From assembly GCA_000004985.1 (NCBI GenBank), contig GG738891.1: a stretch of DNA of 64,000 bases; one strand, given 5' to 3'. Origin of the DNA: Naegleria gruberi (taxonomy: Eukaryota). A program made the translations under genes and the position numbers. This document shows positions 1 to 64,000 of this stretch, one piece after another; position 1 is the stretch's first letter, and the number at the start of each line of letters is the position of its first letter. Under the pieces are notes generated by a model. The model made no database searches. It saw only the letters and a list, made by a program, of their open reading frames with translations, and was not told the DNA's origin.

Positions 1-1
1 C

Positions 2-1444
2 GATACTGAAGATGAAGTAATTGAACTCATTTCAGTTTGTAAGAAACTCCACAGTACTGTTCCTGAAAATCACAAGGAAAGAAAGAACGTACTCAGAATG
101 ATGAAAACTGTTGATAAGGTCATTGAAGATCACCCTCAACTCCAAAATGCTAGACTCAGAGATAGATTTGAACCTGGATTACTTCCTGCAGTAGAAACGC
201 TTACAAGATGGCAACTCGTAAACATTCACAAAAATCTTGTAAATGCTATTCTTGAATTTAGTATTAACCAATATCAATGGAAGCATTTGCAAATTCAAGC
301 TTTCATACTTCAAGATATTGTCGATTCAAAGAGCAATGGTTCTAGAAAGATTGATTCCCCTTTCCGTAGATGGAGATTTTCATTTGTTCAAAAGATGCTC
401 CAATTTCCTGAATGGTTATTCAGAAAGTTTATTAGACCTTGGTTCTTGAAGCTTGTTGCTGTTGTATACGTTCTCTTCTCCTTGATTCTCTTGTGGTGTC
501 AATTTACTCCATTATTTAAGAATGTTACAACTGTTAAGCTTTCAGTTTTAGAAATGTTAATTTCATCAATTGGAGATCGTTTTGTTGTTCAATTTGTTGC
601 TTTAGGTATTATTTCTGTTATTTTAGCAACAGTATTGGTAGCTTTATTTAATGTTAGAGTGATGGAATATTTCAGATTGATTCCAGGTCACACAGATTCT
701 TACAGTTTGTTCTACACTGCTCAATTGCTGTGTAGAGTTATTCCTAGTATGATGTTTAACTTCTTGCAATTGATTGGTGTCAGTAAGAATGATGGTGTTG
801 CCTACTTTAATATTTATGGTGAATTGAGAATGGATGGTTTACTTAAGTTTGGTGTTATTGGTGGTTTTATTGTCGATTACCTTCCATTAGGTATTTTCCT
901 TGTTGTCTTTGTTGCAGCATTCAGAATTTTAGAAAGACTTGGAACATTGATCAACATTGAAAGATTCAAGTATTCAGGTACTGAAAAAGTTACAGATGAA
1001 AGAGTTTTAGAAGGCAGAGAAATCTTGGCTCGTGTCAGAGAAAGAAAGCTTAAACATATTGAAAAAGCTAAAGAAGAAAATAGAGATGGAAGCTTTAGTA
1101 TTACAAAACTCTTTGACAAGTTGGATGAACATGATGTTGGATCTGGATCTTCAAAGAAGAAGTCATCCAAACGTAAACAAAATGAAGACGATGATGACTC
1201 AGATACCATCAAATTTAGTGACAAGTTTTTGGAAGATATTGATCAATTTGCTGAAAAACCATCAGAAAGACACTACCAAAGTGGTAGTAAGAAGGAAAAG
1301 AGTAAGCCAAGAGGTTTCTCTAGAATGGATGACGAAGAAGTCAGTATGGATGATGATATACCACTTAATAGTTATCGTCCTCATGATGATCTTATCAATA
1401 AGATCAGATCCAACAGAAGTAAGAAGTTTGAATCAGTTTTGTAA
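2..1444 (+). CDS. LMBR1-domain (LMBRD2/LIMR-like) multi-pass membrane protein, C-terminal part; 5' end lies outside the window
   Basis: The reading frame is open from nt 2 with no upstream stop, so the ATG at 98 is internal. Several hydrophobic helices are followed by a long charged K/E/D-rich tail, as in LMBR1-like proteins. Stop TAA at 1442-1444. Confidence 0.5.
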   Translation, partial: DTEDEVIELISVCKKLHSTVPENHKERKNVLRMMKTVDKVIEDHPQLQNARLRDRFEPGLLPAVETLTRWQLVNIHKNLVNAILEFSINQYQWKHLQIQAFILQDIVDSKSNGSRKIDSPFRRWRFSFVQKMLQFPEWLFRKFIRPWFLKLVAVVYVLFSLILLWCQFTPLFKNVTTVKLSVLEMLISSIGDRFVVQFVALGIISVILATVLVALFNVRVMEYFRLIPGHTDSYSLFYTAQLLCRVIPSMMFNFLQLIGVSKNDGVAYFNIYGELRMDGLLKFGVIGGFIVDYLPLGIFLVVFVAAFRILERLGTLINIERFKYSGTEKVTDERVLEGREILARVRERKLKHIEKAKEENRDGSFSITKLFDKLDEHDVGSGSSKKKSSKRKQNEDDDDSDTIKFSDKFLEDIDQFAEKPSERHYQSGSKKEKSKPRGFSRMDDEEVSMDDDIPLNSYRPHDDLINKIRSNRSKKFESVL

Positions 1445-1469
1445 ATAATAATAAATAATTTATTCAATT

Positions 1470-4400
1470 TTAAACATGAATAATACAGTCTGCTTCATTT
1501 TGAACTGCTGAATTGTGAGATATCAAAATCACTTGTTGATTTTTAAACATACGTGACAGAATTCTAGAAACTAATTTCTGTTTCTCTTCATCCAAATTGG
1601 CATCACACTCATCTAAAATGTAGAACATTGATTTCTTAAAGGTAGCAATTGAAAACAAGAATGCCAAGCTAACCATTGTCTTCTCACCTCCACTAATTAG
1701 AGAAAGTTGAGAGGTATCTCCTTCCTTGTTTGAATTCTTTGATTTTACAATAATTTCGACACCTTCTGAAACTTTTTCACCGACTTTCTTCAAGGATGCA
1801 ATCTTATTTGGAAGCATGAGCTCTGTAAATTTTTGAAATAATTGTTGTACTTTTTCAAAGGCTACTTCATTATACTTTTCCACAACTTTTTGGCCACACG
1901 ATATTCCATCCATTAATACTTGACAACTTTTAGAAATCCACATTACTCTACTTTTACTATTCTCTAGAATAGTTTGCTTTTTCTCCAAATCAATTACATC
2001 AACCATCATGGCTTTCGATTTTTTAGCCAAAGTTTTGGCTTTCTTTTCTAGGCTTTCAACAATTACTTCTAAATCCTCAATTGATTTGTCAATAAATTTG
2101 GAATTTTCATTTTCATCAACCATAAGGTTGCTTTCACCCATCTGATTGACTACTTTCTGTTGTTTTTTGATTGACTTTTCTAGATTTTGAATTTTTTCAT
2201 GCAACACTTGCATGGAACTATTGATAGTAGCGAGGTTATCGGTCAGTATCTTGTTCTCTAATTCCATAAATACAAGTATTCATTGTAAATAACTTACTTT
2301 TTTCTTGCTCTGTCTTTTTAGCCTTGAGCGATAAATAATATTCTTTCTTCCTGACAAGCTCTATTTTCATACCATCCAAGTGTTTAATTTTGGACTTTGC
2401 CACATTTTCCTTCTCGATTATCTTGTCGTTCATTTGCTTGATCAGTTCTTCTGGGAATGAGTTATCAACATTTCTAGATAAATCCAACTCTATTTCATTT
2501 CTTTTACTCTCCATATCTCTTAATTCAATACGAAGCCTTTCAAAAGACTCTTGTTGTTCAAGTCCACTTCTGCAAGATAACAAGGTTTGCTTCAATATCA
2601 ACAATTTTGATTCGCTTTGTTCTAAGCTATTCAGCAATAGATCATGAGCAATCCTTGAGTCGTGTAATTCCTCTGTCATTGCTATGTTATTTTCATTCAA
2701 GGAAGACAATATCTCTTGTTCTTGTATTGTATAATTGAAACTTAATTCCATTTCCTGTAATATAGACTCCTTTGTTCTCATTGTTACCTCTACTTGTTTT
2801 AAAGTTCTCAATTTATGGTCTACATTTGCTCTTTTTTTAAGTGCACTATTTTCATAAATATTAGAAAGGTCACCACCAATAACTCTTCCAGGAAGATGCT
2901 TGACACCATTTAAAGTGCTTTTAATTTTAGATAATCTCAATAATTTTCTATACTTACACTGAAGATATACCGAGATCAACCAGTTGTTTTGACATATCCT
3001 CTGAAAGTGAAATCACAAAGTCACCAATGCATCTATCAATGGAAGGTTCTATTTTTTCATCGAAATTGAGAATATCTTTTGGAATGACGAAATTTAAGCC
3101 TCTCTTATCTCTAATCTGTCTTTGATATGCAATTCTTTTCTTTTGTTGAGAGGAATCCAATCTATCCAAGGGCCAGATAGTAATGGACCTCTTTCTTTGT
3201 GAGGCTGTTTGAAGAAGTTTTTCAGATTGGCTTGTTGTTTCTACAATGTGAGTTGAAAAATTCTTTCCCATAATAACAGAAAGTGGTAAAACATATTGTT
3301 GTGAATTACTTTCTAATGATATCATATTAACCAGAACTGTCTTTAAATCTTGTGAAATTTCTAAACTATTCAAGTATCGTTCGTCTCTTTCAACTTCCTC
3401 CTTCATTTTGCTAAATTGATTTTTCAAAACTAAATATTCATGTTTAAAGAGTGATAAACTCTCAGCTTCTACTATTGTAGTCCTTGCCATTTTTTCAGAT
3501 TTTTGACTGATGATCAATTCATTCTTCCTGATATTGTCTTGTAATGTTTGGATATTTGATTTGATACTTGATATTCTTTCTTTTACATTCATAATAAATT
3601 TCGATTCCACTTCAATTTGTTGTTGTATTTCATTGATATCCTTCACCTGGTGTATTGTTTGTGATTTTTCACTACATTGATAAGAATTATAATAATTATA
3701 AATACTTACTTATTCAGTAGACCGTTAATAGTTGCTATTTTGCTGTTAATAACTCTCAGTTCATCTCCTAAGTTTTCTCTCTCTAACTCTTGACGCTTTT
3801 TCCTTTCTTCGACTTTTGATTTTTCATTCAATAATGACCTATAATTATTATTCAATTGATCTACTTCCTCTTTAATAAATTCTAAATTTTCTGACAGTTC
3901 CGATATTTGTTTTTGCATTGGAACAATATCTACCGTCTTGGTGGTTGTCATTTCGGATTTCAACTTTTCCAATTCTAAACAAGCAATCTCACTCTCCACT
4001 TGTTGTTTCCTCTTCTCATAGTCTGTTTTTTTAAAAGTTAATTCCTCCATCATATACAAGTCTTTTGCTAGATGGTCCTCCAACTCGCTTCTCCTCTTCA
4101 ATGAAAGGGCAAGCCTTGCTTCTGTAATATCGTGTTCACATTTTTTTCTTTCACTTACAACAGCAAGCTTGTTTTTATCTTCTTCTATCAACCTCTCTAG
4201 TTTTACAATTTGCTCATTCATATGTTCCTCTGTTTGCTTCCATGATTGGATTTCATTCAAAGTCTTCTCGGCCTGTTGTTCAAAACTCAATCCTCCACTT
4301 CCATCTGTGATCATTTCTGCAATCTCCTTAGAGTTTTTAAACATTAGACTGACCACATGATTCTGGAAAATAACAAAGTTTGAAGAGTGTCTCAATCCAT

Positions 4401-4849
4401 GCTGGAAGAGGAAATTCTGTACAGCTCTTATTGTTACATGTTTTCCATCAAGTGTATACTTTCGTATTCCCTTTTCTTTGAAGAGAGTGACTGAAAGTTC
4501 ATGTTTTAAAGGAAAGCCTTCGTCATCACCCTGCATTGTGTTCTTTTCATCATCTCTTGAGAATAATAATTGAACACATGCATACGATTCCCTTTCACTT
4601 CCTCTCGTTGTAATTAAATCCTCCAACTTTGATACTCTCAATAATTTAATATCCAAGCCTAGAGCAAAACAAATTGCATCAACTTTACAAGTGTCAAAAC
4701 AAACATTTCAAGCAGAACATACCAACATTACTCTTTCCCTTTCCATTTGGTCCCACAATACAATTTATTCCATTGATGAAGGCTATTTCCTTTGGGGAAG
4801 AATTACTATAAGATTTGAATCCACTCATAAAGACATGTTGTAGATACAT
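1470..4849 (-). CDS. SMC-family chromosome ATPase (condensin SMC2/4-like N-terminus), 5 exons, about 1074 aa
   Basis: ATG at 4849 encodes MYLQHVFMSGFKSY...GPNGKGKSNV (Walker A). Exons on the minus strand are 4849..4723, 4682..3710, 3671..2958, 2917..2298 and 2257..1470, totalling 3222 nt in frame. Introns are 4683-4722 (40 nt, GTATGT..AAG), 3672-3709 (38 nt, GTAAGT..TAG), 2918-2957 (40 nt, GTAAGT..AAG) and 2258-2297 (40 nt, GTAAGT..TAG). The spliced protein restores the conserved VDAICFALG motif after Walker A, the hinge-end motif VTLNGVKHLPGRVIGGD, and a C-terminal LSGGEKTMVSLAFLF signature plus ILDECDA Walker B. Confidence 0.8.
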
Positions 4850-4887
4850 TTTTTTACAATTTGAAAAAAGCCTTAAATTGACTCAAT

Positions 4888-7131
4888 TTATTGGTGAAGT
4901 GAACATTCCTTCTCGAGCATATCAAGTTTGTCATTAATGAATTTTCTAAACTCTGGATTGCTTGGAATTTGAGAAGTGTCACCTATAAAACTTGAACTGA
5001 GAATACTTTCATTCACTCTGTATGATTCTCCCTTTTCAGTTTCTCCGTGAGAGAGAAAGGCATCAATATTATTTGAAACTTTTTCTTCAATAATTGTGGT
5101 AGTATCTTCTTCTCCACAGCTACTAATTTTACTTTGCTCCAAATCTATTTCTATTAATTGACTAGATTCTTCAGGATAACCTGATTGATTATAATCTTTC
5201 CTGTCAAATAGGATTCTATAGTGGGATTCTATATCCTGTGTTTCATTCTTGTCAATAGGTTCGTAATGTTCATCCTCATTTTCGTCTGTATCTAGAGATG
5301 CAATCTTCTTCAAACCCATTTCAATCTCTTCTATTCTCTTCTTCATAACACTCTTAAAGTTAGATTCTGAATCCTCACCAAAATCAAATTTGGTAAATGA
5401 GTTTGAGTTATCATTGACCACTGAAATATTTAAATCCTTCTCTGGTCTATCAGATTTGTTGTTTTGAGATGATTTTGGAGTAAATTTCAGAATTCGTAAT
5501 TCTTCCTCTTCTATTTCTCCCCAAACTCTCTTGTATTCCTCTTGTTCAAGTAGAATATTCTTTAGACTTATATTTACAGACCTAACATTTTCGTGTGAAT
5601 CTCTGACACCTTCAGCTCTAGGTTTTCGAGGAGCGGAACTTGGCCTCTTTGGAGTTGATGAAAAAGACATTTCGTCATGTTTTGGTAAAGAACTAGTTGG
5701 TCCTCTTCCAGAAAGTGCAGATGCTGGTCTTTGATTTCTGTTTTGTGATAGAGAAGTATTCTGTTCTGCACCAGAATACTCACTTCTCCTTGAGACAACC
5801 TTTGATTTTACGTGACCATATCGTTCTCTATTCTTCTTTGCTATTTCTTCCAGAGATGATTCTTTTGGAGTTTCAAAGGATTGAGGTCTGTTATTGCATC
5901 TACTATAACTCAAAGGACTTCTGGTATTACTTCTCCTAGATGACGAAGGCGTAGTTGGTCTTGTTACTCTATTAGAAATTATTGAATCATTTTCTTTTGA
6001 TTTAACTGACTTAGGTGGTAGGTCTGAAATTGATGAAACCACAGATCGAAAGACAACACTTTTTTGAAGTTGATCATCTAGATCTTGTATTTGCTCTAAA
6101 ATAATTTTCTCTTCTTTTTCAAACGGATCAAGTGGTTTTGGGACCTTTCTCTGATTGTATGGTACAGTTTTTTTTGGAGTTTCCACTACTGCTGATTGCA
6201 CAACTCTACTCCTTGGTGCAGAAGATGGCCTTTGAAGTTTGGTTGGTGATGTTAATTTCTCTGGAGTTTTACTGACATCTGGAGCATGTTGGGAATGTTT
6301 CCTTGATGAGTTGTTCAAAATTGAGTTTTGAGATGAATGTGATTGAAATTTTTCTGGTGATCTAATCAAGTTTGGTTGGAATTGAGGTTGTTGTGTGGTT
6401 GGTCTTGCTGAAGAGGGTCTTTTTAATTTCTGAGGAGGGCTTTGTTGAGAGACTGCCAAATACTTTTCTTCCATAGTATTTGGAGAATTCTTTAGTTTTT
6501 CTTGTCTAGCCTCCACTCTCTTTCTCCTTTCAATTTCATATTGTTTCGAGTGAGGAGATAAAGGTTGGCTCACGGTATTTGGATTTAATTTAGTTGGAGA
6601 AGTAGGAGAAGTATAATTATTTGCTAAACACACTTGCTGAGATTGATCTTTAGTGACACAAGATGAAGAATTAAAGGAGCGATCAATCATGGCCTTAATA
6701 TTCATGCTTTTCAATTCTTCCATTCTTTTCAAAAGATAGGAGGCATGAATGTCCTCCGATAATTGTTTGTGTTGTTCATGAGCATAATTAGTGGCTGCTT
6801 TCCTCACCTCCGAACAAATTGTTGGATTTGTATAATGTTGTTGCTCTGGAGAGGAAGACTGACCACCAACACTCCAACTTCCACTTGAATTATTGATTCC
6901 TCTAACACCACCTGGTGAAAAACATCTACTCCTCGATGAAGAAGAACGAACAGGACTTTCTTCGTCATATTCTTGATAATTTCCATCATCATTAAAATGA
7001 AAAAGTGAATTCTGTAATTCTCGTAGTTCTTCCTTCTTTTTTCTTCTCCTAGATCTGGACTTTTCTAGTAGTGATTTTACATAGGCTTCCTCCTTAGGGC
7101 GTAAAGATGAGGGAGAGGAATTACCTTGCAT
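4888..7131 (-). CDS. Hypothetical Ser/Pro/Arg-rich low-complexity protein (747 aa)
   Basis: Single long ORF with strongly biased composition (S/P/R/K/N) and no recognisable domain. Its stop lies 38 bp upstream of the SMC start on the same strand. Confidence 0.5.
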   Translation of the reverse strand: MQGNSSPSSLRPKEEAYVKSLLEKSRSRRRKKKEELRELQNSLFHFNDDGNYQEYDEESPVRSSSSRSRCFSPGGVRGINNSSGSWSVGGQSSSPEQQHYTNPTICSEVRKAATNYAHEQHKQLSEDIHASYLLKRMEELKSMNIKAMIDRSFNSSSCVTKDQSQQVCLANNYTSPTSPTKLNPNTVSQPLSPHSKQYEIERRKRVEARQEKLKNSPNTMEEKYLAVSQQSPPQKLKRPSSARPTTQQPQFQPNLIRSPEKFQSHSSQNSILNNSSRKHSQHAPDVSKTPEKLTSPTKLQRPSSAPRSRVVQSAVVETPKKTVPYNQRKVPKPLDPFEKEEKIILEQIQDLDDQLQKSVVFRSVVSSISDLPPKSVKSKENDSIISNRVTRPTTPSSSRRSNTRSPLSYSRCNNRPQSFETPKESSLEEIAKKNRERYGHVKSKVVSRRSEYSGAEQNTSLSQNRNQRPASALSGRGPTSSLPKHDEMSFSSTPKRPSSAPRKPRAEGVRDSHENVRSVNISLKNILLEQEEYKRVWGEIEEEELRILKFTPKSSQNNKSDRPEKDLNISVVNDNSNSFTKFDFGEDSESNFKSVMKKRIEEIEMGLKKIASLDTDENEDEHYEPIDKNETQDIESHYRILFDRKDYNQSGYPEESSQLIEIDLEQSKISSCGEEDTTTIIEEKVSNNIDAFLSHGETEKGESYRVNESILSSSFIGDTSQIPSNPEFRKFINDKLDMLEKECSLHQ

Positions 7132-8392
7132 TTTTTAAATGATAAGTCTCAAATAAATTTTAAGGGAAATCATCTGCCATCAAACACTTTTCAAATACAA
7201 ATTTTTGGAGGGAAATAACAGTAATGAATGATTGAAAGGATAATGGCTAAACTTTAATTAACTCGAAACATCTAGCAACCACAAACTTTGAAAATAATAT
7301 CAAGGTACAACAAAAGATAGCTCTAATTTAAAGTAAAACTCTGGAATGATATTTATTATTGCCGAAGGTCAAAATTGGGTTTAAAAAATGCTGAAAATGA
7401 GAAACTCTCATGATTCTTTCTTTGTTGGTGGATTTCTGGAAATCAGATTGTACTTTCAATAAATTTGAAGTGTACGTTATTCCACATTCATTAATCCTAG
7501 TTGTTGGTCTCCAAAAGAAAATCAACTAAATTGATTAAAACTTGTTCTTCTTGGCCATCATGGCTTGTTTATGAACCAAACACTTGTCTAAAATTAATCC
7601 AATATTATCTGAATGACAAACTGGTCTGAACTTGTTTCTTGTTGTTTGATGAATTTTCATGGTATTATTGTGGACCATAAGGCTAGCAAAATGAGAAGTA
7701 GATTCACGGGCTTGTGTCAACATTTTTAATTGGTTTTTGCGGTTTTAATTTGATCAAAGAGCAATAGTGCTTTTTTTTTCATTCCGTCTTTTACCGTTGA
7801 GGTAAGGGTATTAATAGATTCCAGCCTCATTGTGTTTTACAATGATTTAATCATCCAATGAAAAAACATCGCCCCTCTATTTTTAAAAACTCGGCCTTTT
7901 TGCTTTAGGTTTAAAAATTATCGTTGCCTTTTCGATAGTGACGCAGAACGGATGGTTTGCTTCCTTAATTCCAAGAGCCAAATGATAAACTTCACGGATT
8001 TAACGCTTCATTCTATTGGACCAATAGATGTTAAGAAAAATTTTCTATCAGCGCAACTTGTTCACCATTAAATGTTGGTTGTATCAAAACTGAGGATCCA
8101 ATACACAGAGATCTCACCTTAAAGCATTGTAATCTAATGGGTAATCTACAATTATTTAGTATTTGTGTAATGGAAAGATTGAACTGTTGATCAACTTCTG
8201 AATTTTGGAAAGAACAGTTGACAAAGTAAACAGGCAAACCAATATTTCACATATAGCACTGAACAACAAATACTGATGTAATCTTTATCAAATTCATCCA
8301 CATAATTACGCCTAAACGTGTTGAAGAAAGAGTTTTCAATAATTATTCGTCCAATAATTAATTTAATAATTTAAAATTGACAAATAGAAAAA

Positions 8393-9691
8393 ATGAGAAA
8401 GGCTCTTATCATTTCCTTGCTCATTGCTTGTTTATTATCTTGTGTGCTCTTGATGAGCAATAATCAAGTCAAGGCAGAAGAGAATGATGATTTTTGGAAT
8501 GCCATTCCGACAACAACAGTTGCTTCTAATCAATTAAATGATGATACGTTATCAACCAGTACTTCCGATGACGAAGAAATGGTTCCATCATCAACAACAA
8601 CACCATCAACAACCAATAATGACAATATTAAATCAACAACAAATCAAAAGGAAGAGGATGAGGAATTTGATTTTAATGAAGATGACTTTACTTCAATTCA
8701 ATCCAAATTAATTCAAGAACAAAAGGAACCATCGGAAGAACAATCAAATGAAAAGCAAGAAGAAACACAACAAGAACCAGTTCGTTTGTTTGGACTTGTT
8801 AAACAAGAACATTATTACTATGAAATGGGATTTGTTGCTTTCATTTTGGCTTCTGGTATTATTTACGTTATCGGAAGATCTGCAGGTGAAAAGGTTTTCA
8901 TGGAATGGGCTGAAAAGAATTTAGTTAACAAGATTATGAACAAGCACTTTACTAAAGTCAACTTTATGCGTGATAGTGCTAATCAATATATTGTTTATGC
9001 AACTGGTAATGAAGCCATTAAACACATGACTTTGAAGGTCACTACACCAAATAAGCAAGATTTGTTGATGGGATTACTTTTAAAGCCAATTATGGGATTG
9101 TTAAATGGAACTTCTATGCTTTCTCAACCTGAAATTTCATTGGAAATGACTTTACCAAGAAGATTTATTGTTCTATTTGGTATGTGTGAACCAAAGAATT
9201 ATAAGAATTTCTTAAAGCAACATGAACCTCTTCAACTTTACACCAAGCATGCCCAATGTGATGTTAATGGAAAGCAATTTGCTGTTTTTACAGATACTCC
9301 AACTTTGATTACAAAGCTCATGTCTCAATCCTTTGTTTCCTATATTGAATCTGATCTCTTGGTCAGTGACATGCTCAAGCCAAGAATTGCTGGAACTAAT
9401 CTTGTTAATTGCATTACTCTCAGAACCAAGATTCAATTCAACAAGACATTATCAGAAGGTGATAAACATAATTCAAAGAATAAGGCCAAACACGAAAACT
9501 GGTTGGATGAATTGATCAATTTTATTTCATTCGATTTTAATTTGACTCAACAAGAAAATGACAGAAATATTAAAAACAGAATGGAAGTTAAGGAAAATAT
9601 TGAAAAGGAAGAAAAGAAACAAAAGTTAAAGGAAGAATCAAAGGAAAATAGACTGAAGAAACTCAAAGGTGGAAATAAGAAAACCAAATAA
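8393..9691 (+). CDS. CCDC47 (calumin/PAT-complex subunit)-like ER membrane protein
   Basis: Signal peptide (MRKALIISLLIACLLSCVLL), an acidic S/T-rich luminal segment, then one TM helix (HYYYEMGFVAFILASGIIYVIGRSAGEK, compare human [29 protein letters not shown]). A cytosolic domain follows, then a lysine-rich coiled C-terminus. AAAAAATG start context. Confidence 0.55.
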   Translation: MRKALIISLLIACLLSCVLLMSNNQVKAEENDDFWNAIPTTTVASNQLNDDTLSTSTSDDEEMVPSSTTTPSTTNNDNIKSTTNQKEEDEEFDFNEDDFTSIQSKLIQEQKEPSEEQSNEKQEETQQEPVRLFGLVKQEHYYYEMGFVAFILASGIIYVIGRSAGEKVFMEWAEKNLVNKIMNKHFTKVNFMRDSANQYIVYATGNEAIKHMTLKVTTPNKQDLLMGLLLKPIMGLLNGTSMLSQPEISLEMTLPRRFIVLFGMCEPKNYKNFLKQHEPLQLYTKHAQCDVNGKQFAVFTDTPTLITKLMSQSFVSYIESDLLVSDMLKPRIAGTNLVNCITLRTKIQFNKTLSEGDKHNSKNKAKHENWLDELINFISFDFNLTQQENDRNIKNRMEVKENIEKEEKKQKLKEESKENRLKKLKGGNKKTK

Positions 9692-9756
9692 ATAATTATT
9701 CAAGAATCTCTGAAAGCAAATCACATTGAACACCTCCATTAAATTAATTAGTATAA

Positions 9757-9801
9757 GTGGAGAGGTAGATGATGGAAGTTCATCTTAGCTCGTTCATCTC
9801 T
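9757..9801. other. Imperfect inverted repeat (hairpin) in the 3' flank of the CCDC47-like gene
   Basis: The sequence is GGAGAGGTAGATGATGGAAGTTCATCTTAGCTCGTTCATCTCTCC. The outer arms GGAGAG...ATGA and TCATCTCTCC are complementary, and an inner GATGA/TCATC stem lies within. Its function is unknown. Confidence 0.2.
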
Positions 9802-10469
9802 CCTTGACAGAGAATCCAAACTCAATCATCCTGTTGTTTCTCCATTAAATTCTTATTAATTTTGATTGTTGCAAGTATTTTGGTGCTTACAATCATGTGG
9901 ATTTGCCCAAACAGTCTAAGCTTTAAGAGGGCAAAAAAGTGGTAATGTTTCCTCAGCAGCAATTCCAACAAGTATTGAAGTCTGTTACTTGGTAGAAGAT
10001 ACCTTACAATAGGCCAAAGGCGCAACATATCCGAAAGTCTTTCTTAAAGCTTCATTTCCGAAAAGATATAATAAGTGTAATCAATGAGCTGAATACGCAA
10101 ACGAAACCATTTTTTTCTTAGGTTGAATTAACACCCACATTTGCTAGGACATAATGAAGTGGTGCGATGGTTTCAATTCAATCGGAATATTTTCATTATC
10201 ACCACTATGACTCAAAATGTTCATTTTCTGGAAAGTTTTACTTTATTGATAACTTTCCATTAAGTGGACGAAATTTCATAATGGGAATCTCAAAATTTCC
10301 CTTCCCTTACTTGGTAAAATTTCAAGCGTTGATGTCAATTGAAAAACCGAAATATCCTCAATCAATATAGCTCGGAACCAACAGTTAGTAATTTCGGATC
10401 ATGAACTGCACTTTAGATGCAAAAAGAAAGATTATTGAAAAGTTTACATTCATTAAATTTCACTTTTAA

Positions 10470-10889
10470 TTATTGACGAAAAGCTACAAGCACAACATTG
10501 ATAATAATTCCAGCTAGGAAGAAGTAACAACCACTAATCAATCCATAAAATAAAGGTCTTGGCATATTTGGATTAATTGCAGTATTCACAGTTGTCATTG
10601 CCAAGAATCCAAATCCAACCAAAGCACCAAACAGAAAACCATCAGCAATTGAATTGATGTTGAATGCTTCAACCATCATACTACTCGTAATGGTGGTCAC
10701 AACTGTACAAATCAAAGGTCCAATTATAAAGATTGGTGCTAGTTTATTCTCTGGTTGATATCTTCTTCCCAATGCTTCTGCATAGACCCTCCCAAAGAGT
10801 GCAGTAAACCACAAACCACCCAAAAAGGAAGCACACAAAGTAGCAACGAGAATTGCAATCCAATTCAATGCTAATAATGAAGGAAACAT
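10470..10889 (-). CDS. Small 4-TM membrane protein resembling the bacterial DUF1761 family
   Basis: 139 aa, ATG at 10889. The N-terminus MFPSLLALNWIAILVATLCASFLGGLWFTALFG matches the NW-A-LVA-F-G-W-LFG pattern I recall for DUF1761 proteins, which are about 130 aa with 4 helices. No introns. Confidence 0.35.
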   Translation of the reverse strand: MFPSLLALNWIAILVATLCASFLGGLWFTALFGRVYAEALGRRYQPENKLAPIFIIGPLICTVVTTITSSMMVEAFNINSIADGFLFGALVGFGFLAMTTVNTAINPNMPRPLFYGLISGCYFFLAGIIINVVLVAFRQ

Positions 10890-11306
10890 TTGATTCTTTT
10901 TTTCTGTATTGAAATTGAATGGATCCGGCTGCTATTTTTGACATTTATTTTGATTGATGGTTCATAAAATTATGTGAATGTTCGAGCAGGTAGAGGAATT
11001 GTAAATGGGCTGAACGATGTTAATTTTCTAATTTTAATACTTGATTACAATATCTATGACACAATAAATATTTCCAAAAGCGTTCTTTGTAAAAATAACC
11101 AAAAAATCTTTCTCATTTGTGCAATTATTCCACCACTCTAATAAATTCCACAAGTGCTCAAATTCAACATCCACCTCCTCTTTATCTCAGTACAGAACCG
11201 TTCCTTAATATCTCACCAATTAAATAGTCTATTTCATATATGGGCCACTTACCATCAGGATCACACTTATCTTTTATCAGCAAGAGAACTTGGCTTCTCA
11301 AAAAAA

Positions 11307-14300
11307 ATGAAACAACACCAGCCTTCCTCCTCACAACAACACCGGCAGTCATACAACAATAATAATACTGGCGGTAGTAGCAGTGTTATTATTGGTGGAG
11401 AGAAGGCCACACAAAATAATAGAGCAAGTGGTAATAGTACATCTGTTGAAAGTATTGCATCTGCTGGTGGTCTAATAATAATACAGTGGTAGTGGGTCAA
11501 GTATCATCATCTACTATGTCGGGAAGAATGGAAAATAATAATCAAGGTGGATTTAATAGACGTTCTGTTCCAGACTTTTTTAAAAACAATAGTGAGCCAA
11601 TAAAGAAGAATAATCAGCAAGGTTTCACGAATAATGGTAGTGGTTCGAATCGAAATAATCACAGAAATACATCAGACAATGTAAATCCAAATAATAACAT
11701 GAAACCATCATCATCTAATAGTAATAATACTTCCACGAATAATTATCAACAGAAAACACATTATAAGAATAATAATTATAAAGGAAATGTTCACCAAAAT
11801 TCAGAACAAAACGATAATTACCAAAGGAAACAATACAAACATTATAACAAGCAACAAGTCAATCATCAAAACCAAACGGAGAATAGACATTCTAGTAATA
11901 TAAAACAAACACTTGATACTCACTCTAATGAACCATTTGGAGGTGGTTCCGACCAACAACTTGAACCCACATACAATAGACAAAATAAGTATACTAGACA
12001 ACCCTACAAGAAGCAGGTCTATGCTAAGCAACCTATTTCAACATCAGAGTCTGTTTCTATGGTAAATAGTAGTACATTTGGTTCTCAATCATCTACAAGC
12101 ACTATCACGTCCAATACCAGTGATCTCTCTCACTATAGTACACACCCAGAATTAAACAAGAAGATTAGATCAGAACTATCAAACAAGCAACAAGAATCAA
12201 AAGCTAAACAGTCAGGTGTTGGTGGAACTCTTTCCTACACATCTCAACTGTTCTATCCTTCCTATATGTATACTTCTAATGCGAGTAACAGTAATAATAA
12301 TTCATATATGCCTACAGTTCTAGAAGGTTGTCACTATTATGTACCACCTACTTTTTATCAGGTACCAACCTCACCAGTCGAAACCCAGAAGAAAGAAGTG
12401 ACAAAGACTCTTCCTTCACCATCAAAGAGGAAAAAGAGAGAAATTGAAAATGATTCCTCCAGTGAAGATGAAGATGATGAATCAATTTCATCAGTTGGTA
12501 GTCAAATTCAATTGAGTTTTGAAGATGATGATTATATTGTGGGATTTGCCTCATTTAATGGATCTTTCTTTTTTTGTTGGCAAAAAGCAACCAAGGAGTC
12601 AGAATCTCAAGCAAAAATAAGAGATATTCTCACATTGAGTTCCAAGTATAGTGGATCTAAACCAGAAACACTATTTTCTAAATGTATCAAGAATAAGTCT
12701 ATTTATGCAGCCCTTAAAAAGTTTATCAAGAAGTTGATCAAACAAAATCAACCTTTTAATCCATATTTGATTAATTCGCATTCATCTCTATTGATGAAAT
12801 TGTTTTTGACCTCGTCAAATACTTGGTTAGAATTTGCTTCCAACTTACCTGCTATTTCTAACAAATTTGCCAAGCTTAAGGCCAGAGAAGTTAAATTACT
12901 TCTTTCTGAATATTCTACAGAATGGAATTATTTTAGTGATATTGATTTGACAAAGGAAGAAAATATAACATCGCTTATTACTGGAGATGAGAACGAACTT
13001 GTAAAGAAATTTATGAAAAGAGTTGAAAGGGAGGACTTTTCTAAATTTAAAAGAAGATCTCATCTTCTTACATGTTCTTGGGTTTGTAAATGTCCGAATG
13101 GTAATGAAGATGTATTTAAAGAATTGCTTAAAACAATTAGAACAGTACAGCCAACACTATCATCAAGTCAAGAAAAGTTGAATCAAATATTCGAAAGAGA
13201 AAAGAACGATACAAAACCTCAGAAAATGACAATATGTGAATTAGTAGCAAAGGTAGATGATTTTGATGCAGATCTGACTAATTTCAAACTTAAAAAGCCA
13301 GAAACATCCATCTTTTCAGAGAGAAGGGTTGTTGATTCTGACTTTTCAGAAACCTTCATCAAAGAACTTTCTATTATTGTTTCTCTAAATATTTTCCAAG
13401 AGTTGAAATACAAGTATGATTTCTCTCACAAGAAACAAAAAGGTGCTGCAAATGATTTCAAGAAGCTTTACTCAATAGTTGATGTTGAGACTCAAAAGAA
13501 GAAGACAGCTTTCAATGCTAAAATCCAATCTGCATACAAAGATGAGTCATCCCAGATTTCTACATTAGAGTTAGAGGAGCACGAGAAGCTCATTCATCAA
13601 CTCATTCAATTTGTTACCTACGACAAAGAATATCGATGCTTCCAGAGGTATTATGACTTGTTAAAGACAGAAGAGGATGACATCAATAGAATGTTCGGAT
13701 GGTTCCAATTTCCGTATCAACTGAAGGCAGTGCAATGGCTAAAGAGACTAAATGCCAATATTAACTGGGTGGATATATATTTGAATAGAATTCATGCTTC
13801 ACCACATTTTGAGGAAGATATTTTAAAGATGATTGATGAGGAATGTGACAGATCTTGTAATTGGGCTAATGAGTCTAGATATTCCTTCTTAGATTATTCA
13901 GACAAAACTTTTACAATTGATAAGAAAGGTACTAAGGATTGTGATGATGCATTTACTATCCTTGATCACAATACAAATTCAATCAAAATTGCTGTCCATA
14001 TTACAGATGTTGCCTCAACAATTCTCAGAAATATTGATTTTTCCAAGAATGTACCACCTGTAGAAGAAAAGAAAGATGCAAACAAACGCTATACTGGAAA
14101 CAAATCAAAATTCAATGATCATCCAATATTCCAAAGTGCACTTTTCTCAGAAGCAGCAAGAAGAATTATGTCAATCTATATTCCAGGTGTTGAGGAAACC
14201 TATGCTCCTTGTTTCCCAAGACATTTATCTGAAGAGCTTCTCTCTTTAATTGATAAGAGACCAAAAGAAGTAATTTCTCACATCTTTATTATTTATAATA

Positions 14301-15478
14301 ATGGAAAGGTTGAATGTAAAGGTGTTGTGAAAGGGCTCATCCAAGTGAATCATTCATACTTTTTCGAAGAAGCTGATGAAAAAATTGATTCACCATATGC
14401 TGATCCATTCTGGAAACATTTATATGATTGTTGCTGTGCTATTCATGAAGAGAGACTTGCGCACGGAGCTAAGAAATTTACTCCTGGTGTTGTTCCACTT
14501 GGTGGTGTTGATTTATCACTTGATTATCAAGATGATTCTCCAAATCCAGAAATTCATGTTAATACTCATAGACAAAATCCATCCAAGTCTTCAAAAATAA
14601 TTACAGAGTTCAGTATTTTACTCAATTCTACTATGGCTAAATATTTTTATGATAACAAAATATGTGGTCTCTACAAGGAGTTTTACCAAACCTACAATAG
14701 GCTTTTACCAGAGTCTATTAAAGATATGGATATTGAGGAATTTGTTGAAGTAGCTTCAATTCTTGACCCAGAAGGAAATGAAACAAATTACCTAGCTCAA
14801 GGTAAAACTCAACAAAATGAGAACTATACTGCTCTACAAAACTTTGAGAAAGAATTGAAAAATCAAGGAAGCAGAAAGACAACTAATATTGGTAAGATTA
14901 CAACAAAACCAACCAAATTCTACCAAAATATTATTGGCGTTGAATTATATATGCAACTTTCCTCTCCTCTTAGAAGATGGCTTGATTTAGTATTACAAGT
15001 ACAACTTGTTCATCATCTTAATACAATTGAAGCTGGCATTCCATGGAAAGGTCTTGAGAGTAGTTTATTCAGTGAAGAGATTTTGCATTATTGGAGTGAA
15101 AAGGTTTCAGACAAGATCGAAACAGTCAAAGATATGGAAAAACAAGTCATGTACCATTACTTTTTATTATATTTGAAAAAGAACATGGATGCATTGAAAG
15201 GTCCATATTTATTAGATTGTGTTTCAGAAATTAACTTTAGAAAGGGTAAAAGAACGAATCACCCAAAACACAAACATAATATTGATTATGACAATCTTGT
15301 AAACAAATCAAAACCAGTCATAACTCAGCTATTGAGATTAAGATTAGTCAATTATAATTACTTTGCAATTGAAGCTTATGTCACCAGTAACATGGTTGAC
15401 ATGGACGAAATTACCTTAGTCAAGGTTGTAGATATTGATTGTTACACTCACACAATTTCTGCTGAATTAGTGCAGTAA
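11307..15478 (+). CDS. RNase II/RNB-family 3'-5' exoribonuclease (DIS3L2-like, no PIN domain) with an N/S/Q-rich N-terminal region
   Basis: The RNB catalytic motif TIDKKGTKDCDDAFTILD sits within a 1330-codon ORF (11486..15478). The first in-frame ATG of that ORF is at 11516. An upstream AAAAAAATG at 11307 can join it through a possible 56-nt intron (11431-11486, GTAATA..CAG), adding about 41 aa. The core 11516..15478 is confident; the upstream exon is speculative. Confidence 0.65.
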
Positions 15479-15680
15479 AATGTGCTCCTTCGTGAGGCTG
15501 CTATGAATGGCACTGCCTGGTAAAAGGTAGTCAGCATTTCTCCATGAAATAAAGATTGCTTGTTCATTGTGAACAGGCTCGAATAATTAAAACTTAAATT
15601 GATAACTTGGCATTTGTTGTTAAAGAAATGAAGATTCTCCAAGATAAATTGTCTTGACTTGCTACCAAATTGGTTGCCAA

Positions 15681-17139
15681 TTATTTCTCCCAAAATTGTC
15701 TCAACATTTCTTCAACGTTTGAATAACCATTATTTCTTTCATACTTGGTGTTAAGTGATAGGATAAGTTCCAAAATTGCTTGACTAACTTCTTGCTTTTG
15801 ATGTGCTACCACGTGAACGAGTCTGGAGTATGTTAAAACAGCCAAATCAACAAAAGGAAGTGTCAACAAAGGAACAGTAGAAAAGTAGGGATTGGTTGCT
15901 GCCTGACTGGCAATATCCAAACTTAGAATCCAGGCTTCCTCAATATTATCTGGATCTGCCAAAAGGATCACAGCAAGCTTAAATCCTTTTTCTATAAAGA
16001 GATGAATCAAAAATGCTATGTTTCTATGTGATTCGGATTCTGCAGAGAAATCAAAATTGTTTTGAATTACTGTGTCGATATAGGATGAGCACAAGTCAAT
16101 TACCTTATAAGTTTGTGGAAGTTTTTCACGCTCAGTTGGAAGTTCGAATGTTGATTTCACATCCAAAAACTGTTTGGTTAATAAGGGGAAAAAATCTACA
16201 AGTCCTTGTGGGCCATTGTTTTCATAGCAAAGTGTGAAGTGCATTCCTAATTTGAGTAGTTCTAGCCATTTTTGTGTATTTTTCACAGCAATGCTTGAAT
16301 TTTCAGTGCAATCACTAACGAAGTATTTAACTAAATCCAAATACATACTTGCTTCCTTGTACCTCTTTCTAGCAAGATTATGTGATGCAAAATTAAGCAT
16401 GGACATACCAGCATAAATGTTTGTGTGATTATCGAAATGAGAAGCTACCAACAGCCTTGCATGCTGAAAACATAAATCAGAATATTGTTTTGAGCCTATT
16501 CTTTGCTCAGCCCACGCGACAATAGAAAATAAAAATGCAGAAACAGAATCGTCTAGTTCATCCAATGCATCAATCAAATTTTGCAATTCGTTTTTTGGCA
16601 CACTCTCAAAAATACTGAATGTTGTAAACACAAAAGTTCAGTAAAACAACTTACGTTGAATTATAAAACTTTAACGTATTTCTAACATCCAGATTTAACC
16701 CTTTCTTGGTTGAATTAACTGAATGATTAATTATAAAACATTGTTCATAGCATGGAGTTTTCTTTTTTTGCTTCTTTTGTACAGCTAGCGGTTTGAGATT
16801 TTTATATTCACATTGTTTCCCACTCTTTAAACAAGATGAACACGATGGAAGCAATTTATCGCATCGTTTGTGATGAAATCTACACAATGTGCAGGCATAC
16901 TCGCTCTTACTCTCCATGTTGTATGGATGATAGGGAACAACTTTTGTGGTACTATCTTGTGATGATTGTGGAGAAGAACTCTTCAGTTCTTTTGAAATAA
17001 TATCGACACTTATTTTCCTAGTTGGTAGTGGTCTACCTGAAGCTGATGATGACCCACCCGAGGCTTCCTTCAAACTTGAGCCATTACTACTCGAAGAAGA
17101 TTGTGATGGTGGGCTCCTATTGGCGGGTGAATTTGTCAT
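15681..17139 (-). CDS. Zn(II)2Cys6 (Gal4-type) binuclear-cluster transcription factor, 2 exons, 473 aa
   Basis: Exon 1 (17139..16655) carries CTLCRFHHKRCDKLLPSCSSCLKSGKQC, a perfect C-x2-C-x6-C-x6-C-x2-C-x6-C spacing. A 40-nt intron at 16615-16654 (GTAAGT..CAG, phase 2) joins it in frame to ORF 15681..16614 (...KFYNST|IFESVPKNEL...). Confidence 0.7.
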
Positions 17140-17387
17140 TTTTTTAATCTAATTTTTGTGCTGACTACGGCGACTCACTTTACAAGAGTCGTGAACAACA
17201 CGTTTAATTAAGGAAAATTAATGACAATCTAAGATTGAATAGCCATAAAATTTAAAGTCATCTTCTTGTTTATAATAATTATTTTCTCTCAATATTTGTT
17301 GCCTTAATGAAAAGAGATTGACTAGACCCACATCAAGGATGGTCAACAAACAATATAGGCGGAGATATTAATTACATTAAAAAAAAT

Positions 17388-18821
17388 ATGCCATCATCAA
17401 AGCAAGATTTTCAATTCCTGGAAAAGATTGGAAGTGGAAGTTATGGAGAAGTATTCAAAGTGAGAAGGATCAATGATGGAAAATATTATGTGATTAAACA
17501 AATTTCTATTGAGGATTTATCTCCAAAGGAACAAATGGATGCACTGAATGAAATTGCAATATTAAGTAGGGCGGAACATAATTATGTAATTTCTTATTAT
17601 GATTCGTTTCTTTGCCCTGAAAGTCACAAGTTAAATATAGTGATGGAGTATGCTTCGAATGGATCTTTATTTGAGTTTTTAAAAAAGCAACACGGAAAAT
17701 TACTGCAAGAGAATATGATTTGGAAATTGTTTATTCAAATTACTTCAGCCTTAAATTATTTACATAATCTGAAAATTCTTCACAGAGATATTAAGAGTCT
17801 GAACATTTTTATTGATGGAAATGGAAATGCAAAGATTGGAGATTTTGGCGTCTCAAGATTGTTAACCAATTCTAAAGAATTTGCAAGTACAATTCTTGGA
17901 AGTTTTTATTATTTAAGTCCAGAAATTTGTGAAGGTCTACCGTATGATGAAAGATCTGATATTTGGTCTTTAGGTTGTGTTCTATATGAGATGTGTTGTT
18001 TGAAACATCCATTTGATTCATCCAATCAAGGAGCATTAGTTTTAAAGATTTTGACAGGAAAATATGCGCCAATTAGCTCCATATATTCTGCTGAACTGGC
18101 ACAAATGGTGAAAAATTGCTTGAATACTAAGGTTAAATCAAGACCAACTACCATGCAAATTTTAAACAACAGTCTTGTTGTAAAAAAAGCAAAAGAGTTA
18201 GACATTCAAATAGATGCTCTCAGAACACCATCCTCTCCACTCACTCCTACCACAGTCAACATTGAGCTTGGTTCTCCTCAACAAAAAAACAAGAATAGAG
18301 CACCACAAGCTATTAGACCAAGCTCAAAGTACAGTAACCGTAATGTAGTCAGAACAAACACGCCTTCTTCTATACCTGTCAAAAAGGTAGTTGTTTCAAA
18401 CGAATTGAAGTTTGAAATTGTAAATAGAGAGCTTAACAATTCAATTCAAGAGGTCAGACAACTACCAAAAATACCAATGGAATCAAAAGCACCTACAAAT
18501 AAGAAAGATCCAAACTTGACTGTTTATAGTAAGAAGAAGTCTCAACCTCTAATTGAACCGCCACCTTCTAGGGTTGTAGAAAATAATTTAGAAAGTCCAA
18601 AAAGAGCTCAACCTGCTGAAATTGAAATGCTTAAGGCCAAGTGTTTAGGAAAAATATCTGATTCCACTCTCACTGAGCTTATCACGTTCTTTAAAGATGC
18701 CATTGAAAAGGACACTCCTCAAGAAGATTATCAGGATTTCGTTTCTAAGCGTATTGGAAACAATGCTGACATTATCCAAAATATTTATAAGATTATTTAC
18801 CTAGAAAGTCTTGCTGATTAA
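17388..18821 (+). CDS. NIMA-related (NEK) serine/threonine protein kinase
   Basis: GSGSYGEVFKV glycine loop, HRDIKSLNIF catalytic loop, DFGVSR motif and SPE motif. The kinase domain is N-terminal with a non-catalytic tail. AAAAAATATG start. Intronless. Confidence 0.8.
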   Translation: MPSSKQDFQFLEKIGSGSYGEVFKVRRINDGKYYVIKQISIEDLSPKEQMDALNEIAILSRAEHNYVISYYDSFLCPESHKLNIVMEYASNGSLFEFLKKQHGKLLQENMIWKLFIQITSALNYLHNLKILHRDIKSLNIFIDGNGNAKIGDFGVSRLLTNSKEFASTILGSFYYLSPEICEGLPYDERSDIWSLGCVLYEMCCLKHPFDSSNQGALVLKILTGKYAPISSIYSAELAQMVKNCLNTKVKSRPTTMQILNNSLVVKKAKELDIQIDALRTPSSPLTPTTVNIELGSPQQKNKNRAPQAIRPSSKYSNRNVVRTNTPSSIPVKKVVVSNELKFEIVNRELNNSIQEVRQLPKIPMESKAPTNKKDPNLTVYSKKKSQPLIEPPPSRVVENNLESPKRAQPAEIEMLKAKCLGKISDSTLTELITFFKDAIEKDTPQEDYQDFVSKRIGNNADIIQNIYKIIYLESLAD

Positions 18822-18846
18822 TAAATATTTTGGCTACTGTTGTAAT

Positions 18847-21243
18847 TTATCGAAGCCAACCCTTGCAGTTCTTACTACCACAAAGACATTTAACTCTTTT
18901 CTCTACAATATACTCATAATCAAATGTAAGTTCCTCTCCTTCTTTGATGTCTCGTTTGCAAAAGAATGCAATGTCACCATATCTTGGATCTCTGATCTCA
19001 TTGCACACTAATAATTGCTTTAAATTACCATCACAAGAATGGTTTAAAAATCTAGTGACGTTACCTATGAAGGTTGAATCAATTGTGTATTCACATTGAA
19101 CACCTCCATGAGCAAGATCAAATAAATAACTTAGGCCTTTTCTATCATATCTTTCACCTCTCTTCTCAGCAATAGCATCTGTAATAAGCTCTCCAAAGTA
19201 GACCTCTACGAATTGTCCTTTTGAGAGCTTTTGATTAGCTCTTAAACCCCAACCTCTATTCTTAGTTTTAAAAACACATAATTTAACATTACTTCCTTTT
19301 TGCACAACCCTGTTGGGACAAGTTTCAGAGCACCCACAATCTCTATTGCACTCTAAAATTACATATTTTGTATCAATATCTCTTAACTTTCCACTGTTGT
19401 CGTAGTAAACTTCATCACCTCTTCTAACAGGATTGAATTGACTTGGATCAAATATGTCTGTTCTGAATTCTTGTTGAAGTCTGAGACATTTACAACCCTT
19501 TCCACACTTATTTTTACAATCACATGCTTCAGAGTTTTTAAGAGCTGCCATTACTTCTCTTTGGTCTTCTGTGATTCCTTCACCGTACGTGTTACTTGTT
19601 GCATAAGCAAATGGCTCAAATTCAGAAAAATCAACTGCATTTACAACAGGTACGGCTGTCCTAGATTTACCAAGAGAAATATCATCAAAGTAGTAGAAAT
19701 GAGGAGATCCTTTCTTTTTTCCTAACAGCTCTGGTAAGGTTTCACCATTAATAGTCTTACTAACCATAGATCTTATATAATTAAAGTGCCTACGAATAAA
19801 TCTCTTCTTATGGTTGATCAAGTCATCAATTTTGTTGCAGGGATCACTAGGGTCCCTGTTTAAATCATCGTCGTCGTCTTCGCCCTCACTGTCACTTACA
19901 GTTATTTTACCCTTATTTGAAAGGAATGACTTGGAGTAAGGATATGCTGATACAGTCTTAGAAATGGCCTTGTCAATCAGCTTGTCAACGTTTTCTAGTG
20001 CTTGGTTCAAAATATTTAAATCCATGGTTTCTTCAACATGGAAATTGTTGAACTCTTTCCAATTTAAAGACTTTTCCAAATCACATGCATGTCTCTTTTT
20101 TGACTTGATATACTTTTTAATAACCTCTGGATCTCTTCCAAATGAAAGACACACAACGGTCAACCAGTGGACAGGCAGTCTGTCAAATACTTCATTTTTG
20201 GACAGCTCATCCAAAACATCCTTTTCTCGTTGAATGAGGTGTGTAGACTTTACAAGGGAACTAAATATTATCCATCTAGTATCCGTTATCACACCGATCA
20301 TTTGCGATTTAAAATTATCATAAACAATTTGAGAAACATTTTCAACTTCAATTATGCCTTGTAAAAATGAATTCAGATAAGACATGATTTGGTCGTGAAG
20401 GGCATGCTTTTGATAGTCGTCCACAACCTCCAAAGCAATTTCACAAGGAGAAGTCATAGAGTCAACTTGAATTGTTCTTTCATCATTTTCCCAATGTGTA
20501 ATTGACATGTTTTTCTCTGTAGGTATTCTATACTTCATTCTGAAACCAAAATCACACCTGCTCTCTGTTATAAGAACAGGATTATTTGTGAAATACCCAA
20601 TGACTGCAAAGTATTTTTGACCATCATTTCTAGGAGTACAACTTCCAAGATAGATTCCTTTAAATTCCTCAATGTAAACCTCACACAAATATTCAGTAGG
20701 ATTAAATTTGTGAATTTGTTCCTTTAGTTGAAGTTTAAATCCAGAGTCACCTTCCCACTCAAACATTTCATGAATCATTTCTTTTTTAATTTCAAAGACC
20801 TCTGAGCTTGCATCTGCACAAATGTCATAAACAGATGGAGGAATACTATTGTCCACTATAATAATATTCATAAAACTAATCATTTCCAAATACTTTTCCT
20901 TGATTTTCATTTGTAAAGGAGGAGAAATCTTGTTGTTATTACATCGGAACCCATGTCTTGTTAGCCACTCAATCGCACCAGACTTGGTAGAAAAGTTTCT
21001 ACCGCTCATGTGTTCGATCTGACTCCACAGTACGTCAATAGAAATAGCATCACCCTCCAACACTTGTAGAATAAATTTTAAAAAAGATAAAAAGTCTGGG
21101 GAATATTGAATTTTCTGTAATGCTCCACAAACATTTATATCAAATGTTGTTCGGATTGTTTTTTGCTTTTTTGTTTTAGAACCTGTTACCACAACATCAG
21201 AATCATCATCCGAACCTGATGATTGTTTGTTCCGTTTAGACAT
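18847..21243 (-). CDS. SET-domain histone-lysine methyltransferase (SUV39 type) with pre-SET and post-SET cysteine clusters
   Basis: C-terminal CDCKNKCGKGCKC...CPNR (pre-SET), NHSCDGN and ELTFDY (SET), CLCGSKNCKGWL (post-SET). The N-terminal 450 aa have no recognised domain. Intronless. It is convergent with the NEK gene, with 25 bp between stops. Confidence 0.8.
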   Translation of the reverse strand: MSKRNKQSSGSDDDSDVVVTGSKTKKQKTIRTTFDINVCGALQKIQYSPDFLSFLKFILQVLEGDAISIDVLWSQIEHMSGRNFSTKSGAIEWLTRHGFRCNNNKISPPLQMKIKEKYLEMISFMNIIIVDNSIPPSVYDICADASSEVFEIKKEMIHEMFEWEGDSGFKLQLKEQIHKFNPTEYLCEVYIEEFKGIYLGSCTPRNDGQKYFAVIGYFTNNPVLITESRCDFGFRMKYRIPTEKNMSITHWENDERTIQVDSMTSPCEIALEVVDDYQKHALHDQIMSYLNSFLQGIIEVENVSQIVYDNFKSQMIGVITDTRWIIFSSLVKSTHLIQREKDVLDELSKNEVFDRLPVHWLTVVCLSFGRDPEVIKKYIKSKKRHACDLEKSLNWKEFNNFHVEETMDLNILNQALENVDKLIDKAISKTVSAYPYSKSFLSNKGKITVSDSEGEDDDDDLNRDPSDPCNKIDDLINHKKRFIRRHFNYIRSMVSKTINGETLPELLGKKKGSPHFYYFDDISLGKSRTAVPVVNAVDFSEFEPFAYATSNTYGEGITEDQREVMAALKNSEACDCKNKCGKGCKCLRLQQEFRTDIFDPSQFNPVRRGDEVYYDNSGKLRDIDTKYVILECNRDCGCSETCPNRVVQKGSNVKLCVFKTKNRGWGLRANQKLSKGQFVEVYFGELITDAIAEKRGERYDRKGLSYLFDLAHGGVQCEYTIDSTFIGNVTRFLNHSCDGNLKQLLVCNEIRDPRYGDIAFFCKRDIKEGEELTFDYEYIVEKRVKCLCGSKNCKGWLR

Positions 21244-21589
21244 TTTTTTATCGTTAAAAATTTTAAAATTAAAAAATTTGGCGGGAATATCATGATCCTT
21301 AACAGTGAAACCATAAAAGAATTGTCGTATGCTGAATATTGAGAAATTGAAAAAATCACCATCATGTTGAAAAAATAAACTCCTCCAGTATCTTCATGAG
21401 AATACATTTCAACTTATTGAAGATCGTTGAGTGGAGATTCTGAACTGTATCTTGTTGGAAATGTATTTTGTTTTAAACTATTTCTCCAAATAAAATTTTC
21501 ACACCAATTAAGGATTGAAAAACACTTACCATTACAGTTTCCATATTAAACTCTATAAAGGGCGAGCTTTTCGACTCTACCTTAAAAAA

Positions 21590-23127
21590 ATGTCTAGAGT
21601 TTTCTCTTGCTACTCGTTACTGTTGTTTCTAGTGATTTGTACCTTGTGGATGGCTCAGATGAGTACTTCCCTTGTTCCTGTTAAGCAACCGTATATTATA
21701 TGGCCAGATTCCAAGACAGGAAATGGTAAGTGTTGTGATTTGATGAATGGAAAATCCTAAGATCCAATGTGCAGCTGTTGTTTACTTTAAGAATTCAGGA
21801 CCTTTCCAAACTGAAGTTTTGTGGGTTGGTGCTGCAGCATGGAATGATCAATATCAAGTAAGAAATAAGGTTGCTCAATTGGTAAGAGCTGGAATTGTGC
21901 CATTCATGTATGTTATTTAACAAATTGCATCATTAATGATATGATTTTTAAAGTAATTCTTATCAATTCGGAGACAATGGACTTAGAGGAAATTATGATT
22001 ATGCTGTAAAGTTTGATACAGAAGTTGCCAAAGTAAGTTTATAACAGAGTCAATTGTTTTTAAAGTGAGGAAAGGCGATTGGAAATTCATTTGCTATTAT
22101 TAATTTGGAAACTGAATGGGATGTTGATGAAGTTTTAGGAATTTTCCAATCAAATGCTGGTAAACAATGCTTGTTGGACAGAATTCAAGCTTTCAGAACC
22201 TATGCTCCAAATGCTGTTATTGTGAGCTCACCTGGTCTTTGGAAGCCAGCTTCATCTTATTCATTCTTTGCACCAATTGATAAGAAACTGAATCAAAGAG
22301 CAATGTTGAATCATATTGTCAACTCTTATGATAGTAATTGTGCAAGAACTCCATATGGTGGATTCTGGCAATATGGAGCCAAGTCAGCTAGCTCTGCTAT
22401 TGAGTTAATGCTTTCCAATGTAAACTCTAATTTTCAAAAAATTCAAGATGCTTGGGGTGATGAAGATTATGAATGGATTATGAGTGATGTAGCAGTTACT
22501 TCTTGTGGATGGGGAGATCAAAACCAAGCCCAAATTCTTCATGAAATTACCAATGTAAGTATTAAGAAAATGCCATACTTGTTATTTAATATCCATTCAA
22601 TAATTAAGAACATTGATTGTTTGTATGCTTCAGGCTTCCGTGGATACGTTTTGAGAAATTCTGGTCCAGATGTTAACGAAAGAGCTATGGGTATTCAAAA
22701 TGAAGGAATGTTCAAATTCACCAGTAATCAATACTCACCAGTTGTTCTTGGAAATGGTTTGAATAAGATGGTTTCATTCTTGAGAGGATCAAGTAAACCA
22801 GTTTGTTCTGGTGCTTCTAGCCCATCAAGTGGTGGAGGTAGTTCTGGAGGTTCTTCACCATCATCTTCCGATTTCACTATTAGAGGAGATCCAGGTATTA
22901 ATGAATGGTGGGTTGAATTATATGTTAATCCAGCTTCAAGTGTTAGATCCATAACTTTCAAATGCAATGGTCTAACAACCACATTGGACAAATCATCTTG
23001 GTCAGCAACTCAATTCTCTAAAGGACTTTCTTCAAGATGTCCAATTGGAACAAAAGCTGAAGTCACAGTTAATGGTCAAAAATACTCTATGGTTTATGGA
23101 ATTGCTCAACCTGCAAAGAAAATGTAA
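21590..23127 (+). CDS. Secreted modular protein: signal peptide, globular domain, Ser/Gly linker, small C-terminal beta-rich (carbohydrate-binding-like) module; 4 exons
   Basis: Exons are 21590..21725, 21775..21907, 21954..22032 and 22075..23127. Introns are 49 nt (GTAAGT..CAG), 46 nt (GTATGT..AAG) and 42 nt (GTAAGT..AAG). All junctions keep the frame and remove stops. The N-terminus MSRVFSCYSLLLFLVICTLW is a signal peptide. The linker CSGASSPSSGGGSSGGSSPSSS precedes a roughly 90-aa C-terminal domain. The catalytic family is not identified. Confidence 0.45.
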
Positions 23128-23199
23128 TTTCTCGAACGAAACCTTATTAAACTTGTATGTTTAAAATTATTATTATCGTAATTTTCTTACTTTAAAAAA

Positions 23200-23622
23200 A
23201 TGTCATCAAGAAAGCAAAGTGCCAAACCAAAAGCCAAATTCAACAAGCCAGAATATTGTTTGAATTTTAGTGCATCGGAAATGATAACAATAACATCAGA
23301 AGATGGTTTTCAATTTTATATCGATAAGAGATGTGCTTCCTTTTGCAAAAGATTTAGAGAAGGTAAATAATCGTTATAATTTAATGGAGATAGGAAATAC
23401 AAAAATATTATTACTAATACAATAACAATAATCAAAACAGAAATTGATGAAGGAAAAACTGTAATTTGTGTAGACTATCCATCAAATATTGTTGAACAGG
23501 TTATTGAATACTTGTACTATAAACAAAGATATGATAATGAAGCTGAGAATAGACCTGAATTTCCAATTGATTTATACAACGCTCTCGATTTGATGACTGC
23601 AAGTTATGCTTTGGGGTGTTAA
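23200..23622 (+). CDS. Elongin C (SKP1-fold) homolog, 2 exons, 114 aa; not present in the ORF track
   Basis: Exons 23200..23362 and 23441..23622, with a 78-nt intron (GTAAAT..CAG, phase 1). The protein ...EYCLNFSASEMITITSEDGFQFYIDKRCA...VICVDYPSNIVEQVIEYLYYKQRY...EFPIDLYNALDLMTASYALGC aligns along its length with Elongin C, including the C-terminal LxC. AAAAAAATG start. Confidence 0.75.
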
Positions 23623-23626
23623 TTTC

Positions 23627-25795
23627 TTATTTCAAGAAGTTTTTATTGATTTCTGTAGCTATTTTAACCATTTCAATCTTTGAGTTATGTCTTCTATCGA
23701 CAGGAAGTGATTTCTGTTGAACGAATCTAATAGCTATATTTGTAAATAATTTTGGAGCATTTGGAAGAACTTGTTTTCTCCAAAAATCTTCCATATCTGA
23801 AATGCTAATACTCTCATTACCAAATGTCTCAAATACAATTGCAATTTCCTTAAATACCAATTCATTATATTTAGATGTGAAATTCTTTTCATTCATCTTA
23901 AGTTGTACGCTATCATTTCCACTGATTGGTGAATATCCTACACAAGCACATCTTCTAATATTTGAATACTTGTTGTAAAAGGCGTGTTCAATACAAGGTG
24001 GAGCTATCATGTGTTTTCTTTCATTTTCCAATGCAATATGGAACATGTGGCTCAATCTTCCACAATACCAAAGCATTTTGTTCTCGTCCATGTAGCCAAT
24101 ATCTCCTGTTTTGTGGTAAAGAATTCCATTTATCATCTCCTTACTTGTCTTCATTGCATTGTCGTCAAGCTCATATCTTGGACTAATGGCAGATCCACCA
24201 ACCCAAATTTCACCAATATTGGATGTTGAAACATATTCTTGATTTCTAATCAAAATTGTAATGTTTGGACATTCCTTGCCAACACAATATCCCTTTGTAA
24301 TACTGTATATTTCGCTATCTGATGTGTAAATATTATCCAACTCATATGTATTAGTCAAACAAATGGGTAACCCCTCAGTAGCTCCATAAGTTGGGAAAAT
24401 TGCTGGCTCACTTGATTCTTTTGAGGCCCATTTTCTTAATTTTTGATGAAGTGAATAAGGAGCTACAGAACCGCCACATAACAATACCTCCAGCGGTGGA
24501 GAGATAGTATTCTCTTCTTTGATTGACCCAGCAGCTTCATTCATTTTCTTGCAATAATCAATTACTTCCATCCATACAATAGGAGAGCAAAATCCCATTC
24601 TTGGATAAAATACATTCAAGGCGTTGATGTAGTGCTTGGAGTTAACACTAGCTGGGCTTGCCAAATTAAAAGGTGGAACAATTGCTGTCAATCCCATACA
24701 GTTTACACATAAAGTCATTACTGTGTTGTGATTGATTACTCTGTCTTGTCTTCCTTTTATGAGATATGGCCTCATTAATTCGTTAAAGCTATATATTTGA
24801 TTCTTTAACATTCCGTGAGTAATGTGAACAAGCTTTGGAATACCTGTAGTTCCAGTTGTATTGACAATAACTACAGTTTCGTCATCATCAAATTGGTAGA
24901 GATTTTCATCATTTTCCTCTGGTTCAATTTGTAGCTTTTCAACATTAACAATTTTTGTAATTTTCTTCCATTCTGGACGATTCTTGCTCAGTAAATTGAA
25001 AGCTCTATCAGAAGGTGTAAATAGCAAAACCTTTTTAGCAATATTGAGGAATTGTCTCTTTTTGAACAAGCTTGCGGCTTGAATCACTAAATAAATAAGT
25101 GGTGAAACAATTACAGCGTCAATATTCAATTTAGGAATCCACTCAAGGAAACTATCAATTCCACATTCATTAGGGTTCAATACAAGAATTTCTTGACCAG
25201 TTTGAATCAATGAAAATACCAATGGAACAAGTTGAATATCGTTTGGATCAACTAGAATAATGACTCTATTTTTGTTCTTATCCTTCAATTCATTTCCAAT
25301 AACTCTATTATAAAATCTAATTGATTTTCTAACTTGATGAAAGGTCATTGAATTGTTTGTATCATTAATTTTGTAAAGATAATCAGCTGGATATAAATTG
25401 ATTTTTCCAAGAGCAAAAAATATCAAAAAAGGTGTAAATAATAATGCCTTTTGATAACCTTCCAAATAATAAAACAGTAAAATGAAAATAGTCCACCCAG
25501 TCAAATAATAAATAAATTTGTTAAATTTAACATTAGTTGGATAATGAAGAGCAGGTACTTCTGGATCTTTTTCCGCAACTTGTTCAAATAATTTTCCTAA
25601 AACATTATTAGGTTTGATTTTTTGTTTAGATCGATCTCTTGGTGGAGGAAGAGGTGGTTGTTGAGCAATATTTTCTTGATCACTATCAATTGAAATTGTT
25701 GATTGTTCATAGCTTGCATCTTCTTCATCGGAAAATTCAATTAAAGCTTCTTTTGTTTTACCAGAGGAAGCAATGCCTTCTCTTGAAATTGGCAT
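23627..25795 (-). CDS. AMP-binding (adenylate-forming, acyl-CoA synthetase/ligase superfamily) enzyme with an N-terminal extension containing 2 predicted TM helices
   Basis: AMP-binding motifs are present: NTTGTTGIPKLV (motif I), FPTYGATEG (motif II) and YHKTGDIGYMDENKMLWYCGR (motif III). N-terminal hydrophobic segments are FIYYLTGWTIFILLFYYL and LLFTPFLIFFALG. Its stop is 4 bp from the Elongin C stop (convergent). Confidence 0.75.
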   Translation of the reverse strand: MPISREGIASSGKTKEALIEFSDEEDASYEQSTISIDSDQENIAQQPPLPPPRDRSKQKIKPNNVLGKLFEQVAEKDPEVPALHYPTNVKFNKFIYYLTGWTIFILLFYYLEGYQKALLFTPFLIFFALGKINLYPADYLYKINDTNNSMTFHQVRKSIRFYNRVIGNELKDKNKNRVIILVDPNDIQLVPLVFSLIQTGQEILVLNPNECGIDSFLEWIPKLNIDAVIVSPLIYLVIQAASLFKKRQFLNIAKKVLLFTPSDRAFNLLSKNRPEWKKITKIVNVEKLQIEPEENDENLYQFDDDETVVIVNTTGTTGIPKLVHITHGMLKNQIYSFNELMRPYLIKGRQDRVINHNTVMTLCVNCMGLTAIVPPFNLASPASVNSKHYINALNVFYPRMGFCSPIVWMEVIDYCKKMNEAAGSIKEENTISPPLEVLLCGGSVAPYSLHQKLRKWASKESSEPAIFPTYGATEGLPICLTNTYELDNIYTSDSEIYSITKGYCVGKECPNITILIRNQEYVSTSNIGEIWVGGSAISPRYELDDNAMKTSKEMINGILYHKTGDIGYMDENKMLWYCGRLSHMFHIALENERKHMIAPPCIEHAFYNKYSNIRRCACVGYSPISGNDSVQLKMNEKNFTSKYNELVFKEIAIVFETFGNESISISDMEDFWRKQVLPNAPKLFTNIAIRFVQQKSLPVDRRHNSKIEMVKIATEINKNFLK

Positions 25796-25964
25796 TTTTA
25801 TTTTTAAATTATTTAAATAAAAGATAATCCGAATTATTTAAGAAGAACTAATTGTTGACCACATGAGGCATTTCTACTTTTTATTTGGGTTTTTGATCTT
25901 TCTTTTATGGCTTATAGGGTTAAGTTCAAGTATACAACAGTTCCTCAATTATGGATCAAAGAAA

Positions 25965-27680
25965 TTATTGATCGTTTTGACCGTGTTCAACCAAAACTTT
26001 GACAGCTTCCTTAATCTTTTGATTGAGAGCATCAGTAGATTCAATCAATGTCAAAATATCAGAAACTTCCATATCCAAGAGCATACCAGTAATCTTTGGT
26101 GCATTCTTTGGTTCTCTCAAGTGAACGAGTGGGAAAAGTCTTTCACCCAACAATTGCTTTTGATCTTGTTCGCTAAGCTTAGCCAAGTATTCAGCAGTCA
26201 ATTGATCGGATGGAGCTTGTGTAGTTTGAGCTTCTTGAGTGTTTGGAGTAGTTTGTTGTGGTTGTTCTCTTGGTTGATTACGAGCATTGTTGTTGTATTT
26301 AATACGACCAGCATTCTTGGCAGTATTAGCATTACCACCACGAGCACCTCTTTGTGATGAACCACCACGAGACATACCACCACGGTTTTGGTTGGATTGA
26401 CGACCACCAGCAACTGGTTGCCAACGTGGCTTAATTTGACTTCCTGGAGGTGGGAAAGCACCTTGAGCAGGAATGAAGAATTGTGGCATCATTTGTGGGA
26501 TCATTTGTGGTTGTTTTCTAGCATTGTATTGAGCCTCGAGTTGTGAACGACGGAGTTCCTTTGGTTGAGCAAAGTTAACGTAAAGTGGTTTAGATCCAAT
26601 CATGTGACCAGACATTTCAGTCAAAGCCTTGTTGGCAGCTTCTGGAGTCTTGAAACAGACGAAACCAAATCCTCTACTTTGCTTGTTATCAGACATAACT
26701 TTAGCAGATGTAATATCACCAAACTTAGAGAATTCTTGTCTCAATCTTTCATCATCAACAGAATCATCCAAATTTTTAACATAGAGATTCAAACCCTTAT
26801 ATTTGTTAACCTTTTCTTGCTTCAATTTTTGGAAATATTCCTTCAATTTAGCTCTTCTTTCGTTCTTCTTTTGTGCTCTTCCAACAAACAACTTCTTATT
26901 TTTGAAATCCTTTTCATTCATCTCATCAATAGCGATAAGTGCTGAAGCGTGATCAGCAAAGTTAATAAAACCGAATTCCTTTGAAGCGCCGTTTTCTCCT
27001 CTCATAACGACAGCATTTTGAATTTCTCCAAACTTTGAGAAAACTTCTGAGAGTTCCTTTTCATCAACAGATGCATCAAGGTTCTTAACATAAATATTGG
27101 TGAATGAATCTTCATTGCTCAAAATCTTCAAACGTTCGGTCTTCTTTACAAATGGTCCAACGAAAACTTGTTTACCGTTTAACAACATTCCGTTAATTTT
27201 AGCAATAGCCTTTTCAGCAGCTTCTTGTGTTTCAAAGTGAACAAAACCATAGCCAGCTGATTCGACGTTATCGCCACCATTATCACCCTTCTTTGTTGCT
27301 TGACAAACCTTACAGGACAAAATGTTACCAAAGGCAGAGAATGTATCATAAAGAGCCTTGTTATCAATTGATTTATCCAAGTTCTTGATGAAGATATTTC
27401 CAATACCACTTTTACGAATTGATGGATCTCTTTGTGACCACATAATACGGATTGGAATACCCTTTACACTAGCATAATTCAAGGTATCGAGAGCTCTCTC
27501 GGCATCTTGTGGATTTTGGAAATTTACATAAGCATATCCAAGAGATTTACGAGTCATAGCATCTCTGCAGATACGGATGGAAATAATTGGACCAACTTCA
27601 TGGAAAAGGTCAAACAAGAGAGCTTCAGAAATTTCTTCGTGCAAGTCTCCGACGTAAAGAGAAGCAGAACTATAGTTCAT
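25965..27680 (-). CDS. Polyadenylate-binding protein (PABP): four RRMs plus C-terminal PABC/MLLE domain
   Basis: The N-terminus begins MNYSSASLYVGDLHEEISEALLFDLFHEVGPIISIRICRD. Four RNP1/RNP2-containing RRMs follow, then a Q/G/R-rich linker, then the MLLE motif (KITGMLLDMEVSDILTLIES). 571 aa, intronless. Confidence 0.9.
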   Translation of the reverse strand: MNYSSASLYVGDLHEEISEALLFDLFHEVGPIISIRICRDAMTRKSLGYAYVNFQNPQDAERALDTLNYASVKGIPIRIMWSQRDPSIRKSGIGNIFIKNLDKSIDNKALYDTFSAFGNILSCKVCQATKKGDNGGDNVESAGYGFVHFETQEAAEKAIAKINGMLLNGKQVFVGPFVKKTERLKILSNEDSFTNIYVKNLDASVDEKELSEVFSKFGEIQNAVVMRGENGASKEFGFINFADHASALIAIDEMNEKDFKNKKLFVGRAQKKNERRAKLKEYFQKLKQEKVNKYKGLNLYVKNLDDSVDDERLRQEFSKFGDITSAKVMSDNKQSRGFGFVCFKTPEAANKALTEMSGHMIGSKPLYVNFAQPKELRRSQLEAQYNARKQPQMIPQMMPQFFIPAQGAFPPPGSQIKPRWQPVAGGRQSNQNRGGMSRGGSSQRGARGGNANTAKNAGRIKYNNNARNQPREQPQQTTPNTQEAQTTQAPSDQLTAEYLAKLSEQDQKQLLGERLFPLVHLREPKNAPKITGMLLDMEVSDILTLIESTDALNQKIKEAVKVLVEHGQNDQ

Positions 27681-28133
27681 TGTGTAAATTTATAAGAGGT
27701 TTTAGAGGAAGAAACCGAAGCTGTTTGCGACGAGGTATTTTTTCGAAAGAAAAATCGCAATTATTTAGAGTCAACCTAGTCCTTGCCATTCTTACAACGT
27801 TGGCCGCTCTAAAAAATGCCAACCACGTAAAATTTTTTAAGAACAAAAATTATTGGGCTTGATGGAAACGTGTTATGTGACAAGGCAATAAAGGCAAGTG
27901 GCAAACACATCAAAATTTACCTTCAAGTCTTTGGTTGAAGTAAGACAAAGGTGTTGTGAGAGTTTAGGTAGCAAAGAATAATTTGCAGAAAAACTGAAGG
28001 TCCTCATTAGTAACATTGGACGTAGACAGTATACTACTAGATCGATAGGCCATCTAACAGGAATCCAAATGGAGAACTGATTTTTATTCTTCTCCTCTTC
28101 CGATGAGAAAAGTAGTAACATTGAACAAAAAAG

Positions 28134-29261
28134 ATGGGCAATTCCTCATCATCAAAGTCGTCAATATCAACCTCTCTATTTAATGAAGCGGATGAAGAGG
28201 AATACGAGGAAGAACATGAGGAAGTAAAAGAAAGACCAAGAAGATGGTTGTTGGATTCTAGTTTTGAAGAAGATAATGCCATCACAGAAAGTGAAATTAA
28301 ATCGGGTGGAGGAGAGGAAACTTTCCATGCTTTGTTACAGAACGAGGAAATAATATCACGAATCTTGATGATGTATTGTATAGATTTGTTGGATAATCTA
28401 CTGACCTTGAGATTAGTGAATCGATCTTTTATGAAAATTGTTGATCAATTTAATTTTATTTCATTTCATGTATTTGAAAATGCGTCAATCGAATATGTTG
28501 TTGATGATGAAGATGTAAAACAACAACAATTAACATGTAAGCGAATGAGACTTGTTAGGAAAATTCTTGAAAATATAACTAGCAATAAGAGGCAAGATCT
28601 ACCATGCTTTTTATCAAACATCAGTAATAAGAGAGATTTATTATTTACATTTAATTTAAAGGAACGAGAGAATATTACAAAAATTTCAAATCCTTTTTTA
28701 CAAATTTCAAAATACTTGAGTACTGGAAAGATGGATCAATATTTTCTAATTCCTTCTATTGAAATTTATTTGGAAATTAATCAATCATCTGTTCCTGTTC
28801 ACTTTAACATGCTTTTAATATCAGAGGAAACATCAAGTTTTGAAGAATATTTATTTAGATATTCCATTTCAATATCAGAGGAAGATGAATGGGAGACTAA
28901 GGTTTTTCCAATGCATAAGAGACAATTCTTTTCGAGTCCAAAGAATAATGCTCATCAAGTTCAACCAATAATTAATCGATCCAATAATAGTATTAATAAT
29001 ACGCAGAAAATCAAAAACAGAGGAAAATACAAGATTGTATTTTCATTTTCCAATAATTTTCAATTACACATTTCAACAATAGATATTCAACATAATTACT
29101 CCAAAAGCATAGATATAGTTCCTCTATTATCGGAGGATTATCAGAACAAACAATTGGCAACAATTCAAAATTTGATTAGAGATGTGAAAATTTCATGTTC
29201 CTCATCTGATTTGAACATTTGCAAGAGGGTTTCTTTCAAAACAAGTTTTGGCATTTCCTGA
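28134..29261 (+). CDS. Hypothetical protein with an N-terminal MGNSSSS myristoylation-type motif, an acidic stretch and an F-box-like segment
   Basis: 375-aa ORF with AAAAAAGATG start. Gly2 is followed by a Ser-rich run. A segment EEIISRILMMYCIDLLDNLLTLRLVNRSFMKIV is F-box-like. No confident domain assignment. Confidence 0.4.
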   Translation: MGNSSSSKSSISTSLFNEADEEEYEEEHEEVKERPRRWLLDSSFEEDNAITESEIKSGGGEETFHALLQNEEIISRILMMYCIDLLDNLLTLRLVNRSFMKIVDQFNFISFHVFENASIEYVVDDEDVKQQQLTCKRMRLVRKILENITSNKRQDLPCFLSNISNKRDLLFTFNLKERENITKISNPFLQISKYLSTGKMDQYFLIPSIEIYLEINQSSVPVHFNMLLISEETSSFEEYLFRYSISISEEDEWETKVFPMHKRQFFSSPKNNAHQVQPIINRSNNSINNTQKIKNRGKYKIVFSFSNNFQLHISTIDIQHNYSKSIDIVPLLSEDYQNKQLATIQNLIRDVKISCSSSDLNICKRVSFKTSFGIS

Positions 29262-29483
29262 GGAATATCAGATTATTACAGGTTAACTTGTCCTATTTTC
29301 AATAAAAGCTTTCAAAGTTGTTTGTTCTTATGATAATTTATTAACAGGGTAAATTAAACTCACAGAATATCATTTTAAATTTAGCGCCATTTTTGCTTCC
29401 CGCCATTAAAAAATGAAAAATACTCTCGTTACAAGATTTAATAGCTTAACGAACAATGACTTGCCGCTCAGATTTGCTGGTGG

Positions 29484-31831
29484 ATGATGGGAACAATTTC
29501 CCTCCCAAGTTGTTTGGCGCCTCTCACCACTATGAAACAATCATTTAATAAAAAACAAATGAACAACACCACGACCACAAACCTGCTGACGACAAGCAAC
29601 ACTCCTGCTACAGCAAATAGAAGTGAAGGAGTACAACAAATGAATACTTGTGGCCGAAGCAATACATCATCAACAATGCCAAGCAATATTCAACATGAAT
29701 ATACTATTGCTTCATCTCAAGTGCCAAATAATTATTCACGGGAATATACTTTTCTGAAAAACAATTCTAGGAGCAACTCTTCTGCACAGGAAATTAGTTC
29801 TTCTATTCAAGGACCATTCTCTGAAACAATGTCAATTAAAACTGAGAAGATAGCAGCTGGGATATCAGAAAGAGCAAATGTTTCTCCATTTTCTGAAAGT
29901 AAGCCAATAATTGCTTCTTCATGTATTGAAACATTTACAAATCCATACCATACTCCTTTACTGGGTACGCAATCAATGATCGAGCCTTGTGTACCAATAA
30001 GAAAGCTTCCAAACCTTACCATAAATGTAAACAATAATAGTAGCACTGCTGTCCTTGCATCAGCTGGTTCACATTCTGCTAAACCAAATCAAACTTCACC
30101 TCCTCCACCTTCCAATTTTCCAACAATTCCATTACTTCCAGCCAATTTCACAACAACTACCACTTTAAGTAGTGGTACTTGCACATCAGTGCTTGGCAAC
30201 TGTGGACCAATTCCATTTTCCTTTTCAAAGCCAACTAGTTCATTTGCAGAATTAGGAGAAATCATTTCTCAAGGTAACTTTGGAATACCTAATTCCTCAA
30301 CCTATTGTAATGATACCATTAGTTGCAATTCTACTACTAGCTCTACTTTTGAAGAACCTAAGAAAGTCAAGAATAGAAAAGAAAAATCACTCACCATGAT
30401 TTGCAGCAAGTTTATCCAATACTATGAAGAAAAGGCTAATAGCCCAACAACTAGCGCTCAATCAAAGGGTGACATTAAGATTGAAGAAGCTGTTAACACA
30501 CTAGGTATTGAAAAGAGAAGAATTTATGATATTTTAAATGTCCTCGAAAGTATTTCTATTGTAACAAAAGTTGGTGTTTCATGCTATAAATTCAATGGAA
30601 CAAAGTGCCTCAACGCTACTCTTGAACAAATGAAAAACAGTGCTTTCGTAGATCCACTCCTTTTTGAAGGTATTCAATCACTCCCAAAAAATCCACAAAA
30701 CGAACCAATTATTAAGAGTTTATCAAAGTTTAAACAATCATCTATGACTCATACTTCAAGATCGAACACATTGACATCATTGAGCAGGCTCTTGATTATG
30801 TGTTTCTTGGCAACTGAAGTTAAAGAAATTACACAAGATCAACTTTTGGCCATTGTGCTAAAAGATTCTACCGAAAAGAGTAAGTTGTCAAAGAAATTTT
30901 ATTCTAATTATGATAATTAATAGCGAGAACAAGAAGATTAAATGATATTGTAAACATTTTATCTGCCATTCACTTACTTGAAAAGAAAACTGAAAAGAGT
31001 GTTAATGTTTTCAAGTGGCTTGGTGGATCTTACGCAAATGAAAACAAACCAGTCAGTTCTATCATATCTCCTTCTAAAATGCCTCTGAAAAAGAGAAAGA
31101 GAGTTAAGGCTGGATCACAAGGATCAGATAACGAAACATCTCCATTAACCATTGAAGGTGGTCCTTCTTTTTCTATTGTTGATATACCACAACCTGAAAA
31201 TTCAAAGAACGAAATTTCTGAAATTAGTCCAGTGCCAATCTCTACAGTTTCTCCATCATTTTTCCAAAGCAGTACAACCACTTGTAAAACTCCAACATCT
31301 AGTGGTAGCAACAGCAGTGGTGGTCTTCATTTTCAATTCAGATCGCCACCAAGTAAGAAGAATAAGACCATTCCACTTTCTTCATTCACAACTGTTTTGG
31401 GAGGCGCACCAAAGATTTCTCCAAAGAACTTGAATGAAATCTTCAAGTCAAGCGAGCAACCAATTACGAATAATTCAAATATTCCTGTCCAAAGCCCAAC
31501 CATTCCAAATGCTGGTATTACCACAACATTTGGTAAATTGGGCTCTGGAAGCATTTTTTCACAAACTTCTGGTCAAGTTTCACCTCGAGTAATGCCTTCA
31601 GCTATTAAGGCAACCATTTTCAACGAAAATAATAAGGAAAATGTCTGTAAGCCAACAGTTTCTCAAACTACAAAGAAACCATTATCACCTAACGACAATG
31701 CACAACAAGGTAAAATCACTTTCAAGATTCGTGGTACCAATGAAACAACTTTAGCTCCAAGACAACCACTTGGTCTTAAAACAGACAATGGCGTTAATAA
31801 TCAACAAAATATTAAATCTCCAAGACCTTAA
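29484..31831 (+). CDS. Atypical E2F (E2F7/8/DEL-like) transcription factor with two E2F winged-helix DNA-binding domains, 2 exons
   Basis: The first domain is KSLTMICSKFIQYYEE...IEKRRIYDILNVLESISIVTKVGVSCYKFNG, in exon 1. A 44-nt intron at 30880-30923 (GTAAGT..TAG, phase 1) joins it to ...TRTRRLNDIVNILSAIHLLEKKTEKSVNVFKWLGG, the second E2F/DP-type domain. The frame then continues into ORF 31079..31831 (MPLKKRKR... NLS-like). The start codon is uncertain: 29484, 29532 or 29559, the last having the A-rich context. Confidence 0.7.
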
Positions 31832-31847
31832 ATTTTCTAAAATAGTT

Positions 31848-34141
31848 TTATTTATTCAACAGCTTCATTAATCGTTCAGAATCTACTACAGATGCATCTT
31901 TTTCAAGTTTCTTTTTACAAGTAAGGTAGGCACGTTCAGCTTGTGCAACAATATTGTTCAGCTCTATGGCTCCAGAAAGATCAATGCATGCCTTCAAAAT
32001 ATCATCAAATCTATACTTTTGTGTGACAACCTCGTTTCTAATTTTTTGTAACATGGCGTAACAGATGAAAAGATGGAAGTGGTTTCCATATATTCCAGTC
32101 CATAACTTTTCCCACATATTTTTGCATGATTCAAAATCAAACTCTCTTTTCAACTCCACTAACACCCATCTGAAACAGAAATACAAGTTAAGTGCATCAA
32201 CAGATTGTAAGTGACGGTAGAATTCAGGATCAAGTAATTTGATCAAAGAAACCAATGACACTAATTGATCTTCCATTCCTTGAGAATTCATCTCAAAGTT
32301 ACTTTGTCTAGTTTCCATTATACAAGCAAAACACCAGAATGATTCTACTTCATCTTTCATAATTTCTAACATAATACTGGCATAATCTCCCATTCCTTGT
32401 ACATAACTCAAATCAAAATTGTAGAAAGTGTATGTCAACAGGATGTCATGTAACATAACCAACCATTCACTATCATCACTAGCATACATTGGATGAGTTC
32501 TGTCTGTTCTAATAACATCCTTTTCTATTCTGCTCTTTCTGTCTCTATAAAGAGCAAATCTAGATTCTTGAATGGTAGAAATTGTTGTCCATTGAGATTT
32601 ATAACCATAGTATTCCTTTCTCTTTTCCTCGAGCAGAACTTCTCTTTCACTATAGGTCGAGTTATGAGGATAAAATCCTAACAAGAATTTCCAAACTTCC
32701 TTTCTTATACTATTTTCAACTCCTCCATAGTAAATTTTTTCCTTAAGAGCTTGGAAATCCTTAATTCTACCTTCCTCATCAAAGTATGTCTTCCAAGATT
32801 CAGCAGTGATTGGAGTATCCATTCTTGGAGTCCAACCAATATCTTCTGGTGATTCAATTTTAGGCTTTTGTTGTTGTACATCTATAACTTTGACTGGTTC
32901 AATATCGTTGAAATAATCATCTACTTCCTTGTTTTCCTCTGGCAAATAATTATCATATATTGATTCCTTAAGAGATTCTCTTATTATAGGTGGTGGAACT
33001 TTCTTCTTGTCCTCTAATTAACGATTAAGATCAAATGATATAATTTAACAAAAAACATACCTTCCATCTTTTGCCTTACTTTGAGTAAACTCATAGCAAG
33101 ATTTTCCGAGCCTCCAACTTTGTTATCTACTGAAAGTTCATCTGATTGATTGAATAGTGCACTTGTTAAATCTCTAGCTCCTTTTGTAATTTTACTTCCC
33201 CACTCCAAGATTTGCCAGTATCCATCCTTCTCCTTATACATATCATCAAAATAGTCATCAAAATTAAATTGGTTGATGGTTTTTGATGCTTCTGATGACT
33301 CTGCAGAAATGTAGTAAATATTCTGATCTTTACTACTCTTTTTCAATGTCACTTGTCTATTAAATTCTGAAATGAAATCTACCAATCCACCATCATGGAA
33401 AAACAATGGAGGATAAGTTGTTTCATCTCTCATTGTGATTAAAAGAAAATGATATCCTAATTTTGGAGTTTGTTTTTTGAAATGAGAAATATCTACTGTT
33501 CTCACAACCAATGCGTATGCTGATTCATTTCTTTGAACAAATGGGCTATTATTTTGACTTATATCTACAATACTTCCTTGTGATGGACTACTTGCTAAAT
33601 TTGAGTTTGGAACTCTATGAGAATATCTATCAGGTGTTACAATTTCTCCATTAGATCTTTCATGTAAAACTAAATCGCTATTAAAAGTACAAAGTGTTGA
33701 ATATGGACACCAAACTACATAATAACAAGATCTTAAAACTGGTTGTACATTAGATGTTTCAACAATAAGAGATTTAGCTGTCATTACACTTCTACCAGTA
33801 TTTTCTGTAGTTTTTTCAGTCAAATCCCTCACTAAAAACATAGCACCAGGAATTTGGTCAACAATATCCGAACCTTTTTGATTTGTTGTTTGAATAGAAG
33901 TGTGGATATAGATATCATCCTTTCTCACTACAATTGAATACTTTGAAGATGCTAAATTTTGAGAAGAAAGCAATTCCCTAATATTGGGAGTATCTCCTCT
34001 CACATAGAATGAACTTCCGAATGTTGAATCTGAATTAAAAACTACTTGTGGTGATCCTTCTTCACTTTCATCATCTGATGATTCATGATGATAAATCAAA
34101 ACACTATTATTTAAATCATCCATTCTAAATATAATATACAA
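31848..34141 (-). CDS. TBC-domain Rab GTPase-activating protein (TBC1D15/17 / Gyp7-like) with an N-terminal RabGAP-N region, 2 exons
   Basis: ORF 33014..34141 (N-terminal region including LFFHDGG) joins ORF 31848..32945 through a 47-nt intron at 33014-33060 (GTATGT..TAG, phase 1), giving ...KMEG|EDKKKVPPPII...ENKEVDDYF. The TBC domain has RTDRTHPMY (Arg finger) and YVQGMGDY (Gln finger). Confidence 0.75.
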
Positions 34142-34458
34142 TTACAATCAATATACAACTCCAATTATTCTTCTAAAGTTAGCCTTTATAATCGGAAGAG
34201 TTTCTATTCGTTGAAATTTGGAGTAACTTTTAGCAACAACACACGTGATGATGATTGTTGTTCGTTATTTTTTTTTAGTATTAAGTGATGAGCTGTTTTT
34301 ATATTGTGTTACCGCGAAGAACAATTGAAACACGTTTGATTGAGAGAGAGATGAAGATTTATTAATAACTTTCTAATTGAAGATTTGTTAATATTTCAAA
34401 GATCAATGAATAATTTTACTCTTTTACAAATGGTTTGAGTTTTTGGTTGACAAAAAAA

Positions 34459-36363
34459 ATGGGCAAACGAAAACATTCAAAAATTGCTAAAGAAAATCAT
34501 CAAGTTGATAATGATGACCAAATAGAAGAAGAGAAAATAGTGGTTTTACCTCCTAAGGTATCAACAAAAAAGAAGAAGAAAAAGAAGAGAAAGAAAACTT
34601 CTCATGCATCTATCTCTTCATCATCAGTCTCGACAATTAATTCTGGTAATTCTATTGGATCGGAAATGATTAAAAAATGGAATCAAATTATTAGTTTGCA
34701 AGATACACTTCAATTAATATTGGGTTTCATTCCCGATTATTTATTGGAAAGAACGATGAGATTTGTGAATAGGGATTTTTATTTGGCTTCTTCTGTGGTT
34801 TTTAGAGAATTGAAAACTTGTTTGAAACTTTCTAAATTTAATGGTGACGAGAAAATATTGGAGAGTTGGAAAAAGTTTAAAAATCTGAAGAGTATTGACT
34901 TGGAATTTAAATTAGGGCATGAGGAGTTTAATGCTTCTGGTATGACAGATTTTGGAATTGAAACATGTATAATTAACTTTACAAATTCAGTATTTTCAAA
35001 GCCTCTTGTGGGAACTAAATGGGCTGATACTTTGAGATACTTAGATATTTGTATCCAGCATCAACAGTTTTGTCTATTATTTGAGTTGAGTTTACATACC
35101 TTAATAGTAGAACTCCAAGAAGATAGTGAAATAGATCTAAAGATAGGAAAAGAAGAAAAACCTCTATTCAACAGTTTGACATATTTTAATTATTCTTTAT
35201 CAACATTCAATAATATGGAGGAATTCATCAATAGACTTGTTAACCTTACAACGTTAAGGAGTGATGATGAAATGAATATTGAGTTACTGAAACTACCAAA
35301 AATTAAGATGTATGACTGCGCACAGTTTGAACTAGAAGGAATACCAAAGGCATTCCCAAGGTTGGAACACCTCAAATCTTCCTCCTTTCTTTCAACAGCA
35401 GATATATTACAAGCACTAACTCTAAAAACCTTAAAAACTTTATCACTTAACGTAAACACAAGTTCATTTGATTTACTATCAGACGCAATTTTTAGCCTAC
35501 CACTCCTAGAAAAACTATCATTGTTTATCAACTTTAGTAGCTCAGAAAATAATGATGTCATTGCATCAAAGCCATTACCTTATTTGAAAAAGGTCAAATT
35601 GGTTCTTATTGATTATGATGATGAAATACCTCCAGTATCTATTAGTCATTTCAATCAATGTGAAAATATTGAGAAAATTAGTTTTTTAGATGAAGCGCGA
35701 CAAATATCAGTAGATCTTAATGATTTTTCTCCTTTTTCCAAGCTGAAAAGTATTCTAATAACGTGTAAATCTGTTTCTAATTGGAAAAATCCTGTATCTA
35801 CATTAGAAATTTTGTCCATTACTACAGAAAAAGCAAGTAATATAACCCTGATAGGACTCGATAAATTGAGAGAGATAGATTTTGTGTCAGAAAATACGAG
35901 TAGTTTAGTTAAATACTTTAATCATCATGCACCTTGTGATGGCCTTAAAAAATTGAACATTTCTGGAAAAGACATTTTGAAATACCCATTCCCATCAAAT
36001 CTGGAAAGTCTCACCATTAGTAATTTGGAACTCAAAGAAACTGATGATAATTTTACCAACATTTTAAAGAAACAAACTAATCTTAGAAAAATAGTAATTG
36101 AAGAATCCAAACTTGACCTTCTCTCAATACTAGAAACATTAACATGCCTCATTCATCAAGTTACGAAAATATCCATTGCTGGTAAATCATCCCCAACCCA
36201 TTCAGAATCCAAATACATCACCAATCTACTCAGAGTCCTCTCCATTTTCGATTCAAAGAGAATAATATTGGAATTAACTGAATTCAGTTTAACATTCTCT
36301 CATCAAGGAACAAGATATCTCCGTTCTCAAATCAAGTCTCGTTTATTTGAATATTGGAAGTGA
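34459..36363 (+). CDS. Leucine-rich-repeat protein (F-box/LRR-like), hypothetical
   Basis: Long ORF with CAAAAAAAATG start at 34459. It begins with a K-rich NLS-like N-terminus, then many L-x-x-L-x-L leucine-rich segments. The C-terminal end overlaps, in another frame, an ORF with no ATG (see findings). Confidence 0.5.
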   Translation: MGKRKHSKIAKENHQVDNDDQIEEEKIVVLPPKVSTKKKKKKKRKKTSHASISSSSVSTINSGNSIGSEMIKKWNQIISLQDTLQLILGFIPDYLLERTMRFVNRDFYLASSVVFRELKTCLKLSKFNGDEKILESWKKFKNLKSIDLEFKLGHEEFNASGMTDFGIETCIINFTNSVFSKPLVGTKWADTLRYLDICIQHQQFCLLFELSLHTLIVELQEDSEIDLKIGKEEKPLFNSLTYFNYSLSTFNNMEEFINRLVNLTTLRSDDEMNIELLKLPKIKMYDCAQFELEGIPKAFPRLEHLKSSSFLSTADILQALTLKTLKTLSLNVNTSSFDLLSDAIFSLPLLEKLSLFINFSSSENNDVIASKPLPYLKKVKLVLIDYDDEIPPVSISHFNQCENIEKISFLDEARQISVDLNDFSPFSKLKSILITCKSVSNWKNPVSTLEILSITTEKASNITLIGLDKLREIDFVSENTSSLVKYFNHHAPCDGLKKLNISGKDILKYPFPSNLESLTISNLELKETDDNFTNILKKQTNLRKIVIEESKLDLLSILETLTCLIHQVTKISIAGKSSPTHSESKYITNLLRVLSIFDSKRIILELTEFSLTFSHQGTRYLRSQIKSRLFEYWK

Positions 36364-37112
36364 GGATCAATTAAATGGAACTCAATTCTGTAATTCAATA
36401 ACAAAGAATATTTGTGACAAATTTTGTGATCTATTCAGAAAGGACATTCAAAATACATCAGTTAGAAAGGCATTCAAAGCATTCAAACCTCACTTGAATG
36501 TAATTTATAGAGATGTTATTCTTTCAATAGGTAAACAATTGATTTATGATTGTACATGTTGTGATGCAAAGGTTGGATGGTTACACATATTTAACATTAA
36601 AAATTGCCCCAATATCTTTACTCCAATAGAGGTTCAAATAGTGGAACAGAAACCAACCAAGAAAAATTCCAAGAGGTAAGTGCATACTAAAAATTAGAGA
36701 TCTAATACTAGATAGTAAGAATACAGTACAAAATATTGAAATGGCAAACACCTTTACCAAAGAACTTTCCCATTTTCAATGGATAATTGAATTAGAGAAT
36801 GATCAACCACAAGTAGTTATTCTAGTCAATGATTTTCTAAATGCCTTTGTAAAAATTTGTAAAATATTCCCAGAAATACCCAACTTTACCAAAGTACGAG
36901 CCAAAACAGCTCCATCAAACACTTTTCAAGAGTGTTACATAATGAAATTTAACAATACTTTTGCCTGTCTACCAATAACAATAGATGCAGGAAATATTGA
37001 TATAGAATCAGATATCCAATCAATTGTAAATATTCACTTGGAACGAATTGATAAATTTTTGGAAACTATACAAACAGAACTATCCCCACAAATAACCAAT
37101 ATTAAACTATAG
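36347..37112 (+). CDS. Uncertain coding segment: an ORF with no ATG (36347..36675) spliced by a 40-nt intron to ORF 36716..37112; possibly a 3' continuation of the LRR gene or a separate small gene (36741..37112)
   Basis: The 110-codon ORF 36347..36679 contains no Met codon, yet it is open for 129 codons from 36293. A donor GTAAGT at 36676 and acceptor TAG at 36713-36715 give a 40-nt, frame-preserving intron into the ORF that contains ATG 36741 (MANTFTKELSHFQW...). Confidence 0.3.
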
Positions 37113-37152
37113 ATCTGTCATGATAAGAAGATCAGTAATGATATATATAGTT

Positions 37153-37642
37153 TTACATCTTTGAATCAAAAGGTCCATTATGAATTCTAAGTCCAGTCTT
37201 TAGACAATTCAAATAATATCCATAAAATAAATCTTTACAGTTTTCATGTGTAAGCATGACATTTGCTGGATTAAACTCTTTAGCTCCCAAATTCATTAAT
37301 TTGAAACATTTTTCATACAATTTATAATGTAAATTGCATTTTCTAGTATTTGAAGCTGTTGCTGCTGCAAGATAATGCCTCCTATAAATACAATCACCAT
37401 AATCCTTTGATATCTTTAAACAATCTTTATCATAATTAATTTCTTGATTATTCTGAAAACAATTTTTTAATTCATTATGTTCTAGAGAACAAACTAATCC
37501 ACTAAATTTAAATGCAAATGTATCCAATGTATCAAGTTGAACTCTGTAGAGTATTTCTCTCGGAATTTGTTTTTCATCTACTGGTCCAGCAGAGAATAAT
37601 TCTCCCGATTCATAGTTGGGCATTTTTTTATTTGGTTTTTTA
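37153..37642 (-). CDS. Twin Cx9C (double CHCH-domain, CHCHD5/Mic14-like) mitochondrial intermembrane-space protein
   Basis: The start ATG at 37642 is preceded by an A-run. The protein has four Cys pairs: CSLEHNELKNC and CLKISKDYGDC (both Cx9C), then CNLHYKLYEKC (Cx9C) and CKDLFYGYYLNC (Cx10C). These form two CHCH helical hairpins. About 156 aa. Confidence 0.5.
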
Positions 37643-37810
37643 ATTATTTGTTTTATTACTTTATTTTCACAACAAGTGAAAGTACTATAATATAATTCAT
37701 TGAAAAAGTTACTGTATTGCATTCATAACATTGATAATTGTAAGAGTATTTAATTATTCAATTATTCGGCTATAATTGAATTTTTATTTTTTTCATCAAG
37801 AAGGAAAAAA

Positions 37811-38013
37811 ATGGCTTTGTCCACTGTTCACGGAAAAGATTTAAAGATTTTAGGCGCCATCGTATTCGCTAGGTAAGTTGATGATGATGTTTAGTAGTGG
37901 AGATTAATTGATGATGATTATAGAGTGTTGGTTAAAGCATACAGGGAATACACTAGACCAGATTATGCTGAAGTCACAAAGGCTGCCATTGGAAACGCAC
38001 CAGCAAGCAATTA
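37811..38013 (+). CDS. Small 2-exon gene encoding a roughly 50-aa hydrophobic protein (unassigned)
   Basis: AAAAAAAATG at 37811. Exon 1 is 37811..37872. A 51-nt intron at 37873-37923 (GTAAGT..TAG, phase 2) leads to exon 2 ending with TAA at 38011-38013. The product is MALSTVHGKDLKILGAIVFARVLVKAYREYTRPDYAEVTKAAIGNAPASN. Confidence 0.4.
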
Positions 38014-38068
38014 AATTTTCGGATGTTTGATAGTTTTAAAGTGATTGTACAATTTAAAATATATATAT

Positions 38069-40850
38069 TTAAATAATAGGATTTTCTTTTAGAAATTTTC
38101 TGATAGAATCATATTCTCCTTTCGGGTGGGGTAAAACATCATCAAACTGATCAAAACTTAGGGTATATATAGTTCTTGGACCAGTTTGTTCAAGTGTTAT
38201 TTCCTTCTCCCAATCTTCTTTTACATACAAATCCATAATTGATGGTCTTTGTTTTATCTCCTTCAAATGCTTCTTGCTAACTTGCTTTTTCAATTTCGTT
38301 TCAACAATATCATAATTCTTTTCGGCAACATCTTGTTTTTCTACTATATTTCCAAACATTGATTCACCAGGTGTATAGTTGAGTACCTTCTCTGCATCAT
38401 TCTTGTTGAATAGACTGTTCTCTTTCAGTACTTGTCTAGCAGTTTGTTCATTAAATTCTTCGGATTGTTTTTGATGAAGTTTATACTCAATTCTTCTCGA
38501 TGAATTGGGTATTATTGCTGGTGTATGTTGTGGAATGTCATACTCTGGTTCTGTATTCTGGGTTGGTTCAGTTTCAGCATCAGAGAAATGGTTGACTATC
38601 TTTACCTGATTAGAGGATGATGATTTCTTCAGTGAGCTAGGTTTTGGCTTCTTTGGCACTAGAACCTCAATTTGAAGATTGGAACCTGAGTTGACTCTTG
38701 TTGTTTCTGGTTTGATACGTTTTCTGAGTGGCTTACTAGCGTTAACTGGGGATTGAGATGCAATGACATCATCAATGATAACAGGCTTGGGGATTTCTTT
38801 CTCTCTTCGTATGACTGGCTTTGGAAGACTCTCAGTTATCTGTGGAGTTTGAATAAGCTCTTCATCTAGGGAAGGAGATTGTTTGTTAAATTCTGGAAGG
38901 GAATGAGTTTTGAGAATGGGAGATGATTGTTTGGGCGGGGATTTCGTTTTTCTAATTTTGATAACCTGTGGCTCAGGAGTTAACATGTCTCTGTTTCTAT
39001 CAATATCATTAAGGTCAATACGATCGTCTTGAGGTTTGTTTGGAGTAAATTCTTGGCTCCATAGCATTTGGTCCATCGTTTGTGGTATTGTGGGATCCAT
39101 ATTGTCAGTAGATGGACTTTTAGTTGGCTTTGGTACATTTCTAATCTCCCTTGGTAACGATATTGAGGATAAACTACTCATTACTGAGGTAACATCAGAC
39201 AGCAGATCTTCATCAGATGAATAATCGATAGTGTTAGGTTGTTGTTCTTCTTCTGTTAGCTCCTGTGCATGATCCTTCTCTTCGTGAGGGGAATAATATG
39301 ACTGCATTTGTTTTGGAACACTTTGTGGCCTAGGAGTTTCCAATGAAAAGCTCATGTTTTGATAAGACTCTTCTGGTTGCTCTGGTTGTTCGAGAGGGTA
39401 TTCATCATAGTGATTTTCTTGTTGGTCTTTCTTGATAATTTGACTTATTATTTCATCAATCAGCCAAACATGACCCCTTCCATCCTTATCACAAGCTACC
39501 AAATGAGATCCTGGAAGTGGAATGGAGCTTTTTACATTAATACGATTGTCTTTCTTCATGCTAAATACTGTACAAAATAAAATAGGAGTTTCAAAACTAT
39601 ACTCCATTACCAAGAGTTGACCAATATAGAATTGCATTGAATTTGAAATAATCCTGTTATTCTTATCCCTGAATGAAACGGAAAACACGTTTACCATATC
39701 ATTATTCATGAAAAAGCAAGTTACTGAATTCACAGTTATATTCTTTTAAAAGTCAATAAGTGAAATGAGAGTTTACATACAGGTTGATCTGAAATAATAT
39801 AGTATGCTATTTGTAAATTTAGTACTGTCTTTGAGTAAACGTCTTCAGACTCCTCATACAGATAAACTGTTCCTAGTTGATTACAAGCAATTAAAGATGA
39901 CGAAGGCAAGAAGTCCCTCATTAGAGATAATGGACTCGATTCTAAAATGATTTGTTGAAGTAATTGTTGGTTTTCTATGTCGTGTCTGATTTACAATTAG
40001 ATGAAAATTATTCCTTAATTAAAACCTACATTAATAAAATTCCATCTTGTCCACCTCCACTCACTATAAATGGGTTCTTTGAGTAGCCACTTGTTGGTAT
40101 TACAATGGCCACTTTTTGAAGAAATTGTTTTTTGTGTACACCTTTCAAAGACCAGGCCAATTCAAAAGACTCGTCTTGATTCATTTCAACACTCTCCTCT
40201 CTATGAATCCATACTTTTAAATCTCCATTAATTGATCCAGTTACTAAATAATTATTCTCCATGTCAAAACAAGTGATTTGATCTTGATGTTGAGCACATC
40301 CAAATACATGGGTCGATCTGGCAAATAAACTATCATTCTCATAATATGTTTTTCCAAAGTGTACCACAGAGTAGAACATTTTGTTTGAATTTTGCTGTAA
40401 AAAGCAAATTTTGTATGCTGGACATCCATGATAGCATGGAGGCTCATCTTCCTCATTCTCAAATAAAATCCTTGATTTATAAGTCCTAGGTGTTGATAAT
40501 TGATTATTAGAAATGAATTTGAACTGTTTCCATGGTGTATTCAGAGGAATGATATCACCTTCTGATTCTACAAACAATTTGTAAATTGCATATTCATTTT
40601 GTTGTATGTTGAAAAGTCTAATTATTAGACAAGGTCACTCTCTACAACTGCAAACAAATACTCACTTTAAATAACCCTTATTATCCGATATACCAATAAC
40701 TTCATCTTCAGTATGAAGAGATGGTACTTGATAGATTGTTGTAGTATAATCCTTAGTTGATGCATCCTCTGCATACCGATCCAGATAAAAATCCTCATCA
40801 ATCCTTGCCAATCTAAAGCCAACCTGTTGTTCACTGCTTGTTTTCTGCAT
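38069..40850 (-). CDS. WD-repeat-containing protein with a long Ser/Pro/Gln-rich C-terminal region, 4 exons, about 883 aa
   Basis: Exons on the minus strand are 40850..40666, 40617..40030, 39985..39781 and 39742..38069. Introns are 40618-40665 (48 nt, GTGAGT..TAG), 39986-40029 (44 nt, GTAGGT..CAG, weaker donor) and 39743-39780 (38 nt, GTATGT..AAG). All keep the frame and fuse four ORF-track fragments. A WD motif YLVTGSINGDLKVW is present. Confidence 0.5.
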
Positions 40851-40875
40851 TTTTTCTTTTTTTAAACTTAAAAAT

Positions 40876-41421
40876 ATGAGCACAACATTATCTGCTTCGG
40901 AACTGAATCAAAAGAATGAAACATTAATATTGAATATAATAATAGTAATATTGATTGCTAAAATTTTGAATATTATTTGGAAAAAGCTTATTCATGATAG
41001 ATTAATTAATGGAACGGCTCGGAAATTGGAAAGGGAAATTGCTCTCCTTCAAAAGAGTAGCATTGCTCTTAACACACCTTCAAAGTTTGTAGAATATTCC
41101 AAGACTCAAAGAAGATGGAAAAAGAGAGAAAAGTTATTATCGGAAATTAAGAATACGTCATCTTATCGAGTTAAGATTGTTATTTCCTATGTCATACAAT
41201 ATGCACTTTCTCTAGGAGCACCTATTTGTTGCACTTTGTTGTGGTATGGGGAGAAGATTTCCACACTGGCCAGACCAGACTTTTGTTGTTTATCCAGAGG
41301 AGAATCATTGTGTTTGCCACAATTAATTTGTAGTGAGAGTGGATTTCAAATTGTTACTACATCATTTGTAATACTCACAATGAAGAGTTTGGATTATCTC
41401 AGTTCCATTCTGTTCAAATAA
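40876..41421 (+). CDS. WRB/GET1-like tail-anchored-protein insertion receptor subunit
   Basis: 181 aa with AAAAATATG start. An N-terminal TM helix is followed by a charged coiled-coil (SKFVEYSKTQRRWKKREKLLSEIK, compare WRB DEFARYARLERKINKMTDKL) and two further TM helices. Its start codon is 25 bp from the divergent start of the WD gene. Confidence 0.45.
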   Translation: MSTTLSASELNQKNETLILNIIIVILIAKILNIIWKKLIHDRLINGTARKLEREIALLQKSSIALNTPSKFVEYSKTQRRWKKREKLLSEIKNTSSYRVKIVISYVIQYALSLGAPICCTLLWYGEKISTLARPDFCCLSRGESLCLPQLICSESGFQIVTTSFVILTMKSLDYLSSILFK

Positions 41422-41510
41422 ATTCATGATTTAAAATGCTATCACTGTTTGCAACATCATTGGATTCAAGGAATTGATTTAAATAATTTTTGGAGTTTTA
41501 TTCAACAAAT

Positions 41511-41792
41511 TTAGTTTTGCTTGTTGTTAACGGCAGCCTTTGGGGTGCTTCCGACCTTCCATCCGTTTCTTTCTCTTCTCAAAGCGAGCTTCAAATAACG
41601 ACATCTACCAGTACCAGTGGTGTTTCTTCTAATAGCCTTATAAGCCCATTGGTACTTTCTGATCTTTGGTGATGGGAATCCGCAAGAAGCACAAGTCTTC
41701 TTTTGAATATGGTAAGATCTTCTATCACATCTTGGACACATACCGTGTGTCTTGGTGTGTCTCAAACCGAATGATTGGGTACCCTTGGTCAT
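41511..41792 (-). CDS. RPL37: 60S ribosomal protein L37e
   Basis: 93-aa protein [49 protein letters not shown]..., with the C4 zinc ribbon and full-length similarity to L37e. Codons are biased toward C/T-ending preferred codons, consistent with high expression. Confidence 0.92.
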
Positions 41793-41794
41793 TT

Positions 41795-41837
41795 CTAATT
41801 TATTGATGAATAATGCAACTACGAGGGCAATACTTAC
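41795..41837 (-). other. Putative 43-nt 5'-UTR intron immediately upstream of the RPL37 start codon
   Basis: The minus strand reads ...gaaaa|GTAAGTattgccctcgtagttgcattattcatcaataaatTAG|aaATGacc. The canonical GTAAGT donor and TAG acceptor sit 2 nt before the ATG, and the size matches the other introns in this window. Confidence 0.35.
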
Positions 41838-42218
41838 TTTTCTAGTGACGTTTTTTTTTTCAACAAATTTTCAGGTTGATAGAAATTTTGGGTTGGTATT
41901 CTTTACAATGAAACTTTTTTGCTGGTAAAATGTAACTGGAAAAAATGTTGATGCTTTGCTAGCGTTAGTGCACGGAGTATCAATCATCAATTATTCATAC
42001 TCATATTAGTACATAGATGATTATTATATAGAGATTGAATCATCATTATTGAACAAAATATATTAAATAAATATAATTTTTCTCATCAAACTTATAATAT
42101 TCGGAAGATGGTAATCTAGGAAGACCATCACTGAACAGAATTTATTCTCAAGACTTGGTAATGAACATTATCATTGAAGAAGAAGTAATTGATAATTTAA
42201 TAATAAAACAATTAAAAA

Positions 42219-43352
42219 ATGAGTCATCTCGATCAAAGGAAGAGGAAATACAATGATGATGAGGACGATAATTCTCCATCCACAGACACACAACTCATGA
42301 TCAGAGCAGACAGTCATGAACAAGATGAAAAGAGGAGAAAATTAACATCTTTAATGGAATTACCTCCACGTTCGTCATCGCTTTCAGCACCAATTTTAAA
42401 ACTTGATGGACACAAATCCGAAGTATTTACTTGTAAATTTTCGAATAGTGGAAATTTTCTTGCTACAGGTTCAGCAGATAAATCAGTTTTATTGTGGGAT
42501 GTTTTCGGAGAGAGTGCCAAGAGTGAAGATGATGACTTATCATCAACCACTGTGAATTATGGTAGCTTATTGGGACATAAGAATGCTGTATTGGATTTGG
42601 ATTGGTTTACATCAGAGGATCGTATTTGTACAGCTTCAGCTGATAATACTGTCATCTTGTGGGATATTATCAAATGTCTTAAAGTGAGACAATTTAAACA
42701 ACATTCATCAATTGTAAATTCTTGTTCAACATCAAAATATTCAAAACAATCGGATCTATTTGTATCAGCAGGTGATGATAGAGCCATCAATATTTATGAC
42801 CAAAGAGAAAGAAAATGTATAAAAACAATCAAGAGCAAATATCCAGTCTTCTCGGCATGCTTTTCAGAAAATAATGATAGATTATTCACATGTGGAATTG
42901 ATAGTGTCATTACTACATGGGATTTGAAAACTGATAAATTCATTTACAACCTAGGCAGTGGGCACACTGATTCAATTACAGATATCAAGCTTTCACCTGA
43001 TGGTAATTTCCTCCTAAGTAATTCTATGGATGGCACATGTCGTGTTTGGGATTGTAGACATTATGCCGAATCTGCCAATAGATGTGTAAAATTATTTAAT
43101 GGAGCTAAACATTCAATGGATAAGAATCTAGTTCGTGTTGCATGGTATAAGGATAGCTCATTGATTTCAACAGGTGCCGAAAATGATGTCATGATTTGGA
43201 ATACCACTACAAGAAAGATTGAATATCAATTACCTGGACATCATGGTTCTGTAAATTGTGTTCATTTCCATCCTCAACAACCAATTATTGCCTCAGCTTC
43301 AAGTGACAAGACTGTTTATTTGGGTGAAATTGATTCAAAATCTATTTATTAA
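42219..43352 (+). CDS. SNRNP40: U5 snRNP 40-kDa WD-repeat protein (SNRNP40/WDR57 homolog)
   Basis: 377 aa with seven WD repeats. It matches human SNRNP40 along its length (SSLSAPILKLDGHKSEV..., LLSNSMDGTCRVWD, HPQQPIIASASSDKTVYLGEI). AAAAAATG start. Intronless. Confidence 0.88.
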   Translation: MSHLDQRKRKYNDDEDDNSPSTDTQLMIRADSHEQDEKRRKLTSLMELPPRSSSLSAPILKLDGHKSEVFTCKFSNSGNFLATGSADKSVLLWDVFGESAKSEDDDLSSTTVNYGSLLGHKNAVLDLDWFTSEDRICTASADNTVILWDIIKCLKVRQFKQHSSIVNSCSTSKYSKQSDLFVSAGDDRAINIYDQRERKCIKTIKSKYPVFSACFSENNDRLFTCGIDSVITTWDLKTDKFIYNLGSGHTDSITDIKLSPDGNFLLSNSMDGTCRVWDCRHYAESANRCVKLFNGAKHSMDKNLVRVAWYKDSSLISTGAENDVMIWNTTTRKIEYQLPGHHGSVNCVHFHPQQPIIASASSDKTVYLGEIDSKSIY

Positions 43353-44814
43353 ATAATAATTTTTCAATTTTGGCCAATCTTGCTTCTAAAACAGCTTTAT
43401 CCTTATACAGATAAAGTTCATTAAAATCTTCAGCCTTCTTCTTTACCAGAGTTGACTTCTTGGGTGTTGCCTGTTGTAATTTGTTGCTGACATTGTTCAC
43501 AATTTCACTTTCAGCAAGACTTTGACTCTTTTTCAACAATATTTGTTCCTCTCTTTTCACATTTTCCTTAAAGGTCTCTCTTGGAACCATCATAATATTA
43601 TTGACAATAAAATCAACCATTACATCCATCTTTAAAAAGTTTTCACTATTAATCCATTCATAATTTGTTTCATCTTTTCTGAACCATGTATTTTGATGTT
43701 TGGAATATCTTCTGGTGGAAACTTTGAATTCTCTCAAAAATCTCAAGAAGGATTTCTTTAAAGCTGATTTGAAAAAGTGATCCCTCCTATCAACAGTTTT
43801 CATATAATTAATGAAATCATAAGCTTCCTTATAACCAATTGATCTGAATGGAACTGTATGATCTAGTAATATTCCTCGATCCATTAAACTGTATACTTCT
43901 TCTAAAAGTCCAGCTTCCACTAAATTTTCACATCTCCTTTCCAAACTTGCATAGAGTTTATATCTGTCTAAATAGAGAACAATTCCACGAACATCTAAAT
44001 TATTTTCAGATACTTTATCCATAAATCCATTCTTATACTTGAATTCTTTCATTGTTTTTCCAGATTCAGTCACAATAGTATAAGCTCTATTCAATCTATA
44101 TAAATCATTTCTGTGAATTTTTGATGCATATTCTGGATCTTTTTCTTGTAAAACTTTATATCTTCTATCCCATTCATCAGTTGAAACTCGTGTTAAATCA
44201 TCCATTTTTTGAACAGAAAGAGTAGTTGGTTGTGGAATTTCCAAATTAGTTCCATCAATGAATGTATTCAAGTAAAAAGCACTTCCTCCAACGAGTATTG
44301 GCAATTTTCCTCTCGCCAGAATTTCCAAACACTTTTCATGAGCATCAACATAAAATTGTTGAACTGTATATTGATGAGTTTTATCGTGTGCACATTTTTC
44401 CAATGAAACATTATTAACTAAATGATGAGAAATTCCTTGCATTTCCTCTTCTTTAATTTTGTTACTTCCGATAGAACATTCCTTATACATTTGAACAGAA
44501 TCTACATTAATAATTTCTCCATTCAATCTTTTAGCAATTTCAATAGAAATTGGTGTTTTACCTGTACCTGTTGCTCCTGTTATTATAAAAACTTGATTTT
44601 TCAATTCTTTTGCAATATTATTAGTATGATTATTGTTACTATCCATTGTTGTTGTATTATTAATAGTTGTTGTTGTTGATGAATAATTAAATTTAATAAT
44701 AGGAGCAACATTTTGAATCAGTAGTGATTTGATAAATCCTCTTCGGAGCATTGCATTATTACATGATGGTGGACCACCAAACAACAATTTCAATCCTTGT
44801 TGTTGTTTGAACAT
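43342..44814 (-). CDS. tRNA dimethylallyl(isopentenyl)transferase (MiaA/Mod5/TRIT1 family)
   Basis: P-loop IITGATGTGKT followed by the DSVQMYK motif and a conserved IPT core. 490 aa. Its last 11 coding bp, 43342..43352 including the stop, overlap the 3' end of the SNRNP40 CDS on the opposite strand. Confidence 0.85.
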   Translation of the reverse strand: MFKQQQGLKLLFGGPPSCNNAMLRRGFIKSLLIQNVAPIIKFNYSSTTTTINNTTTMDSNNNHTNNIAKELKNQVFIITGATGTGKTPISIEIAKRLNGEIINVDSVQMYKECSIGSNKIKEEEMQGISHHLVNNVSLEKCAHDKTHQYTVQQFYVDAHEKCLEILARGKLPILVGGSAFYLNTFIDGTNLEIPQPTTLSVQKMDDLTRVSTDEWDRRYKVLQEKDPEYASKIHRNDLYRLNRAYTIVTESGKTMKEFKYKNGFMDKVSENNLDVRGIVLYLDRYKLYASLERRCENLVEAGLLEEVYSLMDRGILLDHTVPFRSIGYKEAYDFINYMKTVDRRDHFFKSALKKSFLRFLREFKVSTRRYSKHQNTWFRKDETNYEWINSENFLKMDVMVDFIVNNIMMVPRETFKENVKREEQILLKKSQSLAESEIVNNVSNKLQQATPKKSTLVKKKAEDFNELYLYKDKAVLEARLAKIEKLLFNK

Positions 44815-44941
44815 TTTTTTTAAATTTCAATTTTTACATTAAAATTCAATAATCGATTGAAATCTCAATTTTTAAAGAAATTTGTTATTTATTTACACAA
44901 ATGATTGAATACTAAGTAGTATATATATTTGATGATAATGA

Positions 44942-46558
44942 TTACCATTGAGCAAGAGCATCATAATCAGAATCAATATTATCCAATTCACCTAATTCTT
45001 CCATTACCAATCTCATAAATTCATCAGTTTTAGAGAAAACTCTCAATGCAGATAAATTATCACATGGTGTCTTTTGTAAATTTACAATACACATAATAGA
45101 TCCCTTATTTTTCAATGCCATTTTTGGAAGTTGAGCAGCTGGATTAACCATCATTGAAGTTCCCAATACAAGTGATAAATCAGACTTTTTAGAATGGTCA
45201 ATTGCATTGTCTAATTCCTTTTCAGGTAAAGATTCAGAAAAGTGAATAATTGTATCTTTGAGTTTTCCACCACATTCACAAAATCTTCCTGTCAAGTGAG
45301 TAGTATGACGTTGAACTGTCTTTAAAACATCAAATCCTCTCAAATATTCCTTTCCACAATCAGCACAAACTTCACGATAACAATTTCCATGTAATTCAGA
45401 TAATTCATCTGGAGTCAACCCACTTCTACGATGTAATCCATCAACATTGGTAGAAACTACATATTTCACAAAACCTAATTTGATTAAATGCTTAATAGCA
45501 TAATGTGTAAATGTTGGTAATGCTTGTTCAATATCAATTTTGGCAATTTCATTTTCCTTTCCTGAACTTTTCAATGTCCAAACTCCCTTAGGTCCACGAT
45601 AATCTGGAATTTTAGCACTTGTTGAAATACCTGCACCTGTATAAACAGTACAATGTTTACAATTCTTTAAAACTTGTGCCAATTGACTTGCTTTTTCTTT
45701 AAGAGTCATTTCATCTTCCATAAATTCACGAATATCTTCTGGAACACCTGTAATTGAATTAATCATATCAGAGTGGTCATTATTCTTTGGAAGAATTCTA
45801 TTACCAAAATCAATTTGATCATTATCACCAACAAAATCCAATAATGAAGATTCCTTAGTTTCTGATTGAGTTAATGAGGAAGAATTGAACTTTCTAATTT
45901 GATCGAGGAAATTACCAGAAGTAGTACTAGATGATTGTTCTCTCTTTGCTTTGAGTTTTTCTTGAATTTCTTTTGATTTCTTAATTGATTTTTCCTTTTT
46001 TGCTAACAATTCTTGTGGATCTTGACCTGAGAGAACTTTTTCATTGATGAATTTTTCCATTCTTCTTTCAAATTCTTGTTGAATTCTATCTTTGAAAGCC
46101 TTTTCTGATTTGGTGGAGACATATCCACAACCTTCACGAACTGCAACTTCTGTACTCATAATAATTCCATTTTTGGAATTTACAAATCTGGAAACAAATT
46201 GAATGGAACTTCTATTATCTTGTAAAATTGATTCATCAACTGATTGATAGACAAGAGATGAATCTAAAAGAATAATTCCACTTTCAGTTTCTAATCTAAA
46301 TTTAACATTTTGACAATCAATATTCGAAACTATTGCCAATTGATTACAGAAACTATTCAATAAATCATTAGTTAAAGCCAATTGATCAGTTACAATAAAT
46401 ACAATTTCACAATTATTCAAAGTATCTAATTGTAAAGTCTTAATCTTATTTGAACAATTAGAGTTCAATAAAATTGTGGAATTTTCACACTTGATAATTT
46501 CAACAAAACCAGTTGTAATTGAGTTGACTTTTGTAATAATAATAATTCCTTTTAGCAA
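44942..46558 (-). CDS. Sir2-family NAD-dependent deacylase (class IV, SIRT6/7-like) with a roughly 260-aa N-terminal extension
   Basis: Sirtuin motifs GAGISTSAKIPDYRGPKGVWT, the zinc-ribbon Cys pairs, HGNCYREVC and VVSTNVDGLH. The ORF's first 132 codons contain no ATG, so the annotated start at 46558 is a TTG. The true start is unresolved (see findings). Confidence 0.8.
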   Translation of the reverse strand: MLKGIIIITKVNSITTGFVEIIKCENSTILLNSNCSNKIKTLQLDTLNNCEIVFIVTDQLALTNDLLNSFCNQLAIVSNIDCQNVKFRLETESGIILLDSSLVYQSVDESILQDNRSSIQFVSRFVNSKNGIIMSTEVAVREGCGYVSTKSEKAFKDRIQQEFERRMEKFINEKVLSGQDPQELLAKKEKSIKKSKEIQEKLKAKREQSSSTTSGNFLDQIRKFNSSSLTQSETKESSLLDFVGDNDQIDFGNRILPKNNDHSDMINSITGVPEDIREFMEDEMTLKEKASQLAQVLKNCKHCTVYTGAGISTSAKIPDYRGPKGVWTLKSSGKENEIAKIDIEQALPTFTHYAIKHLIKLGFVKYVVSTNVDGLHRRSGLTPDELSELHGNCYREVCADCGKEYLRGFDVLKTVQRHTTHLTGRFCECGGKLKDTIIHFSESLPEKELDNAIDHSKKSDLSLVLGTSMMVNPAAQLPKMALKNKGSIMCIVNLQKTPCDNLSALRVFSKTDEFMRLVMEELGELDNIDSDYDALAQW

Positions 46559-47021
46559 ATGGTGATTGAATGAGTGCTGACATTTTTTGTTGATTGGAAA
46601 ATCTCTTTCAAAGGTTGAATAAGCGTTTTATTGAAAATAGCAGAGTTCCAATTTCATTGATTGTTGTTGAGGTTTCTAATAGAATTATCGGAAATGATGA
46701 ACTATGCTGGTGGTAGTATTGCACAATACAAAGTTCCGACTTCATTGCAATAGCTGAAAAGTAATTTCCGCTTATCCATCAAAATGAAACATTTCTATTG
46801 GTTGATTCTGCACCAATCTTTCAAACTTGTTACATTTCATCGACTAATTTATGATGGAAGCACATTACAACAACATTTTAGTTGAGGAATGGTTTCGCCT
46901 AGACATTAATCATATCTATCATGGTCCTGTGCTGTTAAGTTTAACAAAATAATTCTATCTAATAAACTATCAACACTATTTCTATTATTTCAATAAGTCC
47001 ATAATTGGTTTTTTTATATAA

Positions 47022-49275
47022 TTATTGTTTGCATTGACTTTTGTGAATTGGCCAATCAATACTTTGACAATCTTGTCCACAATATTTAACTTTTTTACAA
47101 TAACCACAAAGTAAATTCTTTTTCTTCTCCTTCTTTCCACAACAATCACATCTGTTCTTATCAAACTCAACTATTTCTCTATTAATATCAATATCAGTAT
47201 CAGCCTTAGCATACGAAAAGCCAATTGGAGGTTTTGCACCTTTTAAAATTGCTCCACGTATTGATAACAGGTTCATACAATTTGGAGAAAGATAAGGATC
47301 TCCAGACTTGACAGTTTCTTGAGCCCAATTTAAATACCTGGTAAATGACGTTGAATTTCCAATTTGTGGGTCTACAATAAGTCTGGGATATGATACAATT
47401 AGAGAAACTATAAAACTTGTAAGGTTTGATAATATGTGTGATTGACTTAAATTAGCAATGTCAATGAAATATAAAAATCCTCCCTTTGTTTTGTCTAATA
47501 TGTAGTGCAAAATTGACTTGTTTTCATGATCTTTGATATTCGCAAGATACATCACCAAAGCTGCTGAATATTTCACTAATCCTTGTTCTTCCTCTTTTAT
47601 AATCTTGACAGGTGGTGGTAAACGAAACTGTAAATTAGCTATACAAGTAAATGCAAGCTCTTTAGCTTTTTCGAAAGGAATTCTAGATTGAAATGATTGA
47701 AAGACGAAACAATTATTGAAAATATCCATACACGCTTTTGTAACTGCGATTGACTCATTCTTGTAATTGTTAAATATTGGATATAGCTTGTCTAAAATTT
47801 GATATTGTTTCTCCAACATGTTTCTAAAGCTTCCTGTTTGATTTTTGTAACACCATGAAAGCGTACTTAGAGCCATTTCCAAATTTTGGTGATGTGAATC
47901 TAATGTAATAAAGGGCATGCAAACATCTACGACTCCAAGATCATGCATTTTGTATGCAAAATCAACAGAAATATCCAACAATATTTGGAAATATTTTTGA
48001 AAATCTGAAATAACTCTTTCTTCAACAGTATTTGGACCATATTCCTTTAAATGTGAATCTATCCTTTTGATTACATCAGGTACAATACTGAGCCCTTTCT
48101 TTAATACATACATTATTCAAATCAATGTTGGGTTAAAACTTACATGAGTCATTAAAACAATTTTGTCTACATCTTCGTCTTCAACTAATAATAACTTAGA
48201 ATAAAGATAACAGGAAGCACTGTGAAATTCAGTATCCTTTTTTGAAAATCTGATTGCCTGTAAGAATATATTACATAATTTACCAATATGGAAATCCTGT
48301 AGCTGTTTGATAACTGGCCAAAACTTGTTTTGAAATACTGCATAAAATAGTCTAAAACCTAATACAGAAATTGTATAATATTTCTTGCTTTTGTTTCTCA
48401 CAAACATTAAATCGTTGAGTAATTCCTTAACCTTTTGTGATACTTCAAATCTATGTCTTGTAATTGGATCCATAAGAAAGAAAATGTTACCAAACATGAT
48501 GAGCAGAGGTTTCAAATTTTCATCGCAAAGATCATCGCTGTAGGAAAGGCAAGTAACAAAAAACTGATCTAAATTTGAAACATTCATCGCTTTTCTTGAA
48601 AAACATTCTCTATTACAAACCATTAGTGTTATGGCCTCAGATTCTTCCTTTGTTGGCTGATTGTTCTTACATTTTGACATTAATCCGTCAAGTAATTCAT
48701 TACACTTTTGACGAAGGTCTCTTTCATTCAAACATCCATATGTCTTTACCCAATTAAAACTGTTGTAATTACTTGGTAACATCAAAGAAGATTCAGTGAT
48801 GGAAAATAACTTATCAGCTGGTTCGTCAATAGGAAGGGATGAAACACTATCAACAAATGCATCTATTCCATTTTTAGGTTTGGTTTCAAGTGCTTTCTTA
48901 ACTTCTTCCTTTAAAGATTTCAATATTTTTCTTCCTTCATCATCATTAACTCTTTTACAATTTTGTAATCCCAATATACAAACAGTATTAGCTTCTTCAA
49001 ATCTAGTCAATAATAAAAGAATTTTAGCTTTTCTTGAATAAGCCTTGTACCACTTGTTATCTAATGAAAGTGATTTGTTTGCGTCTTCCAAGGCTTCGCG
49101 ATATTTTCCCATCTGAATATACGTTTGTGCTCTATTTCCTAAATAAACAGAATTGTTGGGATCCAATTCAATAGCCTTGGAATAGTGAGTAAGGGCCTGA
49201 AGAAAATTCTTATCTCGGAAAAAATCATTCCCCAATTTCTTTTCCTCTTCAGCTTGAACAATATTGTTGTTCATT
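47022..49275 (-). CDS. TPR-repeat plus C-terminal MYND zinc-finger protein, 2 exons
   Basis: ORF 48117..49394 carries TPR repeats (NDFFRDKNFLQALTHYSKAIELDPNN...). It joins ORF 47022..48098 through a 45-nt intron at 48099-48143 (GTAAGT..AAG, phase 0), giving ...VLMTH|KGLSIVPDV.... The C-terminus has the MYND finger CDCCGKKEKKKNLLCGYCKKVKYCGQDCQSIDWPIHKSQC. The likely start is ATG 49275 (MNNNIVQAEEEKK). Confidence 0.65.
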
Positions 49276-49670
49276 TTTTTTGTGCACGAGAGCTTAATGT
49301 AAATGTTAAGGCAGTGTAGGCAACAAAACACTTGAAACCAGAAAGCGGTTCGAGGAAAATTCATGTGATGGAGTGAGACAGAGAGAAAGTCCAATCACAG
49401 TGTGTATCTATTTGTTGAATGCTTAATGTGGCAGAAGGTAACCCCACTTCAAGAAATGCAGTTGTACGACATTTACGTACTAGAGATTAGAGATGGGGAA
49501 TAAAACTAGCTTTATGTTTCGAGGCTAATTGGAATTTGGATAGAAGACAACTTTACACAAGATGCCATGTTTGCTAATGTTGGATAGAATCTAATTGGAA
49601 GAATCGAAATGATCATCGAATGTTTATTTAAAAATACGCGCAAAAACTGGTCTTTCAAAAACAAAACAAA

Positions 49671-50201
49671 ATGCAATCAAATCCTATTGAAACTCACCAA
49701 AATACTTCATCAAATATTAAACAATACTTTGAAAATTGGAGGAAATTAATCAAATCTAATCCAGTTGTTACCGCTCAAGTAATAATCATTGCTATCATGT
49801 TGATACTTTTTATAATATCAACATTCGGACAAAGTGAAAGAGATATCAGTTCTGCTACATGTTTATTGGCTGTCAAGTTTGTTTTACCATTCTTTTCGTG
49901 TATATTTTGTTTGGCTAGGAGTAAGCTCTTGGTAGGAGTGATGGCCTTCCTTTCATTAATCTCACTCACTGCAGGAAGTTTATGTGCATTCTTGATCATG
50001 TATCCATTCCATGGTAAGGTTGTGGAAGACCCATTAATTAGTGGTCCTGCTTGGGGAATTATGGGATTTGAAGTCGTTTCATTTTCTTGTCAAATTGTAA
50101 TGATTTTCTGGATTAGGTCCATTGAAAAGACACCTAGTGAAACAATGAGTATTCCACAACAAGAACAAGTACAACTTAATGACGAAGAAGATCAAGTTTA
50201 A
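49671..50201 (+). CDS. Hypothetical 4-TM small membrane protein (176 aa)
   Basis: ACAAAACAAAATG start. Four hydrophobic helices and an acidic C-terminus. The stop is 1 bp from the stop of the convergent F-box gene. Confidence 0.4.
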   Translation: MQSNPIETHQNTSSNIKQYFENWRKLIKSNPVVTAQVIIIAIMLILFIISTFGQSERDISSATCLLAVKFVLPFFSCIFCLARSKLLVGVMAFLSLISLTAGSLCAFLIMYPFHGKVVEDPLISGPAWGIMGFEVVSFSCQIVMIFWIRSIEKTPSETMSIPQQEQVQLNDEEDQV

Positions 50202-50202
50202 T

Positions 50203-52104
50203 TTACTTTTTAGGTTTTTCTTTTCTAATAAACTCAATAGTATTTTCACTATCCTCACAATTTGAATAAGTTTCTAAATATTTCAGAGAGGGCATTAGTT
50301 TCTTAAGAGAAGGTAGATTTAAATCATTAGACCTCCAAAAGAATGTTTTTAAACATAAATATTCCACATTACTGAATACACCAGAATTAGGAACATCGAT
50401 CATAAATAATTTCTTGGAATCAATAATTCCAACTAATTGAACTGAACGAAGTTCCAATTCTTCTACATGATCTGGAATATTCATTTCAATGGAAGTGTTT
50501 TTAGCAGCCTGTAAGGCCAAATTGTTAATAGATTTCATTCGCTTTAACATTTTCTCAACCTGAGCTGACTTTAGGGATGTTTTTGTAAAATTGTTAATTT
50601 TTAAAATGTGAAGATTTGGAAATGTTGAAGGATCTAAAATATCTAATAATGTTTTTGATAAGTTAATTTTTGTAAAAGTTATTCCTCTAACACACTCAGA
50701 AAGTGAATTCAAGATGGTGGCGACGAAATCTGGACTACAATCTTCTAATGTTACGTATTCAACAACTTTCAAAACCTGATCAAGAATTTTCTTATCTGGA
50801 AGACCTTCATTCTTTTTAAAGTTTTTGCATGTGATTTCTTTCAAGCATTGATTTGTTGAAGGCAATTTCTTAAGGCAGTCATAACCAATTGATTCTCCAT
50901 TCACAATCATAGAAACCAAGTTTGGTACATATTTGATCATTGAGTCATGATTAACATAGGCCCTCTTTACAAATGGGCAATCTAATTTTACAATTACTGT
51001 AACATGCTCTAAATCTATTAAATCCCAAGCCATAGTAGGTTCCTTTACATTCAGTACAGCAATATCATTTAGACCTAAACTTGAAAGTTGTTTAGAATCA
51101 ATGCTTAAATTTTCTGATCTAAAAACAGTACATTTCTCCAAAGTTGGGCACTGAATCACTATATTGGAAAAGTCACTTATATGTAAGCTTGTGATAGTTG
51201 GGTGGGATATTGTAATCTCTTTGGTTTTTTTGTGATGGGATGTTATACAAAGATGTGTAAGGGTTGGAAACTGCTTCAAAGCACTTGATGCCTTGGAGAA
51301 TACATTGAGTATGAAAGGACTTGAATGACAGCTCAATGATTTTAACTTGTCAAAAACAGTATCTGTTCTCTCGAATATCGTACAGTAAGCCGAAATGTCA
51401 TCCTTTTCTGGGGCAGCATTTTTTGAGTGATCAAGGGGTATGGCCTTTGCCTTAATGTTATGCTTGTTTACCATATTTTCAATACCTGGAATTCTGGTAT
51501 AAGTTTTGATTGCATCAATTCTAAATGTAATGTACTTTTCAAAAAAAATCATTTCACTTTTAACATCAATTGGATATTCATAATGAACAAGTGCTTGTGG
51601 CAATTCACTCGCTTGTTTCCACAATTTGCAAACTCTATTAATTTGAACAAATTCCTTAACTGGAAGGTATGAAAATATGATAGCCCATATTTCTGGAATA
51701 TCAAGTTTAAAAAGAAAGTAACTATCCTGAGAGGGATTAATTGTTCGAATAGAATTGGACGTCATGAACATGTCTGCTTGCATTACAGAAACCAAAAACT
51801 CATCAGTCACTTGTTTCAAATGTTTAACAATATTAATTGACAATTCTTTTTGTTTCAAATTAGTTTCATCAGAAAAGAGCCTTCGGAGAGAGTCTTCATC
51901 CTTTAATTTCTTGACTGTCTGTGCCATCCATTGAACAAAATCATCCGATGATGTCTCACACTCAATCAAAACTTGATCACTATTCTTCTCTTTAATTTCT
52001 TCATCAGTACTTGATGATTGTTTCACCTTTTTTACTTCTACTTCACAAGCAGAATCTGCTTCCGTAATCTTTCTCTTACTGGCCACTTTTTTGTGTGGTG
52101 GCAT
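50203..52104 (-). CDS. F-box/LRR-repeat protein
   Basis: N-terminal region F-box motif IPEIWAIIFSYLPVKEFVQINRVCKLWKQ, followed by leucine-rich repeats to the C-terminus. 633 aa. The start has an A-run context. Confidence 0.6.
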   Translation of the reverse strand: MPPHKKVASKRKITEADSACEVEVKKVKQSSSTDEEIKEKNSDQVLIECETSSDDFVQWMAQTVKKLKDEDSLRRLFSDETNLKQKELSINIVKHLKQVTDEFLVSVMQADMFMTSNSIRTINPSQDSYFLFKLDIPEIWAIIFSYLPVKEFVQINRVCKLWKQASELPQALVHYEYPIDVKSEMIFFEKYITFRIDAIKTYTRIPGIENMVNKHNIKAKAIPLDHSKNAAPEKDDISAYCTIFERTDTVFDKLKSLSCHSSPFILNVFSKASSALKQFPTLTHLCITSHHKKTKEITISHPTITSLHISDFSNIVIQCPTLEKCTVFRSENLSIDSKQLSSLGLNDIAVLNVKEPTMAWDLIDLEHVTVIVKLDCPFVKRAYVNHDSMIKYVPNLVSMIVNGESIGYDCLKKLPSTNQCLKEITCKNFKKNEGLPDKKILDQVLKVVEYVTLEDCSPDFVATILNSLSECVRGITFTKINLSKTLLDILDPSTFPNLHILKINNFTKTSLKSAQVEKMLKRMKSINNLALQAAKNTSIEMNIPDHVEELELRSVQLVGIIDSKKLFMIDVPNSGVFSNVEYLCLKTFFWRSNDLNLPSLKKLMPSLKYLETYSNCEDSENTIEFIRKEKPKK

Positions 52105-52236
52105 TTTTTAGTTTCACCGATTAGCAACAAACATCTCGATTTTGTAATCGAATAATGTTGATTGATTCTTGTTCGAAAAATACAAATTTACGAATGTTGT
52201 TTTGGCGCCATTTTTGTTTTTCAATTTTAAAAAAAA

Positions 52237-53931
52237 ATGTACAGTAATGATCCTTTTGATGATGGGGAAAGAGTGAATCGTTTCTCTTCATTTGAACAGT
52301 CGGAGCCAGCGTTTGATGAGAGGATGATGGAAGATAGACAACAATCATTTGGTGGTCCTTCTTCAAACTCAGCCTTGGATCCAGCCCTTAGAGCTCTTAT
52401 TAAATATAGAAGAAGAAAATTTACAGAGTCTGTGGATGCTTGTAATCAGTTATTATCCAAAAATTATAAGGATATGTCCATGTGGTATATAAAATGTAGG
52501 GCGTTGACTGCTAAAATGTGGATTGATGATACAGAAATGGAAGATGAAGGTATTGCTGATATTTTACTTGATGAAACATCGGTAACAACAGCTCCTCGTC
52601 CTGGAACTTCTCTTAAAAGACCACACACTAATTCATCAGGCAAAAGAAGTGCCAATCCGAGTGTCAGACCTCAAACTAAGGATGGAAGACCAATCACTGG
52701 TTTTTCAAGACCTGGTACCAATAGCGGAAGAAACACTGCAAGTAGAGGTGGGACAGGAACACAAAGTAGAGGTGGAACTTCAAGTATTGAAAATATATTT
52801 AAAGGTGCAAGACCTGGAACAACAAGACCAGTTACTACAACAGGTAGATTTGTTCGTTTGGGTACTGCCTCAATGAAAATATCTGGACTTGATCAAGAAT
52901 ATGCAATTTCAACAGAACATATTGATTTGAAAAAGTATGCTGCTATTCCTCCTCTTGCTAAAGCATTGTATGACTATTTTATAGTTGTGGAACATGATGT
53001 AAAAAAAGCATTAGAATTGGCTTCTTATGCTACAATTGAGGCTGAATTTAAGGATTGGTGGTGGAAGGCTCGTCTCGGAAAATGTTACTACCAATTGGGT
53101 TTATTGAGAGAAGCTGAAAAACAATATAGATCTGCAATCAAGAGCCAGCACATGATTGCAACATGCTTGGAATTAGGCAAAGTTTTCCTACGATTGGATC
53201 AGCCTAATAAGGCTTTAGAAGAATACGAGTCAGCATGTTTGAAATTCCCAAATGATACACATTTGATACTAGGTATTGCAAGAGTTTATGATAGTATGAA
53301 CGATCTGGACAAGGCCATTCAATATTATGAAAAAGTGCTGCATCTTAACAGTAGTAACGTTGAAAGTATTGCTTGTTTGGCAGGTAACTATTTCTATGAA
53401 GATCAACCTGAAGTAGCTATCAGACTGTACAGAAGATTGATTCAAATGGGTGTTAATAATTCAGAATTGTGGAACAATTTGGGACTTTGTTGTTTCTACG
53501 CTTCTCAATATGATATGGTATTCTCATGTTTTGATAGAGCTCTCCAATTAGCTGAAGATAATAATGAAGCAGAAGTGTGGTACAATATTGGTCAAGTTGC
53601 CATTGGTATTGGTGATGTTGGTCTTGCATATCAGTGTTTCAAGATTGCCACAAGTATTGACAATGAACATGCAGAAAGCTTTAACAATTTGGGTGTTTTA
53701 GAATTGAGAATGGGCAATACAGAAGAAAGTAAGAATTACTTTGCTCAATCAATGGCTCTTGGACCAAGTCAACACGAACAAATATTCAACAATGCCTTAT
53801 TATCATTCAAGAGAGGCAATCACCAACAAGCTCACGAACTTGTATTGAAGATTCTGAAAGATATTTATCCTGAACATGCTGATTCTCAGGAATTGAGGAA
53901 GAAATTAGAAGCCAAATATTTAATGCTCTAA
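52237..53931 (+). CDS. TTC8: Bardet-Biedl syndrome 8 protein (TTC8), TPR-repeat BBSome subunit
   Basis: Near-collinear matches to human BBS8: RPGTSLKRP, GRPITGFSRPGT, GRFVRLGTASM, KDWWWKARLGKCYYQLGLLREAEKQ, LDQPNKALE, FYRRLIQMGVNNSELWNNLGLCCFYASQYDM, VWYNIGQVAIGIGDVGLAYQCF. 564 aa, intronless. AAAAAAAAATG start. Confidence 0.9.
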   Translation: MYSNDPFDDGERVNRFSSFEQSEPAFDERMMEDRQQSFGGPSSNSALDPALRALIKYRRRKFTESVDACNQLLSKNYKDMSMWYIKCRALTAKMWIDDTEMEDEGIADILLDETSVTTAPRPGTSLKRPHTNSSGKRSANPSVRPQTKDGRPITGFSRPGTNSGRNTASRGGTGTQSRGGTSSIENIFKGARPGTTRPVTTTGRFVRLGTASMKISGLDQEYAISTEHIDLKKYAAIPPLAKALYDYFIVVEHDVKKALELASYATIEAEFKDWWWKARLGKCYYQLGLLREAEKQYRSAIKSQHMIATCLELGKVFLRLDQPNKALEEYESACLKFPNDTHLILGIARVYDSMNDLDKAIQYYEKVLHLNSSNVESIACLAGNYFYEDQPEVAIRLYRRLIQMGVNNSELWNNLGLCCFYASQYDMVFSCFDRALQLAEDNNEAEVWYNIGQVAIGIGDVGLAYQCFKIATSIDNEHAESFNNLGVLELRMGNTEESKNYFAQSMALGPSQHEQIFNNALLSFKRGNHQQAHELVLKILKDIYPEHADSQELRKKLEAKYLML

Positions 53932-53961
53932 ATAAATTGTCAATAAACCAATATTTAAAAA

Positions 53962-55725
53962 ATGCAACAATCTAGTCGGAGATTAATCTCCAAATTACGA
54001 GCATCACCTTCACTACTTCGGAGGAAAACAAATAATATTTCTTTATCATCAAATTATTCTTCTTCTTTTCATCGATCCATTATTAAACAAAATACTAATA
54101 ATAATAGCAATAATACTGTGGAAATAATTAATGAAGAAAAGGCTAAAGAACCTATTAAACTTCTTCAAAGAACAATTTCCTATCCAATTTATGAATCATT
54201 AGAATTTAATGATAAAACTCATCTAGTCTATCAAAAGGAATTTAAATTATTGGAATCAAAATCTTTAAATTTAGAAATTAATACACGTAATATGAATGTA
54301 GAAATTTGTAATTATCAAGATGATGATAGTGATTCTATTAAAATTGAAATATATACACATAATTGTAATCCATATTCATGGTATGATTTAAATAATACAC
54401 CACAAGGCTTCTTCTCCGATTATAAAATTGAACATTTATTTAGAGATTTAACAAATACATTGAGAATTAATGTTCATCAAGCACCAGTTCCTTCTCTTTT
54501 CTATAGACATAAATTATTTAATCAAACTATTGATAATGTATTTCTTCCTAATGAAGTTTCTAAATTTATTGAAAGTAGAACTAAATTTACAACAATGAAA
54601 GTTTATTTACCTAAAGAAAATAATTCAATTAAAGTTGAAACTGATATTGGAAATATTATATTTAGAAATTTGAAAAATTTAAATGAATGTTTTGTAAAAT
54701 CATCATTTGGATCATTATATATTGATAAAGATGGCATTGATAATGTAAAAAAATTTAATTTGGAAATGTTATATGGATCTTGCTTTATTAAGAAAGTATC
54801 TAATGTGGAAAATTTGAAAATTAATCATTTATTTTCACTTATAGATCATTTTGGACGTGGAGCTGGAATTTTAGCATCAAATTCAATTACATTAGATAAT
54901 ATTGATTCAAATTCTAATGTAAATATTCATACAATAGATCCAATAGATATATTTGTTAATCAGATTAGTCTTACAAATAATAATACTCTATCAATTTCAT
55001 GTAGAACTAAAGATGGTACTTTATTTACGTATACTTCAAATGGAATTCAAGTTTTTGTATCTGATGAAGTCAATTCAGGCACAAATTCAAAACTTAAAAT
55101 ATTCTCAGATTCTAATCCAATTACTTGCTATTTTGATAAGAATTCTGTTGTAAATTATAAAGTACAGGCTGTTTCACAAAGAAGTGATGTCTCAGTAGAT
55201 TACAACAATATAATATTTGATGGAAGTGATGTTGTGAATAGTGTGAATGGAACAATTGTTAGTAGAAAAGATACTAAACGATTACATCTTCTCAATCAAT
55301 CAATAATTGATTCTCCTCAAGAAGAAAATATTGATACTACTGCTACTGATTTATCCTCATTAACTGAATGCCCAATTGGTGGTGATGTATCAATGACTTG
55401 TAGACATTCACAAATTCACATTAAACAATATGAATATCTTTTATTGGGTGATGGTGAACAAGGTGCTGATTCTGATTTGAGTACAAGACGATTACTCTAT
55501 CAGAAACAAAGTACCTCAGAGTATTATATTGAACTTTTGGATTATAGAATTGCAAAGAGAGATGCTTTTGTTTACGTTTCCATAGCTGTTTTATTGATAA
55601 TTTATGTTTCCATTATCAAATTTTATTCAATTCCAACATTTGAAAAGCAAGCTTGGTTGAACAATAGTGGAATGGCTTCAACGATGGGAAATCCAACTGA
55701 GGCTTTAAGACCAAACACTAAATAA
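53962..55725 (+). CDS. Hypothetical protein: R/S-rich presequence-like N-terminus, large beta-rich N/S/I-rich region, single C-terminal TM helix
   Basis: 587-aa ORF with AAAAAATG start only 30 bp after the TTC8 stop. The C-terminal hydrophobic segment is AFVYVSIAVLLIIYVSIIKFYSI. No confident family. Confidence 0.4.
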   Translation: MQQSSRRLISKLRASPSLLRRKTNNISLSSNYSSSFHRSIIKQNTNNNSNNTVEIINEEKAKEPIKLLQRTISYPIYESLEFNDKTHLVYQKEFKLLESKSLNLEINTRNMNVEICNYQDDDSDSIKIEIYTHNCNPYSWYDLNNTPQGFFSDYKIEHLFRDLTNTLRINVHQAPVPSLFYRHKLFNQTIDNVFLPNEVSKFIESRTKFTTMKVYLPKENNSIKVETDIGNIIFRNLKNLNECFVKSSFGSLYIDKDGIDNVKKFNLEMLYGSCFIKKVSNVENLKINHLFSLIDHFGRGAGILASNSITLDNIDSNSNVNIHTIDPIDIFVNQISLTNNNTLSISCRTKDGTLFTYTSNGIQVFVSDEVNSGTNSKLKIFSDSNPITCYFDKNSVVNYKVQAVSQRSDVSVDYNNIIFDGSDVVNSVNGTIVSRKDTKRLHLLNQSIIDSPQEENIDTTATDLSSLTECPIGGDVSMTCRHSQIHIKQYEYLLLGDGEQGADSDLSTRRLLYQKQSTSEYYIELLDYRIAKRDAFVYVSIAVLLIIYVSIIKFYSIPTFEKQAWLNNSGMASTMGNPTEALRPNTK

Positions 55726-55742
55726 ATTAAATATTTAATTTC

Positions 55743-56393
55743 CTACTTGTTGAATAATGAATAGTAACAAATAATAATACATGTAAATACTGTAATAGAA
55801 AGTGTTACTAATTTAACAATTTCAAAATCTTGTAAGTTTCCAACTGGTATATCTACTGATATTATTTGAGTATTTTCTGAATTGATAATATTAAATTCCT
55901 TTCCATCAATATAGAAAATTGTTGGGATATTAATTTGCACAGTTGTGAAAGATTCAGTTGAGCTTGGAAATTGATATCTAAAATGTATTGGATATTTAAA
56001 AGTAACAGTGAATTCATTTCCACTTTGTTTTACAATCTTTGACAATGTGACATTATGTTCAGTACTAGAATATGATGGTGCCTCAACATTGATATAATAT
56101 TGATGTTTGGGTAAGAGAATTTCTTTCATATTATTAATTTCATAAATATCAATATAAATATCCTTTGATAATTTTTCCACATAGGAAATATTCATCAATT
56201 TACCAACAGCACTGTTCTCGGAATTATTTAATTTAATTCTAAATGTGCTAATTAATTCTCTGTGAAATCCTTGTTTTGTTAATTCCCTAGATATTAAAGA
56301 TACTTCTTGTGTAGTAACAAATTCTAGTTGTTGAATAAATAAAAGAGTGCCAATAATTAACATAATAGTGTTCCGAATAATCTTATTGTACAT
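55743..56393 (-). CDS. Type I membrane protein, possibly PIG-X/PBN1-like (GPI mannosyltransferase accessory subunit)
   Basis: 216 aa with an N-terminal signal/anchor (IMLIIGTLLFIQQL), a luminal domain containing PIHFRYQFP, and a C-terminal TM (LVTLSITVFTCIIICYYSLF). The PIG-X assignment is from memory of an H-x-R-Y-x-x-P motif and is weak. Confidence 0.3.
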   Translation of the reverse strand: MYNKIIRNTIMLIIGTLLFIQQLEFVTTQEVSLISRELTKQGFHRELISTFRIKLNNSENSAVGKLMNISYVEKLSKDIYIDIYEINNMKEILLPKHQYYINVEAPSYSSTEHNVTLSKIVKQSGNEFTVTFKYPIHFRYQFPSSTESFTTVQINIPTIFYIDGKEFNIINSENTQIISVDIPVGNLQDFEIVKLVTLSITVFTCIIICYYSLFNK

Positions 56394-56410
56394 TTTTTTA
56401 ATTTAGTTTT

Positions 56411-59400
56411 TTACATTTGATTATTTTCTCTTACAATCTTTTGGATCAACTCTAATTTGGATTGTTCCATTTCTTGAATCTTATTAACAATGAAAAACAT
56501 TTGATCTTTGGTTGTTTGTGCAACACTATCACATTGTAATCCTATTGAATTAATCTTTGAGAAACATGTTGAAATCTTTTCAAACATATTCTTTGAAATC
56601 TCTGATTGATCATTAGCTGAACTTTCTTGTTCATTCTTCATTTCTTCAACTTGTTTGGAAACATTTTGAATAGTTTCTGTCAATTCTTTAGAAACTTTAT
56701 CCAAATTCTTCTTTTCTTCCTCTAATTTTTGGAGAACATCTTGTTTCACCTCATCTTCTAATAATTTAATACATTCTATCAAATCATCCTTTCCATTATT
56801 CAACCCCATTTCTGTTATCTTGGCTTCAATTTGTGTAATTTGTTCTACATTCTTTGAAATCTTTCCAAGTACTTCATCGTCAATGGTTTTTCTTAAACTG
56901 GAGAGAGTTTCAGATTGTTCTTTGATTTGAGAAAGAGTTGGAGCTATTTCCTTATCGAGTTGTACCTTGATTTCATTTTCTTGGTTTTGTTTAAATGTAG
57001 ATATAATATTTTCTTTCAATTCCACTTCTCTCTTTTCCAAACTTTCAATATCCAGTTTTTTCTTATCTAATTCTTGTAATTGGGTTTGAATTTGTTGAAC
57101 CATTTCAGAATATTTCTTGAGATTTTCATCTTGAACGGATTGATTTTCTTTAGATATTAAGCTTTCCACTTGTGTTTTAAGATCTGAGAGTGTTTGAATT
57201 GTTATCTTATCTATAACTTCCTTCAATCCAGTTATGGCTGTTTGATTTTCCTCGATTTGCTTCTTCATAGCGTCATTATCTCGTTTTTCTTTAAGGTTAG
57301 ACAAAATATCTGAAGTTTCTGTCTTGAACTTTTGCAAATCCTCAAGAATCATATTGTTACACTTGGAATCTAATTCATAAACATCAAAGTGTGATTTAAT
57401 ATCACCCTTGATCTTAGTATTATCTTCTTGTAAAGCAGTAATAATATTGGAATCAACAGTTAAAATATTTTCACTCGAATTCTTTAAATCTTGTACAAGT
57501 TTATCTGACTCGGCAAACTTTTCTTTCATTTCTTCAACTGATTTAGAGGTTTCATTCAATTTGTTTTGAATTTCTTCTTGATTTTCATTTAACTTCTTCA
57601 ACGCTTCCTTAGTGTTTTGATCATCCTTTTCATTTTCCTCCAGCTCGTTTCTTAGATCCTCAATTGAAACTTCAATTGTTGCAAGTCTATCTATTGGAAG
57701 AGAATTCTTGATATCTAAAACAGAATTAACAATATCAGATGCTGTAGCTCTAACTTCTGAAATAGATTCATTCATATTTTGAATGGATGTTGTCATGGTA
57801 TCTTTAACATTTTCAATGGATGATTTGAGGGAAGATATACTTTCATCCATTTCAGTCTTGTTGATATCATTAACTTTTTTGATATTTTCGTCTAACTTGT
57901 TTTGAATATCTTTCAATTCATTCTTTGTCTCATTGTCATCTTTTTCATTCTCCTGTATATCCTTTCGTATTTGATCCAAAGATTCTTCAATCTTTCCAAT
58001 TTTTTCTAAAGGTAATTTTGATTTAATATCAACAACTTCATTAGAAAGTTCGTTTTGCTTTTCTTGAATATTGATTACGCTGTTTTGTAATTCATTGATC
58101 TTATTTTCACTATTTGTGATTGCTTTTACGCCATCCTTTGCAGATTTGATTTCCTCTTTGTGTGATTCGAGTAATTTTTCTTGGGATTCTACTTGAGTTG
58201 TTAAACTAGAAATTCTTTCATCATGGGATTTGACTTTTTCCTCGGTGGATGTAATTTGATCTTCAACCTTTTTGATTTCCTCTGCTACTACTTGTTGGAC
58301 TTTTTCACCAAGCGATGTTTCTGAAACTACATTGTCCATCTTCTTGCTGACTTCTTGCAATTGGTTTTGGGATTCTTCTTGATTCGCCTTAATATTAATG
58401 TTCTCATTTTCCATTGTACTAACAGATGATACGACATTTTCAATCTTTCGTAGAATGTCTGATTGAGATTTCTTGAGTTGATCCACTTCATCTTTTCCTT
58501 TGATTACCTCACCTTCCAAATTGGTTACCTTTACAGCAACATCAGAAACTGTACCATTAACAATAGTTTCCATTTCATCAAGTTTTGTTTTGAGCTTGTT
58601 ATAATTTTCAGTGTCAAGTTTAGAGATTCTTTCAGCAATCTTGTCTTCAAATTGGTCTGCCAACTTTTTAACAGAATCATGTGATTCTTTCAAATCATTC
58701 AAGTTTGTATTCAATTCCTGAACCTTGTTTGAACTTTCAGTTAATTTTTGATGAATTTCCTGTTGATCTTCATTCAATTTCTTCAAGAGTTCCTTTGTAT
58801 TTTGGTCATCCTTTTCATTTTCTTCAAGTTCATTTCTTATTTCTTCCATAGAAACTTCCATGTTTGAAATTGTATCGATTGGTATTGAATTCTTGAATAA
58901 ATCGACAGAGTTAACAATCTCTGTTGCTGTATTTCTCACATCAGAAATAGATTGATTCATTTGTTGAATTGATGTTGTTAAAGATTGATTGATATTATCG
59001 ACATCGTTCTTTACACCATTAATCTTGTCTTCCAATAAAAGCTCTTCCTTTCTAATTTCTTCAATGGAAACTTCCATTTTTGAAATTGTATCAATAGGTA
59101 AGGTTTGTTTAACGCTTTCCACAGACTCTATAATTTCGCTGGCTGTGTTTCTAACATCTAATATTGAGCTGTTCATTTGTTGAACAGATGTCATCATGGT
59201 ATCCTTAACATTTTCAATGTCATTTTTAAGTGATAATATCTTTTCATCAAATTGTTGTTCAGTAGAAGTATTATTGGTTTCTATCAATCCCTTTAATTCT
59301 TCTCTAGATGTAGTAGTATCATTTTTCAAAGTTGCAACATCCATTTCTAAAGTGGTAACAGATTTCTCCAATGATTGTGTTGATATCTTTACATGTTCAT

Positions 59401-62400
59401 CAATAGTATTTGATAATTGTTCTTGGGCAGATTTCAATTTTTCTTCAACGATAGCATTTACATCCAAACTAGAAGCAATCTTTTCGTTCAACTCTGCTTT
59501 GGTTTCATTGACATTTTCATGTAGACTATTCACATTCTCACTAATTCTTTCTATTTTATCTGAACTATCTTTCTCAACTCTTACTAATATTTCAGAACTA
59601 TTTGCAATTTGTTTAACAATTTCTTGAGTCTTATTATTCAAAATTTCAATCTTGGAAATGGTTTCAGTATTACTACCTTCTAATTTCTTTATGGATTCAA
59701 GAGCTGGTTGTAAATTAGTCTCAATCTTCTTGATTTGTTGTTTAGCATCTTCTATTCCTTTAGAATTTTCTTTAGAGTCATTCTTAACAGTTTCCAAATC
59801 TGTCTTTGTTGCTACAGTCTTGGTGGCTTCAGCTTGCTCCTCTTTGAACTTGAGTAATTTTTCAATCTTGTCATTCACAGTACTAAACTTTTCCAAAGAA
59901 TTATCTCTAATATTTTCAAACTCCTTTTTCAAAGCATCAACCCTTTCAGTTGTTAATGTTAATTGTTGTGGTCTAACAGATTCTAATCTGATTTTATCAT
60001 AAATATCTGAAATCTTCTCTTTAATTTCAAGTTTAACGCTCTTCTCTAGAGTTTCAATTTCATCTTTGAGTTTTTGTTTTTGATTGTCGTTGAGAGAATT
60101 CATTAGATCATTAATCTTTTTCAAAGATGTATCAATCTCTGACTTGGTATCTTGAATAAGCTTTTCAAATCTATTAATAACAGATTTCGTGTCTTGCTTA
60201 AGAGAATCTGTAATTCCAATAATGTTTTCAATTTTAGAATCAGAAGATTGAGAGTGTTCCTTGAGTGCTGTTGAAACTGTATCAATCTTATGATGTGCGC
60301 TCTTGGATTGTTCTTGCAAGGTTTCTGTTGTTGAAACGACTGAAGAAATTTTCTTGTTGATTGATTCTTCCATATTAGATACGTCTGTTTTTTTAACATG
60401 TTCAGTGATTTGTTTCTTGATTGCTTCAATCTTTTCATTCAATTCCTCTTCTGCTTTTTTAATCTTTGTAATTGTATCTTCTTGCTTTTTAGATGTATCA
60501 CTTGTCGATTGTTCCAAATCTCGTTGAATATCGCCAAGATCCTTGTTGGTTTGAATTTTCATGTCATCCAAAAGAACCTTGAAATCATCTAATCCTTTTC
60601 TAAGTTTTTCTGCTGATTCTTTAAGCAAGGAATTCTCCTCCTTGAGTCTTTCTAATCTAAAGGTTGTATCGGAAATAGAGTTCTTTAATCCAATTTCTAC
60701 ATCAGATACTGAATCCTTCAACTTTCTGATACCTTCACTATTTTCATTATATTGTTGTTGCGATGTTGTACTATTGTTTTCAATCTTCTTATTAATTTGT
60801 TGAGTCTCTGATTCAATGGAGGATTTCAAGTCTTTAACCTCATTATTTAGTGACTTCTTTACAGAGGTAATAGCTTCATCAGAATTTTCCTTATTCTTAT
60901 TGATTAAATCCTTTGATTCCTTCTTAAATGATTCCAAATCATTTTGTAAGGTATTGGATTTATCTTCAATAGTTTTCTCTAGAGTTTGACTTGTTTGGGT
61001 AATGTTCTTCTTGAGCTCTTCTTTTTGTTTTGTCATTGACGTTTCCAAATCAGTTTTAGATGTATTGATCATACTCTTAAGATCAATAAACTTTTTATCA
61101 ATCTTGGAGTTTGTATCCTTTTCTCTATTAATAATATCTGACTTGACTGAAGAAATGTCCGAGTCGAGTTTCTTAGAAACTGTTCTGACTTGTTCTTCTG
61201 CTGAAGTTTTGTTGGCATTAATTTCCTTCATCAAACTTTGCTCTAGCTTATTAGTCTTTTCATTCAAGTTTGTGTTGGCTTCAACCAACTTCTTAGAGAC
61301 GTTTTCAAAGCGTGCATCATTCAATTTTTGCTTTGAATTAACATCTTGCTCTAATTTTACAATATGTTGCTGCTGTGTTTGTATCTTTGTATCCATTTCC
61401 TTCTTGAGATTATCACTCTTTGTTAATAATTCTTCCTTATTTACGGTTAAAATTCTATTAACTTCAACTTCATGCTTTGAAAGGTTTGTTTTCATTTCAT
61501 TCCTAGCATTTTCCAAATTATCAGACAATGTTAAAGTTTCAGAATCGAATTTAACATTAAGGGCTGATATTTCAGAAATTAATTCCATTTCACTTTCGTT
61601 TAAAATCTTTTGAACATCACTAACCTTTTCTTGAACGTCATTTTGAAGTCTACTATGTGATGCGATCATATCTTGTTTCAAGTTGTGTATAATCTTTTCT
61701 GTACTGGATTTTGTAGCTTGAACTCCTTCCTTTAGGTTTGAAGCTTCGTCCTTGAGATGAACGTTTGTCTTTTGAAGATCATGTTCCAGCTTTTCTACTT
61801 TTAAATCCATATATTGTCTAGCTACTTCTGAGGCACTTTTCAATACAAACTCATCACCTCTATTCATGGTTTTAATTAATTCTTCTCTCAGAGTAGTATT
61901 CATATAATCAAATAATTCTCTCTTCAAATTTGAAAGAGAAGAATTAAATTCTTTTTGAACTCCTGTTGCTGTTTCAAGAGCTTTAGCCAAATCCTTTTTG
62001 TGTTCTTCAATTTCTGTAAAGGCTTTTTCATTGCTTAATGTGAGAGAATCAACTGATAAATCAATTTTCTTATTCAATAGCTCTAAAATTTCGTGTTTTG
62101 CTTCGTTTTGTTGCTGTTTATGTTCTAAAAAGTCTTGTTTCACCTGAATGATACTCTTATCTATATATTCTTTGGTATTTTCCATAAAGCCTCGTATTCT
62201 CTTATCAATGTTATCAAACTTTGATAATAATTCAACTTTGATTTCATCCAATGAATCACTTGTTACATGAAGAGAACCAGAATCTCTATCCTGAGTATCT
62301 ATTGAAGAGTATGAAGTATTACTTAAAGATGGAGTGATAAGATTTGTAGAGCTGATCAATGAATTTACGAAGAGTTTCTGTTTTTCTTCCGAGATGGAAA

Positions 62401-62701
62401 TTTGTTCATTCATATTAGATTGAAGTCTTTTCCAATCCTTAGTTCTTAGTTGATTAAAGTCTTGTTGTACGGATATGATGGTGTTTCTAAAATTTACTGC
62501 CTGTTCTTCTAACAATTTCTTAAATAATGTAAATTGTTCTTCTATTAATTCATGTTGAGCAACGGCTGTTTCCTCCTTCTTTTCATTCAACAATACTTCC
62601 TTCACAATATTTCTTCGTTGTTCATCATACTCCTCCGAAGATATAAAACCCTGATTTAATAATTCCTTGAGAAGGAATAAGGTTTGTAAATGTTCCTTCA
62701 T
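56411..62701 (-). CDS. Giant (2096 aa) coiled-coil protein with diverged internal tandem repeats
   Basis: Single uninterrupted ORF that is E/K/L/N/S-rich with heptad-like periodicity throughout. It contains at least three copies of a roughly 100-aa module (VKDTM-TS-Q-MN-SI-DVR-TA-EI--SV...PID-I...EVS-EE-R-ELEENEKDDQNTKE-LKKLNE-Q-EI--KL). Confidence 0.75.
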   Translation of the reverse strand: MKEHLQTLFLLKELLNQGFISSEEYDEQRRNIVKEVLLNEKKEETAVAQHELIEEQFTLFKKLLEEQAVNFRNTIISVQQDFNQLRTKDWKRLQSNMNEQISISEEKQKLFVNSLISSTNLITPSLSNTSYSSIDTQDRDSGSLHVTSDSLDEIKVELLSKFDNIDKRIRGFMENTKEYIDKSIIQVKQDFLEHKQQQNEAKHEILELLNKKIDLSVDSLTLSNEKAFTEIEEHKKDLAKALETATGVQKEFNSSLSNLKRELFDYMNTTLREELIKTMNRGDEFVLKSASEVARQYMDLKVEKLEHDLQKTNVHLKDEASNLKEGVQATKSSTEKIIHNLKQDMIASHSRLQNDVQEKVSDVQKILNESEMELISEISALNVKFDSETLTLSDNLENARNEMKTNLSKHEVEVNRILTVNKEELLTKSDNLKKEMDTKIQTQQQHIVKLEQDVNSKQKLNDARFENVSKKLVEANTNLNEKTNKLEQSLMKEINANKTSAEEQVRTVSKKLDSDISSVKSDIINREKDTNSKIDKKFIDLKSMINTSKTDLETSMTKQKEELKKNITQTSQTLEKTIEDKSNTLQNDLESFKKESKDLINKNKENSDEAITSVKKSLNNEVKDLKSSIESETQQINKKIENNSTTSQQQYNENSEGIRKLKDSVSDVEIGLKNSISDTTFRLERLKEENSLLKESAEKLRKGLDDFKVLLDDMKIQTNKDLGDIQRDLEQSTSDTSKKQEDTITKIKKAEEELNEKIEAIKKQITEHVKKTDVSNMEESINKKISSVVSTTETLQEQSKSAHHKIDTVSTALKEHSQSSDSKIENIIGITDSLKQDTKSVINRFEKLIQDTKSEIDTSLKKINDLMNSLNDNQKQKLKDEIETLEKSVKLEIKEKISDIYDKIRLESVRPQQLTLTTERVDALKKEFENIRDNSLEKFSTVNDKIEKLLKFKEEQAEATKTVATKTDLETVKNDSKENSKGIEDAKQQIKKIETNLQPALESIKKLEGSNTETISKIEILNNKTQEIVKQIANSSEILVRVEKDSSDKIERISENVNSLHENVNETKAELNEKIASSLDVNAIVEEKLKSAQEQLSNTIDEHVKISTQSLEKSVTTLEMDVATLKNDTTTSREELKGLIETNNTSTEQQFDEKILSLKNDIENVKDTMMTSVQQMNSSILDVRNTASEIIESVESVKQTLPIDTISKMEVSIEEIRKEELLLEDKINGVKNDVDNINQSLTTSIQQMNQSISDVRNTATEIVNSVDLFKNSIPIDTISNMEVSMEEIRNELEENEKDDQNTKELLKKLNEDQQEIHQKLTESSNKVQELNTNLNDLKESHDSVKKLADQFEDKIAERISKLDTENYNKLKTKLDEMETIVNGTVSDVAVKVTNLEGEVIKGKDEVDQLKKSQSDILRKIENVVSSVSTMENENINIKANQEESQNQLQEVSKKMDNVVSETSLGEKVQQVVAEEIKKVEDQITSTEEKVKSHDERISSLTTQVESQEKLLESHKEEIKSAKDGVKAITNSENKINELQNSVINIQEKQNELSNEVVDIKSKLPLEKIGKIEESLDQIRKDIQENEKDDNETKNELKDIQNKLDENIKKVNDINKTEMDESISSLKSSIENVKDTMTTSIQNMNESISEVRATASDIVNSVLDIKNSLPIDRLATIEVSIEDLRNELEENEKDDQNTKEALKKLNENQEEIQNKLNETSKSVEEMKEKFAESDKLVQDLKNSSENILTVDSNIITALQEDNTKIKGDIKSHFDVYELDSKCNNMILEDLQKFKTETSDILSNLKEKRDNDAMKKQIEENQTAITGLKEVIDKITIQTLSDLKTQVESLISKENQSVQDENLKKYSEMVQQIQTQLQELDKKKLDIESLEKREVELKENIISTFKQNQENEIKVQLDKEIAPTLSQIKEQSETLSSLRKTIDDEVLGKISKNVEQITQIEAKITEMGLNNGKDDLIECIKLLEDEVKQDVLQKLEEEKKNLDKVSKELTETIQNVSKQVEEMKNEQESSANDQSEISKNMFEKISTCFSKINSIGLQCDSVAQTTKDQMFFIVNKIQEMEQSKLELIQKIVRENNQM
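57550..59250 (-). repeat. Intragenic diverged tandem repeats inside the giant coiled-coil gene
   Basis: DNA-level similarity between about 57560-57780 and about 58770-58990, and between about 57870-58010 and about 59040-59200. One example is TTCCTTAGTGTTTTGATCATCCTTTTCATTTTCCTCCAGCTCGTTTCTTAGATCCTCAATTGAAACTTCAATTGTTGCAAGTCTATC against TTCCTTTGTATTTTGGTCATCCTTTTCATTTTCTTCAAGTTCATTTCTTATTTCTTCCATAGAAACTTCCATGTTTGAAATTGTATC. Confidence 0.6.
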
Positions 62702-62984
62702 GATTTAATCACAATGTAAAAAGGCCTTAAAAAAAACTCTGTAGGCTTCGAGCTATTTTACCGTTGAGGATTTTGGCTTAATTTTTTAAAAAATAACTGA
62801 AAGTTTTCCCTCTCTTTTTGGATTTGGTTCAAATCTGGTTATGATCGGAACCTTATTATCTTATTGTTATCATAATATCATTCCGTTCATTTACAATAAT
62901 AATTAATAGAGTAGCAGTGTTAGTATCAATATATCAATATTATTCATTAATACTACTATTATCATCCGTATATGTAATAATTTT

Positions 62985-63989
62985 CTAATCATAAATATTC
63001 AATGATTGTTTAAGAGAATATCCAATGAGTTTAGAAATGGGATTTAAGGTTTTGGATTGATAAGCTACACCACTCTTCAATGCTCTCTCACAATGACTCA
63101 CAATTTCAGCACATGATATTCTCTGAGATGACTTTCTTCTTGTCATTCCAATAATTAGATCCAACATTTCTGGAGATGCTTTCTCATTCAGAGTCCATGT
63201 TATCTTCCTTCTGAAATGTGAATCTGGATGAGTATTTTCACATGCCATTTGTTGTCCCATTCCCATTTTACAATCAGATAAGCAAGTAGATGCAATTAAA
63301 TTAATCATTGTAACACCCAATGAGAAAACATCAGAGGATGGAGTAATTTCTCTGTGAAAAGTAAATTGCTCAGGAGCCATATACAGTAAACTACCTGCTC
63401 CTAAGGGATTTGAGCTAAGTGTTTCTAATGATCTAGTTAATCCAAAATCTGACAAGACAACATCAATAATTCCATTTTCCAAATCAATACTACGAATTAA
63501 AATATTCTCTGGTTTTACATCTCTATGAATAAATAATGATTTATGCATATAATCAAGTGCAGATGCAATTTGATGTAAAACTTGCCAACACATTTCTGGT
63601 TTTAATTTTCCCTTATATTTCGTCAATGAACCATCTTTCATATATTCACTTTCTACAAGTGCATAATTGAAACAATATTTCATTTCTGGGTTGATTTTCA
63701 AAATATGAGGATGTATCAAATTTCTTGAACATTCTCTTTGAATTTCTGTTAGTAAATGTTCTTCATTCTTAATTTCAATCATTTTAACAGCTAATGAATT
63801 TGGAAAAGTGCTACGAATATGATAGACAATTCCATATCCACCCTCTCCAATCACTTCACCAACAAGTCCAGGATATAAATTTTCCAAAATTAGTCTTCTA
63901 GGATCATCAGTACTTGGATTATTATTGACTATTAAATCATATCCAAATGAATTGTAATAATTATTTATAAAACATTGTTTTGATTCCAT
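62985..63989 (-). CDS. Serine/threonine protein kinase (family unassigned); the N-terminus may extend beyond the window edge
   Basis: VIGEGGYGIVYHI glycine loop, HRDVKPENILI catalytic loop, DFGLTR and YMAPEQ motifs. The frame stays open upstream of the first ATG (63989) to the end of the window, so the 5' end may be truncated. Confidence 0.7.
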   Translation of the reverse strand: MESKQCFINNYYNSFGYDLIVNNNPSTDDPRRLILENLYPGLVGEVIGEGGYGIVYHIRSTFPNSLAVKMIEIKNEEHLLTEIQRECSRNLIHPHILKINPEMKYCFNYALVESEYMKDGSLTKYKGKLKPEMCWQVLHQIASALDYMHKSLFIHRDVKPENILIRSIDLENGIIDVVLSDFGLTRSLETLSSNPLGAGSLLYMAPEQFTFHREITPSSDVFSLGVTMINLIASTCLSDCKMGMGQQMACENTHPDSHFRRKITWTLNEKASPEMLDLIIGMTRRKSSQRISCAEIVSHCERALKSGVAYQSKTLNPISKLIGYSLKQSLNIYD

Positions 63990-64000
63990 TCCTCCTCCTA

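Follow-up and report, generated by a model that had tools for sequence, protein, structure and literature searches.

The analysed window, a stretch of 64,000 nucleotides, almost certainly belongs to the nuclear genome of Naegleria gruberi NEG-M, a heterolobosean amoeba, and the short intervals that interrupt the open reading frames (ORFs) are ordinary U2-type GT-AG spliceosomal introns near the minimum size for the spliceosome. The evidence observed here comprises the splice dinucleotides, the restored reading frames, an enrichment over chance, two identities with public proteins and nine to ten conserved intron positions. That Naegleria has a compact genome, poor in introns and canonically spliced, is already known, and the biology of the short introns is likewise not new. 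The added value of the analysis lies in the public gene models, which handle these introns poorly.

Six RefSeq entries, all from N. gruberi, were matched exactly by ORFs and spliced models of the window (XP_002673415.1, XP_002673417.1, XP_002673351.1, XP_002673347.1, XP_002673348.1 and XP_002673425.1), and a single contig of 339,217 bp is the recorded home of all six proteins. These exact matches, and not the intron pattern, identify the window as N. gruberi NEG-M. Its GC content was about 0.32-0.33; the published figures, which agree in kind, are 1.7 exons per gene and a GC content of 33% (PMC8296547). A coding-region intron was found in about 10 of about 34 genes (29%), which fits the statement of the initial annotation that about two thirds of the genes are intronless. 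The gene family names proposed there were confirmed by Pfam for SMC, Zn_clus, two E2F_TDP stretches, RabGAP-TBC, and TPR with zf-MYND. An Rfam scan of the whole window yielded no match above threshold. For comparison with the public N. gruberi models, their exon tables were rebuilt by mapping the proteins back onto the DNA.

All 17 introns proposed in the initial annotation have GT as their first and AG as their last two bases, at the proposed positions and on the proposed strand, and so have two introns added here (22555-22608 and 41795-41837). The lengths of the 17 were 38 nt (two), 40 nt (five), 42 nt, 44 nt (two), 45, 46, 47, 48, 49, 51 and 78 nt; the median was 44 nt. The range of 36-57 nt given earlier was therefore loose, as no length falls below 38 nt or between 51 and 78 nt. 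GTAAGT was the donor in ten cases and GTATGT in four; GTGAGT, GTAGGT and GTAAAT occurred once each. The earlier donor list of GTAAGT, GTATGT and GTGAGT thus holds for all introns except the second of the WD-repeat-like gene (GTAGGT) and the 78-nt intron (GTAAAT). On both strands of the window 21 GTAAGT hexamers are present, 12 of which are donors of the listed or the two added introns. The length classes 3n, 3n+1 and 3n+2 contained five, seven and five of the 17 introns, showing no bias toward or away from multiples of three. Mean intron GC was about 0.25, compared with about 0.33 for the window. In only 10 of the 17 introns did a branch-point-like YTRAY motif precede the 3' splice site by 7-23 nt; several introns showed none by this simple pattern, which thus does not define the branch site.

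The contribution of chance was assessed with a strict motif, GTAAGT, GTATGT or GTGAGT followed by TAG, AAG or CAG 34-60 nt downstream, scoring those sites at which two ORFs, each 60 codons or longer, are joined and read-through is blocked. The real motif gave 10 ORF-joining sites among 87 candidates. With 200 permuted motif sets, an average of 1.0 site among 165 candidates was obtained and never more than 6, so that the joining of long ORFs was about tenfold more common with the real motif. Read-through was blocked within 20 codons at each of the 13 donors listed by the strict-motif scan. According to the initial annotation every junction restores the frame; after splicing, nine of ten genes were indeed single ORFs starting from ATG, the exception being the gene termed small3, whose first exon has no ATG. 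Two further claims also hold, that splicing is needed to obtain the true genes and that it rebuilds conserved motifs. Most of the introns are AT-rich and measure 38-54 nt; their 5' splice site is strong, and the base before the final AG is A, T or C. The main donor GTAAGT fits pairing with U1 snRNA, and at this size each intron is presumably recognised as a unit (intron definition). From the sequence we infer their removal from N. gruberi transcripts, the use of a branch point and this mode of recognition.

Outside support was obtained for 14 of the 17 introns. Four are already part of public N. gruberi models (one in the Zn2Cys6 gene and three in the secreted-protein gene), and nine to ten match introns of N. 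lovaniensis or N. fowleri orthologues of the SMC, E2F7/8-like, WD and Elongin C genes; for the TBC intron the support is a gap-free alignment over the junction. Nine are common in position and phase, WD intron 3 within one column; SMC intron 2 shares only the phase with a nearby intron. Two spliced products were exactly identical to RefSeq proteins. One of them is the Zn2Cys6 protein of 472 aa (XP_002673417.1; gene 15681-17139, minus strand), which carries a Pfam Zn_clus domain and requires removal of a 40-nt intron at 16615-16654 (GTAAGT..CAG). This intron was unchanged base for base in an environmental contig of 99% identity (L004).

The second identity concerns the secreted protein encoded at 21590-23127 on the plus strand. 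The three introns proposed earlier, at 21726-21774 (49 nt, GTAAGT..CAG), 21908-21953 (46 nt, GTATGT..AAG) and 22033-22074 (42 nt, GTAAGT..AAG), are present in XP_002673348.1, but a fourth of 54 nt at 22555-22608 (GTAAGT..AAG) had been missed and kept as coding sequence. This intron is in frame and free of stop codons, and a reading based on the ORF track cannot see such introns. The model with four introns is identical to XP_002673348.1. In a homologue search queried with the last exon, the 18-aa N. gruberi insertion that results from retaining intron 4 was absent from all 8 aligned homologues covering the region; with the intron removed, the protein aligned gap-free with 10 homologues. Homologues also align over the junction of intron 1, and the conserved motifs VP(F/Y)I and (V/I)AKAIG straddle the junctions of introns 2 and 3, respectively.

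The E2F7/8-like gene (29484-31831, plus strand) is interrupted at 30880-30923 by a phase 1 intron of 44 nt (GTAAGT..TAG). The intron lies inside a peptide in which KDSTEK is followed directly by TRTRRLNDIVNILSA, and introns of 50 nt in N. lovaniensis and 53 nt in N. fowleri occupy the same place and phase, with an identical flanking peptide in both species. Pfam recognised two E2F_TDP stretches in the protein, and E2F8 was its best solved relative. A search from the E2F DNA-binding region retrieved proteins of N. fowleri and N. lovaniensis and no N. gruberi entry. In the TBC RabGAP gene (31848-34123, minus strand), which encodes a RabGAP-TBC domain and a weak PH_RBD match, the intron at 33014-33060 has 47 nt (GTATGT..TAG, phase 1). 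The N. lovaniensis orthologue is intronless and that of N. fowleri has a 161-nt intron at another site. The TBC gene thereby shows intron turnover.

The spliced TBC protein aligned without a gap at the junction with both orthologues, and the first SMC junction was likewise gap-free against Smc2 heads, the best solved-structure matches of that protein, as had been expected for the proposed junctions. Elongin C deviated from this expectation. The gene at 23200-23622 (plus strand), whose protein matches Elongin-C chains, contains the 78-nt intron at 23363-23440 (GTAAAT..CAG, phase 1), and in the alignment of the spliced protein with human Elongin C a gap of 6+2 residues falls exactly at the junction. 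The N. fowleri protein, however, has the same shorter loop, and its gene carries a 70-nt intron (GTAGGT..CAG) of equal position and phase. When the sequence was read by eye, no alternative frame-keeping splice site was found in the Elongin C intron.

The remaining three introns, those of the TPR-MYND gene, the 50-aa gene and small3, are putative and follow solely from the logic of the sequence. The phase 0 intron of the TPR-MYND gene (47022-49364, minus strand), at 48099-48143 (45 nt, GTAAGT..AAG), would join an ORF of 417 codons to one of 358, and read-through ends after 8 codons; Pfam placed TPR repeats in the N-terminal and zf-MYND in the C-terminal part of the protein. The 50-aa gene (37811-38014, plus strand) grows from a 21-codon ORF to 50 aa if 37873-37923 is spliced out (51 nt, GTAAGT..TAG); this intron is the weakest of the set. 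In small3, which is 5'-truncated in the assembly, the plus-strand intron at 36676-36715 (40 nt, GTAAGT..TAG) would join ORFs of 127 and 131 codons. An environmental contig of 99% identity (L008) contains the same intron, preceded by an ATG-started first exon of 255 codons and followed by exon 2, for a total of 386 aa. It also contains 565 bp which are absent from this assembly, and this difference accounts for the lacking start codon of small3. Two further introns that would have fused XP_002673351.1 with small3 were discarded, one at 36360-36406, which gave the wrong frame, and one at 36360-36438, which is unnecessary given the 565-bp difference from L008.

It is unlikely, in our estimation, that the TPR-MYND gene is in truth two genes, the 50-aa product a chance ORF and small3 a dead remnant in which an intron is irrelevant. 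Such a view could draw on the fact that neither an orthologue nor a public model was found for any of the three, on the 50-aa product, which had no detectable relatives and no match in Pfam or among solved structures, and on the missing start codon of small3. All three introns nevertheless have the consensus donor GTAAGT, which is rare outside introns in the window. In addition, the long TPR-MYND ORFs are joined in one frame, small3 has an intact two-exon ORF in the near-identical contig, and an environmental contig nearly identical to the window differs around the 50-aa gene by a single indel, a 3-nt insertion that falls inside the proposed intron and leaves the exons unaltered.

The SMC and WD genes illustrate the conflict between short introns and deposited models. 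The SMC-family gene at 1470-4849 on the minus strand, publicly named 'structural maintenance of chromosome 2', consists of five exons. Removal of four introns from 4849..1470 yielded one ORF of 3222 nt encoding 1073 aa, which carries the Walker A, hinge, signature and Walker B motifs, has Pfam SMC_N and SMC_hinge domains and shows the head-hinge-head architecture. The introns are located at 4683-4722 (40 nt, GTATGT..AAG, phase 1), 3672-3709 (38 nt, GTAAGT..TAG, phase 2), 2918-2957 (40 nt, GTAAGT..AAG, phase 2) and 2258-2297 (40 nt, GTAAGT..TAG, phase 1). In the unspliced reading a stop codon follows 9 codons into intron 1, at whose junction splicing rebuilds GKGKSNVVDAICFALG. Smc2 was the best solved eukaryotic match, full-length chains reaching only E ~1e-27, and archaeal and bacterial Smc heads scored similarly. 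The N. lovaniensis orthologue (1135 aa, P0002) aligned from end to end across all four junctions, with KSNVVDAICFALG and GISSVTLNGVKHLPGRVIGGD among the aligned stretches, and its gene is likewise interrupted by four short introns, of 60, 43, 49 and 54 nt. The first, third and fourth coincide with those of N. gruberi in column and phase; the second agrees in phase and is displaced by 8 residues within a poorly aligned coiled coil. Conservation over the junction of intron 3 comprises GISSV upstream and TLNGVKHLPGR downstream.

The public SMC model (P0001) has 753 aa and is 100% identical to the spliced model where the two overlap, yet it lacks residues 1-90 and three internal blocks of the 1073-aa protein. 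From the donor of intron 2 it proceeds to an acceptor 299 nt away, and from the donors of introns 3 and 4 it uses introns of 388 and 118 nt. The WD-repeat-like gene (38069-40850, minus strand) presents a similar case. Its introns are found at 40618-40665 (48 nt, GTGAGT..TAG, phase 2), 39986-40029 (44 nt, GTAGGT..CAG, phase 2) and 39743-39780 (38 nt, GTATGT..AAG, phase 0), and the public model of 542 aa (P0128) starts downstream of the third. N. lovaniensis has introns of 59 and 45 nt in the identical column and phase as the first two and one of 48 nt with equal phase within one column of the third. The exon breaks recur in a third Naegleria contig (L007).

It is highly improbable that the public models are right, with SMC introns of 299, 388 and 118 nt and a start at an internal methionine, and with the WD protein confined to the last exon. 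They are the deposited versions, and their long SMC introns, too, run from a GTAAGT donor to a TAG or CAG acceptor. The parts that they skip are nevertheless conserved: in N. lovaniensis the SMC protein retains the Walker A head (residues 1-90) and the hinge motif TLNGVKHLPGRVIGGD, and the 341 residues that the public WD model omits share about 50% identity with N. lovaniensis and with the third contig. An SMC protein without Walker A would be without its ATP-binding head. Furthermore, N. lovaniensis has short introns at the proposed SMC and WD positions. The public SMC and WD models are wrong or truncated, and the short-intron versions are better.

One additional intron, missed in the initial annotation, probably lies in the 5'UTR of the gene for ribosomal protein L37e (CDS 41514-41792, minus strand). 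The candidate interval 41795-41837 (43 nt, GTAAGT..TAG) ends 3 nt before the ATG, and in N. lovaniensis and the third Naegleria contig a GTAAGT..CAG or GTAAGT..TAG element follows a shared AAAATTTGTTGAAAAAAA motif at the corresponding place. Other candidates were rejected. An intron at 56382-56434 (GTAAGA..AAG) would have fused a 2097-codon ORF to the next one, which is a separate PIG-X gene, likewise in N. lovaniensis. Orthologues carry matching residues at the in-frame GTRAGT candidates 5724-5783 (in a 747-aa gene) and 4096-4158 (in the SMC gene). The gene at 28137-29258 requires no further exon upstream, as it shares the start MGNSSS with its orthologues. The Sir2-domain gene showed an unexplained frame change at its start.

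An origin of the ORF breaks in pseudogene decay or in frameshifts from sequencing or assembly is already contradicted and has next to no probability: a local assembly problem does exist in the missing 565 bp, and the frame change of the Sir2-domain gene might be cited as well, but errors would not give GT..AG ends, a GTAAGT consensus, narrow lengths and AT-rich sequence at each of the breaks. Nor would they reappear in two further species with codon and phase unchanged, or leave the Zn2Cys6 intron the same base for base in an independent environmental contig.

A wider consequence may be that the 2010 annotation of N. gruberi systematically mis-handles very short introns, through distant acceptors at the cost of coding sequence, starts at internal methionines beyond unrecognised introns, and intron-containing genes left unmodelled; we put this forward tentatively, with a little less than an even chance of being true. 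In that case the published mean intron length would be inflated and the real distribution would be a tight peak near 40-55 nt. Re-annotation with short introns would then alter a considerable fraction of a proteome that serves as a reference in studies of early eukaryote evolution. Reconstructions of the last eukaryotic common ancestor use N. gruberi as a standard reference, and any scoring of presence, absence or domains from its public proteome inherits such model errors. Within the window, the public SMC protein lacks the ATP-binding N-terminus and the hinge motif, and the public WD protein lacks its first 341 residues. Reading from the ORF track has a blind spot of its own for stop-free in-frame introns.

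The NEG-M genome was reportedly described by Fritz-Laylin and colleagues in 2010 (Cell, volume 140, page 631; cited in PMC6759080). The organism and scaffold are the same as here, and the genome is gene-dense and intron-poor. A mean intron length of 203 bp has been published for N. gruberi (PMC8296547), far above the 38-54 nt of the supported introns in the window, to which one of 78 nt is added. At least two public N. gruberi models in the window (SMC and WD) depart from the structure supported by orthologues. For Acrasis kona, introns of 9-95 bp have been reported (PMC11589745); this comparison, made by published summary only, likewise points to narrow, short lengths and canonical splice sites. 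The pattern in the window fits Naegleria and its relatives, but to call it a strong taxonomic signature, as the initial annotation did, was an overstatement, since short GT-AG introns in gene-dense, AT-rich genomes are not unique to one taxon. The introns of the N. lovaniensis and N. fowleri orthologues are also GT-AG introns with GTAAGT-like donors, mostly of 43-70 nt, and where the same introns are compared, those of the orthologues are slightly longer (43-60 nt versus 38-48 nt in N. gruberi). The annotation of N. lovaniensis was guided by RNA-seq using BRAKER1 (PMC6125883), and its introns therefore carry indirect transcript support. Position and phase are identical to those in N. lovaniensis or N. 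fowleri for SMC introns 1, 3 and 4, the E2F intron, WD introns 1 and 2 and the Elongin C intron.

All 17 short introns proposed in the initial annotation start with GT and end with AG on their stated strand. Most of their donors were GTAAGT, GTATGT or GTGAGT as described, while two deviated from this set (GTAGGT and GTAAAT). The introns measured 38-51 nt, with a single one of 78 nt (median 44 nt), and were distributed over the length classes 3n, 3n+1 and 3n+2 in a 5/7/5 split, as expected for true introns. Their mean GC content was about 0.25 compared with about 0.33 for the window, and 12 of the 21 GTAAGT hexamers on both strands of the whole window are donors of the introns described here. 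A chance scan was conducted on both strands with GTAAGT, GTATGT or GTGAGT followed 34-60 nt downstream by TAG, AAG or CAG; a site was scored when its removal fused two ORFs, each 60 codons or longer, and read-through was blocked. The real motif yielded 10 ORF-joining sites among 87 candidates, whereas across 200 control sets, built from permuted hexamers with random acceptor triplets, the mean was 1.0 such site among 165 candidates and the maximum six. The observation is confirmed and its interpretation is supported.

The introns belong to the canonical U2-type GT-AG class. The strong donor, GTAAGT, is compatible with pairing to the U1 snRNA, and the snRNAs U1-U6 were reported in Naegleria lovaniensis (PMC6125883). 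On general grounds, recognition across the intron would be expected at a total length of about 40-50 nt. As a candidate branch site, a simple YTRAY pattern was seen in no more than 10 of the 17 introns, at a distance of 7-23 nt before the 3' splice site.

After splicing, each of the proposed genes read as one ORF from its ATG, with the exception of the gene termed 'small3'. The assigned families were recovered with Pfam, namely Zn_clus in the Zn2Cys6 gene, two E2F_TDP stretches in the E2F7/8-like gene, TPR repeats together with zf-MYND in the TPR-MYND gene, and RabGAP-TBC with a weak PH_RBD match in the TBC gene.

The SMC gene (1470-4849, minus strand) contains four introns (4683-4722, 3672-3709, 2918-2957 and 2258-2297, minus strand). 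Their removal joined four stop-bounded ORF pieces, as proposed, into one ORF of 3222 nt (1073 aa, from 4849 to 1470) that carries GPNGKGKS (Walker A), the hinge, LISGGEK and ILDECD, whereas the unspliced reading meets a stop nine codons into the first interval. Pfam assigned residues 2-1072 to SMC_N and detected SMC_hinge. Introns of sister species were located by mapping annotated proteins back to the DNA of the orthologous loci. The N. lovaniensis SMC gene is interrupted four times, by introns of 60, 43, 49 and 54 nt. Agreement with the window holds in both alignment column and phase for introns 1, 3 and 4; intron 2 agrees in phase but lies eight columns apart in a poorly aligned coiled coil. 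A homology search with the spliced protein retrieved 'structural maintenance of chromosome 2 [Naegleria gruberi]', 100% identical over the overlap. When mapped to the DNA, this public model (753 aa) does not begin until an internal Met (4536) and uses donors 2-4 with acceptors 299, 388 and 118 nt distant; as a consequence it is missing the Walker A head and the hinge motif, two conserved elements that N. lovaniensis possesses. Judged from sequence, the proposed structure improves on the public record. The protein is unusually divergent, with only about 40% identity to its N. lovaniensis orthologue. Against solved full-length Smc2 chains the match reached only about 1e-27, a level similar to that of archaeal and bacterial Smc heads, and a word-indexed search listed mainly actinobacterial SMCs after the two Naegleria proteins. 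The gene may encode the canonical SMC2 of condensin or a paralogue that is evolving fast.

Sister species also supported other introns. An intron of 50 nt in N. lovaniensis and one of 53 nt in N. fowleri share the phase of the E2F intron and are flanked by identical peptide. The three introns of the WD gene (38069-40850, minus strand) agree in phase with N. lovaniensis introns of 59, 45 and 48 nt, the first two in the identical alignment column and the third at most one column off, and the exon breaks recur in a third Naegleria contig. The N. lovaniensis genes were annotated with RNA-seq as a guide (PMC6125883). For the TBC gene (31848-34123, minus strand) the outside support consists of the junction aligning without gaps to the orthologues of N. 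lovaniensis and N. fowleri. Its 47-nt intron is absent from the N. lovaniensis gene (orthologous locus L002, 5543-7945), and the N. fowleri gene (orthologous locus L003, 5407-7976) carries a 161-nt intron at another site, indicating intron turnover within the genus.

The secreted-protein gene required a correction. Its product equals XP_002673348.1 only when a fourth intron (22555-22608, plus strand, 54 nt, GTAAGT..AAG) is also spliced out; the initial annotation had erroneously retained it. Being in frame and stop-free, this intron is invisible on an ORF track. Retention gave N. gruberi an 18-residue insertion that none of the eight aligned homologues covering the region has, while removal gave a gap-free alignment with ten homologues. 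Upstream of the SET-domain gene, a 52-nt GTAAGT..ATAG element (21478-21529, minus strand) preceded by a short ATG-GAA-ACT-GTA-ATG may mark an initial mini-exon or an intron of the 5'UTR.

The 78-nt intron with donor GTAAAT sits in the Elongin C gene, and its position and phase equal those of a 70-nt N. fowleri intron. Alignment to human Elongin C with HMMER placed a 6+2-residue gap exactly at the junction, the kind of result that had been named as evidence against a splice; however, N. fowleri shares both the shorter loop and the intron position. Read by eye, the sequence runs into a stop two codons into the intron, and internal AG sites lead to stops as well. The gap is read as a trait of the protein in this lineage.

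For the TPR-MYND gene, the 50-aa gene and 'small3', the intron calls depend on consensus donors and ORF logic. Environmental contigs provide partial sequence support for the latter two. Relative to a 99%-identical contig, the sole indel near the 50-aa gene lies inside the proposed intron, and in L008 the 'small3' intron lies inside an intact two-exon ORF of 386 aa. In the window, exon 1 of 'small3' has no ATG because 565 bp are missing at 36343-36344 relative to the 99%-identical contig L008 (positions 243-807, reverse-complemented to the window orientation). The extra segment supplies the upstream gene's stop codon, a spacer between the two genes, and the 'small3' ATG with about 140 codons. 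Since the true stop lies in this segment, XP_002673351.1 ends in a foreign frame (...LFEYWK). The missing 565 bp may truly be deleted, may differ between haplotypes or may have been lost through an error of assembly. Contigs L004, L005 and L008 come from a public metagenome (sample ERR1078381, project PRJEB11402) whose Naegleria is about 99% identical to NEG-M. Prokaryote-style gene calling has cut its intron-bearing genes apart (e.g. Zn2Cys6 into 162 aa and 316 aa), and such split ORF fragments are now in large protein collections.

A further 43-nt intron is likely in the 5'UTR of the L37e ribosomal protein gene (41795-41837, minus strand). This candidate ends 3 nt before the ATG, and GTAAGT..AG elements occupy the equivalent place in two other Naegleria sequences. 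Upstream of it, the motif AAAATTTGTTGAAAAAAA (41851-41871), common to N. lovaniensis and the third Naegleria contig, may serve as an element of the promoter or of the transcription start. The Sir2-domain ORF (44945-46627, minus strand) has a conserved N-terminal region but lacks an in-frame ATG. An ATG at 46583 (minus strand; region 46500-46630), whose peptide MSALIQSPFAKR matches the N. fowleri N-terminus, is one frame off and about 25 nt upstream, too close for an intron to fit. An erroneous frameshift within an A/T run, or else a genuine lesion, may explain this. The N. fowleri annotation treats this N-terminal part as a separate 237-aa gene. The 1.2 kb at 7134-8381 have no long ORF; within them, the minus strand carries an ORF of 62 codons (7723-7535) whose C-terminal part is conserved in a gap without annotation at the N. 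lovaniensis locus (72% DNA identity over 105 nt). A search of the whole window against Rfam gave no match above threshold.

An exact-sequence look-up found window products identical to six N. gruberi RefSeq proteins (XP_002673415.1, XP_002673417.1, XP_002673351.1, XP_002673347.1, XP_002673348.1 and XP_002673425.1), all carried by one 339,217-bp contig; XP_002673417.1 is exactly the spliced Zn2Cys6 protein. These matches identify the window as DNA of N. gruberi NEG-M. The public WD model (542 aa) comprises the last exon only and misses the first 341 residues, a record on which the predicted three-intron structure improves. A search whose query opened with 246 residues of the E2F DNA-binding region returned N. 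fowleri and N. lovaniensis proteins and no N. gruberi entry, which suggests, but does not prove, that the E2F7/8-like gene (29484-31831, plus strand) has no public N. gruberi model.

The short-intron phenomenon is already known for N. gruberi; the useful by-products here were a list of corrected gene models, a hidden intron and a probable gap in the assembly. According to its published description (PMC8296547), the NEG-M genome measures 41 Mb at 33% GC; there are 1.7 exons per gene, and introns average 203 bp. Judging from this one window, over-long predicted introns like those of the public SMC model would help explain how that mean comes to exceed by so much the 38-54 nt of the supported introns.

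Follow-up and report, generated by a model that had tools for sequence, protein, structure and literature searches.

The stretch of Naegleria gruberi DNA analysed here, 64 kb in length (hereafter the window), has a GC content uniformly between 30 and 35%, and the gene that concerns us lies on a 339-kb scaffold. At 10470..10889, on the minus strand, the window carries an open reading frame (ORF) of 139 codons with an ATG start, a TAA stop and an intact frame, which is exactly where a previous sequence-only reading had placed an intronless ORF of 139 aa, thought to encode a small membrane protein of bacterial type. The product matches at 100% the N. gruberi 'predicted protein' NAEGRDRAFT_71583 (XP_002673416.1, UniProt D2VRH0), under which name the gene is already modelled in the annotation of this organism. 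The features of the locus are the following:

8393..9691, plus strand: homologue of CCDC47 (PAT complex subunit), 432 aa (PF07946, E=8.4e-20)
9692..10469, no strand: downstream intergenic region (3' flank) up to the CCDC47 stop codon, GC 0.33, like the rest of the window
10470..10889, minus strand: DUF1761 protein NAEGRDRAFT_71583 (ORF list; PF08570, E=5.5e-24; 100% N. gruberi match)
10482..10556, minus strand: predicted transmembrane helix 4, residues 112-136 (AlphaFold2, hydropathy)
10530..10592, minus strand: TVNTAINPNMPRPLFYGLISG, residues 100-120, where conservation in the family is highest; it runs from the end of helix 3 through a short loop into helix 4
10578..10649, minus strand: predicted transmembrane helix 3, residues 81-104, with conserved G92, G94 and L96 (AlphaFold2, hydropathy, alignment)
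10665..10733, minus strand: predicted transmembrane helix 2, residues 53-75, with conserved F54, G57, P58, C61 and T66 (AlphaFold2, hydropathy, alignment)
10797..10862, minus strand: predicted transmembrane helix 1, residues 10-31, with conserved W10, G24, W27, F28 and T29 (AlphaFold2, hydropathy 1.94, invariant columns)
10890..11485, no strand: upstream intergenic region, in common with the divergent RNB gene; presumed host promoter, with no trace of a bacterial regulator
11486..15478, plus strand: RNB-domain (RNase II/Dis3-like) protein, ORF of 1330 aa (PF00773, E=7.5e-37)

The neighbours had been described as eukaryotic, and this holds: the ORF is flanked by the CCDC47 gene, with orthologues in N. 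fowleri and N. lovaniensis at 53-54% identity, and by the RNB gene, while farther out the window contains genes for LMBR1, SMC, a protein kinase, a Pre-SET/SET methyltransferase, an AMP-binding enzyme and a poly(A)-binding protein. The interval in which it sits had to be corrected, since the flanking ORFs are not 1.2 kb but about 1.8 kb apart (9692..11485), with approximately 1.37 kb non-coding. The A-rich start context reported for the gene is present in the 20 nt before the ATG, 70% of which are A (ATACAGAAAAAAAGAATCAA), but position -3 is occupied by C and, in a genome of 33% GC, such a context is weak evidence of anything.

The two flanks were inspected for remains of a bacterial locus. 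The 238 ORFs found at bacterial DUF1761 loci revealed no gene remnants in either flank by tblastn, sigma-70-like sites were no commoner in the flanks than in shuffled sequences, and the 3' flank showed no terminator of bacterial type, terminator-like sites being no commoner there than in shuffles. Two short ORFs, one of 66 aa overlapping the gene in another frame (10744..10944, minus strand), whose tblastn matches were only frame-shadow ORFs of bacterial loci, and one of 67 aa flanking it (10167..10370, plus strand), look like chance ORFs. As for the RNB gene, the listed GTG is probably not its start, which would lie farther upstream: a differently framed ORF (11154..11492) with an ATG near 11309 (MKQHQPSSSQQ...) stops at the beginning of the 1330-aa ORF, which suggests a short intron or a frame break near 11490. 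If the RNB gene does start near 11309, the divergent intergenic region would be only about 420 bp long.

Family membership and membrane architecture

The family had been recognised from an N-terminal pattern, NWIAILVATLCASFLGGLWFTALFG, which is found at residues 9-33 of a protein beginning with MFPSLLALNWIAILVATLCASFLGGLWFTALFG, and the Pfam-A search proposed as a check on that assignment bore it out: the match to PF08570 (DUF1761) has E=5.5e-24 and scores 85.2 bits (gathering score 31). It runs over residues 11-134 of the protein and positions 1-122 of the 123 of the profile, namely the whole domain, and judged on the profile match the score is far beyond chance. The sole further match in Pfam-A was to PF09945 (DUF2177), a predicted membrane protein family, whose weak similarity to residues 11-94 (E=0.0034) gave 17.9 bits, below the gathering score of 26.9, so that the Naegleria protein is not a member of it. 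For one bacterial homologue (P0062) both families, DUF1761 and DUF2177, are among the precomputed Pfam matches, and the tie between the two families would be at most a distant superfamily link. In NCBIfam nothing significant was found for the 139-aa protein.

An AlphaFold2 model built from 85 homologues (pLDDT 92.8, pTM 0.85) placed long helices at residues 10-31, 53-75, 81-104 and 112-136, and a short one at 33-39. The four long helices have average Kyte-Doolittle values of 1.4-2.0 and are joined by polar loops, in agreement with the four hydrophobic helices noted earlier from the sequence; 139 aa with four predicted transmembrane helices is the build expected for DUF1761 (about 130-140 aa). 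All 14 columns invariant in the alignment of 85 sequences are kept in the Naegleria protein (G24, W27, L40, G41, G57, P58, G92, G94, N106, P107, P110, P112, Y115 and G120), and the last six of these fall in the TVNTAINPNMPRPLFYGLISG stretch, which is nearly identical in all 13 sequences of a smaller alignment (A1). The protein has the same start methionine as the metagenomic homologue P0002 (both MFPS...) and is within one residue of the length of its bacterial homologues (139 against 138 aa); it has no N-terminal extension, and hence no added targeting peptide. A Foldseek search of the PDB with the model gave no specific fold relative (best E>1), and a sequence profile search of the PDB gave no match.

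Bacterial relatives and their gene neighbourhoods

When 5.8 billion proteins were searched with the single sequence, 90 matches came back, 89 of them other than the protein itself, at 38-64% identity and nearly all of 136-141 aa. The closest are proteins of 138 aa, 55-64% identical to the Naegleria one. Apart from the self match, the named matches are all from bacteria (Leptospira ilyithenensis, Paenibacillus, Cohnella, Clostridium, Noviherbaspirillum, Caldilineaceae, Bacteroidota), and when all searches are taken together Myxococcaceae (Myxococcota) are also among the named relatives. The three best matches (63-64%) are metagenome proteins encoded on compact bacterial contigs, where the DUF1761 gene stands beside genes for TetR, WYL-HTH, DinB, glyoxalase and SBP_bac_3 proteins. 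A profile search collected 1353 members, and none of the best 120 listed of these bears a eukaryotic name. Of 1.84 billion cluster representatives compared exhaustively with phmmer, those of 442 clusters were related, none closer than 54%; the species genomes of GTDB held no relative above 57% identity, a scan of JGI metagenomes none above 61%, and the 2.9 million viral contigs of IMG/VR none at all.

To place the protein among its relatives a neighbour-joining (distance) tree was computed (37 taxa, 138 columns, 200 bootstraps), with acidobacterial and actinobacterial DUF1761 proteins as outgroups. The 138-aa subfamily including Naegleria was separated from the outgroups with 100% bootstrap, and its other members are all bacterial or metagenomic. 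This nesting, together with the bacterial matches at 60-64%, agrees with the horizontal origin that the sequence-only reading had put forward as possible and for which it had suggested homology searches and a phylogeny. Inside the clade the Naegleria protein was basal in 53-58% of the bootstraps and otherwise paired with one of three metagenome proteins (P0044, P0003 or P0002); because of this unstable position no donor lineage can be named, and a long-branch or compositional artefact in its placement is possible.

The tree is also incongruent with bacterial taxonomy: Leptospira groups with Paenibacillus and Clostridium (Firmicutes), Noviherbaspirillum with contigs of 60% GC, and a Myxococcaceae metagenome-assembled genome with Bacteroidota. 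Since the tree does not follow taxonomy, the gene seems to move often among bacteria too. The TetR genes divergent from DUF1761 in the contig of P0002 (L001, 35% GC; 251..973, minus strand) and in Leptospira ilyithenensis (L039; 3137..3847, minus strand) are 74% identical, from which it follows that the former contig probably derives from a relative of Leptospira and that the regulator and the membrane protein travel as a pair. In Clostridium yunnanense a gene of the phage-integrase family (L006; 5626..6231, minus strand) lies directly downstream of the DUF1761 gene, an arrangement that fits a DUF1761/WYL/YdeI cluster located on or beside a mobile element.

The neighbourhood was counted at 23 bacterial loci of the close subfamily, by considering the ORFs within 2.2 kb, several contigs being short. 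WYL and TetR domains were each found 8 times among these ORFs, and the recurrent companions were OmdA/YdeI (4), proteins of the glyoxalase/bleomycin-resistance fold (3) and DinB (2), to which ArsR-type HTH with SRPBCC/AHSA1 and methyltransferases are to be added. The bacterial 138-aa protein is thus usually encoded by a single gene adjoining a ligand-responsive regulator of WYL-HTH or TetR type.

Residence in the amoeba genome and alternative origins

Of the 90 single-sequence matches, that of N. gruberi itself is the sole eukaryotic one. No homologue from N. fowleri or N. lovaniensis was returned, though the searched collection contains proteins of both species, as shown by the search with CCDC47, and also ORFs called on Logan assemblies of N. 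fowleri reads; the apparent absence of the gene from the other Naegleria is supported by these protein collections. In N. fowleri, N. lovaniensis and an environmental relative the 10-kb flanks of CCDC47 gave no DUF1761 match by tblastn even at E<=10, and the gene order was not conserved. When 20 kb around CCDC47 in N. fowleri (L042) and N. lovaniensis (L044) were compared with the 64-kb window by tblastx (E<=1e-8), CCDC47 was the only match. Since it is the only gene in common, the comparison of flanking synteny says nothing on the insertion site itself, and it indicates that at this locus the gene order is heavily rearranged between N. gruberi and the fowleri/lovaniensis pair.

These two species share the order PIGO, CCDC47, EMC2-TPR, DNAAF5-HEAT, DUF1304, GFAT. 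The DUF1304 gene near CCDC47 was found at 17613..18317 in L042, at 10614..11513 in L043 and at 17429..17812 in L044; a Leptospira protein of this uncharacterised family appears in a transcriptome table of PMC8055020.

Inside N. gruberi the gene is not distinguishable in composition from its host. Its GC content is 0.37 and its GC3 is 0.279, compared to a mean of 0.253 +/- 0.046 for 29 host ORFs of the window (z-score 0.56), and its codon usage, scored on the host table, gave 0.259, close to the host ORFs (0.237 +/- 0.077), while the bacterial homologues tested ranged from -0.61 to 0.17. Only the coding sequence was retained, between host genes and with host base composition and codon usage.

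A second copy of the locus is available on a contig of 968 bp (L004) from an independent ENA metagenome (ERZ929261, run ERR1078381, project PRJEB11402), which encodes an identical DUF1761 protein and aligns to the window at 10096..11050 with 98.3% identity, both AT-rich flanks included; the upstream intergenic region is 98% conserved. From its sequence we consider it a second, environmental genotype similar to N. gruberi. The ORF differs from this contig at three positions, all synonymous (codons 97, 112 and 125), for which the neutral chance is P=0.013 (23% synonymous sites), and the flanks differ by 9 substitutions and a 4-bp indel. From these differences the gene appears to be under purifying selection. 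The contig also shows that an N. gruberi-like amoeba, together with its DUF1761 gene, can be recovered from public metagenomes.

The same data bear on whether the gene, though bacterial in origin, has become a silent or decaying relic that does nothing in the amoeba. The loss of the bacterial regulator and of its partners could be taken in this sense, as could the absence of the gene from the sister species examined, both in the protein collection and in the surroundings of CCDC47. Nevertheless, the frame is full-length and no invariant residue has been lost, although the protein has diverged by about 36% from its nearest relative, the codon usage has been remodelled to that of the host with the frame unbroken, and the only three differences from the second genotype are synonymous whereas the flanks accumulated more changes and an indel; we therefore regard a relic as improbable.

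Somewhat less credit can be given to vertical descent, by which an ancient eukaryotic DUF1761 gene, akin to the fungal members, would have been lost in most lineages including the other Naegleria. The family had been described as prokaryotic, and this stands for the close relatives that carry a name, all bacterial, but not for the family as a whole, since SPAC15E1.02c of the fission yeast Schizosaccharomyces pombe is annotated as a DUF1761 protein (PMC9938405), and fungal DUF1761 proteins are likewise encountered in PMC4706557. These proteins, a fully host-like composition, by which the gene is not recent, and the frequent basal position of Naegleria in the rooted tree are what vertical descent has in its favour. 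Against it, bacterial proteins of equal length and with the same start share 55-64% identity with the Naegleria protein, no other eukaryote occurs among the 90 matches nor a eukaryotic name in the best 120 of the 1353 profile matches, and nothing was returned from N. fowleri or N. lovaniensis, so that many independent losses would be required. The S. pombe protein bears the same Pfam family name, is eukaryotic and is uncharacterised (PMC9938405), and, being absent from the 90 matches and from the best 120 of the 1353, the fungal proteins would be much more distant from the Naegleria one than the bacterial subfamily is. On balance vertical descent is hardly likely.

Still less probable is a transfer in the opposite direction, from a eukaryote or an amoebal giant virus to bacteria, or one in which a virus was the vector. 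Amoebae are known to exchange genes with their viruses and intracellular bacteria, but the distribution, with many bacterial phyla and 1353 profile matches on one side and a single eukaryotic species on the other, as well as the lack of relatives among the viral contigs of IMG/VR, make it very improbable.

Finally, that the ORF is a bacterial contaminant or a product of chimeric assembly, outside the amoeba genome, could be argued from its lack of introns and from the bacterial identity of all other named members of the subfamily, but is extremely improbable, since the scaffold around it is 339 kb long and its neighbours there are eukaryotic genes, GC (0.37), GC3 (0.28) and codon usage match the host, the flanks have no bacterial neighbour genes, promoters or terminators, and an independent contig reproduces the ORF with both flanks at 98.3% identity; on the same grounds of scaffold, flanks, composition and second genotype, the earlier impression of a domesticated gene rather than a contaminant proved right.

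All considered, the gene is very probably a functional nuclear gene of N. gruberi that originated by horizontal transfer from bacteria and encodes an integral membrane protein with four helices, which belongs to the closely conserved 138-aa subfamily of DUF1761.

Possible role of the protein and significance of the transfer

In the literature searched, no DUF1761 protein is characterised and mentions of the family appear confined to expression tables; searching by identifier, no paper was found to name NAEGRDRAFT_71583. The one hint on the function comes from the bacterial neighbourhoods. Contexts of TetR and WYL type encode inducible responses to toxic small molecules. Because a WYL or TetR regulator and small detoxification or stress genes adjoin the DUF1761 gene, the subfamily might conceivably act as a membrane protein of such an inducible response, a guess drawn from the neighbourhood alone, which we hold only tentatively; the families concerned are common 'grab-bag' genes, and this was counted against it.

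The bacterial 138-aa subfamily of PF08570 (Leptospira ilyithenensis, Paenibacillus spp., Clostridium yunnanense; annotated 'DUF1761 domain-containing protein') is the system most similar to the Naegleria protein, with which it shares the start, the four helices, the invariant residues and TVNTAINPNMPRPLFYGLISG. The Naegleria copy differs in that it resides in a eukaryotic nucleus, has the codon usage of its host and one extra residue at the C-terminus, and has no WYL or TetR regulator and no detoxification genes adjacent to it. In the amoeba, transcription would be driven from the host intergenic region in common with the divergent RNB gene, and the first hydrophobic helix may serve as a signal anchor for insertion into a host membrane through the ER pathway. 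The conserved polar loop between helices 3 and 4 (NxAINPNxPxP), on one face of the membrane, would be the working site of the protein. With the effector alone kept, the amoeba could gain the same chemical protection in the absence of the bacterial regulator.

The amoeba grazes on soil and freshwater bacteria. It could be imagined that N. gruberi uses the captured effector of a WYL/TetR chemical-stress module, widespread in bacteria but uncharacterised, free of its regulator, against a toxin of its prey bacteria; this is more doubtful than the proposal for the bacterial subfamily, and we regard it as unlikely. If it were true, N. gruberi would offer a simple eukaryotic setting in which to learn the role of DUF1761, and an example of resistance derived from prey.

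As for the transfer itself, in PMC9928731 2.7% of the genes of N. gruberi are reported to be homologous to bacterial genes, and the candidates for lateral transfer in Naegleria have mostly predicted metabolic functions; neither DUF1761 nor PF08570 is mentioned in those of its supplements that were searched. Other transfers from bacteria to Naegleria likewise consist of a single bacterial gene among host genes, with a composition adapted to the host, whereas NAEGRDRAFT_71583, unlike most of those reported, is a small membrane protein with no predicted metabolic function. Judged from the sequence comparisons, we consider it an ordinary and well-supported transfer from a bacterium to an amoeba, in a genome known for many.

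Neither the transfer nor the pairing with regulators seen in bacteria alters the view that the field has of Naegleria or of horizontal transfer. The gene adds one clean and well-controlled case to the bacterial genes fixed in a free-living amoeba, and indicates that a small membrane protein can persist without its bacterial regulator. The pairing of DUF1761 with WYL/TetR regulators and genes of detoxification type is a testable lead on the family, perhaps more useful than the transfer itself.

Follow-up and report, generated by a model that had tools for sequence, protein, structure and literature searches.

The window analysed here is a 64-kb stretch of Naegleria gruberi nuclear DNA that holds about 33 genes, among them a convergent pair whose coding sequences (CDSs) overlap. 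On the plus strand the CDS of SNRNP40 (U5-40K) occupies positions 42219-43352 and ends ...YLGEIDSKSIY, with the stop codon TAA at 43350-43352, while on the minus strand the CDS of a tRNA dimethylallyl (isopentenyl) transferase (IPT) occupies 43342-44814 and ends ...KIEKLLFNK, with the stop codon TAG at 43344-43342 (CTA on the plus strand). The 11 bp that they share (CTATTTATTAA, 43342-43352), read directly from the sequence, are confined to the last three codons and the stop of each gene. The best PDB match of SNRNP40 is the U5 snRNP 40 kDa protein (E=3e-84), with an alignment that reaches residue 371 of 377; its C-terminus is kept in N. lovaniensis and N. fowleri (...YLGEIDPKAI) and is the same in the public model EFC40609/NAEGRDRAFT_60826 (42354-43349). 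IPT matches the Pfam family IPPT (2.7e-57), is 100% identical to an N. gruberi protein (P0001) and has a C-terminus conserved up to ...KLLF in four species. Conserved residues of both proteins extend into the overlap, and the two stand as a convergent overlapping pair, that is, genuine genes on opposite strands with nucleotides in common up to their true stops.

Four species have IPT and SNRNP40 as convergent neighbours, at distances of -11, +134, +65 and -17 bp; the CDSs overlap in two of the four, by 11 bp here and by 17 bp in a metagenome relative (L009), and compared with N. lovaniensis and N. fowleri the pair is inverted as a single unit. The arrangement is old, with a junction whose length is free to vary, and the overlap most likely arose through loss of the spacer together with a one-codon extension of SNRNP40.

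Hexamers of the poly(A)-signal type lie directly at this junction. On the plus strand an ATTAAA (43348-43353) contains the SNRNP40 stop codon and is followed by a T-rich run; it is a putative dual-use signal, and on the minus strand an AATAAA (43345-43350), likewise a putative signal, forms the last two codons of IPT (N, K) directly before the TAG. As the IPT orthologues end otherwise (FTNV, FENVSSI), this AATAAA is specific to N. gruberi. A second minus-strand AATAAA (43315-43320) follows the IPT stop and falls within the SNRNP40 CDS, antisense to it. Both putative signals at the stops are held by a single 9-mer, TTTATTAAA (43345-43353), so that each mRNA would end antisense within the last codons of the partner. 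We infer that the two transcripts must, logically, overlap if both CDSs are expressed.

Other closely spaced genes

Several further convergent pairs are nearly as tight. The stop codon of a two-exon Elongin C gene (23200-23622, plus strand; stop 23620-23622), whose spliced product can be aligned with human Elongin C up to the final residue, lies 4 bp from that of an AMP-binding acyl ligase (23627-25795, minus strand), which is identical to EFC40675 and has a C-terminus conserved to within 2 residues in four species; the same convergent pair has a gap of 59 bp in N. lovaniensis. A 176-aa ORF (ORF 49671; 49671-50201, plus strand) ends 1 bp from an F-box gene (50203-52104, minus strand; Pfam F-box; identical to EFC40684/NAEGRDRAFT_71600), and an ATTAAA of the latter (50202-50197) overlaps the stop codon of the ORF. 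ORF 49671 carries an in-frame codon-usage signal and gave no significant Pfam match; since the neighbours of TTC8 differ in N. lovaniensis and Willaertia, it is without orthologue support. Judged by eye only, its translation has apparently hydrophobic, membrane-like segments. An atypical E2F gene with two winged-helix domains (29484-31831, plus strand) ends 16 bp from a TBC RabGAP gene (31848-34141, minus strand; Pfam and a tblastx match to the N. lovaniensis TBC gene), whose end reads ...AAT AAA TAA A with the AATAAA running through the stop codon. A NEK-like protein kinase gene (17388-18821, plus strand; Pfam Pkinase), with an AATAAA overlapping its stop (18820-18825), ends 25 bp from a Pre-SET/SET methyltransferase gene (18847-21243, minus strand; Pfam; identical to EFC40674), and an independent assembly with 99% identity (L008) has the same ends and the same 25-bp spacer.

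Same-strand neighbours are also close. A giant coiled-coil gene encoding 2096 aa (56411-62701, minus strand) is followed after 17 bp by the PIG-X gene (55743-56393, minus strand; Pfam PIG-X), with an ATTAAA at 56402-56397 within the spacer. The TTC8/BBS8 gene (52237-53931, plus strand), which is identical to EFC40610 and has homologues named TTC8/BBS8, is separated by 30 bp from a conserved 587-aa ORF (orf587; 53962-55725, plus strand), and two AATAAA hexamers (53931-53936 and 53942-53947) lie in this spacer upstream of the ATG at 53962. The 30-bp gap depends on that ATG: in the public model translation begins at 54292. The ATG at 53962 stands in the A-rich context usual for starts and shows in-frame coding signal. 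A gene rich in S and P (4888-7131, minus strand; identical to EFC40671) has its stop inside an AATAAA (4892-4887) followed by a T-run, and 38 bp downstream lies the ATG (4849) of an SMC gene (1470-4849, minus strand) which opens a canonical N-terminal Walker A region. The A-run before ATG was entertained as a special initiator and dropped, as it is found at nearly all Naegleria and Willaertia starts; it may simply be an A-rich start-codon context.

All these coordinates were re-read directly from the sequence, and the 11-bp overlap, the four convergent gaps (4, 1, 16 and 25 bp) and the three tandem gaps (17 and 38 bp, and 30 bp if the ATG at 53962 is used) are those that an initial sequence-only reading of the window had given. 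Its gene names are also right in essentials, except that the gene called NEK is confirmed as a protein kinase only, and that E2F and a 250-aa ORF are one gene, as Pfam E2F_TDP matches both ORFs and the frame continues from 30917.

Three tight spacings come in addition to those of that reading. The stops of the LMBR1 and SMC genes are 25 bp apart, with AATAAA on both strands of the spacer (1445-1469). PIG-X, besides its 17-bp tandem gap, lies in convergent orientation 17 bp from orf587, whose stop is inside an AATAAA (55721-55726); both termini of PIG-X align with orthologues, as does the C-terminus of orf587, which is the same in the public model EFC40611. The gaps on the two sides of PIG-X are 17 and 87 bp in N. 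lovaniensis and 4 and 76 bp in N. fowleri. The orf587/PIG-X spacer is filled by an 18-bp perfect palindrome, AAATTAAATATTTAATTT (55724-55741), which has ATTAAA on both strands and is the longest perfect palindrome of the 64-kb window. Lastly, a divergent pair has only 25 bp (40851-40875) from ATG to ATG, between an 828-aa-type gene (ATG 40850, minus strand) and a GET1/WRB-like gene (ATG 40876, plus strand; the public model EFC40608 also starts at 40876). Both N-termini align with orthologues, the gap is the same in an independent assembly (L010), and the corresponding spacer of N. lovaniensis and N. fowleri is longer, at about 190-235 bp. The two genes may use a bidirectional promoter.

Authenticity of the genes and spacing by orientation

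The sequence-only reading had named re-inspection as the step by which one partner of each pair might turn out not to be a real gene. In every tight pair both members are instead genuine genes with genuine ends: in the key pairs the C-termini align to the ends of their orthologues, an in-frame codon-usage signal covers the last 40 codons of every partner, and independent assemblies of a 99%-identical strain have the same spacers. Together with the Pfam and PDB matches and the N- or C-termini kept in Naegleria orthologues, exact identity to public N. gruberi models (IPT, SNRNP40 with the same C-terminus, AMP ligase, F-box, SET, TTC8 and the S/P-rich gene) makes all these partners look like real genes. 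That the packing is an artefact, with one partner false or a true end lost to an unrecognised intron or a sequencing error, is a notion invited by the missing Pfam match of ORF 49671 and by several public models whose 5' end is not that of the longest ORF, but it is largely refuted for the key pairs by the aligned C-termini of SNRNP40, IPT, Elongin C, AMP ligase, PIG-X and orf587, the codon usage and the agreeing assemblies, and it deserves hardly any credence.

Spacers are shortest where 3' ends meet, intermediate between same-strand genes and longest where 5' ends meet. In this single window and on a hand-built gene list, the median gap between CDSs is 25 bp for convergent, 127 bp for tandem and 276 bp for divergent neighbours, convergent spacers being shorter than divergent ones (Mann-Whitney p=0.0017, revised gene list) and below 44 bp in 8 of 12 cases; the order is repeated in the relatives' loci, with medians of 80, 230 and 436 bp. 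Our first gene list comprised only ORFs of at least 100 aa, was without RPL37e and a small two-exon gene, and had two genes split; the revised list, drawn up after tblastx against the relatives, led to the same conclusions. The strand switches at 23 of the 32 adjacent gene pairs, giving 24 strand runs for 33 genes and a mean run of 1.4 genes. tRNA and Rfam searches of the 64-kb window returned no matches, and the spacers are thus not explained by RNA genes.

Poly(A) signals at stop codons

Direct-RNA nanopore sequencing has established AAUAAA as the top poly(A) signal hexamer of N. gruberi, with cleavage 15-20 nt downstream and conventional polyadenylation, and its authors inferred AWUAAA (AAUAAA or AUUAAA) to be the ancestral signal (PMC11529991). 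The median 3'UTR measures 39 nt, falling to 22 nt for dual-use stops, in which the stop codon is part of the signal (PMC11529991). Stops that overlap an AWUAAA hexamer, the defining feature of that class, occur in this window: AATAAA or ATTAAA stands in or against the stop codon in about one third of the genes. On the revised list such a hexamer starts between -6 and +3 of the stop at 12 of 33 stops, ten of these between -2 and +2. By form, AA[TAA]A is present in 5 genes and AT[TAA]A in SNRNP40 and a small gene at 38012, and three more hexamers start at +1 or +2. With the first list and the same -6 to +3 range, hexamers were counted at 11 of 33 stops, where 2.7 would be expected if all stop trinucleotides of the window are taken as background (p=3.6e-5). 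The excess comes partly from AT-rich composition and the preference for TAA, for which this background controls only in part.

Given the published usage in N. gruberi, we infer that the hexamers at the stops of the window probably act as poly(A) signals. For Elongin C, AMP ligase, SET and the 3' exon of E2F no canonical hexamer lies closer to the stop than 60-70 nt, and at the corresponding junctions canonical hexamers are mostly missing in N. lovaniensis and N. fowleri, as well as in the metagenome relative whose CDSs overlap by 17 bp.

Compaction and its alternatives

We consider it probable that these arrangements reflect genome compaction in a gene-dense stretch, in which genes are expressed singly in the usual eukaryotic way and their non-coding ends have been squeezed almost away. 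Convergent genes at distances of -11 to +25 bp would each have a short 3'UTR and a cleavage site antisense to the last 5-15 codons of the partner, and the paired mRNAs would share roughly 30-75 nt in a tail-to-tail overlap. For the overlapping pair the signals in TTTATTAAA and the published cleavage distance predict 3' ends near 43368-43378 for SNRNP40 (plus strand) and near 43320-43330 for IPT (minus strand). In tight tandem pairs the signal of the upstream gene and the A-rich start context of the downstream gene would both fit within the 17-38 bp spacer, which would place the downstream promoter inside the upstream gene. As for the overlap itself, the likeliest view is that it serves no function and is simply tolerated as a by-product of compaction. 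The suggestion of the sequence-only reading that the 3'UTR of one gene overlaps the UTR or CDS of its neighbour is supported by the published 3'UTR lengths, the predominance of convergent spacers under 44 bp and the hexamers at the stops.

An alternative is that the overlaps are kept by selection, with mRNA overlap or palindromic signal modules coupling the expression of the partners via transcriptional interference or double-stranded RNA. Such a role could be read from the adjacency of IPT and SNRNP40 in four species with CDS overlap in two, from the inversion of this pair as one unit and from the palindrome in the orf587/PIG-X spacer. However, the length of the junction differs among species (-17 to +134 bp), as do the sequences of the overlap, the relatives are without the palindrome and the hexamers, and the functions of the paired genes are unrelated. 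Moreover, conserved adjacency is expected in any case, since the spacers are too short to offer a harmless breakpoint. Hence we regard selection for the overlaps as unlikely.

A more far-reaching version holds that convergent Naegleria genes share near-palindromic two-way poly(A) modules which act as bidirectional terminators, forcing a sense-antisense mRNA overlap of 30-75 nt that is long-lived and exploited for pairwise co-regulation or small-RNA production. Candidate modules are TTTATTAAA (43345-43353), ATTAAATATTTAAT (55726-55739) and AATAAATAATTTATT (1450-1464), and the persistence of the state would follow from the overlap of the IPT and SNRNP40 CDSs in two lineages that share only 54% identity in the IPT protein. 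We hold this version to be quite unlikely.

The sequence-only reading had also allowed for polycistronic or unusually processed transcripts, with a spliced leader on their 5' ends. Polycistronic units that are split by trans-splicing of a spliced leader or processed in another unusual way, as in the related Euglenozoa, might be suspected from the same-strand spacers of 17-38 bp, which leave little room for a promoter, and from the placement of Naegleria, like Euglenozoa, in Discoba (bioRxiv 10.64898/2026.07.29.740908). Against this, the frequent strand switches leave no long same-strand arrays in the window, and Heterolobosea are reported to be without polycistron-like gene arrays or long same-strand arrays (bioRxiv 10.64898/2026.07.29.740908). 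Further, in every tight tandem pair the upstream gene carries an AWUAAA of its own at the stop or within about 11 nt of it, the 17-bp and 30-bp spacers (two of the three) contain no AG acceptor and so no AG with a pyrimidine tract, polyadenylation in N. gruberi is conventional (PMC11529991), and the window gave no Rfam match, a weak test limited to this window. The suggestion is thus not borne out, and we judge such processing very improbable.

Implications and relation to known systems

The practical value of these observations is modest. Loci of this kind will be mis-modelled by gene finders that rule out CDS overlap or expect long UTRs, several of the public N. gruberi models in the window appear to begin at internal methionines, and unstranded RNA-seq mixes the signals of neighbouring genes. 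More generally, the window suggests that 3'-end signals can be compressed into stop codons and neighbouring CDSs in a free-living protist, beyond reduced parasites. Should the overlaps prove to have a regulatory use, convergent-gene interference could be studied in Naegleria as a simple system, although nothing here requires regulation. Our literature search on gene overlap, convergent or antisense transcripts, 5'UTRs and start-codon context in Naegleria found no relevant description.

Tail-to-tail cis-natural antisense pairs, which are convergent genes with overlapping 3' ends, occur in yeast, plants and animals and usually overlap UTR to UTR. The Naegleria pairs resemble them in consisting of two opposite-strand protein-coding genes with common 3' ends, but in Naegleria the coding sequences themselves overlap or lie no more than 25 bp apart. 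The polycistronic, spliced-leader units of Euglenozoa are likewise comparable in their very short same-strand spacers and in their discoban affinity, whereas the Naegleria window has alternating strands, a separate signal for each gene and, in two of three tight tandem spacers, no AG.

In organism and in signal there is a likeness to the dual-use stops and ultrashort 3'UTRs described from N. gruberi itself and Giardia (Genome Res 2024, PMC11529991), which similarly have the stop inside AWUAAA (AA[TAA]A, AT[TAA]A); their 3'UTRs of about 20-40 nt would be matched by the transcripts of this window. Neighbouring genes are outside the discussion of that study, whereas in the loci of this window the putative signals of two convergent genes are interleaved over 9-18 bp, and the predicted UTRs would have to enter the CDS of the partner. 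Overlapping transcription is known from the compacted genomes of microsporidia and nucleomorphs (Williams et al. 2005 PNAS; Corradi et al. 2008, both as cited in PMC3629993). As portrayed there, the spacers are similarly too short to hold UTRs, and transcripts for this reason start or end inside neighbouring genes; these are extremely reduced genomes of parasites or endosymbionts, often with multigene transcripts, whereas N. gruberi is a free-living amoeboflagellate with poly(A) signals reported to be conventional. The packing in this window looks like an ordinary outcome of compaction, of a type known from other compact eukaryotic genomes, rather than a new mode of gene expression.

Gene spacing in the window

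The window (GC ~32%) holds about 33 genes per 64 kb in the revised version of our gene list, with CDS spans covering 89% of it; its genes use the standard genetic code and include introns. The sequence-only reading had described convergent coding regions that overlap or nearly touch and co-directional genes 17-38 bp apart, and on re-reading the sequence all its coordinates proved right. The CDSs of SNRNP40 (U5-40K; 42219-43352, plus) and the tRNA isopentenyltransferase (IPT; 43342-44814, minus) have 11 bases in common, CTATTTATTAA, with the TAA of the former at 43350-43352 and the TAG of the latter at 43344-43342. Stop-to-stop gaps are 1 bp for ORF 49671/F-box, 4 bp for Elongin C/AMP ligase (the latter at 23627-25795, minus), 16 bp for E2F/TBC and 25 bp for the kinase (17388-18821, plus)/SET pair. 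Stop-to-ATG gaps are 17 bp from the giant gene (2096-aa coiled-coil; 56411-62701, minus) to PIG-X (55743-56393, minus), 30 bp from TTC8 to orf587 (ORF 53962; 53962-55725, plus) and 38 bp from the S/P-rich gene to SMC (1470-4849, minus). To these can be added three junctions absent from that reading: LMBR1/SMC (25 bp), orf587/PIG-X (17 bp) and a 25-bp spacer between divergent start codons at 40851-40875.

The convergent CDS gaps (-11, 1, 4, 16, 17, 25, 25, 40, 54, 89, 202 and 778 bp; median 25) are shorter than the divergent ones (n=11, median 276 bp; Mann-Whitney p=0.0017), with tandem gaps having a median of 127 bp (n=9). The same ordering of convergent, tandem and divergent gaps (medians 80, 230 and 436 bp) was recovered from called genes at six loci of N. 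lovaniensis, N. fowleri and Willaertia, where convergent gaps are slightly larger than in the window (p=0.02). The 89-bp gap involves a ribosomal protein L37e gene (41511-41792, minus; 93 aa), overlooked by a scan with a 100-aa minimum ORF length, which forms a further convergent pair with the GET1-like gene. We also observed a small two-exon gene (37811-38014, plus; ~50 aa, MALSTVHGKDLKILGAIVFAR / VLVKAYREYTRPDYAEVTKAAIGNAPASN) with its stop within ATTAAA; conservation was seen by translation in N. lovaniensis and by tblastx in N. fowleri, the gene is uncalled in the loci examined from both, and a Pfam search gave no match.

Reality of the partner genes and their ends

SNRNP40 is a WD40 protein whose PDB match, U5-40K (E=3e-84), aligns through residue 371 of 377, and its tail, YLGEIDSKSIY before the stop, aligns with the terminal YLGEIDPKAI of two other species. 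The IPT ORF shares 100% identity with a protein encoded on a 339-kb Naegleria gruberi contig, has orthologues in N. lovaniensis, N. fowleri and one metagenome, and its C-terminus is kept as far as KLLF in four species. Thus, conserved residues of both proteins extend into the 11-bp overlap. Further, the public models of both have C-termini exactly as read here, which means that the published annotation already contains the overlap implicitly; ten further window ORFs matched public N. gruberi models in an exact-sequence look-up.

The other partners are likewise supported: the alignment of the spliced Elongin C product reaches the final residue of human Elongin C, the AMP ligase C-terminus is conserved to within 2 residues in four species, the ends of PIG-X, orf587 and the giant gene align with orthologues, SMC ATG 4849 starts a canonical N-terminal Walker A segment, and an E2F gene carrying two winged-helix domains has a 250-aa ORF as its 3' exon. 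In a leave-one-out codon-usage score, both the last 40 codons and the whole ORF of every partner were positive in frame and above all other frames; ORF 49671 is a putative gene, supported by this codon usage and by apparently hydrophobic, membrane-like segments judged by eye. The kinase/SET and 25-bp divergent spacers recur, with identical called ends, in independent assemblies, built from metagenomes, of a strain with 99% identity.

At the 5' ends, public models begin at internal methionines (SNRNP40 at 42354, IPT at M57, orf587 at 54292). The upstream ATGs at 42219, 44814 and 53962 each lie in the customary A-run context and show in-frame coding signal, and the SNRNP40 N-terminus from 42219 is also conserved among orthologues; hence, these models are probably truncated N-terminally. 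The 30-bp gap after TTC8 holds for ATG 53962 and not for the annotated 54292. A short intron or a change of frame near 30917 divides the second E2F/DP winged-helix domain of the E2F gene (29484-31831, plus) between two frames, and the two domains suggest an atypical E2F7/8- or DEL-type factor. SMC stops soon after its conserved C-terminal ATPase motifs (1470-1530, minus; ending ISHNSAVQNEADCIIHV), and a possible additional 3' exon would need to overlap LMBR1 on the opposite strand.

Conservation of the junctions

The convergent IPT/SNRNP40 adjacency is found with gaps of 134 bp in N. lovaniensis and 65 bp in N. fowleri; compared with both, N. gruberi has the two genes inverted together. In a divergent Naegleria-like relative (JGI metagenome 3300002220; IPT 54% identical) the CDSs overlap by 17 bp (locus L009, 2418-2434; CTAAAGTTTTGGATTGA). 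As this overlap differs in sequence from that of N. gruberi, overlap is either ancestral or recurrent. Two more groupings, AMP ligase/Elongin C and orf587/PIG-X/giant gene, have been kept with gaps that vary, and rearrangement breakpoints around 42219-44814 and 53962-62701 avoid the tiny spacers. In comparison with N. lovaniensis and N. fowleri, the orf587/PIG-X/giant block has moved. Both of those species carry a cytochrome c gene next after the WD40 gene, and none was detected at the corresponding window position. Selection for a particular overlap would be one explanation of such junctions. However, the adjacency is old and the junction length has drifted from -17 to +134 bp, which fits better with tolerance.

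Transcript ends

Nanopore direct RNA sequencing of N. gruberi identified AAUAAA as the main poly(A) signal and AWUAAA as its ancestral form, with cleavage 15-20 nt past the signal, a median 3'UTR of 39 nt, and a hexamer overlapping 11-13% of stop codons, in mRNAs with a median 3'UTR of 22 nt (PMC11529991). In the window, AATAAA or ATTAAA starts between -6 and +3 at 11 of 33 stops in the first gene list, where 2.7 would be expected on the basis of every stop trinucleotide in the window (p=3.6e-5), and at 12 of 33 in the revised list. The SNRNP40 stop lies within ATTAAA (43348-43353) and the last two IPT codons are AATAAA (43350-43345, minus), placing both putative signals within TTTATTAAA. The LMBR1/SMC spacer, the ORF 49671/F-box junction and the orf587/PIG-X spacer show interleaved hexamers too; an 18-bp perfect palindrome, the longest in the window, fills the last of these. 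Both the palindrome and these hexamers are peculiar to N. gruberi, canonical ones being mostly missing from the matching junctions of the relatives compared.

Eight of the 12 convergent gaps fall below the combined length of two 22-nt UTRs. Each mRNA of a tight convergent pair is predicted to end 15-25 nt beyond its signal, antisense to the last codons of its partner, so that partner mRNAs would overlap by ~30-75 nt. The proposal that transcripts either overlap their neighbors or are polycistronic or unusually processed is thus retained, on published N. gruberi values, for 3'UTR overlap. Polycistronic or spliced-leader processing finds no support: 23 of 32 neighbors switch strand, the 17- and 30-bp tandem spacers contain no AG dinucleotide, and a comparative study describes Heterolobosea as lacking polycistron-like architecture (bioRxiv 10.64898/2026.07.29.740908). 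The strand switching exceeds random orientation (two-sided p=0.02), with no excess in the relatives' loci (27 of 46), and may be a local fluctuation.

Within the tight tandem pairs, every upstream gene has its own hexamer, at the stop or in the spacer, and every downstream ATG is preceded by the A-run found at nearly all Naegleria and Willaertia starts. The spacer therefore accommodates a 3'-end signal directly followed by a start context, and the promoter of the downstream gene would have to overlap the upstream gene. Across the window and the loci compared, this A-run is typically TTAAAAAAATG, and in several genes it includes ATTAAA, itself a poly(A) hexamer. At 40848-40878, ATG 40850 of an 828-aa-type gene (minus) and ATG 40876 of the GET1/WRB-like gene (plus) lie just 25 bp apart (TTTTTCTTTTTTTAAACTTAAAAAT); in N. 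lovaniensis and N. fowleri this spacer measures ~190-235 bp. Here either the promoters must overlap the partner CDS or the 5'UTRs must be just a few nucleotides long.

Relationship to known systems

Our literature searches found no description of CDS overlap or interleaved signals in Naegleria. The closest descriptions include the dual-use stop codons, which overlap the hexamer, of N. gruberi, the very species of the window (PMC11529991), compacted genomes with overlapping transcription (work cited in PMC3629993), and tail-to-tail antisense gene pairs in general. The overlap and interleaving in N. gruberi, with their predicted mRNA ends, are an expected instance of a known phenomenon, and public annotation already implies the overlap.
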